Assembly: GCA_022451865.1 (NCBI GenBank)
Contig: JAKUNM010000001.1
Location: 4,733-68,732 of the forward strand
From: Dehalococcoidia bacterium
Lineage (GTDB): Bacteria; Chloroflexota; Dehalococcoidia; UBA2979
DNA length: 64,000 nucleotides
Reading direction: 5' to 3'
In this document: positions 1 to 64,000 of the stretch, piece after piece
How the letters are laid out: every line of letters begins with the position of its first letter
Position numbering within the stretch: position 1 is the first letter of the stretch
Position numbers and translations under genes: made by a program
The notes under the pieces: model-generated
Database searches by the model: none
Seen by the model: only the letters and a program-made list of their open reading frames with translations
What the model was told of the DNA's origin: nothing

Positions 1-395
1 AGTTCTGCTGTGAATATTTTAGTAGTCGTCTTGCCCACATTGCCTGTGATTCCAATAACATTTAGATTCTTAAGTGATTTTCTCCAACAAGCTGCAATTT
101 TTTGTAATGCCTCAAGAGTGTTATTCACATAAAACAGCGTACCTGTTTCTGTTCCTTCAACATGTTTTTCTAATAGACACCCATTCGCACCTGCTGCAAT
201 AGCAGATGCTGCATGTAAATGTCCATCAGTAGTTGTGCCAGGAAGCGCTACAAAAAGATCTCCCGGCTTAACTGCACGTGAGTCGATCACAGCTCTATTG
301 AATGATCGTTTATCACCATGCTGTGCTTGAAGATCATCTCCCAAAGCTTGATGAATAAAATCAGAGTCTAATAGTGGTGGATTATTAATTTTCAT
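1..395 (-). CDS. Mur ligase (MurE/MurF-like), N-terminal part; the C-terminus runs off the window edge
   Basis: Minus-strand translation from the ATG at 393-395 gives MKINNPPLL...DSRAVKPGDLFVALPGTTTDGHLH...IGITGNVGKTTT (Mur ligase N-domain plus P-loop). It lies directly downstream of ftsI in dcw order and overlaps the ftsI stop by 11 nt. It is absent from the ORF track because it is truncated. Confidence 0.6.
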   Translation of the reverse strand, partial: MKINNPPLLDSDFIHQALGDDLQAQHGDKRSFNRAVIDSRAVKPGDLFVALPGTTTDGHLHAASAIAAGANGCLLEKHVEGTETGTLFYVNNTLEALQKIAACWRKSLKNLNVIGITGNVGKTTTKIFTAE

Positions 396-2127
396 TAGTT
401 GCTACCAAATCATAGGAAGAGGGAATTTGTTTGTAAGTCATGATTTCTTTTGCAACTTTTGCAAATACAGGAGCTGCAACTTGACCGCCTAAACGAAGAT
501 CTCCTTCAGGAGTATCGATTTTTACCAAAATTGATACTATTGGCAGTTCATATGGTACAAAACCTGCAAAAGAAGCGATGGTCGTATTAAAATCATAACC
601 TGAATCTGAAGAGACAATTGTTGTTCCGGTTTTACCTGCTACAGTGTGTTCCTTTAATCTTGCGCCATGATAAGTTGTCCCGTGTACTACATCACGCATC
701 AGTCGGCCCATTGTTTCTGCAGTTTTTTCCTTAATGACTTGTCTTACTAAAACTGGTTGATATTCGCGAATTTCATTTTCCGTAATAATTTTTGAAACTA
801 TGTAAGGGCGCATTAATTTTCCACCGTTGGCAAAAGAGTTAACGGCCGTTAAAACTTGAAGCGGTGTTGCAGATAGTCCTTGGCCATATGAATTTGCTGC
901 CAAATCGACGCTGTACCAATCTTTTTCAGAGGGTGTTCGCATTAATCCCGATGCTTCACCGCTTAAGCCTAAATGCGTAATGTGCCCTAACCCAAAATTC
1001 TTGAAATAAGAATAAAAAGAATCTTTTCCTATTTCTGTAGCTAACCATACAGCTCCAGTATTTAAGGATTTTTGTAAATACTCACGGACTGTAACTTTCC
1101 CGTGTGATTTGAAATCCCAATTTCGTATAATTGTGCCATCAACGTTTACAGATCCTGTATCTTCATAAGTTGTATTGATATCGACTAAATTAAGATCTAT
1201 AGCCGTAGCTGTAGTTAATGTTTTTAACACCGATCCTGGTTCGTACAAATCAGTAATTGTTCGATTTTTAATATATTTGGGTGAGAGATTTTTGTCTTTT
1301 GGATCATTGATTTCACTCACGTGAGCTGAGGTCATCGCCAAAATAGCACCTGTCTTAGGATCCATGATAAGTATGGATCCTCCAGAAGCTTTATAGCGTT
1401 CTAGTGCTATTTTTAATTCTCTTTCAGCAATTGATTGTATAAATCGATCGATTGTTAGTTGTATTTCACTTCCTGAGACAGGATTAATAGCTAATGAAGG
1501 AGATGTAAAAGCTATTGGACGTCCAAGTGCATCATTCTCAAATGTTAGTAATCCAGGCTGCCCACGTAATATATGATCAAAATCTGACTCAACCCCCCAT
1601 AATCCGTGTTTATCAGTTCCTATCTCACCAATAATTTGCTTACCTAGAATACCTTCAGGATATTGTCGAACTGTTGAAGGTATCAATCGAACCCCCCATA
1701 AATTTTGATCAATGATGGACAGTCCAGTTTTATAATCTAAGTCACGGTAGATTAGATAGTCTCCAAATGTTGATATCGTTCCATTTCGGTATACTTCAGC
1801 ATGATCTAATTCGAGCAAAGTGGCAATGACAGAAGCTGATTCATTTGCTTTTACTCTCTCTGACCATTGATACCTATCTATATAGACATCCCATGTATCT
1901 TTTGAGATGGCTAAAGGATATCCGGTTGCATCAGTTATAAGACCTCTCGGTGCATTGACCGTACTACTGGTGAAACGGTTATTAAAAGCTTCATTCAAGT
2001 ATCTCTCATTTTCTAAAATTTGTAATTGGTATAACCTTCCAATAATCATCAGTAAACCAGCAATTACTAGTATTGCTACTATCCAGTGTCGCCAACTTAA
2101 GTGTCTTATCTGTTGCTCTTCCATCAT
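385..2127 (-). CDS. ftsI: Peptidoglycan D,D-transpeptidase FtsI / penicillin-binding protein
   Basis: 580 aa with an N-terminal TM helix. Transpeptidase motifs SVLK (SxxK), SLN (SxN) and KTGT are present. Sits in dcw context after ftsL. Confidence 0.85.
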   Translation of the reverse strand: MMEEQQIRHLSWRHWIVAILVIAGLLMIIGRLYQLQILENERYLNEAFNNRFTSSTVNAPRGLITDATGYPLAISKDTWDVYIDRYQWSERVKANESASVIATLLELDHAEVYRNGTISTFGDYLIYRDLDYKTGLSIIDQNLWGVRLIPSTVRQYPEGILGKQIIGEIGTDKHGLWGVESDFDHILRGQPGLLTFENDALGRPIAFTSPSLAINPVSGSEIQLTIDRFIQSIAERELKIALERYKASGGSILIMDPKTGAILAMTSAHVSEINDPKDKNLSPKYIKNRTITDLYEPGSVLKTLTTATAIDLNLVDINTTYEDTGSVNVDGTIIRNWDFKSHGKVTVREYLQKSLNTGAVWLATEIGKDSFYSYFKNFGLGHITHLGLSGEASGLMRTPSEKDWYSVDLAANSYGQGLSATPLQVLTAVNSFANGGKLMRPYIVSKIITENEIREYQPVLVRQVIKEKTAETMGRLMRDVVHGTTYHGARLKEHTVAGKTGTTIVSSDSGYDFNTTIASFAGFVPYELPIVSILVKIDTPEGDLRLGGQVAAPVFAKVAKEIMTYKQIPSSYDLVATNEN

Positions 2128-2645
2128 TATTTACTTTCTTGATTGTTTGAAAAGAACTTGAATATGAAATCTAATAATGATTCCCACCATTTTTTTTCTG
2201 ATAATGGATTATCATTTGATCCACTTGTGAATCTCAACGGGATTTGAATAGGTGCTGCTTGCCTTTGATCAATAGATATATGCATAGTTCTTTCTGCAGG
2301 AACCATTCCTAGACGTGTAGTTGCCTGTTGATGGATCTCGCGAAGTTTTACATTACTAGCTATGGATGCTTCGAGTATGCGTATATTTGCTTCAAGTGTA
2401 TTTCGTTCTTTGATCAGTTGGTTAACTGCTAAACCATTTTGCACTAGTTGATTAGTTTGTAAAACTTGGGTGATGCCAATTAAAGGCAACGCAAATAATA
2501 GTGTTGTTACAAAAATCCTTTTCATCAAAAGAGAAATACTTGCTGATTCTTTTGCAAAATACGTTTTTTCATTTTCCTGAAGATTTCCCCATGAAGTTGA
2601 TTTTCTTGCAGCAGCAGAATTTTTCTGGTCAATTCTTATCATCAA
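2127..2645 (-). CDS. ftsL: Cell division protein FtsL-like (single TM plus coiled coil)
   Basis: Lies between rsmH and ftsI. Has a TM segment IFVTTLLFALPLIGITQVL followed by a heptad-rich region. Start overlaps the rsmH end by 17 nt. At 172 aa it is long for FtsL, so the true start may be internal. Confidence 0.5.
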   Translation of the reverse strand: MMIRIDQKNSAAARKSTSWGNLQENEKTYFAKESASISLLMKRIFVTTLLFALPLIGITQVLQTNQLVQNGLAVNQLIKERNTLEANIRILEASIASNVKLREIHQQATTRLGMVPAERTMHISIDQRQAAPIQIPLRFTSGSNDNPLSEKKWWESLLDFIFKFFSNNQESK

Positions 2646-3609
2646 TATTCTCCATAATTGAAAGTGCTTCTGCGACTCTGAGACGTGCAGATCTAGATCG
2701 AGGATTGATATTGATTTCTTTTTCTGATGGTTTAATTACCTTTTTGCTAATTTGCAACCAAAGTGGAGGAGTAGTGTGTTCGAGTTCCCAGCGATTCCTA
2801 GGTTTCTGTGAACTATTGTTTCTTATGTAATTTTTAACAATCCTATCTTCTAATGAATGAAAAGAAATAATAGCTAGTCTGCCCGATTTTGTTTCGAGTA
2901 AGTTATGTACTACTTGGAGTACTTTTTTAAGTTGTTCTAATTCGTTATTTACTGCGATCCTTATTGCTTGGAAAGTTAATGTTGCCGGGTGTATTTTTTG
3001 CCTTGAAGTCTTTTTACGGTATTTTACCTTTTCAACAAGTGCAGCTAATTCTCCAGTGGTACTGATTGGGCGATGATTTATAATTGCTTTCGCAATTTTT
3101 CTACTTTGACGTTCTTCTCCATATTCCCAAATGATATTCGCTAATTCTTTTTCAGTAGTTTGGTTTATAATTTCATACGCCGAAATTGAATCTGACTGAT
3201 TCATTCGCATGTCGAGATGTTCATCTCGTAAAAATGAAAATCCTCTGTCATTTTGTTCCAGTTGGAAAGATGAGATACCAAGATCGAGCAATAGACCATC
3301 TGGTTGAATAAAATTATATTTGTTACAAATATCCTCTAAGTCTGCATAATTTCCTTGTGCAAGTATTACAGAATTACCAAATTCACTCAGTCTTTTTTTT
3401 GCGATTTTAAGTACTTGTGGATCTTTATCGATACCAAGAACTGTACATTTATTATCAGTTGCTTCTAATATTGCTCGCGTGTGTCCCCCGAGGCCAACAG
3501 TGCCATCAATATAATTACCATGCGGTTTAACATTTAATGCTTCTACCACCTGATTTGACATTACTGGGATATGGTTTGGCTGCCAATCTGATTGGTTAAT
3601 GGCGAGCAT
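2629..3609 (-). CDS. rsmH: 16S rRNA (cytosine1402-N4)-methyltransferase RsmH (MraW)
   Basis: HIPVMSNQVVEALNVKPHGNYIDGTVGLGGHTRAIL is the typical RsmH N-terminus with its SAM-binding motif. It is the second gene of the dcw cluster. Confidence 0.9.
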   Translation of the reverse strand: MLAINQSDWQPNHIPVMSNQVVEALNVKPHGNYIDGTVGLGGHTRAILEATDNKCTVLGIDKDPQVLKIAKKRLSEFGNSVILAQGNYADLEDICNKYNFIQPDGLLLDLGISSFQLEQNDRGFSFLRDEHLDMRMNQSDSISAYEIINQTTEKELANIIWEYGEERQSRKIAKAIINHRPISTTGELAALVEKVKYRKKTSRQKIHPATLTFQAIRIAVNNELEQLKKVLQVVHNLLETKSGRLAIISFHSLEDRIVKNYIRNNSSQKPRNRWELEHTTPPLWLQISKKVIKPSEKEININPRSRSARLRVAEALSIMENIDDKN

Positions 3610-3617
3610 TTATTCCT

Positions 3618-4022
3618 CTATTCGTCTTGTGGCATAGATGTCAGTTCGTTTTCCCAAAGATTGGGATCCCAGATTTCCACATAATCACCACAGCCTACTA
3701 ATGTGCATCGATTTTCAAGAGAGCCACTTTCACGAAGTATTTGAGGAATGAGTATCCGACCTTGCTTATCTAACTCAACTGAATAGGAATCATGTAAAAA
3801 ACTACGACGAGTTCTACGTGATGACCGTTCACGATTTCCATTTCCTGATTCAATTCGCCTCGTAGCTTCAGAATCAAAAGACTGATATGTGTATAACTCA
3901 AGAGCTCCGTCTGGACTTGGACGAAGAACTCCACCGTCGACGAACGCGCGACGATAGCGGGCGGGGATTGCTAATCGTCCGCGCTCATCGATGGAGTGTT
4001 CGAAGGTGCCGAAAAAGTACAC
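3618..4022 (-). CDS. mraZ: Transcriptional regulator MraZ
   Basis: GTG start. N-terminus MYFFGTFEHSIDERGRLAIPARYR shows the MraZ double-domain pattern (DxxGR...P). It is the first gene of the dcw cluster. Confidence 0.85.
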   Translation of the reverse strand: MYFFGTFEHSIDERGRLAIPARYRRAFVDGGVLRPSPDGALELYTYQSFDSEATRRIESGNGNRERSSRRTRRSFLHDSYSVELDKQGRILIPQILRESGSLENRCTLVGCGDYVEIWDPNLWENELTSMPQDE

Positions 4023-4040
4023 ATCGGTGCCTTCACTGTG

Positions 4041-4077
4041 TTGGGAACTACAGGGGCGCGGGCAGGGTTGCTACCCC
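4041..4077. promoter_or_regulatory. GC-rich, GGG-repeat-containing patch in the mraZ upstream region; possible MraZ autoregulatory operator or promoter element
   Basis: ttGGGaactacaGGGGcgcGGGcaGGGttgctaCCCC lies 20-55 bp upstream of the mraZ GTG start, in an otherwise AT-rich intergenic region shared divergently with trmD. Confidence 0.25.
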
Positions 4078-4210
4078 ATTTCTCCCCATAACACCCCAAA
4101 ACATTACCATATTTGGGATAATCCTACAAGAGTTTTTTTTAGGATAAGGCAAAAAAAATTAACTTAATCGTTATCAGGTCATATCGTGTGTATGATCACT
4201 GACATATGAG

Positions 4211-4950
4211 GTGTTTATGCGGTTTGATATTGTTACTCTTTTTCCTGAAATAATTGGACCATCGTTGAATCAATCGATTCTAAAAAATGCACAATCCTCT
4301 GGGTTTATTAACGTTCTTGTGCATCAACTTAGAGATTGGGCTAAAGACAAGCATAAAACAGTTGATGATTATCCATTTGGTGGCGGCCCAGGTATGGTAA
4401 TGAAGCCCGAACCTATATTTGATGCTGTTGAAGACATTCAGAAATTGATCAAACTAAAGCACATGTAGTCTTGATGACTCCTCAGGGAGATAGATTAGAT
4501 AATACATTACTTACAAAACTTTTGAAATTTGAACGTTTGTTAATTATTTGTGGTCGTTATGAAGGCGTGGATGAACGTGTTAGAGAAATGATCGTTGATC
4601 AAGAGGTATGTGTGGGTGATGTTGTTGTATCAGGTGGAGAAATTCCAGCATTAATGCTTGTTGATGCATTGTCGAGGCATATTCCAGGAGTTCTCGGTGC
4701 TGAAGATGCTCTGGAAGAAGAATCATTTGAATCAGGACTTCTAGAATACCCTCAATACACTCGTCCTGCTGAATTTCAAGGTTATCTAGTTCCTGAAATC
4801 CTTCGATCTGGTCATCATGCTGAGATTGAAAGATGGAGAAGAGTTCAGCAAATTTATCGTACGCATCTGAGACGCCCAGATCTCTTAGATGATGCGCAAC
4901 TTTCTGAATCGGAGAGAGAGTGGCTCGAAAATCAGAAAGAAAATAGATAA
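4211..4950 (+). pseudogene. trmD: tRNA (guanine37-N1)-methyltransferase TrmD, interrupted by an apparent 1-nt frameshift (ORFs 4211..4468 and 4471..4950)
   Basis: ORF1 carries the TrmD N-terminus (FDIVTLFPE...DDYPFGGGPGMVMKPEP). ORF2 carries the rest (LMTPQGDRLD...ICGRYEGVDERV...VVSGGEIPALMLVDALSRHIPGVLG...). ORF2's frame reads ...DQTKAHVVLMTPQG for 13 codons upstream of its start, so the two pieces join only by a -1 shift within roughly 4440-4460. Confidence 0.75.
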
Positions 4951-5040
4951 TAAGCACAGTTTTAATTTAGAATAAAAGCTCGACGTAACGTAAAGTCGAA
5001 ACTAATATAGCTTGTTCGGTTATTTGTATTAGATGGTGAG

Positions 5041-5388
5041 ATGACAATGTCTGTGGACTTGCGTGAATTTGTTCAACAACCTAATCCTGACTTCCCTTCT
5101 TTTAGTGTAGGGGACAATGTCCGGGTGCAATTACGCGTTGTTGAAGGTAATCGTGAAAGATTACAGCCTTTCGAAGGAGTTGTAATTCGTATAAAAAATG
5201 GACCTGCAGGAAACTTTACTATTAGGCGATTGTCTTCTGGTATAGGTGTCGAACGTACGATTCCCTTTAATAGCCCGCGCTTAGAAGTTATTGAAGTTAC
5301 TCGAAAAGGACGTGTACGTCGTTCACGACTGTATTATTTACGTGGTAGAACTGGTCGTGCTGCACGAATTAAGGAAGCGCGACGTTAA
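5041..5388 (+). CDS. rplS: 50S ribosomal protein L19
   Basis: 115 aa with [32 protein letters not shown]...[11 protein letters not shown]...[16 protein letters not shown], the L19 signature. Canonical position after trmD. Confidence 0.9.
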
Positions 5389-5432
5389 TCTACTAATATC
5401 TTAATACTTTCTCGTATTTTTTCTCTTATGAT

Positions 5433-8186
5433 GTGAAGAAGATGTCATTGACAGAGAATTCTTTAGAAAAACAACCCCGAATTATTCGGACAAAATATAT
5501 TCGTGTAGCAGTGAATACTACACATCCTACATTTATGTCTTTTGTTTATGCTGTTCCCTATGATCAAAAAATTGTTATTGGTGATCTGGTGCATGTACCT
5601 TTTGGTCGCTTAGTGTTACAAGGCATTGTCACAGATGGACCCTTTGATACTCCAGGATATAATCCTTCGGAAGTACGATTTATAGAAGCAACAGTTTCAA
5701 GTATACCTAGAGTTTCTAGGCTTAGAATGTATCTTGCCGATTGGTTACAAAAAACCTATATAACTCCATTGTGGAATGCGTATAGTGTATTTCTTCCTCC
5801 CGGATCTAATGAGAAGTCAATTGCATTTCTAAAAAGTAATAAAAATATAGATCAACACGATCTAGAAAAACTTAACGGATCACAGAAGAAGCTTTTTAAC
5901 TTAATAGATACTGCAGTGCAAGAAAATAATGTGTTGAAAAGAAAAGTAAGTAAGACTATTTCTACCAGTCAATTTAATTCAGACATACGTATTCTTTTGC
6001 GTAAGAAATTAATTGAACGTAGTTATAAATTGCTGGAACCCCGTGGGAAGCCAAGAAGTATAGAAGTTGTTCATCTATTAATTGACTCGAGTGAAGCCAT
6101 AACAAGAGCAAAATCGATTGAAGGTAGTCGACATACTCGAAGTGGTAGGTTGATTTTAAAGCTCGTTGAATCTAGTGGTCGACTAAGTTTAGGAGAATTA
6201 ATCAAATACAAGAGTGATATTCCTATTGTCGAAAATTTGATCGCTGAGAAAATTATCGAAGAAGAACAAGATATAATACACATAGCAAAAACGCCTGATG
6301 AAATCTCTGCAATATTGCGTAAATTATCTCGTGGAAAATTCGAAAGGATTTATTCTGAACTTTTGGAATTTCTTGCTATTAACATTACCTCATCCCATCG
6401 AAATTTCGAACTAAGTTTTTTAATCGAGAAATTTGGTAAAGAAACACGGAAAGTTGTTAAGAGGTTCGCTGAGGAAAATTTGATTGAAATCAGAGAAGTG
6501 TACAGTAGACGAGATCCACTACATGCGTTGGAAGTTATGAAACGTGCTCCAGTAAAACTTTTAGGACTACAACTTGATGCAGCAAATTTAATTCGTAAAG
6601 CGGTAGATGAAGATCGCAATGAGAACTTTCTCTTACATGGAGTTACTGGCAGTGGAAAAACTGAAGTCTATTTAGATGTATTGCAGCATATAATTAATAT
6701 CGGTAAACGTGCTATTGTATTAGTTCCTGAAATTGCTCTTACCACTCAGACTATACGGCGTTTTTCAGAACGTTTTCCTGGACGTGTTGGTGTAATGCAT
6801 TCTGGATTAAGTATGGGAGAAGCTTTTGACGAATGGAATTCAATTGCTGAAGGTTCATATGATGTCGTAATAGGATCACGATCAGCAATTTTCTCTCCAC
6901 AACCTGATCTTGGTTTGATAATTATTGATGAATCTCATGAATGGACATATAAACAATCAGAACCACAACCACGGTATGATGCTCGAAGATTTGCTGTTGA
7001 ATTGGGAAAAAAAACTAATGCGATCGTAGTTTTTGGTACAGCAACTCCTGATGCTGAAAATTGGTTAGCGGCTGAACAAGGGATGTTTACTAGGATTGAT
7101 TTACCTAATCGGATACGTCCTATTTCACAATTAGATGGTAGTTCTCAACTATGGCCAGTTGATAATTTACCGCAGATAGAATTAATTGATATGCGAGGTG
7201 AGAATCGCATTTTTTCCGATCGTTTTGTTGAGGTACTTGGTGAAACATTAGATCACGAAGAGCAGGCAATTCTTTTTCTTAATAGAAGGGGATTGAGTCC
7301 TTTTATGCTTTGTTCACGAGGCCATACTCCTAAATGTTCATCATGTGACATAGCTTTATCCGTGCATCAAACATTTTCAAAAGATAAAAAATTATTATGC
7401 CATGTTTGTGGACGTGAGAAACGAGTCCCAAAATATTGTGTCGAATCTGGCTGTGGGAGAATGTTAAAGTCTATAAGTGCAGGTACTCAGCAAGTTGTAA
7501 AAGAAGTACATCATTTTTTCCCAAATAGTCGTGTTGTGAGATGGGATAGAGATAGTATTCGTTCAATGGAAGATCATAGACTTACTTTACAAAAATTACT
7601 TAATCGTGAGGCAGACGTTTTAGTTGGAACTCAAATGATAGCGAAGGGTTTCGATTTGCCAGGAGTTACTTTTGTTGGTGTCGTACTGGCAGATTATTCT
7701 CTTCGTGAAGGTGATTTTCGATCAGCTGAAAAAACATTCCAATTATTAGTCCAAGTTGCAGGACGTGCAGGAAGATCTGAACAAGATGGACGAGTTATCG
7801 TCCAAACTTTACAGCCTGAGGATCCAGCAATTACAGCAGCCATATCGCAAGATACTGATCGGTTTTATGAATCGGATTTTCGTTGGCGTGCTATCCATGG
7901 TTATCCTCCATATAGTCGGATGATAAAGTTACTATTCAGTCATAGCAATTTGCCATTTGTTGCATCTGAGGCAAGAAGAATAGTTGAGGAAATAAAATTA
8001 CGTGCTCCAATGTTTAAGAATATTTCTGTTATCGGACCAAGTTTTCCTGCAGTATCACGTATTAGAGGGAAATATCGTCAACAAATACTTATATTAGGCG
8101 ATGATCCTTCGTCGTTAGTAAAACAAATGCATGATGAATTGCCTAAAGGTTGGATAGTTGATGTTGATCCTTTATCAGTAAACTAA
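5433..8186 (+). CDS. priA: Primosomal protein N' (PriA helicase), long form with an internal insertion
   Basis: GTG start. N-terminal 3'-DNA-binding region VPFGRLVLQGIVT. Walker A GVTGSGKTEVYL, DExH box IIDESHEW, Cys4 zinc cluster (CSRG...C..C...CHVCG). At 917 aa it is ~150-180 aa longer than typical PriA, with the extra sequence between the N-domain and the helicase core. Confidence 0.85.
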   Translation: MKKMSLTENSLEKQPRIIRTKYIRVAVNTTHPTFMSFVYAVPYDQKIVIGDLVHVPFGRLVLQGIVTDGPFDTPGYNPSEVRFIEATVSSIPRVSRLRMYLADWLQKTYITPLWNAYSVFLPPGSNEKSIAFLKSNKNIDQHDLEKLNGSQKKLFNLIDTAVQENNVLKRKVSKTISTSQFNSDIRILLRKKLIERSYKLLEPRGKPRSIEVVHLLIDSSEAITRAKSIEGSRHTRSGRLILKLVESSGRLSLGELIKYKSDIPIVENLIAEKIIEEEQDIIHIAKTPDEISAILRKLSRGKFERIYSELLEFLAINITSSHRNFELSFLIEKFGKETRKVVKRFAEENLIEIREVYSRRDPLHALEVMKRAPVKLLGLQLDAANLIRKAVDEDRNENFLLHGVTGSGKTEVYLDVLQHIINIGKRAIVLVPEIALTTQTIRRFSERFPGRVGVMHSGLSMGEAFDEWNSIAEGSYDVVIGSRSAIFSPQPDLGLIIIDESHEWTYKQSEPQPRYDARRFAVELGKKTNAIVVFGTATPDAENWLAAEQGMFTRIDLPNRIRPISQLDGSSQLWPVDNLPQIELIDMRGENRIFSDRFVEVLGETLDHEEQAILFLNRRGLSPFMLCSRGHTPKCSSCDIALSVHQTFSKDKKLLCHVCGREKRVPKYCVESGCGRMLKSISAGTQQVVKEVHHFFPNSRVVRWDRDSIRSMEDHRLTLQKLLNREADVLVGTQMIAKGFDLPGVTFVGVVLADYSLREGDFRSAEKTFQLLVQVAGRAGRSEQDGRVIVQTLQPEDPAITAAISQDTDRFYESDFRWRAIHGYPPYSRMIKLLFSHSNLPFVASEARRIVEEIKLRAPMFKNISVIGPSFPAVSRIRGKYRQQILILGDDPSSLVKQMHDELPKGWIVDVDPLSVN

Positions 8187-8281
8187 GCTAAGATCACGTA
8201 TTGGATAAAGTTTGATATAAAAATACAATAGATTTTGAATAATTTTCATATGCTTGGTTATGAGTAAGGATGGATAGATAC

Positions 8282-9094
8282 ATGTCATTAGAAGGTAAAG
8301 TTGCTCTTGTTGCTGGTGCAAGTAGAGGTATTGGAGCTGACATTTCCAGATATCTTGCTGCAGCGGGTGCAAAAGTTGCCGTTGCTGCAAGAAGTGTAGA
8401 ACAAAAAGATCCTCGCTTACCCGGTACGATTCACTCTGTTGTTTCAGAGATTGAGAGTGCAGGTGGAGAAGCCTTTCCGGTTGTAATTAATATGAGGGAT
8501 TCAACTAGTATTAGCGAATGTGTTAATACTGTCATTGAAAAATATGGGCAAATTGACATATTGGTCAATAATGCTGCTATTTTTGTTCCTGGAAATATTG
8601 AAACGGTACAAGAACGACATCTTGAACTTAGTATCGATATAAATTTCCGCTCTTATATACTTTCAATGCGTGAAGTAATTCCACATATGCGTGCATCAGG
8701 TGGGGGTCATATTATCAATATTTCTTCACGTGGAGCAATTCCATTAGGCCCAGGTCCTTATTCTGAAGATCAGCAAAGTCGTGCAGGAGATATTTTTTAC
8801 GGTGCAGAAAAAATTGGCTTAGAGCATTTTTCTCAACGTCAAGCAGCAATGTTGCAAAAAGACAATATTGCTGTGAATATTTTGTCTCCTGAAGGAAGAA
8901 TTAGCACTCCAGGTAATTTATATGCCGCAAATGACAGAGATAACCCTAACCTTGATTTTGAAACTGCAGATGATATGGGGCAATCCGCTGTGTGGATTTG
9001 TCAACAAATTCCTCAAGAATTCACAGGAAATGTGCTTTTTGATAAAGATTTACTAACTGAAAAAGGCATTAAATTATTAGGTCCTTTTCATTGA
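8282..9094 (+). CDS. SDR-family NAD(P)-dependent oxidoreductase
   Basis: GKVALVAGASRGIGADI (TGxxxGIG), NNAA motif and YGAEK (YxxxK) catalytic motif. The ATG at 8282 has a better RBS (AAGGA, 11 nt upstream) than the track start at 8270. Confidence 0.75.
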   Translation: MSLEGKVALVAGASRGIGADISRYLAAAGAKVAVAARSVEQKDPRLPGTIHSVVSEIESAGGEAFPVVINMRDSTSISECVNTVIEKYGQIDILVNNAAIFVPGNIETVQERHLELSIDINFRSYILSMREVIPHMRASGGGHIINISSRGAIPLGPGPYSEDQQSRAGDIFYGAEKIGLEHFSQRQAAMLQKDNIAVNILSPEGRISTPGNLYAANDRDNPNLDFETADDMGQSAVWICQQIPQEFTGNVLFDKDLLTEKGIKLLGPFH

Positions 9095-9121
9095 TCTAAA
9101 CTGAGGAATAGAGAGCAGAAA

Positions 9122-9640
9122 ATGACTATACGTCCCATTCGATATTTGGGTGATCCTGTATTGCGCCAGCCTGCAAAAAAAGTTAAGCGAGTTGATGATT
9201 ATATAAGACGATTAATTTTTGATATGACTGAATCCATGATTGATGCTCAAGGGGTTGGAATTGCTGCTCCTCAAATAGGTGTTAACTTACGTGTGGTAAT
9301 TATAGGTATGCCAGATGAACATCCTTTTCCCATAGTTAATCCTGAAATCGTTAAGCGAAGTGGGTCTCGCGAATTGGATGAGGGATGTTTATCTGTACCG
9401 GGATATCATGGACTCATAGTTAGATCCAAAAAAGTTGTAGTTAAAGGTCTAGATGAAAAAGGGCATCAAATTCGTATTGCTGCTGAAGACAACCTTCTTG
9501 CTCAAGCTTTAGAACATGAAGTTGATCATGTGAATGGAACACTTTATGTCGATCATTTGAACTCTAGAGAGGATTTAATCAAAATTGACACAAGTCCACA
9601 TACGTTGAGCGTGGAGAATAATTCTGAGAATACAGATTAG
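9122..9640 (+). CDS. def: Peptide deformylase
   Basis: All three Def motifs are present: GVGIAAPQIG, EGCLSVPG, HEVDHVNG. Confidence 0.9.
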   Translation: MTIRPIRYLGDPVLRQPAKKVKRVDDYIRRLIFDMTESMIDAQGVGIAAPQIGVNLRVVIIGMPDEHPFPIVNPEIVKRSGSRELDEGCLSVPGYHGLIVRSKKVVVKGLDEKGHQIRIAAEDNLLAQALEHEVDHVNGTLYVDHLNSREDLIKIDTSPHTLSVENNSENTD

Positions 9641-9652
9641 AAAGCGATAGTA

Positions 9653-9961
9653 GTGGAATATTTTATCCCAATAGCAATTGTTGCTTTGTTTTATTTTATA
9701 TTACTTAGGCCTATTTTGCGTGCACAGAAAAAACATAAAGAAAATGTAGCAGAGTTAAAGGTGGGTGATGAAGTATTAACATCTGGTGGTTTTTATGCTG
9801 TAGTGAAAAGTATTCAAACTCAAGATACTGGGCCATCGTCAATAATTTTTGAACTTGCTAGTGGAATCGAAGTGGAAGGCACTGCAATTGCAATCGATAC
9901 CGTTAATCCAAGAGGATCTACATTACAACCTCTGAATAAAGTAGATGGACCAGAGGCTTAA
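9653..9961 (+). CDS. yajC: Preprotein translocase subunit YajC
   Basis: GTG start. Single TM then ILLRPILRAQKKHKE...LKVGDEVLTSGGFYAVV (YajC pattern). Lies immediately upstream of secD. Confidence 0.8.
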   Translation: MEYFIPIAIVALFYFILLRPILRAQKKHKENVAELKVGDEVLTSGGFYAVVKSIQTQDTGPSSIIFELASGIEVEGTAIAIDTVNPRGSTLQPLNKVDGPEA

Positions 9962-11386
9962 ATGAATTTTCGTAATCTGTTTTCCCTTATTTTAGTCATT
10001 TTTCTGACAATAGGTGGAATATTAGTTGTCTGGCCTGAAAACCCTGAAGACTTATTTGGAGATCGATTATCTTTGCCTGGTGGTCAAGGGGTTTCCTTTT
10101 TTGGATTTGAAAGAGAAGGAATGCGACTTGGACTTGATCTGCAAGGTGGCACGCGATTGTTGCTGTTGGCTCAACCGCCTGATGACTTTGATGGTAATCT
10201 CGATGATGCACTTGAAGGAACCTTAAGAATTCTACGTAAACGTGTAGATGCTACAGGTATTGCCGAAGCTGAGATTACTCAACAAGGTGTTAATAATATC
10301 TCTATTCAATTACCAGGCTTAACGCCACAGCAAGCTCGTGATTTATTAGGAAGAACTGCAATGTTACGTTTCTGTGAGCCTGCGAATGAAGATATTGCCA
10401 TATTAGGATCATGTGATGCTAGTAATGATTGGCAACCTGCTAATGGAATTGTGGATGGGAGATCTGTTGTTCTAACAGGAAGATTTTTAAAGTCAAATGC
10501 CTTTGTGAGTACAGATCAACTTGGTAATCCTGCTGTCAGCTTTGAATTGCAAGAGTCAGGCCCAGAAATATTCGAGCAAATCACTACACGTCAATTAGGT
10601 AAACCGATAGCTATTTTTTTGGATGATGAATTGTTGTCGGCTCCAACAGTTAATTCGGTAATTCGCGGGCAAGGGCAAATTAGCGGTCTATCTTTTGAGC
10701 GTGCACGTGAATTAGTAATCCAATTAAATTCAGGTGCTCTTCCCTTGGAGTTAAGTGTTTTACAGGAACAAAGTGTTAATGCAACTCTTGGTGAAGAATC
10801 TGTTCGAAAGTCTGTCGTTGCTGGCATAATTGGATTATTAATCGTCGCATTATTTATGGTTTTGTATTACCGATTACTGGGTTTAATGGCTGCATTTGCA
10901 TTAGCGATTTATGCAATTTTGACTCTTGCGGTATTTAAGTTAATCCCAATTACTATTACTTTAGCTGGTGTTGGTGCTTTTGTTTTATCTGTTGGTATGG
11001 CGGTTGATGCAAATATTTTAATATTTGAAAGAATGAAAGAAGAACTAAGGTCTGGTCGTGCGTATGTTCCATCTTTGCGTTCATCTTATCAACGTGCATG
11101 GCCTGCAATTCGAGATTCGAATGTCACTACGTTAATTACTTGTGCGATTTTGTTCATGCTAGGTGGTGGTATTGAATTACCTATATTAGGTACTTTTGAT
11201 GCACCGTTGGTCCAAGGTTTTGCAATTACACTAGCCATTGGTGTCTTAATCTCTATGTTTACTGCACTTACGATTACACGAATTATGATGCAGTCAGTAA
11301 TTGGGACCCCAATTGTTTCAAAAATTGAGCTATTTTTACCATTAATCAACTCAGATGAAACCATTGATCCGAATAAGAGGCAGTAG
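9962..11386 (+). CDS. secD: Protein translocase subunit SecD
   Basis: LGLDLQGGTRLLL SecD motif, large periplasmic domain and a C-terminal 6-TM bundle. Start is adjacent to the yajC stop. Confidence 0.9.
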   Translation: MNFRNLFSLILVIFLTIGGILVVWPENPEDLFGDRLSLPGGQGVSFFGFEREGMRLGLDLQGGTRLLLLAQPPDDFDGNLDDALEGTLRILRKRVDATGIAEAEITQQGVNNISIQLPGLTPQQARDLLGRTAMLRFCEPANEDIAILGSCDASNDWQPANGIVDGRSVVLTGRFLKSNAFVSTDQLGNPAVSFELQESGPEIFEQITTRQLGKPIAIFLDDELLSAPTVNSVIRGQGQISGLSFERARELVIQLNSGALPLELSVLQEQSVNATLGEESVRKSVVAGIIGLLIVALFMVLYYRLLGLMAAFALAIYAILTLAVFKLIPITITLAGVGAFVLSVGMAVDANILIFERMKEELRSGRAYVPSLRSSYQRAWPAIRDSNVTTLITCAILFMLGGGIELPILGTFDAPLVQGFAITLAIGVLISMFTALTITRIMMQSVIGTPIVSKIELFLPLINSDETIDPNKRQ

Positions 11387-12657
11387 TGAGTATTAATCTA
11401 GTATCAATTCGAAAATGGTTTTTCTTTATTAGTGGCATAATCATGCTGGGCTCACTGATTTTACTTGCTATTCCTCCTGCATTAGTTCCAGGAATTGAAT
11501 TTACTTCAGGGACTACTGCTTTATATAGATTTTCTGAAGATTCAGCAGATGAAGATGGGATAAGATTGGTTTATGAGTCACTTAATCATCCCGAAGTACG
11601 TGTTCAACATGCAGGGAATGACGATTTTCTCATCCGCATAGGTGATCTAGGAGAATCTGAAGAGAACCTTCAGGAAGTTACTCCTGCAATCGAAAACCTT
11701 AGAGATATTGCAGGACCTGTTCAAGATTTACCTATTGCAACTTTAAATGTAAAAGATACAGGATTAGATACGGTTGCTATTCGTTCAGCCTATAAAGGTG
11801 ATCCATGTACATTTGGTAATATTTCATTTAATGCACCTCCTGGGACAGAACTTTTTGTCTATAAAGATCTTTCACATTGTGATCAAGGGATTATATACGA
11901 GGTAACATTTGGTGATTCTATTGGGTACATAAATAGAGATAGTATCGAAAATTATTTACCTATAATTACAACTCGTGTATTAGATGAAAATGCTAGTGAA
12001 AGGGAAAAAATAGAATTTGCTCTCGCAAATCAGTTTGGTGAGTTTGAAACTTTAGAATTTGCCTCGGTATCACCGCTGGTTTCCCGTGTTGCCGTCCGTA
12101 ATGCCACAATAGCTGTTATCGTAGCAACTCTTTTTATTTTGGGTTATGTTGCTTTTGCATTCTCATCAGTTCCCAAACCTTTTCGCTATGGTGCATGTGC
12201 AATTTTTGCACTTATTCATGATGTAGTAATTGTTTTAGGTGCATTTTCATTGTTTGGAAAGTTATTTAATTTAGAAATTAACTTGATGTTTGTTACTGCA
12301 TTACTTACTGTCGTCGGGTTCTCTGTACACGACTCTATTGTTGTATTTGATCGCATTCGAGAGAATGTCCGTTTATCTCCTAGTGCTCCTTTTGCGGAAA
12401 ATGTCAATGCTGCATTAATCCAAACACTTTCTCGATCACTTAACACCTCTATTACGTTGTTAGTTACGGTCACTGCAATGCTTCTCTTGGGTGGTGATAG
12501 TATTCAATCTTTCTTATTGACTATATTTATCGGTCTTATTGTCGGAACTTATTCCTCCATCGCAATTGCAGCACAGTTATTAGTCGCTTGGGAAAACGGT
12601 GAGTTTGCCAGAATTAAAGATCGAATAAAAATCAACAAAGGCTCAGAATCAATCTGA
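11386..12657 (+). CDS. secF: Protein translocase subunit SecF (long form)
   Basis: Overlaps the secD stop. N-terminal TM then IEFTSGT (SecF FTGGT-like) and C-terminal TM helices. At 423 aa it is ~100 aa longer than usual because of an enlarged periplasmic domain. Confidence 0.85.
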   Translation: MSINLVSIRKWFFFISGIIMLGSLILLAIPPALVPGIEFTSGTTALYRFSEDSADEDGIRLVYESLNHPEVRVQHAGNDDFLIRIGDLGESEENLQEVTPAIENLRDIAGPVQDLPIATLNVKDTGLDTVAIRSAYKGDPCTFGNISFNAPPGTELFVYKDLSHCDQGIIYEVTFGDSIGYINRDSIENYLPIITTRVLDENASEREKIEFALANQFGEFETLEFASVSPLVSRVAVRNATIAVIVATLFILGYVAFAFSSVPKPFRYGACAIFALIHDVVIVLGAFSLFGKLFNLEINLMFVTALLTVVGFSVHDSIVVFDRIRENVRLSPSAPFAENVNAALIQTLSRSLNTSITLLVTVTAMLLLGGDSIQSFLLTIFIGLIVGTYSSIAIAAQLLVAWENGEFARIKDRIKINKGSESI

Positions 12658-12665
12658 TAAAATTG

Positions 12666-14510
12666 TCATATAAGTGTTCTCACGTCTCCATTGCGTTTTG
12701 TGATTTTTCTTTTGTCCAATTCTTCTAATATGGACTGTGCAATGCGTCGATTAGTATCAAGGTGATCTCTTGCTTCAGCTAAAGTAATACTAAAATTTGC
12801 TTTACAGTAAGTTGTAATTTGATTTGTAACTTCTGCAAATTGAGCCGCACTTAGAATTAATCCATTTCCACAATTAATTACTTGGCCTGTCGCGTTCAAA
12901 TATCCAAGTAATTCATCATCTATATTGAGTTTGATTACATGGAGTCCATTTATTTCCAACTCTTTTTTCAAGAGATCAAATTCTTTTGTATTCTTTTCAC
13001 TTAATTTTGGATTCCAGTTTTTGATTTTTAATCCTGTGCCGTGGAGCTTAATAGAAGGTGGAAGAGAATTAATAAAAGCTGAAAATTCAAATTGGCTCCA
13101 CCCTATATGATTCCGTACTTCCTCACGTGGCATTGTCACACGGAGGGGGAAATCTTTTTGATATTGCTCTAGCAAAGCTATAACTTTTCTTTGAATATTC
13201 ATTGAATTATCTGAAGTCATATAGAAAATTTTAGTATCTGATTCACATTTTATAATTCTTTTTTCAGACAGTAAGTTTCTTATAGCTTTTTCAGCTTCTG
13301 TATTGGAATTATCTGTGTTTAAAATTAGCTCACCATGTTCAATAATTTGCTGATTATCAATAATCTTAAAAATTTGGTTTTCAGGTGTATATGCTGCAAG
13401 AGAATCTAAATTATTTAGGATTACGTGATCATTTCGTCGATATCGTGGGGGATTGATATTAATGATTCTCCCTCCTCCGATTGTTTCATCAGAAATACGA
13501 ATTATTGAGATATCATTAGGCAGGCACGATATCTCATTTTTTAACAGGATTTGTGCCCATCCTGTGGAATTTGCTTCAATTGCTGATCCATTAAGTACTC
13601 GAACTGTCCCTTGAACTTCTGTTGCGCCAGTATGCACCGTAACTTTTAAGTTATGTGGTATATCTCTACGTGTTAGTGAGCGCAATTGAATATCGAATGC
13701 TTTTACTTTAGGTAATTGCCCTACGTGCCCAAGTACCAGACCTCTTGATAATTCATTGTTGTTTACGCCAGTTAGATTCACAGCTACACGTGTTCCTGGG
13801 TAGGCAATTTCAGCATTTTTTTGGTGAGATTGTAGGCCTCTGACTCTTCCAACAGCTCTTGAAGGTACTGCTTCCAACATATCCCCGATATGAATTGTTC
13901 CGCCCAAAAGTGTTCCAGTAACAACAGTTCCAAACCCATCAATTGTGAACACCCTATCAATGCCCAACCGTGGTCTATTAATATCGGCAGGTAAAGGAGC
14001 ATCTGTCAATTTTTCATCTATTGCACTAACTAACTCGCTCATGCCTTCCTTTGTTAAAGATGAAACTTTTAAGATTGGGCTGTTTTCAATACTGGTATTT
14101 TTTAATTCTTGAACGATCTCTTCTTCTATCAATTGAATCCATTCAGTATCAACTAGATCACATTTTGAAAGAACGATTATTGCATTATTTATCTCAAGCA
14201 AATCAAGAATTTCTAAATGTTCAATCGTTTGAGGCATTATTCCTTCGTCTGCTGCTATGACTAGCATTGCTAAATCAATACCACCTATTCCAGCCAACAT
14301 ATGTCGCATAAATTTGACATGACCTGGAACATCTACAATTGAAATTTCTTCGCCGGAAGGAAGAGTCATCCAAGCAAATCCTAGTTCAATAGTCAATCCT
14401 CGAATTTGTTCAGATTCCAATCGGTCAGGATTGATACCGGTCAGCGATTGAACTAGAGAAGATTTTCCATGGTCGACATGACCTGCTGTCCCAATTACGT
14501 ACATAATCAA
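12666..14510 (-). CDS. selB: Selenocysteine-specific elongation factor SelB
   Basis: GTPase G1 GTAGHVDHGKSSL, DVPGH motif, and a long C-terminal winged-helix extension (614 aa) typical of SelB rather than EF-Tu. Confidence 0.85.
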   Translation of the reverse strand: MIMYVIGTAGHVDHGKSSLVQSLTGINPDRLESEQIRGLTIELGFAWMTLPSGEEISIVDVPGHVKFMRHMLAGIGGIDLAMLVIAADEGIMPQTIEHLEILDLLEINNAIIVLSKCDLVDTEWIQLIEEEIVQELKNTSIENSPILKVSSLTKEGMSELVSAIDEKLTDAPLPADINRPRLGIDRVFTIDGFGTVVTGTLLGGTIHIGDMLEAVPSRAVGRVRGLQSHQKNAEIAYPGTRVAVNLTGVNNNELSRGLVLGHVGQLPKVKAFDIQLRSLTRRDIPHNLKVTVHTGATEVQGTVRVLNGSAIEANSTGWAQILLKNEISCLPNDISIIRISDETIGGGRIININPPRYRRNDHVILNNLDSLAAYTPENQIFKIIDNQQIIEHGELILNTDNSNTEAEKAIRNLLSEKRIIKCESDTKIFYMTSDNSMNIQRKVIALLEQYQKDFPLRVTMPREEVRNHIGWSQFEFSAFINSLPPSIKLHGTGLKIKNWNPKLSEKNTKEFDLLKKELEINGLHVIKLNIDDELLGYLNATGQVINCGNGLILSAAQFAEVTNQITTYCKANFSITLAEARDHLDTNRRIAQSILEELDKRKITKRNGDVRTLI

Positions 14511-15754
14511 TCTCCAAGTTTATTTAGCAAATCACTTTCATTGTCTGGGAGAAGATCTACGAATAGTTCGTTGGCTAATAATAGTCCTTTAGAAGAGAGT
14601 CTAAGAGATGTTTCAGTTTTTTCTAAAAGTCCAGTTTTGAGATGCTTTGATATTGCTTCTGCATAAAGTTGACTTATATCCACATTAAACCTTTTCTTAT
14701 AGTCATCAAAATTAATTCCTTCAATTAATCTCAAACCTAATATTGCTGTATCCGATTGTGTGGTAGCAAGGTCAGGAGTTTCATTACTTGTGATTTGTTT
14801 CATCACAATATGCTTTTTATTCTCCCATTCTGTATATGAAGTATTTACTAATTCTATATACCTATTTGGCGCATCAATATTTGCAAATCTTTTCCCATTA
14901 AAATATGAGTGAGCTCCTGCTCCAATGCCGAGATAATCTTTGTTACGCCAATATATTAAGTTGTGTATACATTGGTAATTTTTTTTAGCCCAATTTGATA
15001 TTTCATATTGGATATATTCTGCATCATCTAAACGTTTTCGAGTCCATTCATATTGTTCAGCAGCGATATCTGGATTGGGTTCAGGTAATACCCCTTTTTC
15101 TACACGATAATAAAGTGGTGTACCTGGTTCGATTGTTAATGCATAACAAGAAAGGTGTTCGGGATGATATTCTAATATTTCATCTACGGTTTCTTTCCAG
15201 GGGAGCAAATTCTGACTTATTAGTCCGTAAATTAAATCTAAATTTAGATTATCGAAACCAGCTTTTCGTGCAGCATTTATGACATTGATTACTTGTTCAG
15301 GGCTATGTGATCGCTCTAACAACTGAAGTTCTTTTGGATTCATGGATTGGACGCCCATTGAAAGGCGGTTAATGCCCAATTCACGTATTTTATGAAGATG
15401 TTCTTCTGTAAGTTCGGTAGGATTAGCTTCCAAGGTAAATTCAACATCAGAACTTACATTAAATGTTTCAAATATTGTTGCGATAATGTGATTTAAATCT
15501 GTAATTGAAGTTAAACTAGGGGTACCTCCTCCGAAAAATATGGACTTAACAGTGTGGTTACTAAGTCTTTTCTTCCACAATTTAATTTCTTTTATTAGTG
15601 AACTTGTATAATCAGGAACAAGGTAGTCAAGATTAGCGTAAGCATTAAAATCACAATAACCACATTTTGTTGTGCAAAAAGGAATATGTAAGTAAATACC
15701 TACAGGTAGAAGTTCGTTGGTACTATATTTTTGCTTGGATATTGTCTTTTCCAT
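14507..15754 (-). CDS. hemW: Radical SAM family heme chaperone HemW (HemN-like)
   Basis: Radical-SAM CxxxCxxC (HIPFCTTKCGYCDFNA) and a HemN C-terminal domain. Confidence 0.85.
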   Translation of the reverse strand: MEKTISKQKYSTNELLPVGIYLHIPFCTTKCGYCDFNAYANLDYLVPDYTSSLIKEIKLWKKRLSNHTVKSIFFGGGTPSLTSITDLNHIIATIFETFNVSSDVEFTLEANPTELTEEHLHKIRELGINRLSMGVQSMNPKELQLLERSHSPEQVINVINAARKAGFDNLNLDLIYGLISQNLLPWKETVDEILEYHPEHLSCYALTIEPGTPLYYRVEKGVLPEPNPDIAAEQYEWTRKRLDDAEYIQYEISNWAKKNYQCIHNLIYWRNKDYLGIGAGAHSYFNGKRFANIDAPNRYIELVNTSYTEWENKKHIVMKQITSNETPDLATTQSDTAILGLRLIEGINFDDYKKRFNVDISQLYAEAISKHLKTGLLEKTETSLRLSSKGLLLANELFVDLLPDNESDLLNKLGD

Positions 15755-15820
15755 ATGTTTAGCCTAGCAGTAGCTTTACGTCCGTGCGAAAATCGTATGT
15801 GAATAATATAAGGTGGAGAT

Positions 15821-17650
15821 GTGCTAAAAAGTCATGGTTGTGGTGAGATTCGTCTTTCACATGTAGGCCAAAAAGTTCAGTTAGCTGGATGGGTACATAG
15901 GCGGAGGGATCATGGAGGAGTAATTTTCATTGATCTCCGTGATGCTTCTGGGCGTGTTCAGGTAGTTATAAGATCTGAATCCATTCCTGATGCAACTAAA
16001 TCGATTGCTAATATTCGGGATGAATATGTACTCATGGTTATTGGTGAAGTACATGAACGATTAGAAGGTTCACGTAATGATGATTTGCCTACTGGTGATA
16101 TCGAGATAAAAGTTGAAGAAGTCGAAGTATTGAATTCTTCAAAAACGCCTCCATTTCCAATTAATCAAGATATTACAATCACTGAATCAACAAGATTGCA
16201 TTATCGTTATCTTGATTTACGACGTGATCGTATGACTTCTAATATGCGGTTGCGACATAAAATTATTAAGCATATTCGTGACTTCCTAGATGAACGAGAT
16301 TTTATAGAAATTGAGACTCCTGTATTGGGATTGGCTACTCCTGAAGGTGCTCGTGATTATTTAGTTCCATCAAGAATACATCCCAGTAGTTTTTATGCAC
16401 TACCTCAATCACCGCAACAGTGGAAACAATTGCTAATGGTTTCTGGATTTGAAAGATATTTTCAAATTGTGAAATGCTATCGTGATGAAGATCTACGTGC
16501 AGATCGGCAACCTGAATTCACCCAACTGGATCTTGAGATGTCATTTGTTAATGAATCTGATGTGATGCAGTTGAATGAAGAACTAATTATTAGCTTATTG
16601 GAGAAATATGCCTTTGGTTATGAATGGAATACATCTTTTCCACAAATGACATACGCAACTGCTATGGAAAAATATGGAACAGATAGACCAGACCTTCGAT
16701 ATGGTTTGGAGATCAATGATTATAGTGATGTTTTTCGTAATTCAGAGTTTAAAGTTTTTTCATCCGCAATAGGAAATGGTGCTCGTATACGAGGGATTGT
16801 CGTCCCTGGAGGTGCCACGCTTGCTAGAAAAAGTTTGGATTCTTTTATTGATATTGCTCGTCAAGCAGGAGCGGCAGGTTTAGTTTGGATACAAATTAAC
16901 GGTTCAGGATCCGTGGATGATATTTCGATCGATGATATTAAGTCTCCTGCAGCTAAATTTTTATCACTAGAAGAAATCATTCAATTAGCAAATATTGCTA
17001 ATGCTGTGCGGGGTGATCTCATTATTCTAGCTGCTGATATGGATCTAATTACATCAAGGGCTTTAGACGCAGTGAGAAGAGATGCTGCATCTAAACTTGA
17101 ACTAATTAACTCTAATCGATTAGATTTTGTTTGGATTACTGAATTTCCATTGTTTGAATGGGATGAGGGTGAATCTCGTTGGTCGGCGACGCATCATTTA
17201 TTTACAGCACCTATTGATGAGGATAAAAAATATTTGGATTCTGATCCTTCGCAAGTACGCTCGCGAGCTTACGATGTGGTTTGTAATGGCCAAGAAATAG
17301 GCGGTGGTTCGGTTAGAATTCATAGTCGCGATGATCAATTACAAATACTACATTTATTGGGTATATCTACAGAAGATGCACAGGAGAAATTTGGACATAT
17401 GCTAGATGCATTTGAATTTGGTGCTCCTCCACATGGAGGAATTGCATGGGGTATGGACAGGACAGTCGCACTAATTGCCGGTGAGCAAGATATACGTGAA
17501 GTAATTGCATTTCCCAAAACTAAATCAGCAGTAGATCTTGTTACAGGTGCTCCAGCAATGGTCAGTGAAGATCAACTCAGTGATGTACATATTTCTGTCA
17601 AACCGACAGATGAAGTGAATTCTTCTAGGGATATTTCGGAGGAGATCTGA
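15821..17650 (+). CDS. aspS: Aspartate--tRNA ligase (bacterial type, probably non-discriminating given gatB is present)
   Basis: GTG start with RBS AAGGTGGAG. N-terminal OB fold (GEIRLSHVGQKVQLAGWVHRRRDHGGVIFIDLRD), class-II motif 2 CYRDED...R..EFTQLD, GAPPHGGIAWGMDR. Confidence 0.9.
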   Translation: MLKSHGCGEIRLSHVGQKVQLAGWVHRRRDHGGVIFIDLRDASGRVQVVIRSESIPDATKSIANIRDEYVLMVIGEVHERLEGSRNDDLPTGDIEIKVEEVEVLNSSKTPPFPINQDITITESTRLHYRYLDLRRDRMTSNMRLRHKIIKHIRDFLDERDFIEIETPVLGLATPEGARDYLVPSRIHPSSFYALPQSPQQWKQLLMVSGFERYFQIVKCYRDEDLRADRQPEFTQLDLEMSFVNESDVMQLNEELIISLLEKYAFGYEWNTSFPQMTYATAMEKYGTDRPDLRYGLEINDYSDVFRNSEFKVFSSAIGNGARIRGIVVPGGATLARKSLDSFIDIARQAGAAGLVWIQINGSGSVDDISIDDIKSPAAKFLSLEEIIQLANIANAVRGDLIILAADMDLITSRALDAVRRDAASKLELINSNRLDFVWITEFPLFEWDEGESRWSATHHLFTAPIDEDKKYLDSDPSQVRSRAYDVVCNGQEIGGGSVRIHSRDDQLQILHLLGISTEDAQEKFGHMLDAFEFGAPPHGGIAWGMDRTVALIAGEQDIREVIAFPKTKSAVDLVTGAPAMVSEDQLSDVHISVKPTDEVNSSRDISEEI

Positions 17651-19332
17651 TGTTTAAAAGGAATAAATTACTTTCAATTTTAATTATTTTTGTAGCTATT
17701 TTAGTTGTTATTGTTGGAGGATTATCTGCATCGCTTTTACTCTCTGGTGAGTCTGAAGTATCTGTTAATACGGGTATTACAACTTCTATACAAGCTGAGA
17801 CTGACAATAATTTAAGTGTTGGTCGATTACGATTAAGTGGCTCTGATCCAGTAACACTCGATCCACATTTAGCTACTGATGCTGGTTCTGCAGAGTATAT
17901 TGTAGAGATTTATTCAGGACTTGTTACTATTTCCCCAGATCTTGAACTCACATTGGATTTGGCTAGCTCTGTTGATATCAGTGATGATGGAATAACTTAT
18001 ACATTTGAATTACGTGACGACATTTTTTTTCATTCAGGGAAGCGTGTTACTGCTGAGGACGTTGTCTGGTCAATAAAAAGAGCACTTTCGCGCGAATTAC
18101 AATCTACAGTTTCGTTGGCATACCTAGGTGACATTTTAGGTGCACGTGAATATTTTTTCGGGCTTGCTGAAGATATTACTGGCTTGGAATTGATAGATGA
18201 TAAGACTATCCAATTTACACTTGATTCTCCAAAGCCATTTTTTCTAGCAAAGCTTACGTACCCTTGCGCTTTTGTGGTTGACGGACAACAAATAGAAGTG
18301 AATGAGCGTAATTGGACTCGAAAACCGAATGGAACGGGTCCTTATAAATTAAAAGAATGGAGATTAAGTGAGCAAATTACTCTTTATGCACACGATCGAT
18401 ATCACTTAGGAATACCTCCTTTAAAGGAAGTCGTATACTTATTGTCTGGCGGCTCTGCTTTGACTCGTTTTGAAAATGATGAATTAGACGTTGCCTTTAT
18501 TTCAATTAATGATGTTGAACGTGCTCGTGATGTAACCAGCGATCTTAATCCTTTGTATAGCGTATGGCCTCAATTTACGATTTCTTATTTTGCATTCAAT
18601 ATAGAGAAACCACCATTTGATGATGTTCATATTAGAAGAGCACTTGGACTATCTATTGATAGGCAAAAAATTGCTGAAGTAACATTTAGTGACATGGTTG
18701 CACCAGCTACAGGGATACTGGCTCCGGGGCTTCCAGGGTATACAGATGTTGATAAAACACTACCTTTTAATCCAGATCGCGCACGCGAAGAATTGTTAGC
18801 ATCAAAATATCGAGTCGAGAATGGGCAATTGATTACATCGCAAGGTGAGGTTGTTCCTATTGTAATAACTGAAGTGGGAGGTGGTGCTGAGGCACGAATT
18901 GATACACAAGCCTTTTTGGATCAGTGGAGTACTGAGCTTGGTGTTAACGTTGAAATTCGACAAACTGATTTTGCTACATATTTGGCTGAATCTGATGCAA
19001 AAAAACTTCAAATGTTTAATGGGGGCTGGATAATGGATTACCCTGACCCAGAGAACATTTTAGATTTGAAATTTCATTCTCAATCAGGATTAAATGATCT
19101 GGGCTATCAGAATACTGCTGTGGATGAGTTACTTGAATTGGCTCGTTCAGAGCTTAACTCAGATCAGAGGATTACTCTTTATAGGGATGCAGAAAAATTA
19201 ATTCTTGAAGATGCTGCATGGCTCCCTCTATATTTTTCTCAAAATCATGTGGTAGTTAATGCTGATGTTAACGGATGGTTTGAACCTCCTATGGTTGTTC
19301 CACGTTTGCGATTTATTGAAGTAAATCGATAA
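17650..19332 (+). CDS. ABC transporter substrate-binding protein, family 5 (peptide/nickel; OppA/DppA-like)
   Basis: N-terminal signal/anchor followed by a family-5 SBP fold. Start ATG overlaps the aspS stop (TGATG). Followed by two DppBC-like permeases. Confidence 0.75.
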   Translation: MFKRNKLLSILIIFVAILVVIVGGLSASLLLSGESEVSVNTGITTSIQAETDNNLSVGRLRLSGSDPVTLDPHLATDAGSAEYIVEIYSGLVTISPDLELTLDLASSVDISDDGITYTFELRDDIFFHSGKRVTAEDVVWSIKRALSRELQSTVSLAYLGDILGAREYFFGLAEDITGLELIDDKTIQFTLDSPKPFFLAKLTYPCAFVVDGQQIEVNERNWTRKPNGTGPYKLKEWRLSEQITLYAHDRYHLGIPPLKEVVYLLSGGSALTRFENDELDVAFISINDVERARDVTSDLNPLYSVWPQFTISYFAFNIEKPPFDDVHIRRALGLSIDRQKIAEVTFSDMVAPATGILAPGLPGYTDVDKTLPFNPDRAREELLASKYRVENGQLITSQGEVVPIVITEVGGGAEARIDTQAFLDQWSTELGVNVEIRQTDFATYLAESDAKKLQMFNGGWIMDYPDPENILDLKFHSQSGLNDLGYQNTAVDELLELARSELNSDQRITLYRDAEKLILEDAAWLPLYFSQNHVVVNADVNGWFEPPMVVPRLRFIEVNR

Positions 19333-19365
19333 TCTTCACAGTACTTTATTTAGACTGGAGATACG

Positions 19366-20346
19366 ATGGCAGGATATGTAATTAGGAGGCTTCTGTGGCT
19401 TCCACTTATATTGTTAATTGTTTCCTTTTTTACTTTTGGCATTGCCAGATTCGGCCCGGGAGATCCCGTTAGTGTAGCTGCAGGGCAAATTCGTGATGAA
19501 GCAATACTTCAACAAATTAGAGAAGATAGAGGTTTAGATGGTTCGATTTTTGAACAATATCTACGTTGGGGACAAGGTGCGATTCGAGGAGATTTCGGAG
19601 AATCTTTGCAGCAACGTGGATTTACAGTCAGCGAAGTTATATTTCCTAGAATGTGGGTATCAGCACAATTAGGTTTTATTGCATTAATTTTGGTATTTGG
19701 TTTGGGTATTATATTTGGATTGATAGCTGCATGGGCTAATGGTAGTTGGATTGATCCTTTAATTATCAGTATATTATTATTTTTACAGGCTATTCCGATC
19801 TTAGTAGTAATTCCCCCTCTTTTATGGCTGTTTGCAGTTCAATTAAACATACTTCCAGTGGGTGGATGGGATGGTTTGATCGATATCTGGTGGATCAAAG
19901 GGGTCATTGCTGTTCCTATTCCCGATCCACATTTATATATACCTTTGGTTGCATTTTCTTTGCCAGGCATTGCTGGTGTTGCACGGCTAATGAGAATATC
20001 TGCACTTGAAGTTCAAAATGAAGATTATATTCGCACAGCTCGTTCTAAAGGATTAAGTGAGCCTGATATTGCAATTAAACATGTACTTCCAAATTCATTG
20101 CTTCCGATTGTGACAGTATTTGGTTTTGCGTTAGCAAGTATTATTGAAGGTGCTTTTTTTGTAGAAACTTTGTTAGGAATTCCAGGGATAGGTCGTTTTG
20201 TTTTCGAGGCAGTTGGGAGTAGAGATTATGATGTCATATTGGCCACTACGGTAATTTTTTCGACAGTATTTGTTGTAATGAATCTAATAGTTGAATTGAT
20301 TTATGGTTTTATTGATCCCAGAGTTCGATTGGGAGACACAAGATAA
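19366..20346 (+). CDS. ABC transporter permease (DppB/OppB-like)
   Basis: MAGYVIRRLLWLPLILLIVSFFTFGIARFGPGDPV is the typical OppB N-terminus. EAA-region IRTARSKGLSE. Confidence 0.85.
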   Translation: MAGYVIRRLLWLPLILLIVSFFTFGIARFGPGDPVSVAAGQIRDEAILQQIREDRGLDGSIFEQYLRWGQGAIRGDFGESLQQRGFTVSEVIFPRMWVSAQLGFIALILVFGLGIIFGLIAAWANGSWIDPLIISILLFLQAIPILVVIPPLLWLFAVQLNILPVGGWDGLIDIWWIKGVIAVPIPDPHLYIPLVAFSLPGIAGVARLMRISALEVQNEDYIRTARSKGLSEPDIAIKHVLPNSLLPIVTVFGFALASIIEGAFFVETLLGIPGIGRFVFEAVGSRDYDVILATTVIFSTVFVVMNLIVELIYGFIDPRVRLGDTR

Positions 20347-21305
20347 TGGAAGAAAATATCGCAATCACTCCCGAATCTAATGAATTAATTAGTAAAAATG
20401 AATGGATATTAATTTGGAGGAGGCTTCGTGCAAAAAAACTTGCAATGATCTCTCTTGTTTTAATTATCATAATTTATGGTGCAGGTTTATTTGCACCTTT
20501 GGTTGCTCCATATTCTTACACGGAAACTAATCTTGACAGAGGTTTAGAAGGACCAAGTCGAGATCACTGGCTGGGTACTGATCGATTAGGCCGGGATATG
20601 TTGAGTCGATGTATTTATTCTGCACGAACAACTTTAATAGTGACGACAGCAGTAGTTGTGAGTGGTTCTCTAATTATCGGTAATGTATTGGGATTACTTG
20701 CCGGATATAAAGGTGGGTGGATTGATAGTTTGATTATGCGGATTGGAGAAGTTTTTTCATCTTTACCTGGATTACTAATGCTCATTCTAATTAATGCAAC
20801 ATTAGGTGAACGAGTTATTAATGGCGTGAGATGGTTTGAAGCACATACTTTTTTTAGTGGGATTGTCTCATCAGGAATTGCTTCGTACTTAACAGTTTTT
20901 GCAGCTTTATCGTTATTTTTTTGGGTAGGTACGGCACGTATTATTCGTTCTCAAGTCCTTCAACTTAGGGAAAGAGAATTTATCATTGCAGCAGAAGCAT
21001 TGGGGGCATCACCAAAACGTATAATTTTTGTTCATTTACTTCCAGGGGTTCTCTTTCTGATAATTTTACAGATTTCAGCAACCTTAGGTGGGATTGCTGG
21101 TTCAGAAATACTTCTTTCATGGTTTGGCGTAGGAGTTCAACCTCCAGCAGCTTCTTTTGGGGCTATGATTTTTCAAGGCTCAGGAGCTAGAACATTTCAA
21201 GCCCATCCACATCTTCTACTTGTTCCAGGTCTCATAGTAACTATTTTACTTTTTTCATTTGCTTTACTTGGAGATGCATTGAATGACGCAATTAGTAGTC
21301 GGTAA
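20346..21305 (+). CDS. ABC transporter permease (DppC/OppC-like)
   Basis: Six predicted TM helices, DppC-like N-terminus, overlaps the preceding permease stop. Confidence 0.8.
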   Translation: MEENIAITPESNELISKNEWILIWRRLRAKKLAMISLVLIIIIYGAGLFAPLVAPYSYTETNLDRGLEGPSRDHWLGTDRLGRDMLSRCIYSARTTLIVTTAVVVSGSLIIGNVLGLLAGYKGGWIDSLIMRIGEVFSSLPGLLMLILINATLGERVINGVRWFEAHTFFSGIVSSGIASYLTVFAALSLFFWVGTARIIRSQVLQLREREFIIAAEALGASPKRIIFVHLLPGVLFLIILQISATLGGIAGSEILLSWFGVGVQPPAASFGAMIFQGSGARTFQAHPHLLLVPGLIVTILLFSFALLGDALNDAISSR

Positions 21306-21398
21306 ATTTTCAGTTGACTGCATATTGGGGTTACAATATATTTCTGTTTTTTTAGATGTACGTATTAGTAATGACTAAATATTAGAGGTAGGTGTAAT

Positions 21399-22802
21399 GT
21401 GCAGGTTACTTCAGAAAAGCTAGAAAATTCTCTAGTGCAACTTGATATTGCTGTAGAAGAAGACAGAATGTCGAGTGCTATGGATAGAGCTGTCAGCAAA
21501 ATATCTAAGCAAGTTAAAATTCCAGGATTTCGATCAGGCAAGGCTCCTCGTAATATTATTGAACAACATGTAGGAAAGGGTGCAATTTTTCAAGAAGCAA
21601 TTGAAGAATTAATTCCCAGTCTTTATACAGAGGCAATAGAATCAGAGGCTATTGATGCAATTGATCAACCGGAAATAGAATTAATTTCTACTGAACCTCT
21701 TGAATTTCGCGCAATTGTGCCTATCAAACCTGATATCGACTTAAATGATTATAAATCTATTCGTGTTCCAAAGATTGCTGTGTCAGTTTCTGATGATGAA
21801 TGTGAAAATGCACTTTTAGAATTGCGCCGTCGTTTCGCAGTATTGGAACCGATTGATAGAGCTATTGAATGGAATGATATTGTACGTGCAGATGTCTCTG
21901 TTCAAATTGATGGTGAGCCTGAACCGCATGTTGAAAATGATGCCGAATTTGCAATTCGCGAAGGTACAGTAGTTTCTTTACCAGGATTTGTTGAAGCATT
22001 AATTGGCAGAGAGCGAGGAGGTCCTCAAGAATTTTCAGTAGATCTTCCTGAAGACTTCTCTGTTGAAGATCTAGCAGGGAAGGTTGCGAATTATAGTATT
22101 ACTATTCATGAAGTAAAAAATGAAATTCTTCCGGAAGCCGATGATGAATTTGCCTCGTCACTAGAAGAAGAGTTCGATGATATGAGTGCATTACGAACAA
22201 AAATATTCTCTGATCTTGAACTGCAAAAAGATAATATGGCAAAGGATGAATATCGCAGTGAGGTAGTTGATTTACTAGTGTCTAAAGCTACTATTGAATT
22301 TCCGCAGATATTAATTGAAAGAGAAATTGATCGTCTCATTGATATGGAATCAAATCATGCCTCCCATACTGAAGAAGGATTAAATCAATGGCTATCTACG
22401 ACCGGTCAATCTTTAGAAGAAGTTAGAGAAAAATTAAAGTCACCTGCTGAATTGTCAGTGAGACGCTCTTTAGTATTGGGTGAATTTTCTGCAAAAGAAT
22501 CCATCGAAGTTAGCACAGAACAGATTGATGAGGAAATTGACAAATTAATCACATCAATGGGTGGAGAGGTAGAAGCTTCTACAGAGCAGGTTCAGACTAT
22601 GCGTAGTCTTATTGACACTGACGAAGGTCGAGCGTCAATGCAAAATCAACTACTCACAAAAAATATTTTGGAAAGATTAGAAGAGATCGCATCACAAGAT
22701 GCTGAAGAAATTATAGCCACTGAACCTCAACAATCTAAACGTGGAAGACGCCGAGCTCAAAAAACATCTGATGAGGGTGTGGAAAAAATTGAAACTACAT
22801 AA
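21399..22802 (+). CDS. tig: Trigger factor
   Basis: GTG start. N-terminal ribosome-binding motif FRSGKAP, PPIase middle domain, acidic C-terminus. Canonical tig-clpP-clpX order. Confidence 0.85.
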   Translation: MQVTSEKLENSLVQLDIAVEEDRMSSAMDRAVSKISKQVKIPGFRSGKAPRNIIEQHVGKGAIFQEAIEELIPSLYTEAIESEAIDAIDQPEIELISTEPLEFRAIVPIKPDIDLNDYKSIRVPKIAVSVSDDECENALLELRRRFAVLEPIDRAIEWNDIVRADVSVQIDGEPEPHVENDAEFAIREGTVVSLPGFVEALIGRERGGPQEFSVDLPEDFSVEDLAGKVANYSITIHEVKNEILPEADDEFASSLEEEFDDMSALRTKIFSDLELQKDNMAKDEYRSEVVDLLVSKATIEFPQILIEREIDRLIDMESNHASHTEEGLNQWLSTTGQSLEEVREKLKSPAELSVRRSLVLGEFSAKESIEVSTEQIDEEIDKLITSMGGEVEASTEQVQTMRSLIDTDEGRASMQNQLLTKNILERLEEIASQDAEEIIATEPQQSKRGRRRAQKTSDEGVEKIETT

Positions 22803-22921
22803 AATTATTAACTTTAAAGAAAATGATACTTTCTCCTTTTTTAATATTAAGGTTATCTATGTAATTAGGTGTTATGTAGTACCATTAAATCATTATAAAA
22901 AATTATCGAAAGTGAGATTCA

Positions 22922-23563
22922 ATGAACTACCGTCCTCCGCGATTTGAAGATTTTTCGCCTGGGTTTCTAAAGCCTGAAAATATTGTGCCGATGGTAGTTG
23001 AAACAAGCGCTCGTGGTGAACGTGCGTACGATATTTATTCTTTACTTTTGAAAGAGCGGATTGTTTTTTTAGGCACTGGTATTGATGATCAGGTTGCAAA
23101 TAGTATTGTCGCACAGTTGCTATATTTAGATAGAGAAGATCCTGAGCGTGATATTTCAATGTATGTTCATTCGCCTGGTGGAATGGTTTATGCTGGTTTA
23201 GCTATGTATGACACCATGAACTTGATTCGTGCAGATGTTTCTACAATCGCAGTCGGTGTAACAGCTTCGATGGGAACAGTACTACTCTCTGCTGGGACTA
23301 AAGGTAAACGCTTCGCACTTCCTAATGCCACTGTACATATGCATCAAGCACTAGGTGGCGGATCTGGACAAGCTTCGGATGTCCAAATTCAAGCTCAAGA
23401 ACTGATGCGTAATAACCAAAAAATTCGTGAAATTCTTGCGAAAGCTACAGATCAACCGATGGATCGAATTGAACAAGACACGGATCGAGACTTTTACATG
23501 TCTGCTCAAGAAGCACAAGAGTATGGTCTCATTGACGAAGTTTTGTCAGCTCAAGGTGAATAA
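22922..23563 (+). CDS. clpP: ATP-dependent Clp protease proteolytic subunit ClpP
   Basis: Catalytic triad context: Ser in [12 protein letters not shown], His in VHMHQA, Asp near the C-terminus. [15 protein letters not shown] is the typical ClpP N-terminus. Confidence 0.85.
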
Positions 23564-23592
23564 GATAAAGATAAATCCAACTTGGAGGTTTT

Positions 23593-24906
23593 TTGACAAG
23601 TTCTAATCATGGTAACAATATGCAATATAGTTGCAATTTTTGTGGGAAAAATCAGAATCAAGTTGTTCGCTTAATCGCTGGTCCTGGTTCCGTTTATATC
23701 TGTAACGAATGTGTTGATCTGTGTCAGGAAATTATTTCTGAAGAAAGTATTCCTACTGATTTAAGTGAATCACCTGAGAATGCTCGATTACTCACTCCTC
23801 AGGAATTGAAAGCTAAGTTAGATGAGTATATTGTTGGTCAAGATTACACTAAAAGAATATTGTCTGTTGCGGTCTATAATCACTTTAAGAGAGTTTCTCA
23901 ACAGAAAAAATCTTCATTAACATTAGATAAATCCAATGTTTTGTTAATTGGTCCAACTGGAACTGGAAAAACTGAATTTGCTCGAACATTAGCACGTGTT
24001 TTAGATGTTCCTTTCTCTATTGCTGATGCTACAGCACTTACAGAAGCAGGTTATGTGGGAGAAGACGTTGAGAATATATTATTACACTTAATACAAGCTG
24101 CTGATTTTGACATATCACGTGCAGAACGTGGAATTATTTATATAGATGAGATTGATAAAATTTCACGTAAAAGTCATAATCCTTCTATTACTAGAGATGT
24201 TTCTGGAGAAGGTGTCCAGCAAGCTCTCTTAAAAATTATTGAAGGTGCTGTTGCATCAGTTCCGCCTCAAGGTGGACGTAAACATCCACATCAAGACTTT
24301 ATTCAATTAGACACATCTAACATTCTTTTTATTTGTGGTGGAGCATTTGAAGGTTTGGAGCAAGTCGTTAGCAAAAGAACTGGAAAAGGTGTTAGTTCAT
24401 TGGGTTTTAACCAGTTGGCAGATTCCGCTATAGAACGCGATAGTTTGCGACAAAAAGTATTAAAAGACGTCACTCATGACGACCTATTGCAATACGGACT
24501 CATTCCTGAATTTGTAGGAAGGATGCCTATTGTAGCTGTTCTAGAACCACTTGATGTTGAAATGATGACTATGATCTTAACTCAGCCAAAAAATTCAGTG
24601 GTTAGGCAATTTCAACAACTTTTTGATCTAGATGGTGTCGAGTTGATATTTCAAGATGCTGCATGTACTGCGATTGCAAATGAAGCACTTGCTCAAAAGA
24701 CAGGAGCCCGTGGCCTCAGAACCGTCGTAGAAGAATTGCTTTTGGATGTGATGTATGAACTACCTTCGCGAGATGATGTTTCGAAATGTGTAATTGCTGA
24801 AGAAACTGTATTGAATCGAATGCGACCTTTGCTTGCTTCTAAATCAGAAAATATAGAAACTGCGGGCGAAATTGAAGATAAAGAAGCTGTTTCTGAATCT
24901 GCATAA
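23593..24906 (+). CDS. clpX: ATP-dependent Clp protease ATP-binding subunit ClpX
   Basis: TTG start after a GGAGG RBS. C4 zinc finger (CNFCGK...CNEC), Walker [16 protein letters not shown], sensor and LID regions. Confidence 0.9.
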
Positions 24907-24964
24907 CTGTGTGATAAATAATTCTTATATTGACTAAATTCTGTTTTATATCAATTATGGAAAA

Positions 24965-25744
24965 ATGAAGAATAAAAATCTGGTGAATCCCAAAAAACCT
25001 CGTAGACGGATAGATCAACTATTGGTTGATCGTGGCTTTACATCGAGTAGAGAAAAAGCTCGTGCCCTTATTTTAGCTAGAGAAGTTATGGTCGAAGGTG
25101 AAGTTATACTTCGTGCTGCAGCTCCAGTAGATCTGAATGCAAAAATTTCCTTGAAAGATCCTCAGAGATTTGTGAGTCGTGGAGGAGAAAAATTGGCTAG
25201 TGCTTTGCAAATATCAAAGATCGATGTCGAAGGAAAAATCTGTCTTGATATTGGTGCATCTACTGGTGGGTTTACGGATTGCTTACTTCAACATGGTGCA
25301 TCTTATGTGACTTCTGTTGATGTAGGTTACGGCCAGATAGCTACAAAACTTCGGAATGATGAACGTGTAAATGTGCAAGAGCGTACTAATGCTAGATATC
25401 TTGGACTAATTAATCCATCTCCTGAAATTCTAACGATGGATGTTTCTTTTATTTCTGTCATAAAAGTATTGCCTGCTGTACTACAATCTTTGAAACTAGG
25501 TGCAGATATTTTGTTATTAGTAAAACCTCAATTTGAGGCAGGCCGAAAGGAAATTGCATCTGGTGGAGTAGTCTACGATTCTAGAATACATGCAATTACC
25601 GTTGCACAAGTTGCAAAATGGTCTATAAATAAAGGTATGCGAGTACGTAGCGTTATCAAGTCACCTCTTAAAGGTGCTGCTGGAAATAGTGAATTTTTTT
25701 TGTGGCTTCGATATATGGATGTTTGTAAAGATGAAAAAATTTAA
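24965..25744 (+). CDS. tlyA: TlyA-family rRNA 2'-O-methyltransferase (hemolysin A-like)
   Basis: S4 RNA-binding N-domain (RRIDQLLVDRGF...) and an FtsJ-like methyltransferase with DIGASTGGFTDCLLQHGA. Confidence 0.8.
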   Translation: MKNKNLVNPKKPRRRIDQLLVDRGFTSSREKARALILAREVMVEGEVILRAAAPVDLNAKISLKDPQRFVSRGGEKLASALQISKIDVEGKICLDIGASTGGFTDCLLQHGASYVTSVDVGYGQIATKLRNDERVNVQERTNARYLGLINPSPEILTMDVSFISVIKVLPAVLQSLKLGADILLLVKPQFEAGRKEIASGGVVYDSRIHAITVAQVAKWSINKGMRVRSVIKSPLKGAAGNSEFFLWLRYMDVCKDEKI

Positions 25745-26618
25745 TTCCCCTCAAAGTGTAATGATTTGCTATAGCCCTTCTATAGAAGGTGCAGAAGAAC
25801 TAGCCATGGACATGTATCAATTATGTGTCGAAAATAATTTGCGATGTGAAATTAAACCTCTTTCAGATTCAATAAGTGAAATGTCTGATGATTTACTTAA
25901 ACAACTTTCTAATAGTGATCTTCTGATTTGTGTAGGAGGTGATGGTAGTGTTTTACATGCATCTGCCTATGCTTCATCGATGCAAATACCAATTCTAGGC
26001 GTTCGAATGGGAAGATTAGGTTTTCTAAGCGAATTGACTAGTCAAGAAGCTTTAACTGGCTTAAAACAGGTCATAAATGGGTTGTCTCGATTAGAAAGTC
26101 GATCAATTGTAAAAGCTCAACTTGATGGAGAATCTGAAATTTTTGCATTAAATGATGTCGTAATAGGTAGATCTACATTAGGCCGTACCGTTGCTGTTGG
26201 CGTGATAATTGATGGAGTTTTAGTTGCTGAATATCGAGCAGATGCTGTCATTCTCTCCACTGCTACAGGCTCAACTGGTTATTCTTTATCTGGTGGTGGT
26301 CCAATTCTATTCCCTACTTCTAAAGAAATGATTGTAATGCCTGTGGCACCTCACTTGACTCGTTCAAACGCACTAGTTATTCCACCTACAAGTGATGTTG
26401 ATTTTTATGTTGAACGAGGTTATGAAGCTGTTTTAGCTGTAGATGGGTTGTATGAATATCCTTTAAAATCTGGCTCAAAAGTTAAGGTTTCATCAGCTAA
26501 TCGATATGTTGATTTTGTCCGTTTAGGTGATGGATCACAATTTTATTCTAATCTTGCTGATAGATTGGGATGGTTACGAACTGATCATGTTCGTCATGAC
26601 TTAACTGAATCATGTTAG
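25731..26618 (+). CDS. nadK: NAD(+) kinase
   Basis: GGDGSVLHA (GGDG motif) and NDVVIGRS. The ATG at 25731 overlaps the tlyA stop; the track ORF from 25674 is a spurious N-terminal extension. Confidence 0.85.
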   Translation: MKKFNSPQSVMICYSPSIEGAEELAMDMYQLCVENNLRCEIKPLSDSISEMSDDLLKQLSNSDLLICVGGDGSVLHASAYASSMQIPILGVRMGRLGFLSELTSQEALTGLKQVINGLSRLESRSIVKAQLDGESEIFALNDVVIGRSTLGRTVAVGVIIDGVLVAEYRADAVILSTATGSTGYSLSGGGPILFPTSKEMIVMPVAPHLTRSNALVIPPTSDVDFYVERGYEAVLAVDGLYEYPLKSGSKVKVSSANRYVDFVRLGDGSQFYSNLADRLGWLRTDHVRHDLTESC

Positions 26619-26682
26619 AATCAAGATAATTTATTAGTGAATTTTGTCGAGAATTTTTATAATTAATCTTATCCTTGAACAT

Positions 26683-27177
26683 ATGACGAAATTAAATATT
26701 GATAATATTATTTCTGATTCTTTATTTCCTGTACCTGCCACAATTAATGATGGTGTCGGGATACAAGAATTAGTGAATCATTGGGCCGCTCAAGGTTTAA
26801 TGTTACCACGTACCTTGGCACAAACTTATGAAAATTTAAGAGATTTTTTTGTTGTTAAGGATGGACAACAAATAATTGCTTGTGCTGCATTACATATTGT
26901 ATGGGATGATATGGCGGAATTAAAATCTCTCGCTGTTGCACCTGGTCATCAGTCTGGTGGTTATGGTAGTAAACTCGTTGCTGCTTGTGTAGAAGAAGGT
27001 AAAAGGCTTGGAATGCAGCAACTTTTTGCTTTAAGTTATGAACCAGAATTTTTTGAAAAGCTAGGTTGGCAAGTCGCGAATGTAATGGAACTTCCTCGTA
27101 AAGTATGGAACGAGTGCTATCGATGTCCAAAATTCCCTGGGTGTAATGAAATCGCACTGACATATGATTTGGGATAA
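26683..27177 (+). CDS. GNAT-family N-acetyltransferase (amino-acid N-acetyltransferase-like)
   Basis: GNAT motif A HQSGGYGSKLV plus the surrounding fold pattern. Start is ambiguous between TTG at 26644 and ATG at 26683. Confidence 0.65.
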   Translation: MTKLNIDNIISDSLFPVPATINDGVGIQELVNHWAAQGLMLPRTLAQTYENLRDFFVVKDGQQIIACAALHIVWDDMAELKSLAVAPGHQSGGYGSKLVAACVEEGKRLGMQQLFALSYEPEFFEKLGWQVANVMELPRKVWNECYRCPKFPGCNEIALTYDLG

Positions 27178-27182
27178 TTATC

Positions 27183-27740
27183 TTGCAAAAAAAGAGTGAT
27201 AACTTCATTCCTAAGGTACTTTCGTCTGAGATTGTTTTAGAAGGAACGCCTTTTGATATAGAAGAAGCACATATACAATACCCTGATAATATTGAAACCA
27301 ACAAGATGGTGGTACTTCATCCTGGAGCTATTGCATTGATTGTGATTGATCATGAAGATCGATTCTTGTTAATTAATCAATATCGATATCCGACAAAGAA
27401 GATTTTGTTAGAAATTCCAGCAGGTACACGTGAACCTAATGAACAGCCTCTAGAAACTGCAGCCAGAGAAATCCGAGAGGAAATTGGGTATTCCGCTGAA
27501 AGTCTAGTTCACATAGGTGGAACATGGATGGCTCCTGGTTTTTGTACAGAATATATAGATTATTTTGTTGCATCTAACTTGTCTCATGACCCTTTACCAC
27601 AAGATCCTGATGAATTTATTAGTGAACCTATCAGAGTTACCTATGAAGAAATGATTAGTTTAATTGGTGACGGTAAAATCAAAGATGCCAAATCAATTGC
27701 TGGGTTTATGCTGTATCAGATATATAGGAGTAACGAATGA
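27183..27740 (+). CDS. NUDIX hydrolase (ADP-ribose pyrophosphatase-like)
   Basis: Nudix box GTREPNEQPLETAAREIREEIGY (Gx5Ex7REUxEExGU). Confidence 0.8.
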   Translation: MQKKSDNFIPKVLSSEIVLEGTPFDIEEAHIQYPDNIETNKMVVLHPGAIALIVIDHEDRFLLINQYRYPTKKILLEIPAGTREPNEQPLETAAREIREEIGYSAESLVHIGGTWMAPGFCTEYIDYFVASNLSHDPLPQDPDEFISEPIRVTYEEMISLIGDGKIKDAKSIAGFMLYQIYRSNE

Positions 27741-27863
27741 TCAATCTTCTAAATTAAATTGGAGACTATGACGTTTTGGTTGTAGTGTATTATATAATTC
27801 TTATAAGTAGCGAATTGTAGATTATGGTAGTTTATTTTCGAAGAATTTGAGTATAAGGACGTT

Positions 27864-28655
27864 ATGACACAAGCAACTTTAAGTAATTCCGAATCTCTTA
27901 ATCGTCGATATGGTCTTACTAAACGTTTAGATCGTTGGTGGTTCGAACCTTTACTTACAGGTGGCGGTCTATTAACTTTTGTGATTTATTCTTCTGTTTC
28001 TGCTTTACTTGGTCATTCGTGGGCATTTGAAACTGAACATGAGCTGTATCTTTCCCCGTTTTTTGAACCACTTATTACTCCGGAATTTTTGCCGATGTGG
28101 TTCTCACCAGCATTACTAATACTATGGGCTCCACTGGGTTTTCGAACTACTTGTTATTACTACCGTCGTACATACTATAGAGCCTATTTCCTAAGTCCTC
28201 CAGCTTGTGCAGTCCGTGAACCAGCTGGTTCTTATAGTGGTGAGGGAAAATTTCCACTCATTATTCAAAATTCACATCGCTATTTCATGTATGTTGCTGT
28301 TGTATTTGTGCCTATTCTTTGGCTAGGTGCTATAAAGTCGTTTTATTTACCTGGTGAAGGAATCGGGGTTGGTGTTGGTTCTATTATAATGACTTTGAAT
28401 GCTTTCTTCTTAATGATGTATACCGTCGGATGCCATTCTTTAAGACACTGGGTTGCTGGTGGCATTAATAGCTTTTCGAATACACCTCTACGACGTGTAC
28501 GTCGCAAAGTATGGGAAATTTTCACTGTGGCAAATGAACGTCATAAAGCTTGGGCTTGGACAAGTTTAATATGGGTAGGAGTCACCGATTTATATATCCA
28601 TTTGGTTGCTTCAGGGGTGATAACGGACCTAAATACTTTTACTGGTCCAATTTAA
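27864..28655 (+). CDS. sdhC: Succinate dehydrogenase/fumarate reductase cytochrome b subunit (single-subunit anchor, b558-like)
   Basis: Polytopic membrane protein with ~5 TM helices immediately upstream of sdhA-sdhB; conserved His residues in TM helices. No specific motif checked beyond this, hence moderate confidence. Confidence 0.6.
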   Translation: MTQATLSNSESLNRRYGLTKRLDRWWFEPLLTGGGLLTFVIYSSVSALLGHSWAFETEHELYLSPFFEPLITPEFLPMWFSPALLILWAPLGFRTTCYYYRRTYYRAYFLSPPACAVREPAGSYSGEGKFPLIIQNSHRYFMYVAVVFVPILWLGAIKSFYLPGEGIGVGVGSIIMTLNAFFLMMYTVGCHSLRHWVAGGINSFSNTPLRRVRRKVWEIFTVANERHKAWAWTSLIWVGVTDLYIHLVASGVITDLNTFTGPI

Positions 28656-28686
28656 ATCTCAGCTAATATTATATGAAGGGCAATTT

Positions 28687-30480
28687 ATGGCTGATATTGA
28701 AATTTTAGAATTTGATGTGTTAATTATAGGTGCTGGTGGTGCTGGATTACGTGCTGCTGTTGAAGCTTCTTCACGAGGTATGAAAACAGGATTAGTATGT
28801 AAGTCCCTTTTAGGTAAAGCCCATACGGTTATGGCTGAAGGAGGTATGGCTGCTGCCATGGGTAATGTCTGGGCAGAAGATAATTGGAAAGTACATTTCC
28901 GCGATACCATGCGCGGTGGGAAAATGCTTAACAATTGGCGAATGGCACAGCTTCATGCTCAAGAATCTCCTGAACGTGTTCATGAACTAGAAGAATGGGG
29001 TGCTCTATTTGATAGAACTAAAGATGGTTTGATATCACAACGTGACTTTGGTGGTCATAGATATGCACGATTAGCACATGTTGGCGATCGTACAGGATTG
29101 GAAATGATCAGAACCTTACAACAACATGCAGTGCATCAAGGCATTGATGTTTTTCAAGAATGCACGATCAATCGTCTTTTAAAATCTGAAGATGGTTCTA
29201 TATCTGGGGCCGTTGGCTATTGGCGTGAAAGTGGAAAATCGATAGTTTTCAGATCCAAAGCTATTGTATTAGCTACGGGAGGCTTGGGGAAAATCTGGTC
29301 AATTACATCCAATTCTTGGGAAGGCACAGGTGATGGTCACGCTTTAGCTTTATATGCAGGAGCAGAAGCTATTGATATGGAATTCGTACAATTTCACCCC
29401 ACTGGTATGGTTTGGCCACCTAGTGTCAAAGGTATACTCGTTACCGAAGGTGTCCGAGGTGATGGCGGTACTCTACGCAATTCTTCGGGTGATCGTTTTA
29501 TGTTTGATTACATACCCTCGATGTTTGCTTCAGAGACTGCAGATACAGAAGCTGAAGCAGATAAATGGTATGAGGATAAGACAGTTCGACGCACTCCTGA
29601 TCTTTTGCCAAGAGACGAAGTTGCTAGAGCAATTAATGCAGAAGTGAAGGCTGGTCGCGGTAGCCCACACGGTGGAGTTTTTCTTGATATAGCTTCACGC
29701 CGTGATTCAGAATATATCCAGCGGAGATTACCTTCGATGTATCATCAATTCATGCAGTTAGCTGGAGTGGATATCACTAAAGAATCTATGGAAGTTGGTC
29801 CTACAGCTCATTATGCAATGGGAGGGGTCCGAGTAGATCCAGAAACTGCTGCAACTACTGTGCCAGGTCTTTTTGCTGCTGGAGAAGTTGCAGGAGGAAT
29901 GCACGGTTCTAATCGTTTAGGCGGGAACTCTCTATCAGACTTGGTAGTGTTTGGAAGAAGAGCCGGGATTGGTTCTTCAGAATATGCTCAAACAGTTGAA
30001 GAATTACCAAATATAGATAAATCAGAAATTGATACGCGAATAGCCGAAATGCATAAACCATTTTCTGATGAAGGTTCCGAAAACCCTTATTCGATACATA
30101 GAGAACTTCAAGAAACAATGCAGAAAAATGTTGGAATTATACGTACAGAAATAGAGATGAAAACTGCTATAGAAGATATCCAATCTCTTCGAGATAGATA
30201 TAATTTGGTTGGTATTGAAGGAAATATGCAATATAACCCTGGATGGCATATGGCTTTAGATTTAGAACATATGTTGACTGTCGCTGAAGCAGTGACACGT
30301 GCTGCCTTAGAACGTAAAGAGAGTCGTGGTGGTCATACTCGTGATGATTTCCCTGAAACATCCACGGACTTTGGGAAAGTTAACGTTGTAATTAAATTAG
30401 ATAATTCAGAGGTTGTAGTGTCTCAAGACGAGCTTCCTGTGATGCCTGATGATTTACAACAACTATTTGAGGAGAACTAG
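28687..30480 (+). CDS. sdhA: Succinate dehydrogenase/fumarate reductase flavoprotein subunit
   Basis: FAD-binding VLIIGAGGAGLRAA, covalent-FAD His region, HYAMGG motif; ~600 aa. Confidence 0.9.
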   Translation: MADIEILEFDVLIIGAGGAGLRAAVEASSRGMKTGLVCKSLLGKAHTVMAEGGMAAAMGNVWAEDNWKVHFRDTMRGGKMLNNWRMAQLHAQESPERVHELEEWGALFDRTKDGLISQRDFGGHRYARLAHVGDRTGLEMIRTLQQHAVHQGIDVFQECTINRLLKSEDGSISGAVGYWRESGKSIVFRSKAIVLATGGLGKIWSITSNSWEGTGDGHALALYAGAEAIDMEFVQFHPTGMVWPPSVKGILVTEGVRGDGGTLRNSSGDRFMFDYIPSMFASETADTEAEADKWYEDKTVRRTPDLLPRDEVARAINAEVKAGRGSPHGGVFLDIASRRDSEYIQRRLPSMYHQFMQLAGVDITKESMEVGPTAHYAMGGVRVDPETAATTVPGLFAAGEVAGGMHGSNRLGGNSLSDLVVFGRRAGIGSSEYAQTVEELPNIDKSEIDTRIAEMHKPFSDEGSENPYSIHRELQETMQKNVGIIRTEIEMKTAIEDIQSLRDRYNLVGIEGNMQYNPGWHMALDLEHMLTVAEAVTRAALERKESRGGHTRDDFPETSTDFGKVNVVIKLDNSEVVVSQDELPVMPDDLQQLFEEN

Positions 30481-30482
30481 TC

Positions 30483-31223
30483 ATGCCAAAAGCAAAATTA
30501 CAAGTATGGCGTGGTGATGAAGATGGCCAGTATCAAGATTATGAAGTCGAATACGAAGAAGGTATGGTAATTCTTGATGTCATACATAAATTGCAAGCTA
30601 CTCAAGCTACAGACCTTGCCGTTCGTTGGAATTGCAAAGCTGGTAAATGTGGTTCATGTAGTGCAGAAATCAATGGTAAACCTGTTCTTCAATGTATGCA
30701 GCGTATGGAAATATATCCTGAAGATGAAACAATTTCAGTCGCACCTTTAAAAACCTTTCCTCTTATACGTGATTTGGTTACAGATGTGAGCTGGAATTAT
30801 GAAAAAGCTAAAACCATGCCTGAAGTGAAATTACAACCTGCAGATGCTGATGGAAACCACCGAATGGCTCAAATCGACGTTGACCGTGGACAAGAATTTA
30901 GAAAATGTATCGAATGTTTTATGTGCCAAGATGTTTGTCATGTTATTCGTGAACATGCTGAAAATATGGATGCATTTGCAGGGCCTCGTTTTTTTATTCG
31001 TTTAGCTGAAATTTCTATGCATCCTTTAGATTCAAATTCTAATGAAGCTACTGTTCAGCATGGCTTTGGATTGGAATATTGTAATATTACTAAGTGCTGC
31101 ACAGAAGTATGCCCTGAAGGCATTCATATTACTGATAATGGCATTATTCCTCTGAAAGAAAGAAGAGCTGACGTTTATTACGATCCTTTACGCGCTATTG
31201 GTCGTAAAATATTTAAACGTTAG
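30483..31223 (+). CDS. sdhB: Succinate dehydrogenase/fumarate reductase iron-sulfur subunit
   Basis: 2Fe-2S (CKAGKCGSCSAEING), 4Fe-4S (CIECFMCQDVC) and 3Fe-4S (CTEVCPEG) cysteine clusters. Confidence 0.9.
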   Translation: MPKAKLQVWRGDEDGQYQDYEVEYEEGMVILDVIHKLQATQATDLAVRWNCKAGKCGSCSAEINGKPVLQCMQRMEIYPEDETISVAPLKTFPLIRDLVTDVSWNYEKAKTMPEVKLQPADADGNHRMAQIDVDRGQEFRKCIECFMCQDVCHVIREHAENMDAFAGPRFFIRLAEISMHPLDSNSNEATVQHGFGLEYCNITKCCTEVCPEGIHITDNGIIPLKERRADVYYDPLRAIGRKIFKR

Positions 31224-31241
31224 CTAAAAAATTAAAAATAA

Positions 31242-32636
31242 TTACGGTTTCGTCATTTCTTCAGGTTTGATCCACTCATCAAACTGTTCTTCAGTTAGTA
31301 TATCTAATTCTAGTCCCGCTTGCAGAAGTGTCTTGTTTTCTTGGTGAGCTTTTTTTGCTATTTTTGCAGCATTGTCATAACCGATATGAGGATTTAATGC
31401 TGTTACTAGCATTAATGAAGATTCCATCAGTTCTTTAATTTTTGATTTATTCGGTTTAATGTCAGCTAAACAATTCTTCACAAATGAATTCATCGCATCT
31501 GATAATAGTTGGATACTTTGAATATTGTTGTATGCGATGACAGGTTTGAATACATTTAGTTCAAAATGTCCATTTGCCCCCCCGAACGCAACAGTGACAT
31601 CATTACCAAATACTTGTGTACATACCATTGTGAGTGCTTCAGTTTGCGTAGGGTTTACTTTACCGGGCATTATTGAAGAACCGGGTTCATTTTCAGGTAG
31701 AATCAACTCTCCTAAACCTGCACGAGGTCCAGAACCTAGCATACGAATATCATTACCAATTTTCATTAAGGATACTGCTATAACTTTTAACTGACCTGAT
31801 AATTCTACTTGGGCATCATGCGTTGCGAGTGATTCAAATTTATTGGGTGCTGTTACAAAAGGGATTTTTGTGAAATCTGCGACTGCTTTTGCAGCACTTA
31901 CTGCAAAGTCAGGATGAGAATTCAACCCTGTCCCTACTGCAGTTCCGCCCAAAGCTAATTCATATAAGCGAGGCAAGGTTAGTTTTATGCGGTCAATATC
32001 GTTACGTATTTGTTGTGCGTACCCAGAAAATTCCTGTCCCAGTGTAAGTGGGACAGCATCCATGAAATGTGTTCGTCCTATTTTAACGATCGAATCAAAT
32101 TCTAGAGTTTTTTTATCAAGAGTACCTAATAAGTTTTCTAGCGCAGGTATTAAGAGATGAGTGATCATTTCAGCTGTTGCGATACTCATAGCAGTTGGGA
32201 AGGTATCATTTGATGATTGTGACATATTGACATGATCATTAGGATGGATAGGATCTTTTGATCCCAATTCACCCCCCAAAACTTCGATAGATCGATTAGA
32301 AATAACTTCATTTGCATTCATATTAGTTTGCGTGCCTGAACCAGTCTGCCAGATTACCAAAGGGAAATGTTCATCGAGTTCACCATTAATTACTTGTTTT
32401 GATGCATTTCGTATAGTTTCTCCAAAATTCGAGTCTAATTTACCCAGATTTTCATTCGCTAAACTAGAAGCATATTTCACTATGCCTAACGCTCGAATTA
32501 ATGATCGTGGCATTCGTTCAGTTCCAATTTCAAAATTCATTAAGGATCTTTGTGTTTGTGCTCCCCAATATTTATCTGATGGAACATTAATCTGTCCCAT
32601 GCTGTCAGATTCAGTGCGGTATGATTGATCGGACAT
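31242..32636 (-). CDS. fumC: Fumarate hydratase, class II
   Basis: [13 protein letters not shown] signature (GSSxMPxKxN); 464 aa. Confidence 0.9.
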
Positions 32637-32664
32637 ACTTTTACTTTCTTTTTATAAATTACGA

Positions 32665-33591
32665 CTAAGGGATCAAAGTTACTAACTCTTTCACTGCATC
32701 ACCTGCAATAATCAATTCTTTTTGTTCTGAATCTGATAGTGGTATTTCATAGATTTCTTTAATTCCTCCTTCTCCTAAACGAACAGGGACTCCAACATAG
32801 GCATTTTCGATACCATATTCGCCATTTAGGAAAGCACAACAAGTGAGGATACGATTTTCATCGAGCAAAATTGCATCGACCATTTCAATAGTTGCTGCCG
32901 CTGGTGCTACAAAAGCACTGCCTGTTTTGAGTAAATCAACTATTTCTGCACCACCTTTTGAAGTTCGCTCAACGACCTGCTTTGTTTTCTCATTACCTAA
33001 CAATTGTTCAAGTGGGACTCCACCGACAGAAGCATTTGATACTATTGGGACCATCGTGGCTTCGGTATGTCCTCCCATAACCCATGCACTAACATCTTTG
33101 ACTGATGCACCGGTTTCCATGGCAATAAATGTTCTGTATCGAGCACTATCTAGCATGCCTCCTTGACCAACGACACGATTGCGATCAAACCCACTAGCTT
33201 CAAGGGCGACATGGCACATTACATCCATTGGATTAGCAAAAATTACTAGGGTTGTATTTGGAGAATATTCTACAGCGCTACTTACCACAGATTTTACAAT
33301 ACTCGCATTTGTACTAAGCAGGTCTTCTCGTGTCATACCAGGTTTTCTTGCAATACCTGATGTGACAATAACAGCATCAGAATTCGCTGTGTCTTCCCAA
33401 GCGTTTGTACCCAAGACAGTACTACTGAAATTAGCCCAAGGAGCAGATTCTGCAATATCTAAAGCTTTGCCTTGTGGTAGGCCTTCGACAATATCGATAA
33501 GGACGATATCGGCATAGTTTTTTGTTGCTAATATTTGTGCCATTGTTGCACCAGTGTTCCCAGCACCTACGATTGTGACTTTCTTTCGCAT
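32665..33591 (-). CDS. mdh: Malate dehydrogenase (LDH-like family)
   Basis: KVTIVGAGNTGATMA Rossmann motif, IDIVEG..QGKALD, catalytic His region; 308 aa. Confidence 0.9.
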   Translation of the reverse strand: MRKKVTIVGAGNTGATMAQILATKNYADIVLIDIVEGLPQGKALDIAESAPWANFSSTVLGTNAWEDTANSDAVIVTSGIARKPGMTREDLLSTNASIVKSVVSSAVEYSPNTTLVIFANPMDVMCHVALEASGFDRNRVVGQGGMLDSARYRTFIAMETGASVKDVSAWVMGGHTEATMVPIVSNASVGGVPLEQLLGNEKTKQVVERTSKGGAEIVDLLKTGSAFVAPAAATIEMVDAILLDENRILTCCAFLNGEYGIENAYVGVPVRLGEGGIKEIYEIPLSDSEQKELIIAGDAVKELVTLIP

Positions 33592-33633
33592 AATGACGAC
33601 CTTTCTTAAAAATCTAGACGGATAGAATTAAGC

Positions 33634-34848
33634 CTAAGACATTTTATTTTGTAAACCTTCATCAAGTTTTGACAAAAATTCATTTGTGGTGAGCCATCCT
33701 TGATCAGGCCCTACCAACAATGCTAAATCTTTGGTCATGTTTCCATTTTCAACAGTTTCAATACACACTTGTTCTAAAGTATTCGCAAAAGTGCTAAGTG
33801 CATCATTCCCATCAAGTGTGGCACGATGTGACAAGCCTCTTGTCCATGCAAAAATTGACGCAATTGGATTTGTCGAGGTTTCTAATCCTTGTTGATGCTG
33901 GCGATAGTGTCTAGTAACAGTGCCGTGTGCTGCTTCAGCTTCAACTGTTTTTCCATCAGGGGTCATCAATACTGAGCTCATTAAGCCGAGGGAGCCAAAA
34001 CCTTGTGCGACTATGTCAGATTGAACGTCTCCATCATAATTCTTACATGCCCAAACTATACCGCCGTTACCCTTAAGAGCCTGTGCAACCATGTCATCAA
34101 TTAGACGGTGTTCGTACCAAAGGTCCATTTCTTCAAATCGCTTTTGGAATTCATTTTCATACACTTCCTGAAAGATATCCATGAATCTTCCATCATATGC
34201 CTTTAGGATAGTGTTTTTCGTTGATAAATAAACAGGGTATCCAGTTTGAAGTCCATAGTTAAATGATGAACGTGCAAATCCACGTATAGAATCATCAAGG
34301 TTGTACATACCCATAGCAACACCGCTGTCATTGAATTGCATAACTTCATATTCAGTGGCTTCGCTGTGGTCAGAAGGTTCAAATCGCATGGTAAGTTTTC
34401 CAGCCCCTGGGATTAAGAAATCTGAAGCACGATATTGGTCGCCATGTGCATGACGTCCAATAATAATTGGTTGTTCCCAATTAGGAACTATCTTCGGGAT
34501 ATTTTTACAAATTATAGGTTCTCTGAAGACGGTACCTCCCAAAATATTTCTTATTGTCCCATTTGGAGATCTCCACATTGATTTAAGGTCGAATTCTTCA
34601 ACACGGGCCTCATCTGGTGTGATCGTGGCACACTTAACTCCAACTCCATATTTCTGGATTGCGTGTGCAGCATCAATCGTGATTTGATCATCCGTTTTAT
34701 CTCTAGATTCAATTCCAAGATCGTAATATTCGAGTTCAATATCGAGGTAAGGGAGAATTAGTTTCTCACGAATAAATCCCCAAATGATGCGAGTCATTTC
34801 ATCACCATCTAATTCTACGACTGGATTTGCTACATTAATTTTTGACAT
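33634..34848 (-). CDS. icd: NADP-dependent isocitrate dehydrogenase, homodimeric type II (eukaryotic IDH1/2-like)
   Basis: N-terminus [13 protein letters not shown]...[42 protein letters not shown]...[11 protein letters not shown] resembles IDH1-type enzymes nearly residue-for-residue; 404 aa. Confidence 0.9.
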
Positions 34849-34935
34849 TATTTACCTTTCATAAGTTAGACATAAAAAATGAATATTCTTTCATAGCTAA
34901 AAATTTGGCCAAGCAAGTATACCCGTAAAATCACT

Positions 34936-36480
34936 CTAGAGAGGTATTATGCCATGTCTTTTTGGTGGAAGATTTTCTGATTTAGTTTTCAACATGGATA
35001 ATGCTTTTGATACTTTCATTCGCGTTTCACTTGGATCGATAACATCATCAATATATCCCTTTGCTGCAGCTATGTAAGGATGTTCTAATTCTTCTTGATA
35101 TTCTGCTATTAATTGACTTCTAGCTTTGTCTACGTCATCAGCAGCTTGTAATTCACGCCTATTGATTATATTTACAGCTTGGGTACCCGCCATTACAGCA
35201 ACTGCTGCGCCAGCCCATGCATAATTTACGTCAGCACCTAAATGTTTGGACCCCATAGCGTCATATGCACCACCGAAGGCTTTACGAAGAATTACTGTTA
35301 CTTTTGGTACAGTTGCTTCAGCGTATGCAAATACTAGTTTTGCTCCATGGCTAATGATACCTCCATATTCTTGGGATACGCCTGGTAAGAATCCAGGTAC
35401 ATCAACTAGGGTAACTATAGGAATATTAAAAGCATCACAAAAGCGAACAAATCTTGCAGCTTTTCTTGAAGAATCAATATCTAGAACTCCCGCAAGATAT
35501 AAAGGTTGGTTTGCTACAATTCCAACAGTATTTCCTTCAATTCTTGCCAGACCTACAACTATGTTTTGAGCAAAAAGTTCATGTACTTCCATAAAGTCAC
35601 CATTGTCTACTAATCTTTCGATAATATCTCGGACATCATATGGATTTTGCGAATCTTCAGGAAGTACATCCAGAATATCCGACAAAATTCGTTCGCCCGG
35701 ATCTCCAGTGTCTAAAGAAGGTACGTCATCTATATTATTACTAGGCAAAAAGGAAAGTAATCGTCGAACATCATCTAAACATGTCTGTTCATCTTCTGCG
35801 GTAAAATGGGAAACTCCCGATTTACTTGCATGTGAATTTGCTCCACCTAATTCCTCGTGGGTTGTTTCTTCTCCAGTAACACTTGCTATTACATCTGGTC
35901 CCGTCAGGAACATTTGTGAAGTTCCGTCTACCATAAAAATAAAATCAGTAAGTGCTGGTGAATATACTGCTCCACCAGCACATGGCCCCATAATTACACT
36001 TAGTTGAGGTATGACACCAGATGCTTGAACGTTTCTATAAAAAATTTCTCCATACCCTGCTAATGAACCAACACCCTCTTGGATTCTGGCCCCTCCTGAA
36101 TCGTTTAATCCAATCATAGGGACGCCAGTTTTTGTAGCTAAATCCATAGCTTTTGCAATTTTTTCGCTCACCACTTCACCTAAGGAACCTCCAAAAACAG
36201 TGAAATCTTGAGCAAAAACACAGACTGCCCTTCCATCGATGCGTCCCCATCCTGTAACGACAGCATCTCCGTATAACCGCTCATTAGATGCGACATCGTT
36301 CATATCTGCTCCGAGTGCATCCAGTTCTTCAAAAGAATTAGGATCGAGTAATAAATCAATCCTTTCGCGTGCTGTTAATTTTCCTCGCGCATGCTGTGCT
36401 TCAACTCTATCTATTCCGCCACCAAGTGCGGCACGTTCCTTTAATTGCTGGAGATAGTCGAGTTGTTCTTGAATTGACAT
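34936..36480 (-). CDS. Acyl-CoA carboxylase carboxyltransferase subunit (propionyl-CoA carboxylase beta / methylmalonyl-CoA carboxyltransferase family)
   Basis: Typical PccB N-terminus LDYLQQLKERAALGGG..R...QHARGKLTARERIDLLLD.. and two crotonase-fold CT domains; 514 aa. No partner biotin subunit in the window. Confidence 0.85.
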   Translation of the reverse strand: MSIQEQLDYLQQLKERAALGGGIDRVEAQHARGKLTARERIDLLLDPNSFEELDALGADMNDVASNERLYGDAVVTGWGRIDGRAVCVFAQDFTVFGGSLGEVVSEKIAKAMDLATKTGVPMIGLNDSGGARIQEGVGSLAGYGEIFYRNVQASGVIPQLSVIMGPCAGGAVYSPALTDFIFMVDGTSQMFLTGPDVIASVTGEETTHEELGGANSHASKSGVSHFTAEDEQTCLDDVRRLLSFLPSNNIDDVPSLDTGDPGERILSDILDVLPEDSQNPYDVRDIIERLVDNGDFMEVHELFAQNIVVGLARIEGNTVGIVANQPLYLAGVLDIDSSRKAARFVRFCDAFNIPIVTLVDVPGFLPGVSQEYGGIISHGAKLVFAYAEATVPKVTVILRKAFGGAYDAMGSKHLGADVNYAWAGAAVAVMAGTQAVNIINRRELQAADDVDKARSQLIAEYQEELEHPYIAAAKGYIDDVIDPSETRMKVSKALSMLKTKSENLPPKRHGIIPL

Positions 36481-36576
36481 TTTTCTTCCGTCCCTCTAGT
36501 TGATTTGAGTAACTGTAATATTTATTGTGCCATCAAAACAAAAAAAGCTGACACTACTGAATAGGAGATTACCTTG

Positions 36577-37185
36577 TTATTGACTTGGGATCAGCAATTC
36601 TTGTCCAATTTGTAGATTTCCTAACTCATCCAACGTGAATCCATTGGCTGAAGCAAGCTCTTCCATAGTGATGTCAAATTTTTGTGCAATTGCATATCCT
36701 GTATCTCCATCTTGTACTGAGTATTTCTCAATGCTTTCTGATGAATCAGCAGTTGTGGTAGGACTAGGTGTTGTAATCAAGCTATCTGTAGAGGGAATAA
36801 GGAGTTCTTGATCAACAAAAATATTTGTATTATTTAAATCATTAAGTGATTGAATAGCTTCTACTGTGGTGTCATATTTTTGTGCGATAACGGATAAAGA
36901 ATCACCTGCCACAACAATGTATATCTCACCGACTTCACTTGCAGCATTTTTAGTTGGTTCTGGTGTGGCTCCTATCCTTTCTAAAACGACTGCAGTTGGT
37001 ACTGCTGGAAAAGGAGTGGCAGAGGCAGATGATTGTGAGTTGAGTGAAGCAGTAGATTGATTACCAGTGACAGTGGGTATAATTTCTGTCTTTTCGTTTT
37101 CAGTATCATCTCCGCCACAACTAAGAATTAGTGTTAGTAAAGAGAAACTGAATATTGTGATGAAATATTTAATTTTTTTATTCAT
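36577..37185 (-). CDS. LysM-domain lipoprotein (two LysM repeats)
   Basis: Start at the internal Met (MNKKIKYF...) gives a signal peptide with lipobox LILSCGG. A Thr/Ser/Pro-rich linker is followed by two LysM motifs (YIVVAGDSLSVIAQKY..., YSVQDGDTGYAIAQKF...). The track ORF extends spuriously upstream. Confidence 0.7.
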   Translation of the reverse strand: MNKKIKYFITIFSFSLLTLILSCGGDDTENEKTEIIPTVTGNQSTASLNSQSSASATPFPAVPTAVVLERIGATPEPTKNAASEVGEIYIVVAGDSLSVIAQKYDTTVEAIQSLNDLNNTNIFVDQELLIPSTDSLITTPSPTTTADSSESIEKYSVQDGDTGYAIAQKFDITMEELASANGFTLDELGNLQIGQELLIPSQ

Positions 37186-37204
37186 TATTTTCTCAGATTC
37201 TTCG

Positions 37205-37645
37205 TTAACTTTGCTTTCGTATCCACTTTGAGATACGGTGCATAAAATTTTCATATCTAGGGGGAGAATTAACTTTTTTACCTCGCCAAATTTGTTGATT
37301 TTTTGAGGATGAATTGCTGTTGCCAAAGAACATCAATGTAAAACTAGTTAAGAATACTACAATTCCTGAAAACAAGACCCATCGCATTAATAATGGATTT
37401 ATTCGACCTAAAATAAAGTACGAAGTAAAAATCATTAAGAATGATCCAAGCATTAACTGTGCTAGTGAGATTTTGCCGAGATACTTTGCCACCAGTTGCT
37501 GTTTTTTTGATATAGCAATTCCTAGATAACTTAAGTATAGTTTTAGACGCTTTTTTGTAGCACTTTCAGAGCTGGGGAAATCATCAATTTTTTTAAGCAA
37601 TTCCTCAATTTCTTTTTCTAGGTTATCCGACATGTATTTCACCAT
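37205..37645 (-). CDS. Hypothetical small membrane protein (two predicted TM helices)
   Basis: ORF with hydrophobic segments LMLGSFLMIFTSYFILG and VLFSGIVVFLTSFTLMFF. No recognisable motif. Lies directly upstream of, and co-oriented with, the LysM gene. Confidence 0.35.
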   Translation of the reverse strand: MVKYMSDNLEKEIEELLKKIDDFPSSESATKKRLKLYLSYLGIAISKKQQLVAKYLGKISLAQLMLGSFLMIFTSYFILGRINPLLMRWVLFSGIVVFLTSFTLMFFGNSNSSSKNQQIWRGKKVNSPPRYENFMHRISKWIRKQS

Positions 37646-37785
37646 CGATGATCTATCATACTTTGAAACTATTATAATTGAAAAAGAGGATTTCGTCGTA
37701 ATATTAGAAGAAAGACTCTTAGTTAAGAAAAAATCTAACTACTTTTAAAATACATCTTAACTGATTAAAATTAAATTACAGTGAA

Positions 37786-37820
37786 TATCCGTATACGATT
37801 TCTTGGTGTATCCTTATACG
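37786..37820 (+). promoter_or_regulatory. Direct repeat TATCC(G/T)TATACG x2 (centres 23 bp apart) in the rplY/ctc upstream region; candidate operator
   Basis: gaaTATCCGTATACGatttcttggtgTATCCTTATACGtcg, ~50 bp upstream of the rplY start. The first copy contains the palindrome GTATAC. Confidence 0.25.
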
Positions 37821-37871
37821 TCGTTTGCATTTTTGATTTTGACTAAAATACATTTCCTACAGGAGCATTCA

Positions 37872-38522
37872 ATGCCAGATACTTATGCAGCAATTGCACG
37901 TGACGTGATAGGTAAAAAGGTAAGTGTTTTACGTGGTAATGGAATTATTCCTGCCAATATATATGGCCGTGGAATCGATTCAGTTCCAGTGCAAATTCTG
38001 TGGCCAGAAGCAAGAGGGATGTTAAATGCACATGGACGTAATGTATTGATTCAAATTCAAATTGAGGGAGAAGCTCAATCTCGTTCTGTTGTTATTCGCG
38101 ATTTCACTCGTGATCCAGTTAATGGTTCTTTACAGCATATTGATTTTTTTCAGGTTGATCTTACTCGAAAAATTCAAGCTGATATTCCTGTTCAGTTAGT
38201 TGGTGAATCTCCTGCTGTTCATACATATGGTGGTATTCTTGTCCAGTCATTAGAATTACTGCACGTAGAGGCACTTCCTACAGAAATGCCAGAATCGATT
38301 CAAGTTTCTGTGGAATCACTAGGCGAACTTGAATCTTCGTTAACAGTAGGCGATATTCAGGCACCTGAAGGAGTTTCAATTCTTACTGCTCCAGATGTTG
38401 GTTTGGCCCAAATTGCTCGACCACGTGTTGAACAAGAAGAATCAGAAGAGATACAAGAAGGTGAAGATATAGAAGGCGTAGTTTCTACGGATGATTCAGA
38501 AGTTGAAGAAGAAGCCGACTAG
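37872..38522 (+). CDS. rplY: 50S ribosomal protein L25 / general stress protein Ctc
   Basis: Start at the internal ATG with RBS ACAGGAG. N-domain L25 fold (RGNGIIPANIYGRG...) plus a long acidic C-terminal Ctc-type tail. Confidence 0.8.
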   Translation: MPDTYAAIARDVIGKKVSVLRGNGIIPANIYGRGIDSVPVQILWPEARGMLNAHGRNVLIQIQIEGEAQSRSVVIRDFTRDPVNGSLQHIDFFQVDLTRKIQADIPVQLVGESPAVHTYGGILVQSLELLHVEALPTEMPESIQVSVESLGELESSLTVGDIQAPEGVSILTAPDVGLAQIARPRVEQEESEEIQEGEDIEGVVSTDDSEVEEEAD

Positions 38523-38523
38523 A

Positions 38524-39618
38524 TTATTTTTTCACGTTGTTAAAACTACTTGTATTTAATTGACCACATGCGGCTGCTATCTCTGTTCCTCTTTCATAAC
38601 GGATGGTAGTATTGACACCTTTTTCATTAAGGATTTTTGAAAAAAGATTAATTTTATTCATACTCGGTCGTCTTAATTTTTCTGTATCGATTGGATTGTA
38701 AGGTATTAAATTGACATGTGTAGCTGTATTGACAAGTTTTGAGGCTAGTTCGATAGCATGTTCTTCATGATCATTAACACCTTCTAGTAACGCGTAAGCA
38801 AAAGTAACACGTCTCTTTGTAATTTCTTGATATTTTTTGCCGGCATCGATTAGCTCGTCTATAGTCGTTTTTACATTAGTGGGAACTAATATTTTTCTTA
38901 ATTCATTATTAGGTGCATGTAAAGATATTGTCAGGCCGATCTGTAGTTTCTCTTGAGCGAGTCGTTCAATTTTATCTACTAACCCTACTGTCGAAACTGT
39001 AATTCCGCGTTGTCTTAAGTTAAAACCATTTTTGGAGATCAGCCATTTGATACTTCTTATAGTATTTTCATAATTTGCTAATGGCTCACCCATTCCCATA
39101 AAAACAACATTGGTTATCTTCCTTGTTTTTGAAAAATATAGTATTTGTCCGATTATTTCAGATGTGCTTAGGTTACGTTTCAATCCCTGTAATCCTGTAG
39201 CACAAAAAATGCATTGCATTGCACATCCGGCCTGTGTCGAAATACATATTGTTGTCCGGTGTGATGAATTGTCTATGATAGAGTCTGGATCATATTTCAT
39301 TTGGACTGTTTCGATATTCGAACCATCTTCTAATCCGAATAATATTTTTGTTGTTGCTGCATCATCGGTGCTTTGTTCAGTATTAATGTTTAATGCTGTT
39401 ATTTTGAATTGCGATGATAGAAATGCTCTAAATTGTCTGGGTAGATTAAGCATTTCATCAAAATTAGTTACATTTTTGTTGATTATCCAATGAATTATTT
39501 GAGTTGCACGAAATTTCTCATATCCATTTTCTATAATCTTTTCTTCTAACTCACTGAAGTTATAGTCGAAAATATATTTCTTATCATCTATTAGGTTCTG
39601 ATTAGATAAGTTAATCAA
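38524..39618 (-). CDS. rlmN: 23S rRNA (adenine2503-C2)-methyltransferase RlmN (radical SAM)
   Basis: CISTQAGCAMQCIFCATG (CxxxCxxC), MGMGEPLANY, and conserved C-terminal Cys. Confidence 0.9.
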   Translation of the reverse strand: MINLSNQNLIDDKKYIFDYNFSELEEKIIENGYEKFRATQIIHWIINKNVTNFDEMLNLPRQFRAFLSSQFKITALNINTEQSTDDAATTKILFGLEDGSNIETVQMKYDPDSIIDNSSHRTTICISTQAGCAMQCIFCATGLQGLKRNLSTSEIIGQILYFSKTRKITNVVFMGMGEPLANYENTIRSIKWLISKNGFNLRQRGITVSTVGLVDKIERLAQEKLQIGLTISLHAPNNELRKILVPTNVKTTIDELIDAGKKYQEITKRRVTFAYALLEGVNDHEEHAIELASKLVNTATHVNLIPYNPIDTEKLRRPSMNKINLFSKILNEKGVNTTIRYERGTEIAAACGQLNTSSFNNVKK

Positions 39619-40579
39619 AATTTGATCCTACGAATGATCTGTCTCCGTTGAGATAATCTTTTATTGATTGGATTTTTTTGCCTGAACGTTGTATTTCGAT
39701 CAACCCTAAAGCGCCTTCGCCGCAGACGACCGCAATTGTATTTTTTAAAAATATTGCTGAATTTTGGTTATTATTTTGAATAATTTCGATAATTGTACCT
39801 GGTTTTTCTTCTGAATAATAATCCGGGATTGACCAAGCTTGGTGAATTACAAATAATTGTTGCTTATAGATCGTATTAGCCAGTGGCCAGGGGTTGAGCG
39901 CTCTGACAGCTAGTGCAATATTATTAGATGAATCATACCAATTGATTCGTCCATCTGATTTTTTAAGTTTTTTTGTATTAGTAGCTAATTGATCATTTTG
40001 TTTTTTTGGTTGAATTTCTCCATTTATCCATTTCGGAAGAATTTCTATTAGAAGATCGGATCCAATATTTGCGATTTTTTCACTGAGGCTACTTGTAGTA
40101 TCAGTAATTAAAATTGGTGTTCGAATTTGGCCAAGTATTGGACCAGCATCAACTTCCTTGACAATTTTCATGATGGTGGCACCACTTTCGGAGTCCCCCA
40201 TGATTATCGCATTTGCTACCGCTGATGCACCTCTATGTTTTGGTAAAAGTGAACCATGCAAATTAAGCACATCATTAGGAAAAATTGCTAATAATTGTTC
40301 AGGGAGAATATGTCCTGAAGCGACAACTATTCCGATATCAGGTTTTAATTGACTAAGTTTTTCTATTATGTCTGTCGTGATAGTGGATGGTTGAAAAATA
40401 TTAGTGATTCCATATTTAATTGCCATTGATTTTACAGGTGTAGGTACTAGTTGACTCTTCCTTCCCTGTCGTCGGTCAGGTTGAGTAACAATAGCTACAA
40501 CCTCTGCATTATCAAGATTTAGACACTTTGATAATGAAGGTAAAGCAAAGTTTGGTGATCCAAAAAATACGATTCGCAC
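39611..40579 (-). CDS. fmt: Methionyl-tRNA formyltransferase
   Basis: MRIVFFGSPNFA N-terminus, formyltransferase motif NLHGSLLPKHRGASAV, C-terminal tRNA-binding domain. Confidence 0.9.
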   Translation of the reverse strand: MRIVFFGSPNFALPSLSKCLNLDNAEVVAIVTQPDRRQGRKSQLVPTPVKSMAIKYGITNIFQPSTITTDIIEKLSQLKPDIGIVVASGHILPEQLLAIFPNDVLNLHGSLLPKHRGASAVANAIIMGDSESGATIMKIVKEVDAGPILGQIRTPILITDTTSSLSEKIANIGSDLLIEILPKWINGEIQPKKQNDQLATNTKKLKKSDGRINWYDSSNNIALAVRALNPWPLANTIYKQQLFVIHQAWSIPDYYSEEKPGTIIEIIQNNNQNSAIFLKNTIAVVCGEGALGLIEIQRSGKKIQSIKDYLNGDRSFVGSNFD

Positions 40580-40611
40580 TAGTGCATCATATCAAGCAAA
40601 TCTGTATGTGT

Positions 40612-40836
40612 TTAGGAAGCTGCTACTGTCCAAGCAGAAATTCCCAAGAAAAGTACAATGACAAAGATCGTTAAGTGGTGTAAAGATCTTTGGATGCCTC
40701 TTTTGGTTCTGAATGTTTGATCTTGCCCACCCAAAGCCGCACCAAATCCAGTTCCACGAACTTGAATTAGGACTAAAAATATTAGCAGACAGGAAACAAG
40801 TATTTGTGCGAAACTTAATAAGTGTTTTAATTCCAT
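40612..40836 (-). CDS. secG: Preprotein translocase subunit SecG
   Basis: 74 aa with two TM helices flanking a Gly-rich loop (RGTGFGAALGG), the SecG pattern. Confidence 0.65.
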   Translation of the reverse strand: MELKHLLSFAQILVSCLLIFLVLIQVRGTGFGAALGGQDQTFRTKRGIQRSLHHLTIFVIVLFLGISAWTVAAS

Positions 40837-40876
40837 AGAAAAATCGTATAATTCAAATGAGCCATATACAAGTAAT

Positions 40877-42193
40877 TTATTGATTTGCTAATGCAACGTT
40901 TGCGCTTGTTCGAATATCTCTCTCATAATACAAGCGCATTACAGCACTAGCTAGAGATTCTCCATCATGTCGATAACGGCGTTCATGGTCGACTATATCT
41001 AACAAAACTAATCTTGAATTCCCGTAATCAGCATCTCCTGGAGCTACTACTGGCTGTGATTGCCATTCATGTGGAAAACTATCAACCGGCAAATTGCTGT
41101 TGGCTAATACTACATTGGCAAAATATTCACTACCGAGATGTTTCCTTATTGTGCAGTAATGATCTGATGCATTGTAATTATTAGTTTCTCCATGCTGAGT
41201 TGCGACATTACTGATATAGATTTTATGTGCCTTTGTATTCAATAAAGCATTACCAATATCGTTTACTAATAGATTAGGTAATATCGAAGTGAAAAGACTC
41301 CCAGGGCCAATTAATACTAGATCTGCCTTAGCGATAGCACTCACAGCTTTCGGATTGGCTGTTACATTTTTTGGATTAATGTATACAGAAGAAGGGGCGA
41401 TCCCTTTACTTGGTATTTGGGATTCGCCTTCAATGATAGTTCCATCATTAAATCTAGCACTTAAGGTTATATCTTCGAGTGAAGCTGGAATTATTTCCCC
41501 TCTTACATTCAGTACTCTTGATGTCTCGGCTATCGCAAGTTCCATCGATCCGGTTACTTCGGCCATGGCTGCGATAAATAAGTTTCCAAATGAATGTCCA
41601 CTCATTTCATCATCATTCCTTTCGGGGAATCGATGTTGAAACAATTCAGTTACTAAAGGCTCAGACTCGGCCATAGCCGCAATACAATTTCTTATATCTC
41701 CAGGTGGTATTATAAAACGATCTCTTCGGAGCCTCCCGCTTGATCCTCCGTCATCAGCTACAGTCACAATTGCAGTCAGATTACCCGTATACTGTTTTAA
41801 TCCTCTTAAAAGATTAGATAGACCTGTCCCGCCACCGATTGCGACTATCTTTGGCCCGCGATCTAGTGTCCTACGTTGGTAAACTAAATCAACGATATCT
41901 TGTTTTGTGCCTGATCCGATTAACGTACGTGCTAAAGATTGGTTTAATTTCCATCCAGCAAAAAGTGTAATAATAGATGCTAGCCCAATAAATAGAAATC
42001 CACGTAATACTCTGGGTGTGAATTGTAGTGTTGCATAGTAAGTCCAATCAGGGAATGTATAGGTCAGGTAGAAGGCACGTAGTAGGTAAGAAAGGCCTAG
42101 TCCCATTATGGCAACACCAAGTAAAAGCAGTATCAACCAGCGCTTGATACTGAGACCAACATACAACCATTTCGTTAGACTTGGACGGTCCAA
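40877..42193 (-). CDS. YvcK/CofD-family gluconeogenesis factor (UPF0052) with an N-terminal transmembrane extension
   Basis: IVAIGGGTGLSNLLRGLKQYT..LTAIVTVADDGGSSGRLRRD is the YvcK signature. Two or three predicted TM helices precede it; ~110 aa extra at the N-terminus. Confidence 0.75.
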   Translation of the reverse strand: MDRPSLTKWLYVGLSIKRWLILLLLGVAIMGLGLSYLLRAFYLTYTFPDWTYYATLQFTPRVLRGFLFIGLASIITLFAGWKLNQSLARTLIGSGTKQDIVDLVYQRRTLDRGPKIVAIGGGTGLSNLLRGLKQYTGNLTAIVTVADDGGSSGRLRRDRFIIPPGDIRNCIAAMAESEPLVTELFQHRFPERNDDEMSGHSFGNLFIAAMAEVTGSMELAIAETSRVLNVRGEIIPASLEDITLSARFNDGTIIEGESQIPSKGIAPSSVYINPKNVTANPKAVSAIAKADLVLIGPGSLFTSILPNLLVNDIGNALLNTKAHKIYISNVATQHGETNNYNASDHYCTIRKHLGSEYFANVVLANSNLPVDSFPHEWQSQPVVAPGDADYGNSRLVLLDIVDHERRYRHDGESLASAVMRLYYERDIRTSANVALANQ

Positions 42194-42265
42194 TGTACCT
42201 TCCTAGCAACATACTTCATGATCGATTTACTCTCGTTGTGTTACTGAAGTCAAGAGATTAGATAA

Positions 42266-43729
42266 TTAGTTTAGTTTATCCAGTGTAGTTAATATCAAGT
42301 TATTTGTTGTATTAGGGTCTGCACGTCCTTTTGTTTCACGCATTACCTGACCAACCAAAAATTTGACCGCACTATCTTTTCCTTGTTTGTAGTCACTTAC
42401 AGCTTTAGGATTTGCATCAATAATATTGTCGATTACGACTTGGATAGCATCTCCCTCAGTGACTTGCCCCAACCCCTTTTCTTCAATAATTTGCTCTGGA
42501 GTTGTGCCAGTTTCGAATGCAAATTCCAACACGTCTTTTGCCGTACTCGCAGTGATTTTTTTGCTGTCCACCAACAAAACTAGGGATGCTATATGTGCAG
42601 GTGTAATCCCTGTATCGACTAGTTCAGCATCTGCCCGCCCCATTGTATTAATTTTTCCAGCTACATCTCCGATAAACCAGTTAGCTACTAGTTTCGCTAA
42701 GCGATTTTCTTTGACAAGTTTGACAGTTTCTTCAAAATCTTCAGCACGTTGTTTTGTTTCTGTAAGCACTTTTGATTGAAGTGGTGGGATTGCATAAGTT
42801 GATTCAAAGCGTTGCTGCTTTTCTATAGGTAGCTCAGGTAGATCTGATTTTATTTGTTCAACTTGATGACGAGAAATTTTCAATGGAGGTAAATCTGGTT
42901 CAGGAAAATAGCGATAGTCATTGGCTTCTTCTTTTGACCTTTGTGATACTGTTTCACCAAGAGCATCTACATATCCTCTTGTTTCCTGAATAATACGTTC
43001 CCCAGCATCAAGAAGTTTTGATTGTCTTTTAATTTCGTATTCAATCGCTCTTTGTACAGAGCGGAAAGAATTCATATTTTTTACTTCTACTTTATTGCCG
43101 AGTTTCGACTCTCCTCTTGGCTTTAAAGATACATTAGCATCACAACGAAAAGATCCTTTTTCCATATCCGCATCAGATACTTCGATATAGCGAAAAATTT
43201 GTCGTAGTGATCTTAGAAAATTCGCAGCAGCTTCTGCTGAACGAATATCTGGATGTGTCACTAATTCCATTAAGGGGACACCAGCTCTATTAAAATCGAT
43301 TAATGAGTACTCTTCTATGCCATCATTTCGATGGATAAGTCTTCCAGTATCTTCTTCAAGGTGGATACGTTCAATTCGTATTGATTGCTTTCCATTAGAT
43401 GTGTCAACATCAAGTTGGCCGTCGATACAAAAAGGCATGTCATATTGTGTGATCTGGTAGCCTTTAGGCAGATCAGGATATGGATAATTTTTACGATCGA
43501 ACTTTGCATTTTCTGGGATTGTACATCCTAAAGCTAAGCCTGTACGTATAGTAAGTGCTACGGCCTCTCTATTAATTACTGGTAAAGTACCAGGTAAACC
43601 TAACGTAACTGGATCAATTAAAGTATTAGGTGGTTCATCAAAATAGTCACGTGGACAATCTGAAAACATCTTCGACTTAGTTTTTAATTGACAGTGTACC
43701 TCTAGGCCAATAACAGCTTCGTATTGCAT
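42266..43729 (-). CDS. gatB: Asp-tRNA(Asn)/Glu-tRNA(Gln) amidotransferase subunit B
   Basis: MQYEAVIGLEVHCQLKT N-terminus, cradle domain and C-terminal YqeY-like domain. Confidence 0.9.
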   Translation of the reverse strand: MQYEAVIGLEVHCQLKTKSKMFSDCPRDYFDEPPNTLIDPVTLGLPGTLPVINREAVALTIRTGLALGCTIPENAKFDRKNYPYPDLPKGYQITQYDMPFCIDGQLDVDTSNGKQSIRIERIHLEEDTGRLIHRNDGIEEYSLIDFNRAGVPLMELVTHPDIRSAEAAANFLRSLRQIFRYIEVSDADMEKGSFRCDANVSLKPRGESKLGNKVEVKNMNSFRSVQRAIEYEIKRQSKLLDAGERIIQETRGYVDALGETVSQRSKEEANDYRYFPEPDLPPLKISRHQVEQIKSDLPELPIEKQQRFESTYAIPPLQSKVLTETKQRAEDFEETVKLVKENRLAKLVANWFIGDVAGKINTMGRADAELVDTGITPAHIASLVLLVDSKKITASTAKDVLEFAFETGTTPEQIIEEKGLGQVTEGDAIQVVIDNIIDANPKAVSDYKQGKDSAVKFLVGQVMRETKGRADPNTTNNLILTTLDKLN

Positions 43730-43859
43730 ATTTACACTCTCTCACTAATTACCAGCAAAAAAAACTATTTTACTAATTAATAATGGTTCTTCTACAACGT
43801 TTTATTAATGTATGATTTCAGAAATATTTTAAGTGTGGTTTACTAATTGAACAATATGA

Positions 43860-45056
43860 ATGGGAATGAGTATGAACCAATCAGTAAAAGCTCTCGATGA
43901 TCTAGTTATTCTTGATCTCTCAACTTCTATTGCTGCCGCTTGGTGTACTAGGCTATTTGCTGATTTCGGAGCAAAAGTGGTAGTGATAGAACCTCCAGAA
44001 GGAAATTCTCTTAGACATTTAGTCTCCAACGATTCTGAAGGCTCTAATTTGCTTACAGATCATCTTTTATCGAATAAAAAATCTCTACAATTAGATATTG
44101 AAAGTACGGATGGGAGGGTTCTTTTTTTAGATTTGATTGATAAATGTGACGTCATTGTTGAAAGCTCTGTGCCAAGTCAATTAGAAAAATACGGGTTGGG
44201 ATTTAATGATCTGCATGATTCTTTCCCTGATTTGGTAGTACTTTCTGTAACTCCTTATGGTCAGGCAAACGAATATAGTTTTGCGCCTGCTAATAGTTTA
44301 GCGATTGCAGCACGTTCAGGGTGGGCATCCATTAATGGATTCGAAGAGAAAGGGCCTCTTTCTACAAGCAGTAATCAATCAGCATATTGTGCAGGTGTTC
44401 TTGCGTACGGCGCTACTCTCGCTGCAATATTTAGTGCGAGACAAGAGTCTGGGAGTGGTCAATATATTGATATTTCTGAATTCGAGGTTATGGTTTCGAA
44501 TTTTGCTCCACCTGCACTCTCCTCAGAATATAGTGGCAACATAACTAAACAAAAAAGCATGCATGAGACAAATCTTCTCGCAGGACCTGTTCCAGTTCAA
44601 GATGGTCATTTTGCTCTTACTCTAAGTAGGGCACATTTTTTTAGAGATGCGATGATGGTTTTAGGTTTGGAAGATTTAGCTGAAAATCTTGATTTACATG
44701 AAACGTGGTATCGAATGGCACATAAAGACTTATGGATGGGTAGAGTTCAAGATGCAATGAGTGAGTGGACACGCGAAGAATTATTTGACGAACTTGCCTT
44801 GCGGAGAGTAGTGGCAGGACCAGTGTTGAAGATGGATGAACTTGTAGAGAATGTTCATCTTCAAGAACGAGGCTTTTGGAATCTTTTGCGAGATGATCCA
44901 TTGCAGGTATTAAGACCTGGTGCACCATTTAAGTTATCTGAAACACCGTGGGTACTTGCTCATAAGGCACCTGATATTGGTCAACACAATGAAGAATTAA
45001 CGCATATGATTCTTCATTCTTCTAATGCCATTAAATCACACGATGGAGGAATCTAA
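43860..45056 (+). CDS. Family III CoA-transferase (CaiB/BaiF family)
   Basis: N-terminal Rossmann LDDLVILDLSTSIAAAWCTRLFADFGAKVVVIEPPEG and interlocking-dimer architecture; ~400 aa. Confidence 0.85.
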   Translation: MGMSMNQSVKALDDLVILDLSTSIAAAWCTRLFADFGAKVVVIEPPEGNSLRHLVSNDSEGSNLLTDHLLSNKKSLQLDIESTDGRVLFLDLIDKCDVIVESSVPSQLEKYGLGFNDLHDSFPDLVVLSVTPYGQANEYSFAPANSLAIAARSGWASINGFEEKGPLSTSSNQSAYCAGVLAYGATLAAIFSARQESGSGQYIDISEFEVMVSNFAPPALSSEYSGNITKQKSMHETNLLAGPVPVQDGHFALTLSRAHFFRDAMMVLGLEDLAENLDLHETWYRMAHKDLWMGRVQDAMSEWTREELFDELALRRVVAGPVLKMDELVENVHLQERGFWNLLRDDPLQVLRPGAPFKLSETPWVLAHKAPDIGQHNEELTHMILHSSNAIKSHDGGI

Positions 45057-46318
45057 TGTCAGGACCTCTAAAAGGAATTCGTGGAATTGTTCTAACTCAA
45101 GCATGGGCTGGCAGTTACTGTACAGAACTTTTTGCGATGGCTGGAGCTGACATCGTACAACTAGAGGTTCGTAAACGTCCCGATTCTTGGAGAGGAACGT
45201 ACACAGCTCCGATGTCAGAATCTATGAATAAAATATCCACTGCAAGGCATGTCTGGAATATCAATTCAAATTTTAATGCTGTTAATCTTGGGAAAAGATC
45301 CTTTACATTAGATTTATCGCGTGATGAAGGCGTGGATATTTTTAAATCTTTAATTAAGCACGCAGATTTTGTTGCTGAAAATTTCTCTCCTCGTGTAATG
45401 GGTAACTTAGGTTTTTCATATGAAGAATTATGTGAGATTAAACCTGATATTATTTTGGCTAGTCTTTCTGCATATGGCCATGATGGACCATGGTGTAATG
45501 TTCCAGGGATTGGAGGAACAGTAGAACCTACTTCCGGTATGTCTGCTTTATTAGGTTATGGAGATGGTGTGCCTATTAATTCAGGTGTTATGTATCCAGA
45601 TGCAGTTGCAGGTCTTTATGGATTTTCTGGCCTTTTGACTGCATTACACTATCGTAATCGTACTGGTAAGGGTCAGTTTGTTGATTTATCTATGCAGGAA
45701 GCTAATTTGGCTAATATTGGTGAAGCTGCATTAGAGTACACCTATACAAAGCAAGTCCCTAATGCGATAGGAAATCGTCATAAAATTTATGCTCCACACG
45801 GAATATTTCCTTGTGCCGATGGTGTTGAAGGGAATAAAAAGTGGATTGCTATTGCTGCTGAAAATGATACGCAATGGCTGGCACTGTGTGAAATCTCAGG
45901 TATGTCATGGGCGAGCAATTCGAAATTTAGCAATAATGTTTTACGTAAGGAAAACGAGGATGAACTTAATCAAGAAATTTCTTTATGGACTCGAGGACAA
46001 GATCGAGATTTACTTTCGGACTTTTTAAGTTCAAAAGGTGTGATAGCAGCCCCTGTCTTAAATGCAAAAGAATTATTAAACGATCACGTTCTACGTTCAC
46101 GTGGTGTTATTGTCGAGTTAGATCATCCAGAAGTAGGAAAAAAAGCTCAAATTGGAGCCCCCTTTCATTTTTCCCAAGACAAAATATCAGTAGAACGTCC
46201 ATCTCCTTTACAAGGAGAGCACTCGTTCGAAGTTTTTTCAGAGCTTTTAGGAATGGATCGTGATGAATATGAAAAGTTAGTCGCAGAAAATATTTCAGGG
46301 GAAGGACCACCGAAATGA
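45056..46318 (+). CDS. Family III CoA-transferase (CaiB/BaiF family), second paralog
   Basis: LKGIRGIVLTQAWAGSYCTELFAMAGADIVQLE N-terminus. Start overlaps the upstream stop (TAATG). Confidence 0.85.
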   Translation: MSGPLKGIRGIVLTQAWAGSYCTELFAMAGADIVQLEVRKRPDSWRGTYTAPMSESMNKISTARHVWNINSNFNAVNLGKRSFTLDLSRDEGVDIFKSLIKHADFVAENFSPRVMGNLGFSYEELCEIKPDIILASLSAYGHDGPWCNVPGIGGTVEPTSGMSALLGYGDGVPINSGVMYPDAVAGLYGFSGLLTALHYRNRTGKGQFVDLSMQEANLANIGEAALEYTYTKQVPNAIGNRHKIYAPHGIFPCADGVEGNKKWIAIAAENDTQWLALCEISGMSWASNSKFSNNVLRKENEDELNQEISLWTRGQDRDLLSDFLSSKGVIAAPVLNAKELLNDHVLRSRGVIVELDHPEVGKKAQIGAPFHFSQDKISVERPSPLQGEHSFEVFSELLGMDRDEYEKLVAENISGEGPPK

Positions 46319-47157
46319 AAGATTTTGAACAAATTCGATATGTCGAGGAAGATCACGTTGCTCGTATAATTCTTGATCGCCCAAATTATCGCAATGCTCA
46401 GAGTAGAAAACTTCTTGAAGAAATGGATGAAGCTTTTGACTTAGCTGTTGATAATAGAAAAATTCGAATGATAGTTCTTTCTGGTGAAGGGCATTCTTTT
46501 TCAGCAGGTCATGATTTAGGTACTCCTGAAAACATTGCAGATCAAGAAAACCGTCCCTATGAAGAAGGGATGAGAGGTATATATAAAAGATCTACAGCTC
46601 AGAATGTCACTAATACATTGCGTTGGAGGAATATTCCCAAACCAACTATGGCTATAGTACATGGGTACTGCATATTTGGTGGCTGGATGATTGCATCTGC
46701 GATGGATCTAATTTTTGCTGCTGATGATGCTATGTTCTTAGGGACTAACTTTCAATATTTTTCACCTCCGTGGGATATCCATCCCCGAAAAGTAAAGGAA
46801 ATTTTCTTTGAAAGTCGATTTATTGATGGTAAAGAAGCTCATGAACTTGGCCTAGTTAATAGGGTTTACCCTCAGGAAATCTTAGAAAAAGAGGCTATGT
46901 CTTATGCACATCGTGTTGCGGAAAACGATGAATTTCAACTTCGTCTTATTAAACTAGCAGTAAATCGTGCTCAGGATAATCAAGGATTCACAGAACATAT
47001 TAATGATGCTCACTTACTTCATTTATTAAGTAGTCAAGCTGAGAAAGATCCTGATTTTGCATTGCAGAAGCCAGACATGCGTCGAAGACCAATGGTTCAA
47101 CGTGCGGTTGAAAACTATGAGTTACATAAAAAAAATAATTTGCAAAAAGAAGAGTAA
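46315..47157 (+). CDS. Enoyl-CoA hydratase/isomerase (crotonase superfamily)
   Basis: VARIILDRPNYRNAQS..L..E..EA........IRMIVLSGEGHSFSAGHDL oxyanion-hole region. 4-nt overlap with the upstream gene. Confidence 0.85.
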   Translation: MKDFEQIRYVEEDHVARIILDRPNYRNAQSRKLLEEMDEAFDLAVDNRKIRMIVLSGEGHSFSAGHDLGTPENIADQENRPYEEGMRGIYKRSTAQNVTNTLRWRNIPKPTMAIVHGYCIFGGWMIASAMDLIFAADDAMFLGTNFQYFSPPWDIHPRKVKEIFFESRFIDGKEAHELGLVNRVYPQEILEKEAMSYAHRVAENDEFQLRLIKLAVNRAQDNQGFTEHINDAHLLHLLSSQAEKDPDFALQKPDMRRRPMVQRAVENYELHKKNNLQKEE

Positions 47158-47161
47158 TTAT

Positions 47162-49594
47162 CTATTTGATAGTTTTTATTATGCCTGCTGAAGACCATTT
47201 TTCGATATCTTTTTTGGTTGAACCAACTAGTTGATTTAGTATTTCTTCAGTATGCTCTCCGAAGCGTGGCGCAGGTTGAATGTTCTGAACAGGTCTTCTT
47301 TTGTATCGCCATACAGGTCTTGTAGTTATCTGTTCTCCAGTCTCAATATGTTTATATGTCATGAAAGCTAAGCGGTCTTTTAAATGTTTGTCATATTTTA
47401 GCTGCAATGGTGACAGGACTGGTGAAGCAGCGATCCCTAGTGATTGTAATTGCTCTGCAAGTTCTTCAGCATGTTTTTCCCTAATCCAAGGTTTAATTAT
47501 TTTTTCAATTTTTTCTTTATTACTTACTCGAGCAGCTTTTGATGTAAATTCTGGTGTTAGAAGATTTTTGTCTTCAATCAAAGAACAAAACGAAATCCAT
47601 TTTGTGTCATCATTAATTTCAAAGGCTATATAAGTATCTACAATTTCATTTAAGATAGAGCCGTCTGAGTCCGTTTGATAGCGCGGGATGCTATCTTGTG
47701 TTTGATAGACTCCTGATGGCACATCTTGATAGTTATTATTTCCTTCACGATGTGGCAGGGGGTTACCGATTGATTCTGCAACAATATATTCACCTATTAA
47801 TCCAATAATGCCATCTCTTTGCGGTATAACGATGTGGCAACCTTGGTCTAGAGATTCTTTCCGATGAAGTGCAATTGCGATAGCGGCTGCTGCAGTTGTT
47901 CCAGCTATGGGGTCACCATAAGAGATTCCACTTTTATGAGGTTCTTTGGAATCGTAGCCTTGCAACCAAACCAAACCTCCCATTTGTTCGATGCCTGGTC
48001 CGTATCCTACACGATTTGCATCAGATCCTTCATGTCCAAAGCCAGGCATCGATACATATATTATAGAAGGATTTATTGCTTTAACTTTTTCATAATCTAA
48101 TCCAAGTCTGACTGCTACTCCTGAGCTCCAATTTTCTACAAATATATCAGCTGATGAAAGAAGTTTTAGAATAGCCTCTTTACCTATTGTTGATTTTAAG
48201 TCAATAACTAGACTTCGTTTATTGCGATTATATTCATTAAAGTATGCACTTTGATTAATTTCATTATCACTTAAACTTCCTCCCACTCCACGTACAGAGT
48301 CAGGAAAGTCAGGTCCTTCTATTTTTATTACGTCTGCGCCCATATCTCCAAGATAACGACAAGCATATGGACCAGCCCAAATTTGAGTAACATCGATTAC
48401 TCTCATACCTTCTAGAGGCATATCCGGAGAATGAATGTCATCTTTCTTGTCAATTTCTATAGAATTAACTGTTGAAGAAAATATATTACGAATACTTTCG
48501 GAATCTTCATTGACTAAAGGTGCACGCTTTTGGAATCCTCTATTCCCATCAAAAATAATTGGACCTGCAGGTAGAAGATGTTTGCCCAGTGTAGGATGTT
48601 CCACTTCATGCCAGAAATTAATTTCTTTTAGATTGTTTGAGTTAATTAACTCGTTGGGTGACATGATTTTTGTGAAAGGTGTTCGATGTTTTTGGGCAGT
48701 TTCAAAAATTTCATTTGAGCTGCGGATGCTTGTCCATTCTCTTATAATTTCGAATAGCACATCATTTGTATTAGGCTCCCAAGCATTTTCAAAGAATGGA
48801 TCTTCTTTGAATTCTGATTTACCTATACAGTCATAAATCGAAAAGCCTTGTCGAGGCATACCTGCTAGACCTATGAAGCCATCTTTAGTTGGATGTATTC
48901 CCCAGGTAGCTCGCGGTGAATTGCCTGTTCTTGTAGCATCACTGTCTCTAACTAATGCTGCTGGCCCTGCACCTTCTAATGTGGCATTTTGAACTTCTTG
49001 GAGCGAGAGATCAATGTAATCACCAAGTCCACTTCTTTTTGCTGCGACTAATGCCATTGAGATAGCAGCAAAGGCATGTAAACCACCTTGGTAATAAGCC
49101 TGATGTCCTACAGGTTTAAGCGGTTCCTGATCAGGTTCTCCGCACAAACTCATTTCTCCACCAGAAGCGGCGGCAGTCAGAGATGTTGCACTCCAGAGTG
49201 CATGTCTACCATATTGTCCATATGGAGTGATTGAACAAGTGACTATCTGTTTTTTTTTATTTATCAATTCTGAGGGATCGATTCCGTATGATGATAATTG
49301 CCCCGGGGCATATGATTCAATTAGTACATCAGAATCGAGAATTATCTGTTCTAATAATTCTCGATCGACCTTTAATTCTAGATTAATAGAAATTGATTTT
49401 TTACCACTATGCAAGTAAGCACCAAGTATGTTTGTATTTGGATCATATGAATTTGCATCGGATATATTTCGAATATTGTCTCCAAAAGATGTTTCGACAA
49501 GTATTACTTCTGCACCATATGTTGCAAATAATTTTCCGGCGAATGCACCTGAAATATCATTTGCGAGTTCTACAACTTTAATTCTATCGAGCAT
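47162..49594 (-). CDS. Fused tandem family III CoA-transferase (two CaiB/BaiF domains in one 810-aa polypeptide)
   Basis: Domain 1 N-terminus MLDRIKVVELANDISGAFAGKLFATYGAEVILVE. A second complete domain starts near residue ~390: LEGMRVIDVTQIWAGPYACRYLGDMGADVIKIEGP. Confidence 0.8.
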   Translation of the reverse strand: MLDRIKVVELANDISGAFAGKLFATYGAEVILVETSFGDNIRNISDANSYDPNTNILGAYLHSGKKSISINLELKVDRELLEQIILDSDVLIESYAPGQLSSYGIDPSELINKKKQIVTCSITPYGQYGRHALWSATSLTAAASGGEMSLCGEPDQEPLKPVGHQAYYQGGLHAFAAISMALVAAKRSGLGDYIDLSLQEVQNATLEGAGPAALVRDSDATRTGNSPRATWGIHPTKDGFIGLAGMPRQGFSIYDCIGKSEFKEDPFFENAWEPNTNDVLFEIIREWTSIRSSNEIFETAQKHRTPFTKIMSPNELINSNNLKEINFWHEVEHPTLGKHLLPAGPIIFDGNRGFQKRAPLVNEDSESIRNIFSSTVNSIEIDKKDDIHSPDMPLEGMRVIDVTQIWAGPYACRYLGDMGADVIKIEGPDFPDSVRGVGGSLSDNEINQSAYFNEYNRNKRSLVIDLKSTIGKEAILKLLSSADIFVENWSSGVAVRLGLDYEKVKAINPSIIYVSMPGFGHEGSDANRVGYGPGIEQMGGLVWLQGYDSKEPHKSGISYGDPIAGTTAAAAIAIALHRKESLDQGCHIVIPQRDGIIGLIGEYIVAESIGNPLPHREGNNNYQDVPSGVYQTQDSIPRYQTDSDGSILNEIVDTYIAFEINDDTKWISFCSLIEDKNLLTPEFTSKAARVSNKEKIEKIIKPWIREKHAEELAEQLQSLGIAASPVLSPLQLKYDKHLKDRLAFMTYKHIETGEQITTRPVWRYKRRPVQNIQPAPRFGEHTEEILNQLVGSTKKDIEKWSSAGIIKTIK

Positions 49595-49628
49595 CTGAAT
49601 ATTTTATGGCTACCTGTTTTAGGACTAT

Positions 49629-50060
49629 CTAGATAAGTTTTGATGCATTATCGATAAATACTTGTAGGCTGGGGTTGTAACGGAAAAATAAGTCAGCCTT
49701 AAAACCATCTTCCATTAAGTTTTTATGGATTTCCTCTTCCAATCTCAAATCAAGAGTATTAAGTGTCCATTCACCTGTTGCATGTCCATTCTCAGAAATA
49801 TTTTCTAGCATTTCATCCCAAATATTAGTAGGCATTTCTACTACAACATCGACATCACGAAGTTCATCATCATTAATTTGATGAATATTGTTGATATCTA
49901 GGACATCAAAATTACAACTAATATTAGTCTTACCATATTTGAAGGCAATCAAGGCATTCAAGCGTCCATAACGTCGATAATTTTCATCTTCTACAGTTAT
50001 GTCTGCTAATTTCTGAAACCATTCAACGGAAGGAAACCTTTCTAAATTACTTGCCATCAT
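49629..50060 (-). CDS. Hypothetical protein, possibly SCP2-like lipid/acyl-binding domain
   Basis: 143 aa. Spacing of conserved W/hydrophobic positions (FPSVEWFQKLADI...YRRYGRLNALIAFKYG...) weakly resembles SCP2 sterol-carrier-like domains. Co-operonic with the CoA-transferase. Confidence 0.3.
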   Translation of the reverse strand: MMASNLERFPSVEWFQKLADITVEDENYRRYGRLNALIAFKYGKTNISCNFDVLDINNIHQINDDELRDVDVVVEMPTNIWDEMLENISENGHATGEWTLNTLDLRLEEEIHKNLMEDGFKADLFFRYNPSLQVFIDNASKLI

Positions 50061-50073
50061 GTCCTCCTAAAAG

Positions 50074-50376
50074 TTAAAAATCTATCGGTTTTCCAGGATC
50101 TTCAGCAACATCAAACGGAGTCATTTTTGCGAGATGTCTCATTGGTTCCGCTTCCGGTGTTTGTGCCATTCTGTCTTCTACCATGCGTTTGTACATAGGA
50201 TCTAAAGATCTTAATGCATCTATTTCATTTCTTGAAAGAGAAAAAGAGGTAGGGATCTTTCGGATTTTGGGACTTGAACATGCAATACATTCCTCTGGTT
50301 CTGGTGATTGTGACCCGCGAACCAATTTTTCAAATTGTTCATTACAAATTTCACAGCGATAAGCAAATAACGGCAT
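50074..50376 (-). CDS. FmdB-family zinc-ribbon protein
   Basis: MPLFAYRCEICNEQFE...ECIACSS: CxxC...CxxC zinc ribbon at the N-terminus, as in the FmdB family; 100 aa. Confidence 0.65.
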   Translation of the reverse strand: MPLFAYRCEICNEQFEKLVRGSQSPEPEECIACSSPKIRKIPTSFSLSRNEIDALRSLDPMYKRMVEDRMAQTPEAEPMRHLAKMTPFDVAEDPGKPIDF

Positions 50377-50379
50377 ATA

Positions 50380-51450
50380 TTATTCTGAAGCTCCAACATC
50401 TTCTGCAATTAATTCCTGCATTGGGTTTGGTATTTTATTAGTCCTATCGATGCCTGCCGTTTTTAAGTATTGCAGATAATCATGGATCCAATCTTTTTTT
50501 AATTTTTCTACGATTGACATTCCTGAATCAATATTGCGAACTCCTCTACCAAATATGACTGCTAAAGCTTCCCAAAGAACATGATCTCTTGTTTCATCAA
50601 GTTGTACTAGTTCCACTCGTGTTAGCCATTCTCCCAGAGTTTCTCGAAGTGCTGGCACTTGGCTGATAGCAAATCGGATATGATCTACTGCATATGCTAT
50701 AGAGCGTGTTCGATCTGATAGTATCCTCCATGCAAGTATTCTGTCAGCCTCTGTCGGTCCATAGACTGATAGATATCGTAGGATGTTTTTTTGGAAAGAT
50801 CCTCGCATGATATACTGAGCTAGTACTGTCTCTGACCAACCTGCGTAAGATTCATAGATGAGCCGGTTTAGCTTCCCTGGACTTTCAAAAAGCATCCCTC
50901 CGCCATTCACCATTGCTCGTTTTCTGTAGCCATCAAACATACGCGCTGAATCGAAAATGGCGGTAGAAAGATAGATCTTAACTTCATGGTAACCTGGGCT
51001 TAAATTTTGTAACCATCCAGAAATTACCTCAGATTCTACAGATGCTTGTTGACATAATTCTGTAGCGACTTGGCATATAGCTAGTTCTATATCTTCCGGG
51101 ATTTCATTTATTGATTCCCAAGGTATTTCAGTGGCAGTTGACCAACGTCTACTAATTGTTTCTTCATAAAGTAAACCGGCTACATCTGCCCATTGTTCAT
51201 ATTTATCTTGAAGATAGTAACCTCCAATATTCCCTACATCTACAGGCCATGCACCCCGTGGTCGACGGTTTCTATAATGAATGCGGTCTGGGATGTCTGC
51301 ATATACGCCAATATTAATTGCATCAATAGTTAGTCCACCTCCATTCAATTCAGGTCGCGCACGTGTTCCCCAACCCAGAGTTTTATCCATCCAACTGAGA
51401 TCATTCGTTTGAGTTTCTTCTGTAGGTATTGCATCAGGTTGTTGAACCAT
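50380..51450 (-). CDS. Conserved hypothetical protein (mostly helical, function unknown), first gene of the minus-strand CoA-transferase operon
   Basis: 356-aa ORF with tight spacing to downstream genes (3-13 nt). No canonical motif recognised. Scattered E/H/DH residues but no clear paired ExxH. Confidence 0.4.
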   Translation of the reverse strand: MVQQPDAIPTEETQTNDLSWMDKTLGWGTRARPELNGGGLTIDAINIGVYADIPDRIHYRNRRPRGAWPVDVGNIGGYYLQDKYEQWADVAGLLYEETISRRWSTATEIPWESINEIPEDIELAICQVATELCQQASVESEVISGWLQNLSPGYHEVKIYLSTAIFDSARMFDGYRKRAMVNGGGMLFESPGKLNRLIYESYAGWSETVLAQYIMRGSFQKNILRYLSVYGPTEADRILAWRILSDRTRSIAYAVDHIRFAISQVPALRETLGEWLTRVELVQLDETRDHVLWEALAVIFGRGVRNIDSGMSIVEKLKKDWIHDYLQYLKTAGIDRTNKIPNPMQELIAEDVGASE

Positions 51451-51551
51451 AAAATTATGCTTTCGAATTGATACCGTAATGGCGGTAGTGTACTGGTTCT
51501 GAAGTAACTAGCATAGTGGTCAATGATGGGAAAAATAGAATTAACTGTATT

Positions 51552-51639
51552 TGGTGCCGGGAGAGGGACTCGAACCCTCACGAGATTATATCTCGGCAGA
51601 TTTTAAGTCTGCTGCGTCTGCCTATTCCGCCATCCCGGC
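51552..51639 (-). tRNA. tRNA-Leu (anticodon TAA)
   Basis: Minus-strand sequence GCCGGGA-TG-GCG-GAATAGGCAGA-CGC-A-GCAGA-CTTAAAA-TCTGC-[long variable arm CGAGATATAATCTCGTG]-GAGGG-TTCGAGT-CCCTC-TCCCGGC-ACCA. 7-bp acceptor, anticodon loop CT-TAA-AA, long variable arm typical of tRNA-Leu, CCA encoded; 88 nt. Confidence 0.85.
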
Positions 51640-51666
51640 AATAACCTGAATAAAACATTTTCCCAA

Positions 51667-54465
51667 TTGTTCTCTAGAGTGCAACGATTGAGAAAATTAA
51701 TTCTTGAGGTGTTATCCTGTCTCATCGTACACTGTTTGTCTACCTCTCCAAAATCTTCTCCCCAAAAGGTGATTTTTTTGGCAAAAAATTTGGCAACAGT
51801 TAATTCTATTTCTGAATCCACACACCGGCAGGAAATAATACCTCCATCCGTGTCTGATGATCTTACTCCTGCACGTCGTCAATATCTAAAACTTAAGAAC
51901 AAAAACCCAAACGCTATCTTATTTTTCAGAATGGGTGATTTTTATGAAACATTTGATGATGATGCTAAGGTAATTTCAGCAGAACTTGGTCTGGCTCTAA
52001 CATCTCGACCTATGGGTAAATCAGAAGGTCGAATTCCATTGGCTGGTATTCCTTATCATCAATTAGATCGATATTTAGATCGATTGCTTAATGCGGGACA
52101 TAAAGTTGCTATCGCTGAGCAAGTAAGTGAACCTGGCAAAGGTTTGGTTGAGCGACGTATTGTTCGAGTCGTCACTCCAGGTACTATCGACAGTGACAGT
52201 TTATTTACTGCTGGTTTTCATAATTGGCTATGTTCGAGTGTCCCTGTTGTTAATAGCTCTTCACAAACAACATTATGGGGATTTGCTGCCTGTGATGTGA
52301 CAACCGGGGAGATTGAAATGCAAATCCTCACTGATGAAGGTTTACTCAACGAACTTTCTAGATTGCGACCTAGTGAATTAATTGTTCCTCCAAAAACTGT
52401 TTTACCATCTGAACAAATCCTTAAGGACATTTATTTGACAGTTCGTCCTTCTGAATTTTTTGTTAGTTCAAAAGCTAAACAGAAATTAAGAAAACTATTC
52501 AAAGATTCTATTGAACAAAATTTTAATGATATTTACATGGACCCTGCCCTTGGTGCTGTTGGATCTTTAGTTAGTTATTTGGAAGAAACATGGGAAAGTG
52601 CGATGGCAAATCTCCGATATCCTGTGTTTATTGGTTCATCTCAATTTATGGTAATTGATGCACAAACTCAGAAAAATTTAGAAATTTTTTCTTCCTCAGG
52701 GTCAGATCGGCGGAGTGGTTCATTACTCAATTCTATTGATAAGACCTTAACTGCCATGGGTAAAAGACTGCTTGTGCAACGTTTGGGAAGACCTTTATTA
52801 GATGTAGAAGCTCTTGAAAGACGTTTAAATCAAATACAAACCTTTACAGAATCTACGAAGATAAGAGATCTTTTGCGGCATTATCTTATTGATATTCCTG
52901 ATATGGAAAGGTTAACTGCACGAATTAGAGGTGGCCCCTATAATGCAAGAGATTTTGTAAAGTTACGATTTGGTTTAGAGAAAATTGTTTCTATTGATGA
53001 AATATTATCTGTTACTAATCAAGAGCTATCTGATATAAGTCACGATAATCTATCTAGAGTTACAGATCTGCTGTCGATTTTGCGAGCAGGTATTAATGAT
53101 GATCCTCCAGTTGATCTATCAGATGGTGGAACAATTCGATCAGGTTATAGCAAAGAAGTTGATGATTTAAGATTGATAGCAAGTTCCGCGCGCGAGAAAT
53201 TAAGTGATCTCGAATTACTCGAGCGACAACGTACAGGCCTACAGTCACTTAAAATTGGATATCATCGCGTGCATGGTTATTATATAGAACTATCTAAGGC
53301 TCAATCACAAGATGCTCCCCAAGAATATGTGCCACGACAAACTTTAGTATCATCGCAACGATTTGGTTATGCACCTCTTGATTCTCTTGAGAAAGAGATA
53401 TTAAGTAGCGCTGAAAATTTGTTGGCTGTTGAGCAAAGTGTCCTAGAAAAAATTGGTTCTGTAGTCACTGCAGCGAGTGAATTGTTGTTAGCCGCCTCTA
53501 AAACAATAGCAATTCTTGATGTTAGTACATCATTAGCTCAGATAGCTGTTGATTATGAGTATGTAAGACCACTTTATACGAAAACTGGTTCGCTCGATAT
53601 AATTGAAGGTCGACATCCAGTTTTAGAACAATCATTAGAACTGGGTGGCTTTATACCGAATGATATTTCATTAGGTTCCAATGCTGATATTATTCTACTT
53701 ACCGGACCAAATATGGGTGGAAAATCAACTTATCTGCGGCAAGTTGCTTTGATTTTTCTTTTAGCTCAGTGTGGTAGTTTTGTTCCTGCCAATAAAGCCA
53801 CTATTCCACTACGTGATAGGATTTTTTCACGTGTTGGCGCACAGGATAATTTAGCAGCTGGACAATCGACTTTTATGGTTGAAATGCTTGAGACGGCGGT
53901 TATCTTGAACAAAGCTACGGAAGATTCATTAGTTCTGTTGGATGAGGTTGGCCGAGGAACTTCGACATATGATGGTTTAGCAATTGCTCAAGCAACTATA
54001 GAGCATTTGTATAATTCTTTACTAGGTACTCCACTTACTTTATTTGCGACTCATTATCGAGAGCTAACTGAAATTGTTTCTTCCTTTGATCGCATTAAGA
54101 ATTGTTCTGTTTCGGTAAAAGAAACTTCTGAAGGATATGTTTTTTTGCATCAAATTATTGAAGGCTCTTCAGATCGATCATATGGCATTCATGTCGCAAA
54201 ACTTGCAGGACTTCCTCCCACTGCAGTACTAAGAGCTGCAGAACTAGTAAAGATTTTTGAATCGAGTAATGATTTGGAAATTCAAACTTCAGAAATAATT
54301 AATTCCTTTAGTGATGAACTAGATCAAAAATCAGAGATATTTAACTTGGCTGGGAAAATTGCAAAACTAGACTTAGACCATCTTTCTCCACTGGAAGCAC
54401 TTCAAGAACTTTATGAATTGCAATTAATGGTCAATAGTTCTTTAGAATCATCGCAGAATGATTGA
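51667..54465 (+). CDS. mutS: DNA mismatch repair protein MutS
   Basis: Mismatch-binding domain with GDFYETFDDDA. Walker A GPNMGGKSTYLRQ; DEVGRGTSTYDG. Start ambiguous: TTG at 51667 gives a ~60-aa non-conserved leader; GTG at 51850 would begin ...SDDLTPARRQYLKLK as in typical MutS. Confidence 0.9.
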   Translation: MFSRVQRLRKLILEVLSCLIVHCLSTSPKSSPQKVIFLAKNLATVNSISESTHRQEIIPPSVSDDLTPARRQYLKLKNKNPNAILFFRMGDFYETFDDDAKVISAELGLALTSRPMGKSEGRIPLAGIPYHQLDRYLDRLLNAGHKVAIAEQVSEPGKGLVERRIVRVVTPGTIDSDSLFTAGFHNWLCSSVPVVNSSSQTTLWGFAACDVTTGEIEMQILTDEGLLNELSRLRPSELIVPPKTVLPSEQILKDIYLTVRPSEFFVSSKAKQKLRKLFKDSIEQNFNDIYMDPALGAVGSLVSYLEETWESAMANLRYPVFIGSSQFMVIDAQTQKNLEIFSSSGSDRRSGSLLNSIDKTLTAMGKRLLVQRLGRPLLDVEALERRLNQIQTFTESTKIRDLLRHYLIDIPDMERLTARIRGGPYNARDFVKLRFGLEKIVSIDEILSVTNQELSDISHDNLSRVTDLLSILRAGINDDPPVDLSDGGTIRSGYSKEVDDLRLIASSAREKLSDLELLERQRTGLQSLKIGYHRVHGYYIELSKAQSQDAPQEYVPRQTLVSSQRFGYAPLDSLEKEILSSAENLLAVEQSVLEKIGSVVTAASELLLAASKTIAILDVSTSLAQIAVDYEYVRPLYTKTGSLDIIEGRHPVLEQSLELGGFIPNDISLGSNADIILLTGPNMGGKSTYLRQVALIFLLAQCGSFVPANKATIPLRDRIFSRVGAQDNLAAGQSTFMVEMLETAVILNKATEDSLVLLDEVGRGTSTYDGLAIAQATIEHLYNSLLGTPLTLFATHYRELTEIVSSFDRIKNCSVSVKETSEGYVFLHQIIEGSSDRSYGIHVAKLAGLPPTAVLRAAELVKIFESSNDLEIQTSEIINSFSDELDQKSEIFNLAGKIAKLDLDHLSPLEALQELYELQLMVNSSLESSQND

Positions 54466-54479
54466 ATTTGTAGGGGCAT

Positions 54480-56291
54480 ATGATAAAAAATACAATTGCT
54501 CGCATTGAGATACTTCCTGAAGATATTGCTGCACGTATAGCCGCAGGTGAAGTAATTGAAAGACCTGCAAGCGTAGTAAAAGAGTTGGTTGAGAATTCAA
54601 TAGATGCCGGAGCCACTCGAGTTGATATTTCTATTGATGAAGGAGGAATTTCTTCCATTCGTGTGCGCGATAATGGACATGGGATACCCTCTGATCAAAT
54701 AAATAATGCTTTTATTAGACACGCTACATCAAAATTAAAAACAATTGATGATCTCTATTCTGTTCGTACTTTAGGATTTCGCGGTGAAGCTTTGGCTTCG
54801 ATTGTTGCTGCTGGTAATGTTGATTTGATTACAAGAACAGCATCTGATCTCAATGCATCATTTATGCAATTTAACTCTGGAACACATGGTGAAATTTTAC
54901 CTTATGCAGCTGCAAAAGGAACTTCTGTAGAAGTAAATGATCTTTTTGCAATGTTACCAGCACGTAGAAAATTTATTGGCAAGCCTTTGTCCGAGAAACG
55001 TGCAGTAGTTCGTTTAGTCGAAGAATATATTATTGGTTATCCCTCTATACGTTTTGTCCTCATGGATGGAAATAAAATACTGCTTAAATCTAGTGGTAAT
55101 GGAGTCTTGCAAGAAGCTATCGCCACGGTTCATGGGAATGAAGTTGCAGAGACATTAATTCCTTTTAAATATGATGAAGACCTTGGAAGTGAGATGACAA
55201 TTCGAGGGTTTATTGGACCACCTTCCTTACATCGTTCTAACCGAAATTTTATGCATCTATTTGTTCAAAATCGGGCTATCAAATCTCGTAGTCTTAATGT
55301 TGCTATTGAACAATCATATTCCGGTTTGATTCCTCGCAATCGACATCCTGTATCCGTTCTATTGCTACAGCTGCCTGACGAACATGTCGATGTCAATGCG
55401 CATCCCAGAAAAGAATCAGTACGATTTTTAGACGATAGGTCAGTATTTAAAGCTGTTCGTATTGCGGTATCTAAAGGCCTCATGGATAAAAGGAGTCTAG
55501 AAAATCGGCAAGAAGGTTTTTCACGTGAATTTGACATAACAAAAACTGCTAGACAGAAAATTCTTTTGAGTGCTAAATCTTCACTAATTAGATCTGGAAT
55601 AACTGATGAAGTTAAGCATTATTTCGATGTTAATAATAATGTTTCTGATACTCCTCACGATTTTAATACAAATTTTACTTTTGAATTTAGTGATTTAGTT
55701 CCTATCTTGAAACCTATAGGGCAATTTGCTCTGACATATATTATTGCTGAAGGTCCTGAAGGGTTGTATTTGATAGATCAGCATGCAGCACATGAAAGAG
55801 TGCAGTACGAGAAAATTTTGCGAAATCGTAATCAAATTAATGGTGATGTTACCCAACCATTACTTCAAACTATTGTTCTTGAAATGAGTGCTTCAGAACT
55901 AGCTTTTGTAGAGCAAATTTTTGATGAATTACATCAAGTCGGATGGATTTTGGGAAAAACGGATGGTAATGCAATTTTACTTCGAGGTATTCCAGCTATT
56001 CTTAGTACGGATGCCTTACGTAAGAAGCAACCGTTAGATGCAGATCTTCTTTTTCGTGAATATATAGCATCCATGGAGTCTGAGGAAGGTCAAAGTTACC
56101 CTGATCGTGTTGCCGCATCTCTGGCTTGTCGCTCTGCAGTTATGGCTGGCGATATTCTTACTGAAAAACAACAGCGTGTGGTTATCGAAGCTCTTGAAAA
56201 AACTAATAACCCGCAAACCTGTCCTCATGGTCGCCCTACTATGTTGTACTGCCAGCAATTTGATATTGAGAGAGCGTTCTTGAGAAGATAG
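54480..56291 (+). CDS. mutL: DNA mismatch repair protein MutL
   Basis: GHKL ATPase motifs ELVENSIDAGATRVDISIDEGG and VRDNGHGI. C-terminal dimerisation domain. RBS AGGGG. Confidence 0.9.
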   Translation: MIKNTIARIEILPEDIAARIAAGEVIERPASVVKELVENSIDAGATRVDISIDEGGISSIRVRDNGHGIPSDQINNAFIRHATSKLKTIDDLYSVRTLGFRGEALASIVAAGNVDLITRTASDLNASFMQFNSGTHGEILPYAAAKGTSVEVNDLFAMLPARRKFIGKPLSEKRAVVRLVEEYIIGYPSIRFVLMDGNKILLKSSGNGVLQEAIATVHGNEVAETLIPFKYDEDLGSEMTIRGFIGPPSLHRSNRNFMHLFVQNRAIKSRSLNVAIEQSYSGLIPRNRHPVSVLLLQLPDEHVDVNAHPRKESVRFLDDRSVFKAVRIAVSKGLMDKRSLENRQEGFSREFDITKTARQKILLSAKSSLIRSGITDEVKHYFDVNNNVSDTPHDFNTNFTFEFSDLVPILKPIGQFALTYIIAEGPEGLYLIDQHAAHERVQYEKILRNRNQINGDVTQPLLQTIVLEMSASELAFVEQIFDELHQVGWILGKTDGNAILLRGIPAILSTDALRKKQPLDADLLFREYIASMESEEGQSYPDRVAASLACRSAVMAGDILTEKQQRVVIEALEKTNNPQTCPHGRPTMLYCQQFDIERAFLRR

Positions 56292-56353
56292 ACTATCTCT
56301 ATGGTGCAATTTAGTTGCAACATACAAAACTATATGTAGCCTATAGAGTCAAT

Positions 56354-56429
56354 GCCGAGATAGCTCAGTTGGTAGAGCACACGACTGAAAATCGTGGTGT
56401 CCCCAGTTCAATCCTGGGTCTCGGCACCA
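56354..56429 (+). tRNA. tRNA-Phe (anticodon GAA)
   Basis: GCCGAGA-TA-GCTC-AGTTGGTA-GAGC-A-CACGA-CTGAAAA-TCGTG-GTGTC-CCCAG-TTCAATC-CTGGG-TCTCGGC-ACCA. Canonical cloverleaf, anticodon GAA, CCA encoded; 76 nt. Confidence 0.9.
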
Positions 56430-56434
56430 TCTTT

Positions 56435-58084
56435 CTAGCTTGCAGGTACCCAACCACCATATACAGGGAATTGGCTGCATATAAATTCTAGATATGCTGG
56501 TTGTCCTTTTTCATTAGCTGCTAGCGCTTCTTCTAGTGCGTTTTCTATTTCATCGGGATCATCAATACGTAATGATAAGTAACCAAGTTCAGCAGCAATT
56601 TTTGACATATTTAATTCATTGTATCCGGTAACTTCGTGCGTATAAGGATCATGCCCATCTCCCCAAAAGCCTGGACCATACCCTGCGAATCCTCCATTCG
56701 CTATATGTACTATGGTGATTCCAAGCTGATATCTGGTGGCTACTTCTAAATTTCCTAGCATATAACCGATACCTGCATCACCGCTTACTGCTACACATTG
56801 TCGGTTGGGGAAAGATAATTTTGCAGCGATAACTCCACCGAAGCTAAAACCCAAAGTTGAAACATTCCCCCAGCCTAAGAATCCTCTCGGGATCGTCGTT
56901 TTATATGCGGTAGATAATTGGTCTCTTGTATTGCCTGATTCATGTGTGAGGAATGAGTTGTATGGGTCTAGTGTGTTTTGGAGACCAGAATATACACGGT
57001 ATGGATTAATTGGTTTGTCCGTTGAGTTCAAGTATTCATTATATTCATTTGTAAACTCATTTTTAGAATTTTCAACTTCTTGGAGTAAATTTTTATTGTG
57101 ATTATGTATAGAATTTTTCTTAAGTTCATTTATTAATGCACGTAAAGAAAGTTGGACGTCACCAATGATGGCATAATCAGTAGGACTCATTTTATTGATA
57201 TCCCATTCGTCAATTATAATTTGAACAATTTTTTTCTGAGATGCATTGGGAATGCCATGGCTAAATCTTCCTGGGGAAAGACTAGCTCCAATTGCAAAGA
57301 TAGTATCACTTTCATTAAGGAATTTTGTTGCAGGTCCTCCTCTTACTCCTATGGATAGGTCGTGCGTTTCAGGAAATGCACCTTTAGCTTTATTTGTAGT
57401 AATAACTGGAGTTTCCATTAGTTCTGCTAATTCTAAAAGTTCATCAGTCGCATTCCCGTAGAGTATGCCTTCTCCAGCAAAAATTAATGGTCTACCTGCA
57501 TCACGTAGGATCTGTGCTGCTTGAGAGACATCTGAAGGATCAGGTCCAGATCTCCATCCTTTAACAGGAATATATGGGTTTGTATTTTCATCGTATTCTC
57601 CTAATCCTCTTGGAATAGCAAGAAATACAGGCCCAGGTCTGCCAGTTCGTAATAATGTAAATGCTCTTCGTAGAAATTGTGGAGTTGATTCCGGGGTATC
57701 GATCCTCGCTGACCATTTTGTAACATGTTTAAAAGCTGCTACTGGGTCAAAAGGTGAATTTTGAGTTTGTCCAGTTGGCACTCCATCGGCAAGCAATAGC
57801 ATGGGGGATCCATCTTCATAAGCCTGGGCCATTGCTCCATATGCTATCTGAAGTCCTGCTGAATTTACGCCTCCCATTACTGTTGCTACACCAATTTTAT
57901 TTCCATTGTTAAGCCTTGAATATGCATCTGCAACTGCAGGTGCATAGCGATCGTCACGCATCATGACTAAGCGCATATTTTCTTTTCCCAGTGCATTATT
58001 GACTGCATTTGTGGGGAAAGTTGAAACAAATTCAACGCCTTCAGATTTTAAAATTTTTGCTATACCTACTTCTGGTGTGATCAT
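56435..58084 (-). CDS. Thiamine pyrophosphate-dependent enzyme (acetolactate synthase large subunit / sulfoacetaldehyde acetyltransferase-like)
   Basis: Three-domain TPP-enzyme layout. TPP-binding motif SGDAGIGYMLGNLEVATRYQLGITIVHIANGGF (GDG...NN-type); 549 aa. Confidence 0.75.
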   Translation of the reverse strand: MITPEVGIAKILKSEGVEFVSTFPTNAVNNALGKENMRLVMMRDDRYAPAVADAYSRLNNGNKIGVATVMGGVNSAGLQIAYGAMAQAYEDGSPMLLLADGVPTGQTQNSPFDPVAAFKHVTKWSARIDTPESTPQFLRRAFTLLRTGRPGPVFLAIPRGLGEYDENTNPYIPVKGWRSGPDPSDVSQAAQILRDAGRPLIFAGEGILYGNATDELLELAELMETPVITTNKAKGAFPETHDLSIGVRGGPATKFLNESDTIFAIGASLSPGRFSHGIPNASQKKIVQIIIDEWDINKMSPTDYAIIGDVQLSLRALINELKKNSIHNHNKNLLQEVENSKNEFTNEYNEYLNSTDKPINPYRVYSGLQNTLDPYNSFLTHESGNTRDQLSTAYKTTIPRGFLGWGNVSTLGFSFGGVIAAKLSFPNRQCVAVSGDAGIGYMLGNLEVATRYQLGITIVHIANGGFAGYGPGFWGDGHDPYTHEVTGYNELNMSKIAAELGYLSLRIDDPDEIENALEEALAANEKGQPAYLEFICSQFPVYGGWVPAS

Positions 58085-58277
58085 TATATTGGTTACTCCA
58101 TGCTGTTTTTGCCAATGAATTGTTAATCGATGTATAGATTAAGTCTCAACAAAATACAAGAGGAAAAGAAACAATACATGTTTTTTTAAAAAAAATGACA
58201 ATATTTTTTATTAATTGTCCATTACATCAACCTAAAGTTTTGGTGCGTGATGAATATGCCTGCTATTATCCTAAGGT

Positions 58278-59147
58278 TTGATAGAGGTTTATATGGGAAG
58301 AATTTTTGTCATAGGCGGTGGTTTAGGTGTCGGTGCAACAACAATTGCGGTTGGGCTTACAAAATATTTAATTGATAAAGGCTATGCTATCTCCTTAGAT
58401 CGATTTGGCAGTGATGATCGTGCTAACGATGATTTTCAATTATTTAAGGATCTAGGGTTCAGTAGAGAGAATGCCCCTCTAACTTTAGATCAAATTTCTG
58501 TGCCACCTACTGAAGGCTTAATTCAAATTATTGAACTTCCGCATGATACTGAAATTGATGTAATTCATCGTCAATTTGAAGCACGAATAGTATATGTACA
58601 AGCAATGGGAACTGAAAAAATCGCCCCTGATGAAAGTATTATCTTCTTAAATCGTGCTAGTGAATCTAGTGTTGGAGTATTGATGGAAGACAGGTGCTTA
58701 GCTTCTCCACGTGTAATTGATTTGGTTGGTGTAAGTAACGCAGACGTCCTCGTTTATTCAAGTGAAGGGCAAAATGCCATTTGTGAGAATATTGTGGCAG
58801 GTGCAATTTCGCATGATCCAGCAGATGATTATTTCCAACGCTTTGCCAACTCAGCTATCGTTACTCGTAATGGTCGTGTTGACCTTGCATTGGCAGCGAT
58901 GCTTTCTGGTGCGAAATGCTTAATTTTAAGTGGTGGCGGAAACCCTAGTCCTTATATTTTAGACCGAGCAGCTTCTGATCGTTCTACAACTATCCTACTA
59001 ACTAAAGATTCGACTGTTGCTACGTTAAAAAATATTCAAGGTGCATTTGGGATAGCGCCTTTCTCAGGCGACGAAAAGATCGAAAAAATTACGCAATTGT
59101 TTATAGATGTAATTGATGATGAATTAGTGCGAGCACTAACAGTATAG
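58278..59147 (+). CDS. Stand-alone phosphotransacetylase N-terminal-like regulatory protein (degenerate P-loop domain plus DRTGG-like domain)
   Basis: N-terminal Gly-rich loop IFVIGGGLGVGATTIAVGL lacks the Walker lysine. C-terminal LILSGGGNPSPYILDRAASDRSTTILLTKDST resembles the DRTGG domain of Pta N-terminal regions. No catalytic PTA domain. Confidence 0.45.
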   Translation: MIEVYMGRIFVIGGGLGVGATTIAVGLTKYLIDKGYAISLDRFGSDDRANDDFQLFKDLGFSRENAPLTLDQISVPPTEGLIQIIELPHDTEIDVIHRQFEARIVYVQAMGTEKIAPDESIIFLNRASESSVGVLMEDRCLASPRVIDLVGVSNADVLVYSSEGQNAICENIVAGAISHDPADDYFQRFANSAIVTRNGRVDLALAAMLSGAKCLILSGGGNPSPYILDRAASDRSTTILLTKDSTVATLKNIQGAFGIAPFSGDEKIEKITQLFIDVIDDELVRALTV

Positions 59148-59160
59148 AAGTTTAAACATC

Positions 59161-61368
59161 CTACCTAGGACTTAAGGGTGCAAATGACAGCATTAACTTC
59201 TTAATTCCTTGCCCTTCAAATGCAACTATTATTTGCTGATCATCCTGAAGTACTGTGCATTCTATGACTGTGCCATTTCCGAATTTTTTGTGAACAACTT
59301 GGTCTCCAGGTTGATAGCTTGCTATTTGTAATTTGAGATTTTCTTGTTTTTCTGTTTGTCGAGTTTGAGCAGCTCCTCTTAATCCACGTTCTTTTATTTC
59401 AGTAGTAAAGGTAGTTTCTCTAAAAGGGTATTGAAGGTTTTCTTCAGATATATCATTTAAGAACCTTGAAGGAGGATTATTTCTGAATGTCCCATAAAGA
59501 AAACGACTCGCCGATCTCGTAAGATAAAGGATATGTTCTGCACGAGTCATTCCTACATAAAAGACACGTCGCTCCTCTTCTAATTGTTTTGGATCATCAA
59601 AAGAACGAATTGAAGGAAGTAATCCTTCCTCCAATCCAGGCATAAAAACAACAGGAAACTCTAATCCTTTTGCCGAATGGAGACTAGTTAATGTGACAGT
59701 TGGGGTTTCATCATTAGGACCATCGACATCTGAAACGAGTGCAATTTCCTCTAAAAATTGCGATAAAGTCGAATCTGGTGATACATCCTGATAGAGAGTA
59801 GCAACTGATCTAAGTTCTTCGATATTTTCCCAACGTCCTTCAGCATGTTCTGTATCAGTTTCTGTTAGATGTTCCCGGTAGTTGATGGTGGATAATAATT
59901 TATCTAAAAGTTCTATGATTGTGTTTTGTTTTGAATATTCTTCGAGCATTTCGATTTGGTGGACTAACTGTTGTAGGTTTTCCTTTCTTCTACTAGTAAA
60001 AGTTGGGAAACGGGAGTCATTATTAGTAATACCAGCACAGACATCAATTGGTGATATTCCTAGCTCTAGTGAAGAATTTAAGATTTGCTCCAGTGATTTT
60101 TTACCAATATTTCTTTTTGGAATATTTACTATCCTTTGAAATGCAAAGCTATCGAATGGATTATAGATGACTCTTAAGTATGCAATGACATCTCGAATTT
60201 CCAGTCGATCATAAAATCGAGTTCCACCAACAATCCTGTAAGGTATAGATTTTCGAATAAGTGCATCTTCAATTGCACGTGATTGTGCATTGATACGGTA
60301 CATAACTGCAAAATCCGAATAATTGTATCTTGTATTTTGGGTTAAGCGACGTATTTCATCAGCAATAAATTGTCCTTCTGTATCACTGTCTGTAGCAGTA
60401 TAGCTGTATACTTTTTCTCCTTGTGGATTATTAGTCCATGTAGATTTATTCGGTCGATTCGGTAGCTGGTTAATTACTGAATCAGCAGCTTTAAGTATAT
60501 GCTCAGTACTGCGATAATTTTGTTCAAGTAAGATTGTTTGTACTGTTGGGAAGTCTCTTCGTAAGTATTCAATATTTCGAATATCCGCAGCACGCCATGA
60601 GTAGATTGATTGATCTGGATCACCTACGACAGTTATATTTTTGTGAGTAGATGCTATCAATTGTGCGATTTGATACTGAATAACGTTAGTGTCTTGGAAT
60701 TCATCGATTAACGTATGGATATAACGGCTTGTGTACTTTTCAAGTATTAGTGCACTATTCTCAAAAAGTTCTAGAGTTTTTCCTAATAAATCATCAAAAT
60801 CTACTGCGCCACTTTGAGATAAACCTTTTGTGTATTCTTTGAATACTCTTCCAACTACTTCTTCGAAATAATTTTCAACATTTTTTTGGTATGTGGAATC
60901 AGTAAATCTTTTGTTTTTAGCACTGGAAATTGTCGATAGTATTTGTCGAGGTGGAAATTTTTTCGAATCTATGTTTAAGTTTGATTGAATCTGGCGAATT
61001 AAAGCTAATTGATCTGCTGTATCATATATAACAAAATTGGTTGGCAGATCTATTTTACTTCCATCTACCCTTAATATCCGCGCACATATCGAATGGAACG
61101 TTCCCATTGATAATGATATTGCTTTATCACCGAGTAACTGATGTATACGTTCTCGCATTTCCCGTGCAGCTTTATTTGTGAAAGTTACTGCTAAAATTCG
61201 ATGGGGATCGATATTTAATGATTCTATAAGGTATGCAATCCTATGAGTGATAACTCTAGTTTTTCCTGAACCTGGACCTGCTAAGATAATAAGAGGCCCA
61301 GACGGAGTTTCGACAGCAAGTTGTTGATTATCATTAAGTTCAGTGTTCATATTTTTCATATCTATCAA
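59161..61368 (-). CDS. uvrD: ATP-dependent DNA helicase, UvrD/PcrA family
   Basis: Walker A AGPGSGKTRVITHR, helicase motifs II-VI, and a Tudor-like PcrA/UvrD C-terminal end; 735 aa. Confidence 0.9.
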   Translation of the reverse strand: MIDMKNMNTELNDNQQLAVETPSGPLIILAGPGSGKTRVITHRIAYLIESLNIDPHRILAVTFTNKAAREMRERIHQLLGDKAISLSMGTFHSICARILRVDGSKIDLPTNFVIYDTADQLALIRQIQSNLNIDSKKFPPRQILSTISSAKNKRFTDSTYQKNVENYFEEVVGRVFKEYTKGLSQSGAVDFDDLLGKTLELFENSALILEKYTSRYIHTLIDEFQDTNVIQYQIAQLIASTHKNITVVGDPDQSIYSWRAADIRNIEYLRRDFPTVQTILLEQNYRSTEHILKAADSVINQLPNRPNKSTWTNNPQGEKVYSYTATDSDTEGQFIADEIRRLTQNTRYNYSDFAVMYRINAQSRAIEDALIRKSIPYRIVGGTRFYDRLEIRDVIAYLRVIYNPFDSFAFQRIVNIPKRNIGKKSLEQILNSSLELGISPIDVCAGITNNDSRFPTFTSRRKENLQQLVHQIEMLEEYSKQNTIIELLDKLLSTINYREHLTETDTEHAEGRWENIEELRSVATLYQDVSPDSTLSQFLEEIALVSDVDGPNDETPTVTLTSLHSAKGLEFPVVFMPGLEEGLLPSIRSFDDPKQLEEERRVFYVGMTRAEHILYLTRSASRFLYGTFRNNPPSRFLNDISEENLQYPFRETTFTTEIKERGLRGAAQTRQTEKQENLKLQIASYQPGDQVVHKKFGNGTVIECTVLQDDQQIIVAFEGQGIKKLMLSFAPLSPR

Positions 61369-61398
61369 TTCTACGATTTATTATTTTTCTGGGGTAAC

Positions 61399-62109
61399 AT
61401 GGAACGAGTGATCTTCGCAATCCTATATCCTCATGGAGGTGAATACTTGGAAATATTGCTAAGCTGGCCTGGGGGCGATTGGCAAACCACACTGAGACTA
61501 GTTGGTGCAGTGGTTGCTGGCTATTTTCTTCTGTTGTGGGCGACATATATTTTATGGGTTGCTAGGGATATCCGCTTGCGTACTCATGACCCTGTATCAC
61601 AAATTATTGCGATTTTGATAGCGATAATTTTACCTTTTGTTACATTCCCTATTTATATAACTCTTAGACCACGAGAAACTTTACAAGATTCTTATCTGAA
61701 ATTACTTGAACGTGAAGTCCTTTTTTCTCAATTGGAAGAAATACAAAATAATTCTCAAGTTTTTCAATCTAATGACTTGAATTCATTGGGAAGTACATTA
61801 TTAGCTGAGATGGATGCACATGAATTAATCGAATCATCTGAACCTACTCTTTTCTTTGATGACGTTGATGAGATCGAGTTCGATGAGTTTGATTCTCAAG
61901 TGAGATATTCACTAACATCTTCAGAGGATGAAGTCATAAATGAGGACATCGAGGAGTTCTCTCTAGAGGATGAAGTCATAAATGAGGACATCGAGGATAT
62001 TTTTTTCAGGATCTTTGTTATCAATCTCGAAATTTACTTCTTCAATTTCATCAAAAGAAAGTTTTTGGGGAGATCTCTCGATGTCCTCATTTATGACTTC
62101 ATCCTCTAG
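61399..62109 (+). CDS. Small membrane protein (PLDc_N-like two-TM domain) with an acidic C-terminal tail encoded partly by 42-bp tandem repeats
   Basis: Start at internal Met MERVIF.... Two TM helices with ...IILPFVTFPIYITLRPRE (resembles cardiolipin-synthase N-terminal-type domains). Then D/E-rich low-complexity sequence including SEDEVINEDIEEFSLEDEVINEDIE encoded by the forward repeat arm. The 3' end and stop fall inside the inverted repeat array, so the true C-terminus is uncertain. Confidence 0.5.
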   Translation: MERVIFAILYPHGGEYLEILLSWPGGDWQTTLRLVGAVVAGYFLLLWATYILWVARDIRLRTHDPVSQIIAILIAIILPFVTFPIYITLRPRETLQDSYLKLLEREVLFSQLEEIQNNSQVFQSNDLNSLGSTLLAEMDAHELIESSEPTLFFDDVDEIEFDEFDSQVRYSLTSSEDEVINEDIEEFSLEDEVINEDIEDIFFRIFVINLEIYFFNFIKRKFLGRSLDVLIYDFIL

Positions 62110-62195
62110 AGAGAACTCCTCGATGTCCTCATTTATGACTTCATCCTCTAGAGAGAACTCCTCGATGTCCTCATTTATGACTTCATCCTCTAGAG
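61923..62195. repeat. Inverted array of 42-bp tandem repeats: ~1.75 forward units, a ~78-bp spacer, ~2.9 reverse-complement units
   Basis: Forward unit GAGTTCTCTCTAGAGGATGAAGTCATAAATGAGGACATCGAG at 61923-61996. Its exact reverse complement CTCGATGTCCTCATTTATGACTTCATCCTCTAGAGAGAACTC occurs three times in tandem at 62077-62195. The arms are identical over more than 70 bp. Confidence 0.85.
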
Positions 62196-62233
62196 ATAAG
62201 ACCTAAAATATATCTCTTGCCAATATGTTATTT

Positions 62234-62863
62234 CTAACTCAATGCGTTATCCAGTAAATCAATCAACTCAGCTATTTGTGATTGTCTCCAGCCCTCAGCT
62301 ACTTCCCATTGTCTGTTAAGGTAGAGTTCTCGTGCTTCATCCCATTCAGGAGTTCCTCGCTCTTTGCCATGCAAAATTTCTACTAGAGAGCTCATTTCTG
62401 AGTTTGCTAAATCTGATCGCTCAATCCAATGACCTAAATATTCATGCGATTCATTATAAAAAACGATTACAGGTATAGATTCGAACTCTCCGTCTTTTAA
62501 GAACTCTGACATTATGTCAGAGTTCTTGTCTCTTTCAAAAAGCCTTAATTCCATTCCAGTTTGTTCAGCTAAAGCACAAGCCACAGGTAACCCTCTCCAA
62601 ACATCAGGACACCAATCTTCTCCTATAATAAGTGCATGAATACCATCAGATTGAATATAGTTTTTGAATGTCTCTATATCTTTGGTTTGAAGATTGAACT
62701 CGTCATAATGGCGTTGAAACAAGTGGGCATTTTTTTCAATCGAATTCATCCATTCGTCAAAATTAGTCATTCCACTACGATATCGTTCTAGGGTAACAAC
62801 GGAGTTTCCATTATTACTCTCAGAATTTTCTTTTCTTGTAATTACTGAACTCGGCGTCGTCAT
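62234..62863 (-). CDS. Thioredoxin-fold family protein (single-Cys WCPDVW motif), function unknown
   Basis: 209 aa. ...ALIIGEDWCPDVWRGLPV... in the position of a thioredoxin-like active-site turn. The Cys codon is TGT, not TGA. Confidence 0.4.
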   Translation of the reverse strand: MTTPSSVITRKENSESNNGNSVVTLERYRSGMTNFDEWMNSIEKNAHLFQRHYDEFNLQTKDIETFKNYIQSDGIHALIIGEDWCPDVWRGLPVACALAEQTGMELRLFERDKNSDIMSEFLKDGEFESIPVIVFYNESHEYLGHWIERSDLANSEMSSLVEILHGKERGTPEWDEARELYLNRQWEVAEGWRQSQIAELIDLLDNALS

Positions 62864-62908
62864 AATATTTCTCCAATTTTTAGATATGTTTTGCGTAATA
62901 CTACATAA

Positions 62909-63967
62909 CTATACCAAATTATCCCAAATTTTCTGATGTTCTAAGGATGATAATTCACTAATTTCTTTTTTTTCAGATTGCGCTCTTGATTCCAAATTTT
63001 TGAATTGTTCTACATATTTGTTAGAGCTGTTACGTAGGATTAGCTCAGCATTTAATTTCTTCTCATTAGCCAACAAGATCGTTGTCCAAAGTAATAGTTC
63101 TATTGCTTGCGTGTAATCTTCTTGATTAAGAGATTCTTGTATAGATTTAATTTGTTGTTCGGTAGAAATTTGTGCTTTAGGTAGTCCCATTTTTTCTGAT
63201 CTCGACAATAATTGTTGTGTCCTTGATAGCGCAGGGGCACTACGTGGGACTGAATCTATAGCACTTTTTGATTCAGGTGTATCCTTTTCTTTACGTTCTT
63301 GTGTTTTAATTATTTGCCATTGTTGTTCAATTTCATCCGGAGATTGATCTTTTGAAACGCCAAAAACATGTGGATGTCGGCGTATGAATTTTTTTGATAC
63401 GTGCTCTATCACATCTTCTAATGTGAATTCATCAGCTATTTGTGCGAGGGAGGTTTGCATGAAAATATGTGCTAGAAGATCTCCCAGTTCCTCAAGGCAT
63501 TCATTACTATTTCCAGCTTCAATCGCATCAATTAATTCGTAGGTTTCTTCTAGAAGAAAAGGTATTAAGCTCTTCGGTGTTTGTTCTTGATCCCAGGGAC
63601 ATCCTTCTGGACTAAATAGTTTTTCAATAATTGCACGCAATGTAGTTATAGGTCTTGAATCAGAAGTAATAGGTAAACTTGGAATGAGCCAAGCATCACA
63701 ATTTGTTGGTGCATCAATAAGATTAAAAGTTGATATTCTACCTTTACTTATTACGCTGATTTCTAAATTTTCTGTATACCTACTTAGTAACAAAGGTACA
63801 CTTTCTTCAATTTCACTTTTTAGGATTAGTAATTTCCTTCTGGTATCGAAATTAGTGTACTTTAGATTAAGAACTTGTAGTTCGTTAGGTTCTAACTGAA
63901 ATAATTCAGCAACGTGAGTTAAATCTAAAAATTGGTCTGATATTTTATTATTCGGATTAGTTACCAT
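62909..63967 (-). CDS. mazG: Nucleoside triphosphate pyrophosphohydrolase MazG (tandem MazG domains) with a ~100-aa N-terminal extension
   Basis: FSPEGCPWDQEQTPKSL..LLEETYELIDAIE....EELGDLLAHIF in domain 1. A second, degenerate MazG repeat follows (HPHVFG...). 352 aa. Confidence 0.8.
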   Translation of the reverse strand: MVTNPNNKISDQFLDLTHVAELFQLEPNELQVLNLKYTNFDTRRKLLILKSEIEESVPLLLSRYTENLEISVISKGRISTFNLIDAPTNCDAWLIPSLPITSDSRPITTLRAIIEKLFSPEGCPWDQEQTPKSLIPFLLEETYELIDAIEAGNSNECLEELGDLLAHIFMQTSLAQIADEFTLEDVIEHVSKKFIRRHPHVFGVSKDQSPDEIEQQWQIIKTQERKEKDTPESKSAIDSVPRSAPALSRTQQLLSRSEKMGLPKAQISTEQQIKSIQESLNQEDYTQAIELLLWTTILLANEKKLNAELILRNSSNKYVEQFKNLESRAQSEKKEISELSSLEHQKIWDNLV

Positions 63968-64000
63968 GTGGAAAGTATACTAAAGAGTGAGAATAACGCG

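Follow-up and report, generated by a model that had tools for sequence, protein, structure and literature searches.

Predicted split and fused forms of a two-part family-III CoA-transferase beside a conserved ferritin-like gene module in a marine Dehalococcoidia bacterium

The DNA analysed here, a stretch of 64,000 nucleotides that we call the window, comes from a genome-streamlined, low-GC marine member of the Dehalococcoidia of the SAR202 type. We favor, with a probability of about 0.55, the reading that it carries two separable conserved cassettes in a native chromosome. One consists of two family-III CoA-transferases (P1 and P2) and a crotonase. The other consists of a ferritin/R2-like protein (beta), a zinc ribbon, an SCP2-fold protein and a fused double transferase, and has lost the gene for a further subunit, alpha. 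This would represent uncharted carbon metabolism and not a new principle. The features are as follows.

43860..45056, plus strand: P1, family-III CoA-transferase, 398 aa (Pfam PF02515, CoA_transf_3, 1.6e-76)
45056..46318, plus strand: P2, family-III CoA-transferase, 420 aa (Pfam CoA_transf_3, 6.1e-92)
46315..47157, plus strand: crotonase-fold protein, 280 aa (Pfam ECH_1, 1.9e-30)
47162..49594, minus strand: fused double family-III CoA-transferase, 810 aa (CoA_transf_3 twice, 6.3e-157)
49629..50060, minus strand: SCP2-fold protein, 143 aa (AF2 model and Foldseek)
50074..50376, minus strand: FmdB-type zinc ribbon, 100 aa (PF09723, Zn_ribbon_8, 1.8e-11; TIGR02605)
50380..51450, minus strand: beta, ferritin/R2-like protein, 356 aa (AF2, Foldseek, paralogy to alpha)
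51552..51639, minus strand: tRNA-Leu(UAA) (ARAGORN; Rfam, 58.9 bits)

The coordinates and lengths of the seven open reading frames are exactly those given in a preliminary description of this DNA, and the domains named there were borne out by a Pfam/NCBIfam profile search and by the modeled structure of the SCP2-like protein. The overlaps between P1 and P2 (TAATG, 1 nt at 45056, with GGAGG upstream) and between P2 and the crotonase gene (ATGA, 4 nt at 46315) are real and indicate translational coupling. The minus-strand genes are spaced by 3, 13 and 34 bp, and the tRNA-Leu(UAA) gene between the 356-aa gene and mutS had been overlooked. The region had also been called an accessory island, which is not supported: GC is flat (0.37-0.40) and the base composition native, the region lies between gatB and tRNA-Leu/mutS, it contains no mobility genes, and the same synteny is found in relatives whose proteins are 68-71% identical. 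The neighborhood is kept in these relatives, but not everywhere. The plus-strand trio is missing in the related loci L001 and L002, where cob genes take its place, and the fused gene is missing in L004, L006 and the entire L059-L091 clade. The trio and the operon on the minus strand form two units that can be separated.

The suggestion that each transferase pair is a two-part enzyme of the BbsEF type gained support. When the four CoA-transferase domains are aligned, the catalytic Asp is found only in P2 (Asp182) and in the C-terminal half of the 810-aa protein (Asp561); P1 has Ala175 in this column and the N-terminal half has Tyr167. The P2 residue aligns with the Asp of YfdE, SUGCT, the Frc-like 10uh and 9fn0_B. 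In related loci the column is S in 17 of 19 P1-like domains and A in the other two, never D, and it is D in 43 of 44 P2 orthologues. The N-terminal domains of the fused proteins have Y in 22 of 32 cases and D in only one, and the C-terminal domains have D in 31 and E in five. Presence and absence of the Asp are complementary between halves, a pattern conserved across about 130 related domains.

BbsEF (PDB 9fn0) likewise consists of two different family-III subunits with adjacent genes. Among solved structures, its chain A is the closest or nearly the closest relative of the Asp-less halves, and its chain B that of the Asp-bearing halves. P1 matches 9fn0_A at 2.2e-30 and has the NQ..Y/A motif in common with it, and the best PDB match of P2 is 9fn0_B (1.8e-54). 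The N domain of the 810-aa protein matches 9fn0_A, its C domain 9fn0_B, Frc and SUGCT, and the nucleophile column of BbsEF (Tyr in chain A, Asp in chain B) exactly matches these two domains. Furthermore, P1 and P2 orthologues are fused in five other species (L028, L030-L033) as proteins of 814-818 aa with the crotonase adjacent, and orthologues of the fused gene (805-834 aa) come after the SCP2-like gene in about 25 loci. The similarity to BbsEF is just 1e-30 to 1e-54, however, and unlike BbsEF the genes here lack Bbs pathway partners and one copy is a single-chain fusion. A further remark, that P1 has GFEEKGP where GEPD is usual, is correct but trivial (alignment to 4ed9).

These patterns suggest one two-part CoA-transferase in two forms, split and fused, with one catalytic half in each. 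P1 would be a non-catalytic, BbsE-like partner and P2 the catalytic, BbsF-like subunit, the two forming the interlocked dimer typical of family III as a heterodimer with one active site. The 810-aa protein, presumably a single-chain pseudo-heterodimer, would place the same design within one chain. Heteromeric family-III enzymes have precedents, for example SmtAB, which acts on malate in Chloroflexus. Another is SptAB, for phthalate (cited in PMC11659651).

The other minus-strand genes had rightly been grouped as an operon, but their membership in a ferritin-like four-gene module was missed. This iron-oxidase-like module, which is uncharacterized, annotated as hypothetical and restricted to Chloroflexota/Dehalococcoidia, comprises alpha, beta, a four-Cys FmdB ribbon and the SCP2-fold protein. 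The ferritin-like family occurs in Chloroflexota only (494 genomic stretches), and 1.84 billion cluster representatives contained only 694 matches. Of 66 species loci, 64 have the ribbon and SCP2 genes. The 356-aa and 143-aa proteins have no Pfam or NCBIfam match. The AF2 model of beta (pLDDT 82) resembles RNR R2, R2lox, ADO, PaaC and MMOH in Foldseek searches (TM about 0.5), and beta is 29% identical (E 1e-41) to the alpha encoded upstream of it in relatives. Alpha carries the ligand motifs E..DExRH..E..DESRH; where it has DE(A/S)RH, GEG and DESRH, the beta of the window has DSARM, RGS and DRTRS. Alpha and beta thus appear to be paralogues of which alpha alone kept the ligands, and beta is predicted to be a ferritin/R2-like helical bundle devoid of them.

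Catalytic ferritin-like subunits paired with a paralogue that has lost its ligands are known from PaaA/PaaC and from yeast RNR (Rnr2/Rnr4), and by analogy beta would be a structural partner of alpha, which in relatives carries a full dimetal-carboxylate ligand set. The Paa phenylacetyl-CoA oxygenase also acts on a CoA thioester and involves small accessory proteins. Unlike PaaA/PaaC, the module has no Pfam PaaA_PaaC match, no reductase encoded nearby and, in the window, no catalytic subunit; a reductase or ferredoxin partner was not seen adjoining the module. The nearest named sequence family of alpha is R2lox (NF006200, E 6e-9 to 1e-6, far below family cut-offs), also a recurrent Foldseek match of beta, but R2lox is a homodimer with no counterpart of beta, the ribbon or the SCP2 protein. 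The ligand of R2lox is a fatty acid (PMC9314684), in keeping with an SCP2-fold partner.

The ribbon protein has four Cys and a 60-aa tail. It scores 44.3 bits against PF09723 (cut-off 34.4 bits), also matches TIGR02605, and its C8, C11, C30 and C33 do not vary among 71 orthologues; it may be an accessory or electron-transfer subunit. The SCP2-like guess for the 143-aa protein stands. Its AF2 model (pLDDT 91.7) is closest to 1wfr (TM 0.64), the putative sterol carrier protein TT1886; AF1534 SCP2, human SCP2 and UbiJ-SCP2 come next. It shares its fold with TT1886, AF1534 and UbiJ-SCP2 at TM 0.5-0.64 but, unlike them, has no Pfam SCP2 match, and its 102 homologues are all hypothetical proteins of Chloroflexota. 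UbiJ serves a hydroxylase metabolon as an accessory subunit that binds lipid. The modeled fold suggests a binder or carrier of a hydrophobic ligand, which it would deliver to the module.

Alpha lies immediately upstream of beta in 72 of the 74 species loci with enough upstream DNA, and it was not found in the 64-kb window or in the 21-kb loci L012 and L013. The gene order is tRNA-Leu, alpha, beta in L001 and L016 and tRNA-Leu, beta in the window, L012 and L013, and alpha has been deleted cleanly at this locus, next to tRNA-Leu, in the lineage of the window. With alpha missing here, this genome gives no ground for asserting an oxidase mechanism, and the oxidative step would be lacking or would come from another part of the genome. 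It is possible, though doubtful, that alpha is encoded elsewhere, so that a complete alpha/beta oxidase is made and only gene order changed. Purifying selection on beta, ribbon and SCP2 protein is as strong as on the enzymes, and beta shows no excess or accelerated divergence after the loss of linkage. On the other hand, alpha stays adjacent in nearly all other species, and this well-sampled lineage has an AT-driven amino-acid bias that none of the 120 best-matching alpha homologues (identities down to 65%) displays.

Among 48 fully flanked module loci, a CoA-transferase on the same strand directly follows the module in 13 and precedes it in seven, and 25, including the whole L059-L091 clade, have none within 10 kb. 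We consider it unlikely that the transferase genes and the module are mere neighbors, functionally unconnected, although these 25 loci and the replacement of the trio by cob genes would agree with that. Five partial SAR202 genomes hold 62 CaiB paralogues of one Sfam (PMC5395668); with paralogues so numerous, part of the linkage could be chance. Against this, the fused gene keeps its position and strand, tens of bp from the SCP2 gene, across lineages whose betas are 55-70% identical, and, independently, a second clade (L040-L054) carries a set of three transferase genes immediately before alpha, in the same orientation. In the preferred reading, beta, ribbon and SCP2 genes upstream of the fused gene are the remainder of the module, and in relatives the transferase, perhaps in contact with the ferritin-like proteins, would either provide the CoA ester handled by an O2-dependent alpha/beta oxidase or itself act on that ester.

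The crotonase is PRK08290-like, its NF006140 score of 239 bits being under the 280-bit cut-off, and its best PDB matches are the uncharacterized mycobacterial ECHs 3t3w and 3ome (about 1e-41), then MenB. In an alignment with a reference sequence, Met and Asn occupy the columns of Glu144 and Glu164, and by the same reference both canonical Glu are missing in 23 of 23 orthologues. No gene of the cluster is more strongly conserved (96% identity and dN/dS 0.03 versus L013; P1, 0.11). From the alignment, it appears to be an atypical crotonase with neither canonical hydratase glutamate, which makes a hydration step uncertain. The acyl-CoA product of P1/P2 would pass to this enzyme. AcuN/AcuK of Halomonas (PMC13104084) similarly pair a CoA-transferase with a crotonase-fold enzyme, involve neither a dehydrogenase nor a thiolase, and are a model of an ATP-free closed CoA cycle on a free acid, although AcuN is a single gene and the crotonase here lacks the canonical Glu. 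Since no dehydrogenase or thiolase is nearby, such a cycle would be the most economical scheme: CoA would be passed from the product thioester to fresh free acid, so that a free carboxylic acid would undergo a net crotonase-type conversion at no ATP cost.

A DMSP/acrylate cluster, with the 810-aa protein as a DddD-type CoA-transferase/lyase and P1-P2-crotonase as an AcuN/AcuK-type module from acrylate to 3-hydroxypropionate, would suit a surface-ocean bacterium but is improbable. DddD, a tandem CaiB protein of about 810-840 aa in which a single Asp is essential, is the characterized precedent for a fused double family-III transferase. It is a class III DMSP CoA-transferase/lyase of at least 800 aa (PMC4437653, PMC9327192), it is the top Swiss-Prot match of some SAR202 CaiB proteins (PMC5395668), acuN and acuK are clustered with dddD in Halomonas (PMC13104084), and the low-GC lineage of the window was recovered in Tara surface-ocean data (PMC11994032). 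However, dddT, dddB/dddA, dddC and acuI were not found in the window, the conserved partners are ferritin-like module genes, no match on 72,556 plasmids exceeds about 30% identity, the crotonase lacks the Glu pair, and DddD belongs to a different phylum. MAGs with isolate names suggesting subsurface/groundwater (L020, L021) or inland/non-marine sampling (L017, L035) contain orthologues of the fused gene as well; DMSP is unlikely in such settings, and these orthologues count against a DMSP role.

The original proposal, a BbsEF-style, beta-oxidation-like organic-acid pathway with the ribbon as a DUF35-like thiolase partner, has a very low probability and is already largely contradicted. The BbsEF chains are the best solved relatives and a crotonase is co-encoded, but that crotonase is non-canonical, and acyl-CoA dehydrogenase, 3-hydroxyacyl-CoA dehydrogenase and thiolase are absent from the window. 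As the preliminary description had noted, no regulator, acyl-CoA dehydrogenase or thiolase is found among its ORFs of at least 150 aa; dehydrogenase and thiolase are not consistently present in related loci either. The ribbon is of the FmdB type and not a DUF35 protein, has no thiolase partner and always accompanies ferritin-like genes.

That beta, ribbon and SCP2 protein are decaying remnants, as the loss of alpha, the sole metal-binding subunit, might suggest, is hardly credible and is contradicted by the selection data: many independent assemblies carry undamaged ORFs for them (at 90% identity the clusters have 58, 6 and 24 members), and dN/dS is 0.03-0.08 at dS 0.5-0.9 (beta 0.06-0.07, ribbon 0.03-0.08, SCP2-fold protein 0.07-0.08). 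Judged by these ratios, the three are under strong purifying selection and clearly remain functional; across all seven genes within the alpha-less lineage, dN/dS is 0.03-0.13.

The transferase locus comprises seven protein genes next to a tRNA gene, and all seven open reading frames lie exactly where the preliminary description had placed them:

43860..45056, plus strand: P1, a 398-aa family-III CoA-transferase
45056..46318, plus strand: P2, a 420-aa family-III CoA-transferase
46315..47157, plus strand: crotonase, 280 aa
47162..49594, minus strand: fused transferase, 810 aa, with an N and a C domain
49629..50060, minus strand: SCP2-like protein, 143 aa
50074..50376, minus strand: FmdB zinc ribbon, 100 aa
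50380..51450, minus strand: beta, 356 aa
51552-51639, minus strand: tRNA-Leu(UAA), between the 356-aa gene and mutS

The start/stop overlaps described for the plus strand are also real: P1 and P2 share 1 base (TAATG, with GGAGG upstream), and P2 and the crotonase share ATGA. Gaps of 3, 13 and 34 bp lie, in turn, between the minus strand genes for the 356-aa, 100-aa, 143-aa and 810-aa proteins. The domain assignments are borne out by Pfam and NCBIfam: P1 and P2 have a single family-III domain apiece and the 810-aa protein has two, the 280-aa protein has a crotonase fold, and the 100-aa protein is an FmdB zinc ribbon; the 143-aa and 356-aa proteins have no match in either database. None of the seven proteins reaches an NCBIfam equivalog cut-off, and so, no specific enzyme name is applicable. 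Public records from a Dehalococcoidia MAG that match the sequence exactly (MCH2657430-35) are labelled only 'CoA transferase', 'enoyl-CoA hydratase-related' and 'hypothetical'.

All four transferase domains match PF02515 (cut-off 23.3), with scores of 258, 309 and 523 bits. In the COA-TRANSFERASES comparison, the nucleophile column was set by Asp182 of P2, whose counterparts in the alignment are the Asp residues of YfdE, SUGCT, the formyl-CoA transferase 10uh and 9fn0 chain B, 9fn0 being the structure of the benzylsuccinate CoA-transferase BbsEF. This column is known to be that of the catalytic Asp of family III, Asp169 in Frc. The fused C domain also has the Asp (Asp561); P1 has Ala175 at this position and the fused N domain has Tyr167. 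The four-domain alignment suggested earlier thus located the catalytic Asp, in P2 and the fused C domain only. Judged by this residue, P1 and the fused N domain are family-III members by fold that are predicted to be non-catalytic. Among 131 family-III domains gathered from 91 related loci (L001-L091), D occupies the column in 43 of the 44 P2-like domains and in 31 fused-C-like domains (E in another five). P1-like domains have S (17) or A (2) and never D, and the fused-N-like domains have Y in 22 cases and D in only one of 32. Chain A of 9fn0 has a Tyr in the same column and shares the NQ motif that precedes it. Among solved structures, this chain ranks first or second for both P1 and the fused N domain, and chain B is the best solved relative of P2 (1.8e-54).

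Orthologues of P1 and P2 are themselves fused, P1 first, into 814-818-aa proteins beside the crotonase orthologue in five species (L028, L030-L033); they were recognised because P1 and P2 outscored the two domains of the fused transferase by far. As in BbsEF, the distinct subunits are adjacent, one with the Asp and one without it. The Asp pattern, the 9fn0 chain matches and these fusions support the earlier suggestion that each pair is one two-part enzyme, and they support a model in which only one half of each pair would be catalytic. From these comparisons, we infer that each pair may assemble into the interlocked dimer of family III, with active sites at the subunit interface, as a heterodimer or pseudo-heterodimer. 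The architecture is a further member, or a variant, of the known heteromeric and fused family-III enzymes. Two loci have the fused gene as two overlapping ORFs, one N-like and one C-like (L027 12111-14569 and L017 11523-16959); these represent either true splits or long-read frameshift errors.

The crotonase matches PF00378 (106.5 bits, cut-off 27) and scores 239 bits against NF006140 (PRK08290), under the 280-bit cut-off. It is the most conserved gene in the cluster, with 96% identity and a dN/dS of 0.03 relative to locus L013 of the same lineage. Among solved structures, uncharacterised mycobacterial proteins are the closest to it, with MenB next. In an alignment to a human ECHS1 sequence that may be inexact, the Glu144 and Glu164 columns hold Met and Asn; by the same reference, both catalytic Glu are also missing in 23 of 23 orthologues. 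Two features are kept, the motif NFQYF(S/T)xPWD and, in FAA(D/E)DAMF, an acidic pair. Because the Glu pair is missing, 'enoyl-CoA hydratase' is a label for the fold and not an established activity.

For the 356-aa protein, beta, there are 242 homologues, every one of them from Chloroflexota/Dehalococcoidia and labelled 'hypothetical'. When one genome per species was scanned, 494 beta-encoding stretches came up, again only in the Chloroflexota, and a beta profile found only 694 relatives among 1.84 billion cluster representatives. The AlphaFold model is a helical bundle (pLDDT 82), and its best Foldseek matches are RNR R2, R2lox, aldehyde-deformylating oxygenase, PaaC and MMOH (prob 1.0, TM ~0.5). 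Beta is therefore predicted to have the four-helix-bundle core of the ferritin-like dimetal-carboxylate proteins.

In relatives, the beta gene is preceded by a gene for a paralogue of 365-420 aa, alpha, which is 29% identical to beta (E 1e-41), more conserved than beta and labelled 'ferritin-like domain-containing' by NCBI. The alpha motif set E ... DE(A/S)RH ... E ... DESRH is invariably present, with the full complement of six ligands. Beta lacks three Glu in every clade, and beta of the window clade also lacks both His, with DSARM, RGS and DRTRS at the ligand motifs; the E...ExxH arrangement, which occurs twice in alpha of relatives, is thus absent from it. Alpha matches the R2lox models weakly (E 6e-9 to 1e-6, far under the cut-off). 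More distant relatives have weak, mostly sub-threshold matches to DUF455, AurF and RNR-small, and only one (P0345) is above the AurF cut-off. Three distant ferritin-like relatives (P0285, P0295 and P0366) have an N-terminal TusA-like domain.

The two small proteins travel with this pair. The ribbon is above the cut-off for PF09723 and TIGR02605, and the four Cys of its CxxC...CxxC motif are invariant in 71 orthologues. The 143-aa protein has no Pfam SCP2 match, but its model (pLDDT 92) resembles an SCP2 fold, with Foldseek matches to 1wfr (TM 0.64, E 1.6e-3) and to AF1534, human SCP2 and UbiJ-SCP2 (TM 0.4-0.5). Of the 80 species-level loci in a neighborhood analysis, 74 had sufficient upstream DNA, and alpha immediately precedes beta in 72 of these (66 by automatic count, plus six in which alpha was visible on inspection); 64 of 66 loci have both the ribbon and the small protein. 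The module order is alpha-beta-ribbon-small. A distant clade (L059-L091; e.g., L062 8532-15569 and L079 8773-13849) has instead alpha-beta-SCP2, zero to three ORFs without Pfam matches, then SCP2 and ribbon; the module neighbors in L062 and L079 have almost no Pfam matches, leaving a stretch of conserved genes that is wholly unannotated. PaaABCDE differs from the module in having PF05138 (PaaA_PaaC) proteins and a PaaE-type reductase: neither beta nor alpha has any Pfam match at E up to 10, and there is no reductase gene beside the module among the called, Pfam-annotated genes of L001-L011. No description of a ferritin-like/ribbon/SCP2 module was found in the literature searched, and by analogy, it appears to be an undescribed variant of the multicomponent ferritin-like oxidases.

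Alpha is absent from just two species loci, L012 and L013; these and the metagenome contigs L008-L011 make up the window lineage (beta 90-92% identical). The order is mutS, tRNA-Leu(UAA), alpha, beta in L001 and L016, and mutS, tRNA-Leu, beta in the window, L012 and L013, with ~100 bp from the tRNA to the beta start. This synteny shows alpha to have been cleanly deleted here. A tblastn search with four alpha sequences found nothing elsewhere in the 64-kb window, and the 120 best alpha homologues hold no candidate for a relocated alpha, as none has the AT-driven bias in amino-acid composition that marks this well-sampled lineage. Public 399-aa calls of beta (P0001 and relatives) overrun the tRNA-Leu and are over-extended, so the 356-aa start is sound. 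In the alpha-less lineage, the dN/dS values of beta (0.06-0.07), the ribbon (0.03-0.08) and the SCP2-like protein (0.07-0.08), at dS 0.5-0.9, are as low as those of the cluster enzymes, and the divergence of beta from sister lineages is not unusual. These values indicate that the three proteins are still in use and contradict decay into pseudogenes after the loss of alpha. With a metal-binding subunit cleanly lost and selection still acting on its partners, the lineage offers a natural experiment on the role of these partners.

Housekeeping genes make up the remaining window, with gatB, secG, fmt, rlmN and L25 on one flank and tRNA-Leu, mutS, mutL, tRNA-Phe, a TPP enzyme and uvrD on the other; TCA-cycle, Sec and Clp genes and an Opp-type transporter are farther off. 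The locus had been regarded as an accessory island, and this does not hold: GC is even throughout (ranges of 0.37-0.40 and 0.35-0.42), the window has no integrase or transposase, and the tRNA-Leu/module/mutS synteny is ancestral. On composition and synteny, horizontal acquisition is rejected. The low GC is consistent with the genome-streamlined SAR202 that have been described (PMC11994032), and relatives of the locus genes at 90% identity are present in Tara and other marine data. Gene content between the fused transferase and gatB differs among species. For example, in L001 and L002, cobO-cobU-cobT-cobS and a cyclase (14481-18678) fill this gap in place of the P1-P2-crotonase trio (proteins 68-71% identical). 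Since cobalamin-salvage genes stand there instead of the trio, the gatB-mutS interval is a variable slot and the two cassettes are separable.

In ~25 loci, the gene after that of the SCP2-like protein, on the same strand, encodes the fused transferase, across lineages in which beta is 55-70% identical, and the trio is convergent to the minus strand operon in ~15 loci. In the L040-L054 clade, three transferase genes immediately precede alpha, and the most distant clade has no transferase by the module. Conservation of the neighborhood, which the preliminary description had proposed to examine, therefore stands in part: the link between module and transferases is frequent and not obligatory. Some of it could be due to chance, because CaiB paralogues are abundant in SAR202 (PMC5395668).

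Shown here, and best supported, are two family-III transferases with one nucleophile each, putatively (pseudo-)heterodimeric, along with a ferritin-like subunit that has no metal ligands, a metal-binding ribbon and a candidate SCP2-fold protein; selection acts on every one of them. A more novel but unlikely reading, to which we give a probability of only about 15%, is that alpha/beta, the 4-Cys ribbon and SCP2 form an undescribed heteromeric R2lox-like metallo-oxidase of Dehalococcoidia/SAR202, whose substrates would be hydrophobic carboxylic acids that single-active-site CoA-transferases have activated. In the streamlined surface-ocean lineages, the ligand-less beta, with ribbon and SCP2, would have acquired an alpha-independent role, e.g., as a subunit of the fused transferase that delivers substrate or acts as a scaffold. 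In the mechanism that we prefer, the module of relatives may be an alpha/beta metallo-oxidase of the PaaA/PaaC or Rnr2/Rnr4 kind, to which the SCP2-fold protein would deliver a hydrophobic ligand, with the ribbon as a putative accessory subunit or electron carrier. In the window genome, the oxidative step may have been lost or may be supplied in trans.

An attractive alternative is that the locus is a DMSP/acrylate cluster of the DddD/AcuNK type, which would suit a surface-ocean organism. DddD is a characterised fused family-III enzyme, a class III CoA-transferase of at least 800 aa (PMC4437653, PMC9327192), and the fused transferase, with 810 aa and two PF02515 domains, has this size and arrangement. 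However, linked dddT and dddB or dddA-dddC genes are present neither in the window nor among the called, Pfam-annotated genes of L001-L011, and fused transferase orthologues also occur in MAGs from subsurface, groundwater and other inland samples, going by isolate names alone. To be assigned as DddD, a protein has to be 40% or more identical to a ratified DddD (PMC9327192); tblastn of a plasmid collection with the 810-aa protein, its domain junction and its N domain found only generically annotated relatives at ≤31% identity, the best at about 30%. The beta-oxidation-like route proposed earlier fails as a Bbs-like pathway, because the BbsEF operon encodes an acyl-CoA dehydrogenase, a hydratase, an alcohol dehydrogenase and a thiolase with a DUF35 subunit, whereas the crotonase-fold gene is the only pathway gene in the 64-kb window, which, as had been noted, has no regulator, acyl-CoA dehydrogenase or thiolase. 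Under the paired-transferase reading, the P1-P2-crotonase trio might run a closed CoA cycle, for which AcuN/AcuK is the model (PMC13104084), and such a cycle would explain the absence of a dehydrogenase, thiolase and ligase.

A role in oxidising recalcitrant marine organic matter has been proposed for SAR202 and related Dehalococcoidia, whose genomes abound in CaiB-type CoA-transferase paralogues without assigned substrates. The locus provides a structural rule, Asp-less and Asp-bearing halves that are either split or fused, which would sort many of these paralogues into obligate pairs, and it ties one such pair to a conserved, wholly unannotated ferritin-like module of hundreds of species. 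These results do not overturn current understanding; they supply well-defined targets for biochemistry.

The paired design would seem to be widespread, because 'CoA transferase x2' cassettes are found on plasmids outside the Chloroflexota, i.e., in Variovorax sp. SRS16 (NZ_LR594668.1 268966-272817, with an enoyl-CoA-hydratase-related gene) and in Rhodococcus (NZ_CP147922.1 36809-39231). Elsewhere in the window, two ORFs of 262-263 aa (27864-28655 and 61321-62109, both plus strand) are without Pfam matches up to an E of 1e-5, and a gene for the selenocysteine elongation factor SelB adjoins a HemN-like radical-SAM gene (12666-15754, minus strand), which implies selenoprotein use in a streamlined genome. 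In one clade, seen in locus L004 (84-8647 and 11939-14914), genes for three CoA-transferases, a luciferase-like monooxygenase and a MaoC-like protein lie around the module together with two of the enolase superfamily (MR_MLE); this is the mixture of paralogue families that has been noted for SAR202.

Follow-up and report, generated by a model that had tools for sequence, protein, structure and literature searches.

A probable non-catalytic subunit of a putative two-subunit ferritin-like di-iron system, kept without its neighbouring catalytic paralog in a clade of Dehalococcoidia

What is the function of a 356-residue protein that matches no family model and is encoded at the start of an operon whose last gene specifies a fused CoA-transferase? 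The gene lies in a stretch of 64,000 nucleotides from a Dehalococcoidia bacterium (hereafter the window), and an earlier note, made from the DNA letters, had described it as an open reading frame at 50380-51450 with four motifs quoted from its translation. The frame and all four motifs are present on the minus strand (YEETISRRW at residues 95-103, SPGYHEV at 151-157, AYAVDHIRF at 252-260 and LDETRDHVLWEAL at 284-296), and the FmdB-type zinc-ribbon gene, reported as lying 3 nt away, indeed starts 3 nt past the stop codon. We refer to the protein as beta and to its paralog, encoded upstream of it in related genomes, as alpha. The features of the locus are as follows.

47162..49594, minus strand: 810-aa fusion of two family III (CaiB-type) CoA-transferase domains, the last gene of the operon (CoA_transf_3, 6e-157)
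49629..50060, minus strand: 143-aa cassette protein with a conserved FPSxEW N-terminus (69/72 loci)
50074..50376, minus strand: FmdB-type four-Cys zinc-ribbon protein, 100 aa (C8, C11, C30 and C33; Zn_ribbon_8, 1.8e-11; TIGR02605, 1.1e-11)
50380..51450, minus strand: the target, beta subunit gene, an open reading frame of 356 aa with an ATG start; predicted ferritin-like (R2-type) fold, metal site degenerate
51451..51551, no strand: 101-nt spacer between tRNA-Leu and beta, the apparent deletion site of an alpha gene of about 1.14 kb, from gene order compared with relatives
51552..51639, minus strand: tRNA-Leu (anticodon UAA), marking the conserved upstream edge of the cassette (ARAGORN; same place in relatives)
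51667..54465, plus strand: MutS, divergent, used as synteny anchor (open reading frame; MutL-MutS-tRNA-Leu-cassette order as in loci L001, L005, L008 and L011)

The beta frame is a genuine gene. Among 5.8 billion proteins searched, 242 homologs were found, the best 120 of these 242 showing 46-92% identity; all the homologs listed are named 'hypothetical', and their named sources are Chloroflexota or Dehalococcoidia. An alignment of 44 beta sequences, the window's own included, contains 64 invariant columns, and the MVQ N-terminus is conserved across the family in this alignment, which supports the ATG start codon. The reading frame is intact, with identical start and length, in the four genomes of the 38%-GC clade to which the window belongs. 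The 399-aa gene call of a 92%-identical protein (P0001) is an over-extension that reaches into the tRNA.

Fold and metal site of beta

Neither Pfam nor NCBIfam gave a match to beta at E<=1, and PDB sequences gave none at E<=10 with either the single sequence or the 44-sequence profile, in line with the earlier statement that the protein could not be placed in a family from its sequence. An AlphaFold model (pLDDT 77.8, pTM 0.77) has a helical core at residues 119-331, which agrees with the earlier description of a mostly helical protein, and the N-terminal 90 residues are modelled with low confidence, yet are conserved. Helices 119-149/152-181 and 205-230/234-264 form two pairs joined by turns of 2-3 residues, so that the model has the long helices paired B-C and E-F that are expected of the ferritin-like superfamily. 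When the model was compared with the PDB by Foldseek, the structure search that the earlier note had proposed, the top 50 matches were all ferritin-like di-metal proteins (R2, R2lox, sMMO hydroxylase and PaaC). The best E-value was 4.4e-4, to the R2 protein of C. trachomatis, and the best superposition was on R2lox 6f6c_A, with a TM-score of 0.68 and an rmsd of 3.7 Å over 279 columns.

Sequence homology to established ferritin-like members was reached through a chain of paralogs. Searches with beta alone or with the beta family profile detected none; beta is, however, 29% identical over 332 residues (E = 1e-41) to the 379-aa alpha protein encoded upstream of its homolog in locus L001, and a joint profile completes the chain. 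Alpha proteins are about 370-390 aa long and have no Pfam match apart from a weak one to DUF455, and an alpha-only profile matched PDB sequences marginally (VlmB homolog, E = 0.01; R2lox, about 0.1). Searched exhaustively with HMMER, 1.84 billion cluster representatives yielded 863 relatives at E<=1e-3. A profile built from 52 diverse full-length members of this superfamily matched, over both ExxH helices, the VlmB-homolog di-iron enzyme 6d9f/8wvr (8.5e-10); it also matched Geobacillus R2lox (about 3e-6) and, weakly, phenol hydroxylase (E = 0.11). Individual members matched the Pfam models DUF455 (14/52), AurF (9/52) and Ribonuc_red_sm (8/52), the scores to AurF-type models all lying far below the family thresholds. 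VlmB has an AurF-like mu-oxo-diferric spectrum (PMC13061610). TusA was also matched by 7 of the 52 members, with a best E-value of 3.2e-7; the one member in which the match was located scored 24.2 bits against a Pfam cutoff of 28.6. The AlphaFold model of alpha (pLDDT 52, from a shallow alignment of sequences 66-100% identical) was left out of the fold searches.

To compare the metal ligands, we aligned 117 alpha sequences together with 120 beta sequences. Each of the alpha residues E152, E184, H187, E234, E264 and H267 is 100% conserved (n = 117), and they are spaced E-x31-ExxH followed by E-x29-ExxH, in the pseudo-symmetric manner of ferritin-like proteins. In beta (n = 120), the corresponding columns read A 83%/G 15%, A 71%/S 20%, M 36%/H 35%, G 93%, K 49%/R 34% and H 59%/A 15%, and Glu is absent from the four carboxylate columns in all 120 sequences aligned. 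The target itself has A136/S168/M171/G217/R247/S250 there instead of E/ExxH/E/ExxH, and reads DSARM and DRTRS where alpha reads DEARH and DESRH. All six columns map onto the four long core helices of the target model. With small or basic residues at all the ligand positions, beta is unable to hold a di-metal centre; the basic residues K/R247 and R216, at or beside former ligand positions, plausibly fill the empty site.

The earlier note had found no clean paired ExxH and had discounted a ferritin-like enzyme on that account. The observation was correct, and it is explained by beta being the metal-site-degenerate paralog of a protein with a di-iron motif, but the conclusion drawn from it fails, as the Foldseek matches are ferritin-like proteins only and the alpha paralog has a perfect E/ExxH/E/ExxH set. 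Its suggestion of a metal-dependent helical enzyme is likewise unlikely for a family that has lost Glu at all four carboxylate positions. Beta is thus very likely a metal-free, ferritin-like paralog of alpha. Among the 52 superfamily members, the full EEHEEH set is found in 23 and only 0-4 of the six ligands in 29; judged from these sequences, the division between catalytic and degenerate forms is ancient and widespread in the superfamily.

A heme-oxygenase-like fold, which had also been thought possible, would make beta a heme-oxygenase-like di-iron oxidase (HDO) or another protein of that fold. Heme-oxygenase-like proteins are absent from the top 50 Foldseek matches, which are of the R2, R2lox, BMM and PaaC types, and the ligand spacing in alpha is that of ferritin-like proteins. 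The HDO ligand pattern, a 3-His/3-carboxylate site as in CADD, UndA and SznF, differs from the ferritin-like E/ExxH pattern. VlmB, which by profile is the closest relative of the superfamily with a solved structure, is indeed termed a 'heme-like diiron-dependent oxygenase' in one review (PMC11705231), but the matched part of the VlmB homolog corresponds in Pfam to AurF, a ferritin-like family, and to nothing else, and the superfamily members match AurF, DUF455 and Ribonuc_red_sm, making this assignment highly improbable.

The cassette and the missing alpha gene

When one genome per GTDB species was surveyed, at least 546 relatives were confirmed. The 80 loci fetched come almost entirely from Dehalococcoidia/Chloroflexota MAGs, a SAR202 bin among them. 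Cassette genes were counted by tblastn over all loci, alpha being scored where at least 1.3 kb of upstream DNA was present. Beta is immediately preceded by alpha in 80 of 83 loci, and 69 of 72 loci have a zinc-ribbon gene together with at least one gene of the 143-aa family downstream. Two copies of the 143-aa gene are present in 26 of these 69, arranged alpha-beta-143-143-Zn. As for the fused CoA-transferase, a close homolog comes next in 21 of 25 loci where beta shares at least 53% identity with the window's protein; among 41 loci with a more distant beta the count is 0. The linkage to the downstream genes pointed to earlier is therefore recovered, for the CoA-transferase within this subclade. 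The window has the order beta, FmdB-type zinc ribbon, 143-aa protein, with no alpha upstream.

As for the small and flanking genes, the 143-aa protein had no significant match in Pfam or the PDB; an SCP2 identity was considered and dropped, being marginal in 2 of 20 members (best E = 0.068) with no PDB match. CoA_transf_3 matches several stretches of the fused CoA-transferase (best 394-635), and NCBIfam models match 2-3 stretches each, all under their equivalog cutoffs. In the loci examined, the cassette has no consistent reductase neighbour, and scans for promoters and terminators near the operon yielded fewer matches than shuffled sequence. The listed TTG start of MutS is probably too far upstream.

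Comparison of gene orders points to a loss of alpha. Loci L001, L008, L011, L016 and L074 have the order MutS (divergent)-tRNA-Leu(UAA)-alpha-beta, where the window and loci L005, L012 and L013 have tRNA-Leu, 101 nt and then beta, with alpha absent. These three are the only alpha-less loci among those fetched and are 89-92% identical to the window, and hence represent one clade; its GC content is 38%, against 66-73% in the nearest alpha-bearing syntenic relatives. No alpha remnant and no second superfamily member was found in the 64-kb window by tblastn (E<=10) or by an unfiltered broad superfamily HMM, and tblastn and HMM searches found no alpha in 11-15 kb around L005, L012 and L013, while the same searches detected both paralogs in a control locus (L008). 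Since alpha and beta are adjacent family-wide and the clade is nested within the CaiB-linked subclade, a lineage-specific deletion of about 1.3 kb between tRNA-Leu and beta is the parsimonious reading of these sequences. The earlier description of beta as the first gene of the operon holds for protein-coding genes, the tRNA-Leu(UAA) gene lying 101 nt upstream on the same strand. That beta leads the operon is true of the window's lineage only, because the catalytic paralog that normally precedes beta has apparently been deleted there; elsewhere alpha comes first.

Beta could nevertheless still be a classical partner subunit, with an alpha encoded elsewhere in the genome and pairing in trans. 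The DNA examined covers 64 kb, multiple cassettes occur in some MAGs (a single MAG contributed both L041 and L054), two alpha-like proteins (P0157 and P0168) are encoded on one 92-kb contig, and the strong purifying selection on beta described below is as expected of a still-functional complex. However, neither the window nor the 11-15 kb of the three other clade loci contains an alpha-like gene. We also screened amino-acid composition in the 120 best alpha homologs (66-100% identity to the nearest alpha) obtained from the 5.8 billion proteins. The clade's beta proteins, which fall in a 90% cluster of 58 members, have FYMINK/GARP values of 0.92-0.94, and none of the 120 alpha homologs shows this AT-biased usage (at most 0.79, versus 0.92 and 0.94). 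Of the four most AT-biased alphas (0.77-0.79), P0222, which has the longest contig, belongs to a normal alpha-beta cassette. Pairing in trans therefore appears doubtful, and on the basis of the 64 kb and the database screen the 38%-GC clade is likely to have no alpha at all.

Selection on the remaining genes

If alpha was deleted, beta might be a remnant decaying after the loss of the catalytic gene. We estimated dN/dS by the Nei-Gojobori method for pairs inside the alpha-less clade, leaving out the pairs of 143-aa genes with L005. Beta has a dN/dS of 0.064-0.084 at dS of 0.55-0.92; the other values are 0.03-0.08 (zinc ribbon), 0.07-0.09 (143-aa protein) and 0.11-0.14 (fused CoA-transferase), so that all four genes are under strong purifying selection. 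Beta is also no more diverged than its neighbours from alpha-bearing relatives, being 72-73% identical to the L008 ortholog and 70% to that of L001, where the zinc ribbon is 71% and 68% identical and the 143-aa protein 73% and 77%. In addition, the window sequence, as a member of the 44-sequence alignment, carries all 64 family-invariant residues, and start and length are unchanged with the frame intact in the four clade genomes. The deletion of alpha is the one point in favour of decay; the dN/dS values, at dS up to 0.92, effectively refute it and rule out a pseudogene.

The retention of beta without alpha might instead indicate an enzyme in its own right, with a non-canonical site built from its invariant residues. 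H155, E156, E200, H257, E280 and E294 are indeed invariant in the 44 diverse beta sequences, and H155 is specific to beta, the equivalent alpha position being Tyr. However, E156, H257 and E280 of this set are invariant in alpha and beta alike, as are E96/E97, R101-W103, E122 and K177/R178. The equal invariance of E156, H257, E280 and E96/E97 in both paralogs suggests that they serve a common structural or interface function and do not form a new active site. The missing Glu at the four canonical carboxylate positions and the occupation or flanking of former ligand positions by K/R247 and R216, as would be seen in a filled-in site, argue against catalysis as well, and the fold matches point to no other catalytic type. 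We therefore consider a catalytic beta improbable.

Proposed role and comparison with known systems

Our main reading, to which we assign a probability of about 65%, is that beta is the non-catalytic paralog of a two-subunit ferritin-like di-iron oxidase or oxygenase system and has become alpha-less in the window's lineage. Of the functions suggested earlier, a structural or scaffolding role is thereby the best supported, beta without ligands standing beside a ligand-complete alpha in 80 of 83 loci. A ferritin-like fold and a degenerate partner subunit of the same fold are both already known, from PaaC and from the beta subunits of bacterial multicomponent monooxygenase (BMM) hydroxylases.

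PaaC of phenylacetyl-CoA 1,2-epoxidase (PaaABCE) resembles beta in being ferritin-like, metal-free and encoded beside a catalytic paralog and small accessory subunits. PaaA and PaaC share one fold at 17% identity, PaaC being structural and PaaA insoluble on its own; a small subunit, PaaB, acts as a bridge, and the complex has a CoA thioester as its substrate (PMC4498308). The target model matched PaaC (3pvt_B) at Foldseek rank 45, with TM-scores of 0.41/0.57. By analogy, the ancestral role of beta was, on balance, probably a PaaC-like partnership. The resemblance has limits: no Paa model of Pfam or NCBIfam matches beta at E<=1, beta is larger than PaaC, with its conserved N-terminal extension of about 90 residues, and it has no adjacent catalytic partner in the window. 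The cassette also differs from paaABCDE in having the zinc ribbon, the 143-aa protein and CaiB-type transferases in place of PaaB/D/E, with no reductase linked.

The BMM hydroxylases (sMMO and phenol hydroxylase) likewise combine a catalytic di-iron alpha subunit with a homologous metal-free beta subunit and small cofactor-less proteins, and sMMO hydroxylase 1fzi_A is among the Foldseek matches of the target. Their alpha subunits, however, have about 500 aa and match Pfam Phenol_Hydrox, whereas neither alpha nor beta of the cassette matches that model, and no reductase or Rieske ferredoxin is linked. The VlmB/AurF-type FDOs gave the best profile-to-sequence match of the superfamily, although the target itself matches none of them; they are single-subunit N-oxygenases of natural-product clusters, unlike the alpha/beta pair in its catabolic-looking CoA-transferase context. 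R2lox proteins are metal-binding homodimers that carry a bound fatty-acid ligand. They share with alpha an identical E/ExxH/E/ExxH ligand set, but the target is 11-15% identical to them in sequence, has lost every ligand of their Mn/Fe or Fe/Fe site and belongs to an alpha/beta pair.

By analogy with PaaC/PaaA and the BMM beta subunits, beta most likely heterodimerizes with alpha and stabilizes it where both are encoded. Candidates for the interface are many of the residues that alpha and beta both keep invariant (E96/E97, R101-W103, E122, K177/R178, H257 and E280), the N-terminal 90 residues may wrap a partner, and beta could offer docking surfaces for the zinc ribbon and the accessory protein of about 143 aa. 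Speculatively, the four-Cys zinc ribbon might serve as a rubredoxin-like electron carrier. The alpha-beta system would carry out oxygenase chemistry, likely on carboxylic acids as CoA thioesters; such substrates are suggested because CaiB-type neighbours recur and because these transferases are expanded in SAR202 (PMC5395668).

In the alpha-less clade, beta would most probably be a metal-free binding or scaffold protein acting with its two small partners. We tentatively propose that it has an alpha-independent function in the window's lineage, possibly as a ligand- or acyl-CoA-binding scaffold with the zinc ribbon, the 143-aa protein and the fused CoA-transferase, and we prefer such a role over an undetected alpha elsewhere in the genome.

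SAR202-type and related Dehalococcoidia are thought to oxidize recalcitrant dissolved organic matter by means of expanded oxygenases and CoA-transferases (PMC5395668). The cassette of alpha, beta, zinc ribbon and 143-aa protein, found in several hundred species genomes (at least 546 confirmed matches) and covered by no Pfam family, is a candidate new ferritin-like di-iron oxygenase system tied to CoA-ester metabolism. The alpha/beta family, its zinc-ribbon and 143-aa accessory proteins and its near-restriction to Dehalococcoidia appear to be undescribed, and a full-text literature search found no paper joining SAR202 with 'ferritin-like' or 'diiron'. If our reading is correct, the cassette would be a multicomponent di-iron system, not described before, of SAR202-type bacteria that acts on CoA-activated organic acids. 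Its most interesting aspect is the orphaned beta. The alpha-less clade is a natural knockout, in which a pseudo-enzyme subunit and its small partners remain under selection without a neighbouring catalytic subunit, so that the role of degenerate subunits becomes directly testable. Should beta prove independent of alpha, streamlined AT-rich marine Chloroflexota could drop the oxygenase chemistry and keep the remaining machine.

Some observations fit the proposed roles less readily. The cassette context, with no consistent reductase, does not support oxygenase turnover. The many invariant charged residues of beta (H155, E156, E200, H257, E280 and E294) may exceed the needs of a passive scaffold, although most of them are shared with alpha. 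Finally, the strong selection that keeps beta after the loss of alpha is not predicted for a subunit that purely stabilizes alpha.

Upstream boundary of the cassette and base composition of its lineage

The operon of the beta gene, which encodes the metal-free ferritin-like protein, is preceded on its own strand by a tRNA gene, and its last gene encodes a fused CoA-transferase, with further acyl-CoA genes converging on it:

51552-51639, minus strand: tRNA-Leu(UAA) gene, 101 nt upstream of beta
47162-49594, minus strand: single 810-aa polypeptide that joins two CoA-transferase domains of family III (CaiB type)
43860-47157, plus strand, convergent with the operon: an enoyl-CoA hydratase gene and two more CoA-transferase genes of the CaiB type, each with a single domain

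The tRNA-Leu(UAA) gene is conserved in relatives as the upstream edge of the cassette. The public gene call for P0001, a 92%-identical beta homolog, is 399 aa long and overlaps this tRNA gene; its start is over-extended. GC content is 37.6-38.3% in the window and the other members of its clade (L005, L012 and L013), against 66-73% in the nearest relatives compared (L001, L008, L011, L014-L016 and L074). Despite this extreme compositional shift, beta proteins of the low-GC and high-GC lineages are about 70% identical, and MutL-MutS-tRNA-Leu-cassette synteny is common to the 38%-GC clade and its nearest high-GC relatives. The GC shift between the lineages is consistent with genome streamlining.

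CoA-transferases flanking the operon

Conservation of the fused CoA-transferase 3' of the cassette is confined to the subclade whose beta proteins are at least 53% identical to that of the window, and the 810-aa protein scores under every NCBIfam equivalog cutoff. Since family III CoA-transferases are described as interlocked homodimers, the fusion may represent a pseudo-dimer. The single-domain pair at 43860-47157 recurs in L012 and L013. In one relative, L011 (10031-12629), the cassette is separated from the fused CoA-transferase gene by two inserted genes, which encode a molybdopterin-binding aldehyde oxidase/xanthine dehydrogenase subunit and a ThiS-like protein. The cassette of L003 has three CaiB genes and two genes of the enolase superfamily (MR_MLE) as neighbours, and a few kb upstream of it lie two tiny ORFs of 38 and 47 aa (433-698) with desulforedoxin-type N-terminal domains (Desulfoferrod_N), possible candidates for small iron-binding electron carriers.

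Variant cassettes, N-terminal extensions and unusual MAG labels

A second cassette type, found at L058-L090 (e.g. L075, 8053-9219), has the order alpha-beta-143aa-143aa-Zn-ribbon. Here duplication of the 143-aa gene has given a pair of diverged paralogs with about 30-35% identity to the 143-aa protein of the window, mirroring the alpha/beta duplication. In alignment A4, which holds 52 diverse full-length relatives of alpha and beta, some of the longer proteins, among them P0369 and P0337, carry N-terminal extensions. TusA matches occur in 7 of the 52 (best E 3.2e-7), the one located scoring under the Pfam cutoff, and one member has a SnoaL_2 domain over its cutoff (29 vs 27 bits).

Three cassette loci (L036, L037 and L073) come from MAGs labelled Vicinamibacterales, Armatimonadia and Actinomycetes, which reflects either binning errors or horizontal transfer. 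At the L073 locus, alpha is apparently in two pieces, possibly through a frameshift, and the downstream DNA yielded neither a Zn-ribbon gene nor a 143-aa gene. The alpha-like proteins P0157 and P0168, 75-77% identical to the query, are encoded on one 92-kb contig, where their locus tags, GEU80_08890 and GEU80_08900, differ by two genes; therefore, some genomes have tandem or multiple cassettes.

Follow-up and report, generated by a model that had tools for sequence, protein, structure and literature searches.

Coding tandem repeats of the VNTR type occur in bacterial surface and membrane proteins, where their normal behavior is a change of copy number in direct orientation. The window analyzed here (the whole stretch of 64 kb, from a Dehalococcoidia metagenome-assembled genome, or MAG) carries a comparable repeat at the end of a small membrane protein gene, with a 42-bp, 14-aa in-frame unit that varies among strains. 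Unlike in ordinary VNTR loci, part of the array in the window is inverted, and the VNTR class covers the substrate only.

Invertible DNA switches, including invertase phase variation and shufflons, have inverted repeats that flank a short segment. The locus in the window has the same outline, and a flip of the enclosed segment alters the C-terminus of the encoded protein in frame. It differs from these switches in having no inverted repeats in relatives, no nearby recombinase, and no observed second orientation. Its arms are 78–81 nt of coding repeat, not short recombinase sites.

Chimeras formed by MDA are inverted in >85% of cases and show 2–21 nt of complementarity, and the predominant type is an inverted join to nearby sequence (Lasken and Stockwell, 2007; PMC1855051). 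In the window, the joined sequence likewise comes from nearby, is inverted, and has about 2 nt of junction homology; the join occurs in one data set only and shows no divergence. Unlike a single chimera, which has one junction, the window needs two linked junctions, and the MAG record bears no sign of amplification.

In Salmonella, inverted duplications form at short palindromes and are then remodeled by deletion, according to the work of Kugelberg et al. (2010; PMC2870977) as summarized in PMC4689423. The asymmetric forms of tandem inversion duplication (TID) outlined there have a forward-inverted-forward order (PMC2870977), which is also the order in the window, where the junctions fall on or beside short palindromes (TATCGATA, CTCTAGAG), are asymmetric, and have minimal microhomology. 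ODIRA (PMC4689423) and FoSTeS/MMBIR are related replication-error models. Compared with TID as it is summarized, the window differs in scale (about 200 bp, not kilobases) and has no evident copy-number selection; a symmetric precursor was not observed, and an in vivo origin is a proposal.

Results

The array is the sole long inverted repeat and the sole strong tandem repeat in the 64-kb window. It consists of a 30-nt core, U (GAGGATGAAGTCATAAATGAGGACATCGAG), and a 12-nt linker, L (GAGTTCTCTCTA), which separates the cores and gives the 42-bp period. U is present in five copies with no mismatches, at 61924 and 61966 on the forward strand and at 62077, 62119, and 62161 on the reverse strand. The count expected by chance is zero (dinucleotide-preserving shuffles), and the inverted 42-bp array described in the sequence-only reading is therefore far beyond chance. 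The forward arm (61924–61995) is made up of U (61924–61953), L (61954–61965), and U (61966–61995). It is the canonical coding repeat, and its DNA is identical to that in independent assemblies; it encodes EDEVINEDIEEFSL in frame within the ORF at 61399–62109, giving the peptide EDEVINEDIE-EFSL-EDEVINEDIE. The inverted array (62077–62194, reverse strand) runs through rc(U) at 62077–62106, rc(L) at 62107–62118, rc(U) at 62119–62148, rc(L) at 62149–62160, and rc(U) at 62161–62190 and ends in a partial linker, TAGA, at 62191–62194. TRF reported 3.0 copies of a 42-bp period at 62070–62196. Read on the reverse strand, this array gives the same peptide repeat, which follows a stop and lacks a start codon. 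Both coding assignments had been made in the sequence-only reading and were confirmed.

A repeat search of the window paired 61917–61997 with 62117–62197 (81 nt, 98%) and 61918–61995 with 62077–62154 (78 nt, 97%). Complementarity is perfect over 72 nt (61924–61995), and the arms reach 78–81 nt with one mismatched codon (TCA vs. CTA). The arms had been described as 100% identical, which is correct for the 72 nt and not for the full 78–81 nt. The innermost cores are 81 bp apart (61996–62076), where a spacer of 78 bp had been given. RNA of 61900–62215 is predicted to fold into a single long hairpin (dG -177 kcal/mol, z = -19 vs. shuffles).

Ten ENA contigs of the same species (L001–L010) were used for comparison. 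They represent ten assemblies/samples and two assembler styles, none is known to share the sample of the MAG, and they were retrieved through the neighboring Trx_9 protein, which is encoded identically on 19 public contigs. The species is present at Station ALOHA and in bioGEOTRACES samples. The flanks are collinear with the window in all ten contigs, with 98.5–99.9% identity (blastn). The canonical DNA reads …TCTTCA-U-L-U-S-GATAAGACC-TAA, or in short A-U-L-U-S-GATAAGACC-TAA, and encodes a 229-aa protein. S is an 81-bp segment (AGATCT…AAAAATATC) that encodes RSPQKLSFDEIEEVNFEIDNKDPEKNI, the motif conserved at the C-terminus of the protein family. The layout in the window is A-U-L-U-rc(S)-rc(TCTA-U-L-U-L-U)-GATAAGACC-TAA. 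When canonical parts were joined by script, positions 61924–62194 equaled U-L-U-rc(S)-rc(TCTA-U-L-U-L-U) base for base, and from 62195 the sequence is the canonical GATAAGACCTAA. Relative to the canonical allele, a block of 199 bp (S plus 2.9 repeat units) is reversed in the window. S occupies 61996–62076 on the reverse strand in the window, and in all other assemblies it follows the repeat immediately and lies on the gene strand. In agreement with this, a 154–179-bp piece of the ten loci matches window positions 61996–62149/62174 in the opposite orientation (blastn).

The ten loci have 1–2 units each, every one on the gene strand, and none of the ten contigs has an inverted repeat >13 nt at the locus. 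The five units in the window exceed the 1–2 perfect units of every other same-species assembly. The five units U show zero divergence, as does the inverted S, which is 100% identical to S of L001, L005, L008, L009, and L010. The closest flanks are those of L002 (99.9% identity, with 5 mismatches in 5.9 kb and 2 in 1.8 kb), and the L002 allele is canonical. Between the membrane protein gene and the Trx_9 gene, the window is 118 bp longer than the canonical loci, in which the membrane protein (229 or 239 aa) ends 27 bp from the Trx_9 stop. For the canonical allele, the predicted RNA fold is no more stable than that of shuffles (z = +0.62). Elsewhere, the parts of the window that were compared (3827–11168, 20278–31089, and 56116–64000, about 26 kb) are collinear with other assemblies and essentially indel-free; for the 40–56 kb part, a look-up with 46315–47157 gave no match. 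The inverted repeat is real in the sequence, yet it is private to one metagenome-assembled genome. Absence from an independent assembly, which the sequence-only reading had named as telling against the element, was in spirit what we found, in ten of ten same-species assemblies, none known to come from the same sample.

Two junctions bound the reversed block, and neither is in any canonical allele. J1 (61994–61997, break at 61995|61996) reads …GACATCGAG|GATATTTTTTTC…. Its right side starts exactly at the center of a canonical 8-bp palindrome, TATC|GATA, and its microhomology is up to 2 nt (GA) if the left partner is U-L. J2 (62193–62197, break at 62194|62195) reads …CCTCTAGA|GATAAGACC…, has a 2-nt GA microhomology, and lies 3–5 nt from the center of the 8-bp palindrome CTCT|AGAG (62188–62195). 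The breakpoint S|D is common to J1 and J2 and coincides with the center of TATC|GATA; such centers make up 0.46% of window positions. CTCTAGAG recurs every 42 bp, in each unit, and the proximity of J2 to a palindrome is therefore weak evidence. Overall, microhomology at the two junctions is 0–2 nt, and the partner sequence is within 200 bp. A search with a J1 27-mer gave 0 matches in JGI metagenome and GTDB genome contigs, as did a control 27-mer from S, a sequence expected in every allele; at exact match the species is thus absent from both collections, which makes the result uninformative.

Because the canonical loci have no pre-existing inverted repeat for homologous inversion, the event was illegitimate. 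Clean inversion of a five-unit allele was considered and rejected; it predicts that one junction would have 8 nt more (GAGAACTC / GAGTTCTC) than it does, and thus either an imprecise inversion or an inverted duplication is required. The forward-inverted-forward order, the palindrome-adjacent junctions, and the minimal homology together are a signature of template switching or snap-back. The zero divergence of the five units and S points to a very recent or in vitro event.

The ORF as assembled (61399–62109, forward strand) encodes 236 aa and is NCBI MCH2657441.1 (MKZ81_00300, “MAG: hypothetical protein [Dehalococcoidia bacterium]”). Residues 1–199 are the canonical small membrane protein. Residues 200–236 (DIFFRIFVINLEIYFFNFIKRKFLGRSLDVLIYDFIL) are read-through of inverted DNA, consisting of the antisense of S and then the antisense of the unit as far as a TAG within rc(L). 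The canonical gene end, GATAAGACCTAA (62195–62206, forward strand; the last three codons, DKT, and the stop), is orphaned downstream of the inverted block, outside the assembled ORF, and the canonical 27-bp intergenic spacer comes after it. Homologues are a tight family of marine Dehalococcoidia/Chloroflexi proteins with two hydrophobic helices, an acidic region, a variable number of 14-aa units, and a C-terminal motif. The motif, QKLSFDE[VI]EEVNFE, is the C-terminal end of all homologues down to about 70% identity. It is lost in the window's protein alone, which has a hydrophobic nonsense tail instead. The window's product is known from one contig (78,891 bp), and the canonical 229-, 239-, and 215-aa products are known from many. 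No Pfam family scored above threshold for the membrane protein; PLDc_N (PF13396) reached 12.5 bits (E = 0.15) at residues 52–90, below its gathering threshold of 23.3 bits. Judged from sequence, the likeness of the helices to PLDc_N appears to be a weak resemblance only, and the protein family is without a name.

The membrane protein gene lies between a divergent upstream gene encoding a UvrD/PcrA helicase (59161–61368, reverse strand), whose synteny is conserved, and a convergent gene encoding a Thioredoxin_9 (Trx_9) family protein of 209 aa (62234–62863, reverse strand). The order UvrD/PcrA, membrane protein, Trx_9, MazG is the same in the window and all ten contigs. No recombinase or invertase was found among about ten neighbors (DnaG, MMPL, Lit, MazG, Trx_9, UvrD, DRTGG, TPP enzyme, and MutL). 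Terminator-like sites (GC-rich stem plus T-run) were absent from 61900–62230, and one match, at 62498–62528, is inside the Trx_9 gene.

Discussion

The array in the window is very probably a private, non-functional rearrangement, either an artefact or a fresh mutation, and not an evolved element. We infer, with about even confidence, that the template switch took place outside the cell, in the tube or in assembly. A polymerase would have switched templates or snapped back inside the repeat, and chimeric DNA would have been made during amplification or library preparation. The assembler may also have mis-resolved the repeat tangle. The chimera would then have entered the MAG consensus, and the organism itself would have kept the canonical gene. 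An amplification or assembly chimera had been suggested from the letters and is still a live explanation. The arrangement is private to one assembly, the 99.9% identical L002 is canonical, and none of the ten same-species contigs has the inverted repeat. The unit count is above anything else in the species, the conserved C-terminal motif is destroyed, and the five units and S show no divergence. J1 and J2 match the description of an inverted join to nearby sequence with short priming homology (PMC1855051). The locus also breaks other assemblies: there is an N-gap with duplicated flanks in L006, the L010 and P0011 contigs end in the repeat, and L019 has a chimeric join to foreign AT-rich DNA. 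Against an artefact, an assembler cannot invent k-mers, and J1 and J2 must therefore have been in the reads, abundant enough to beat the canonical junction S|D. One real event yields two linked junctions, and two separate chimeras 200 bp apart are unlikely. The assembly is otherwise clean, as shown by the collinear, indel-free comparison elsewhere in the window; the same freedom from indels relative to Illumina assemblies led us to reject nanopore-type error as a cause. The record is labeled MAG, and MAGs and marine metagenomes are usually not MDA-amplified. These points would fit a genuine, very recent, strain-private mutation, which we consider quite possible, if somewhat short of an even chance. 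It would have arisen by an in vivo template switch or snap-back at short palindromes within the array, either as an asymmetric event of the tandem-inversion-duplication type or through inversion of a five-unit allele that was imprecise and lost 8 nt, and its product would be neutral or mildly deleterious and have no function of its own. Exactly two new junctions are needed and two are observed, both with up to 2 nt of microhomology. The S|D breakpoint falls on a palindrome center, as few window positions do, and the rest of the contig is clean and of high quality. The substrate is a real hypermutable repeat with 1–4 copies among strains. Arms of 78–81 bp should be tolerable in vivo given an 81-bp spacer, and the argument that so long an inverted repeat should be unstable is to that extent weaker than had been claimed. 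Salmonella provides documented cases of palindrome-born inverted duplications (Kugelberg et al., 2010; PMC2870977, as summarized in PMC4689423). On the other side, the arrangement is in one assembly only and the near-identical L002 is canonical, the assembled orientation destroys a family-wide motif, the arms have not diverged, the unit count is outside the species range, and, this record aside, a set of about 15 billion public proteins includes neither product isomer.

A functional reading of the array fares less well than a template switch inside or outside the cell. As an invertible cassette, homologous recombination between the 78–81-nt arms would flip the 81-bp S and toggle the C-terminus between an acidic tail (…RSPQKLSFDEIEEVNFEIDNKDPEKNI-LDVLIYDFIL*) and a hydrophobic one (…DIFFRIFVINLEIYFFNFIKRKFLGRS-LDVLIYDFIL*). 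Both orientations are in frame and give 236-aa products, and the flipped isomer, which is the canonical protein with its last three residues (DKT) replaced by LDVLIYDFIL, regains the conserved motif. The isomers share all k-mers to k ~75, and short-read assembly can hardly tell them apart or detect a mixture. For the same reason, and because the arms are perfect over 72–78 nt, the assembler may have picked one of the two orientations of S for the contig arbitrarily. We nevertheless consider a functional cassette very unlikely. The inverted repeat is in no relative, which means that nothing has been selected, and no recombinase or invertase is encoded among the neighboring genes. The flipped product is absent from a 15-billion-protein collection, and the hydrophobic tail is the mere antisense of an acidic coding segment. 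The programmed swap of the C-terminus proposed in the sequence-only reading fails on these grounds. A version in which the cell truly carries the inverted repeat and RecA-type exchange between the 78–81-nt arms causes a flip-flop of acidic and hydrophobic tails without a dedicated invertase seems equally hard to credit, if not slightly more so; if true, it would be a newly born protein-tail switch made from a coding tandem repeat. That the array terminates transcription in both directions, or forms a structured RNA, between the convergent genes is extremely unlikely. The predicted hairpin is very stable and does lie between convergent genes, but its stem consists of the gene's own coding sequence, the canonical allele of the ten assemblies is unstructured (z = +0.6) and has an intergenic spacer of only 27 bp, and the search for terminator-like sites gave none at the array. 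The earlier description of the array as an inverted duplication of coding repeats and not a classical terminator agrees with this evidence. Finally, insertion of a MITE-like mobile element at the gene end can be practically dismissed. The short spacer between inverted arms recalls such an element, but arms and spacer are all local (units U and L and segment S) and 100% identical to the canonical gene. The arms copy the gene's own coding repeat, which has no further copy in the 64-kb window, and neither J1 nor J2 shows a target-site duplication.

The locus has a practical consequence for quality control. MCH2657441.1 (MKZ81_00300) very likely has a wrong or aberrant C-terminus, and the striking “cruciform” should not be read as a regulatory or mobile element. 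The idea that the inverted repeat has been retained for a function is not supported. If genuine, the array is a small natural case of a palindrome-born inverted duplication within a coding tandem repeat of an uncultured marine Dehalococcoidia, of modest interest for mutation mechanisms and no new kind of system.

The coding repeat itself stands apart from the question of its inversion. The 42-bp unit is repeated head to tail and in frame, encodes EDEVINEDIE-EFSL, and is a coding tandem repeat (VNTR). Unequal copy number in the two arms had been taken as a sign of genuine repeat dynamics; the dynamics are borne out by copy-number polymorphism, but they do not prove that the inverted arrangement is genuine. 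Copy number varies between conserved flanks among close relatives. The 14-aa coding repeat, in 1–4 copies among strains, is a genuine and ordinary polymorphism. In the window's species, the products are 215 and 229 aa, plus one of 239 aa with a diverged extra unit, and in the sister species 1, 2, 3, and 4 units give products of 195, 209, 223, and 237 aa, respectively.

Repeat copy number

The membrane protein encoded at 61399-62109 (+) carries a 14-aa acidic unit, and its family matched no Pfam family above threshold. In the sister species, products with one to four copies of this unit are 195, 209, 223, and 237 aa long (P0029, P0009, P0007, and P0021), and in all of these forms the units precede a conserved C-terminal motif, QKLSFDE[VI]EEVNFE. 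Three versions of the protein from the window's own species (P0019, P0002, and P0006) were also compared for copies of the unit. Copy number of the 14-aa unit is a true polymorphism.

Assembly of the repeat region

Public contigs carrying the same locus show several kinds of irregularity. In L006 (ERZ23495243 scaffold_3706), the membrane protein gene (6600-7520) contains an N run, about 70 bp is duplicated on both sides of this gap, and a single repeat unit is present, which shows that the repeat region disrupts scaffolding. The end of contig L010 falls within the repeat. This contig comes from the same sample as L019 (ERZ23495677 scaffold_2344), in which positions 4001-4765 encode a 154-aa version of the protein (P0016). 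Identity of P0016 with the membrane protein holds to approximately residue 118, beyond which L019 continues into very AT-rich DNA with an HU-like gene (PF00216); L019 is probably an inter-genome chimeric contig.

Alignment of L008 (4864-8163) with window positions 60583-64000 showed a shift in identity at the repeat: the two sequences share 99.9% identity in the flank toward Thioredoxin_9 but just 96.2% in the flank that holds the membrane protein and UvrD/PcrA genes. This points to either a strain mosaic produced by recombination or a chimeric contig joining different strains. In L004 (ERZ23496132 scaffold_1195; 1791-4103 and 9629-10493), two ORFs stand in place of the MMPL gene, which encodes 770 aa elsewhere, and another two in place of the DRTGG gene (284 aa in other contigs); the scaffold also has a run of 10 Ns.

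Neighboring genes

The longest UvrD/PcrA ORF in the window (59161-61368, -) begins at TTG and encodes 735 aa, compared to gene calls of 732 aa in all other assemblies; this difference reflects a trivial ambiguity in the choice of start codon. For the membrane protein, too, the longest plus-strand ORF begins at TTG (61321), but comparison with homologues supports a start at ATG 61399 or further downstream. The Thioredoxin_9 coding region contains an inverted repeat at 62499-62527, with perfect 14-bp arms and a loop of 1 nt, that has a terminator-like score on the plus strand, which is antisense to that gene.
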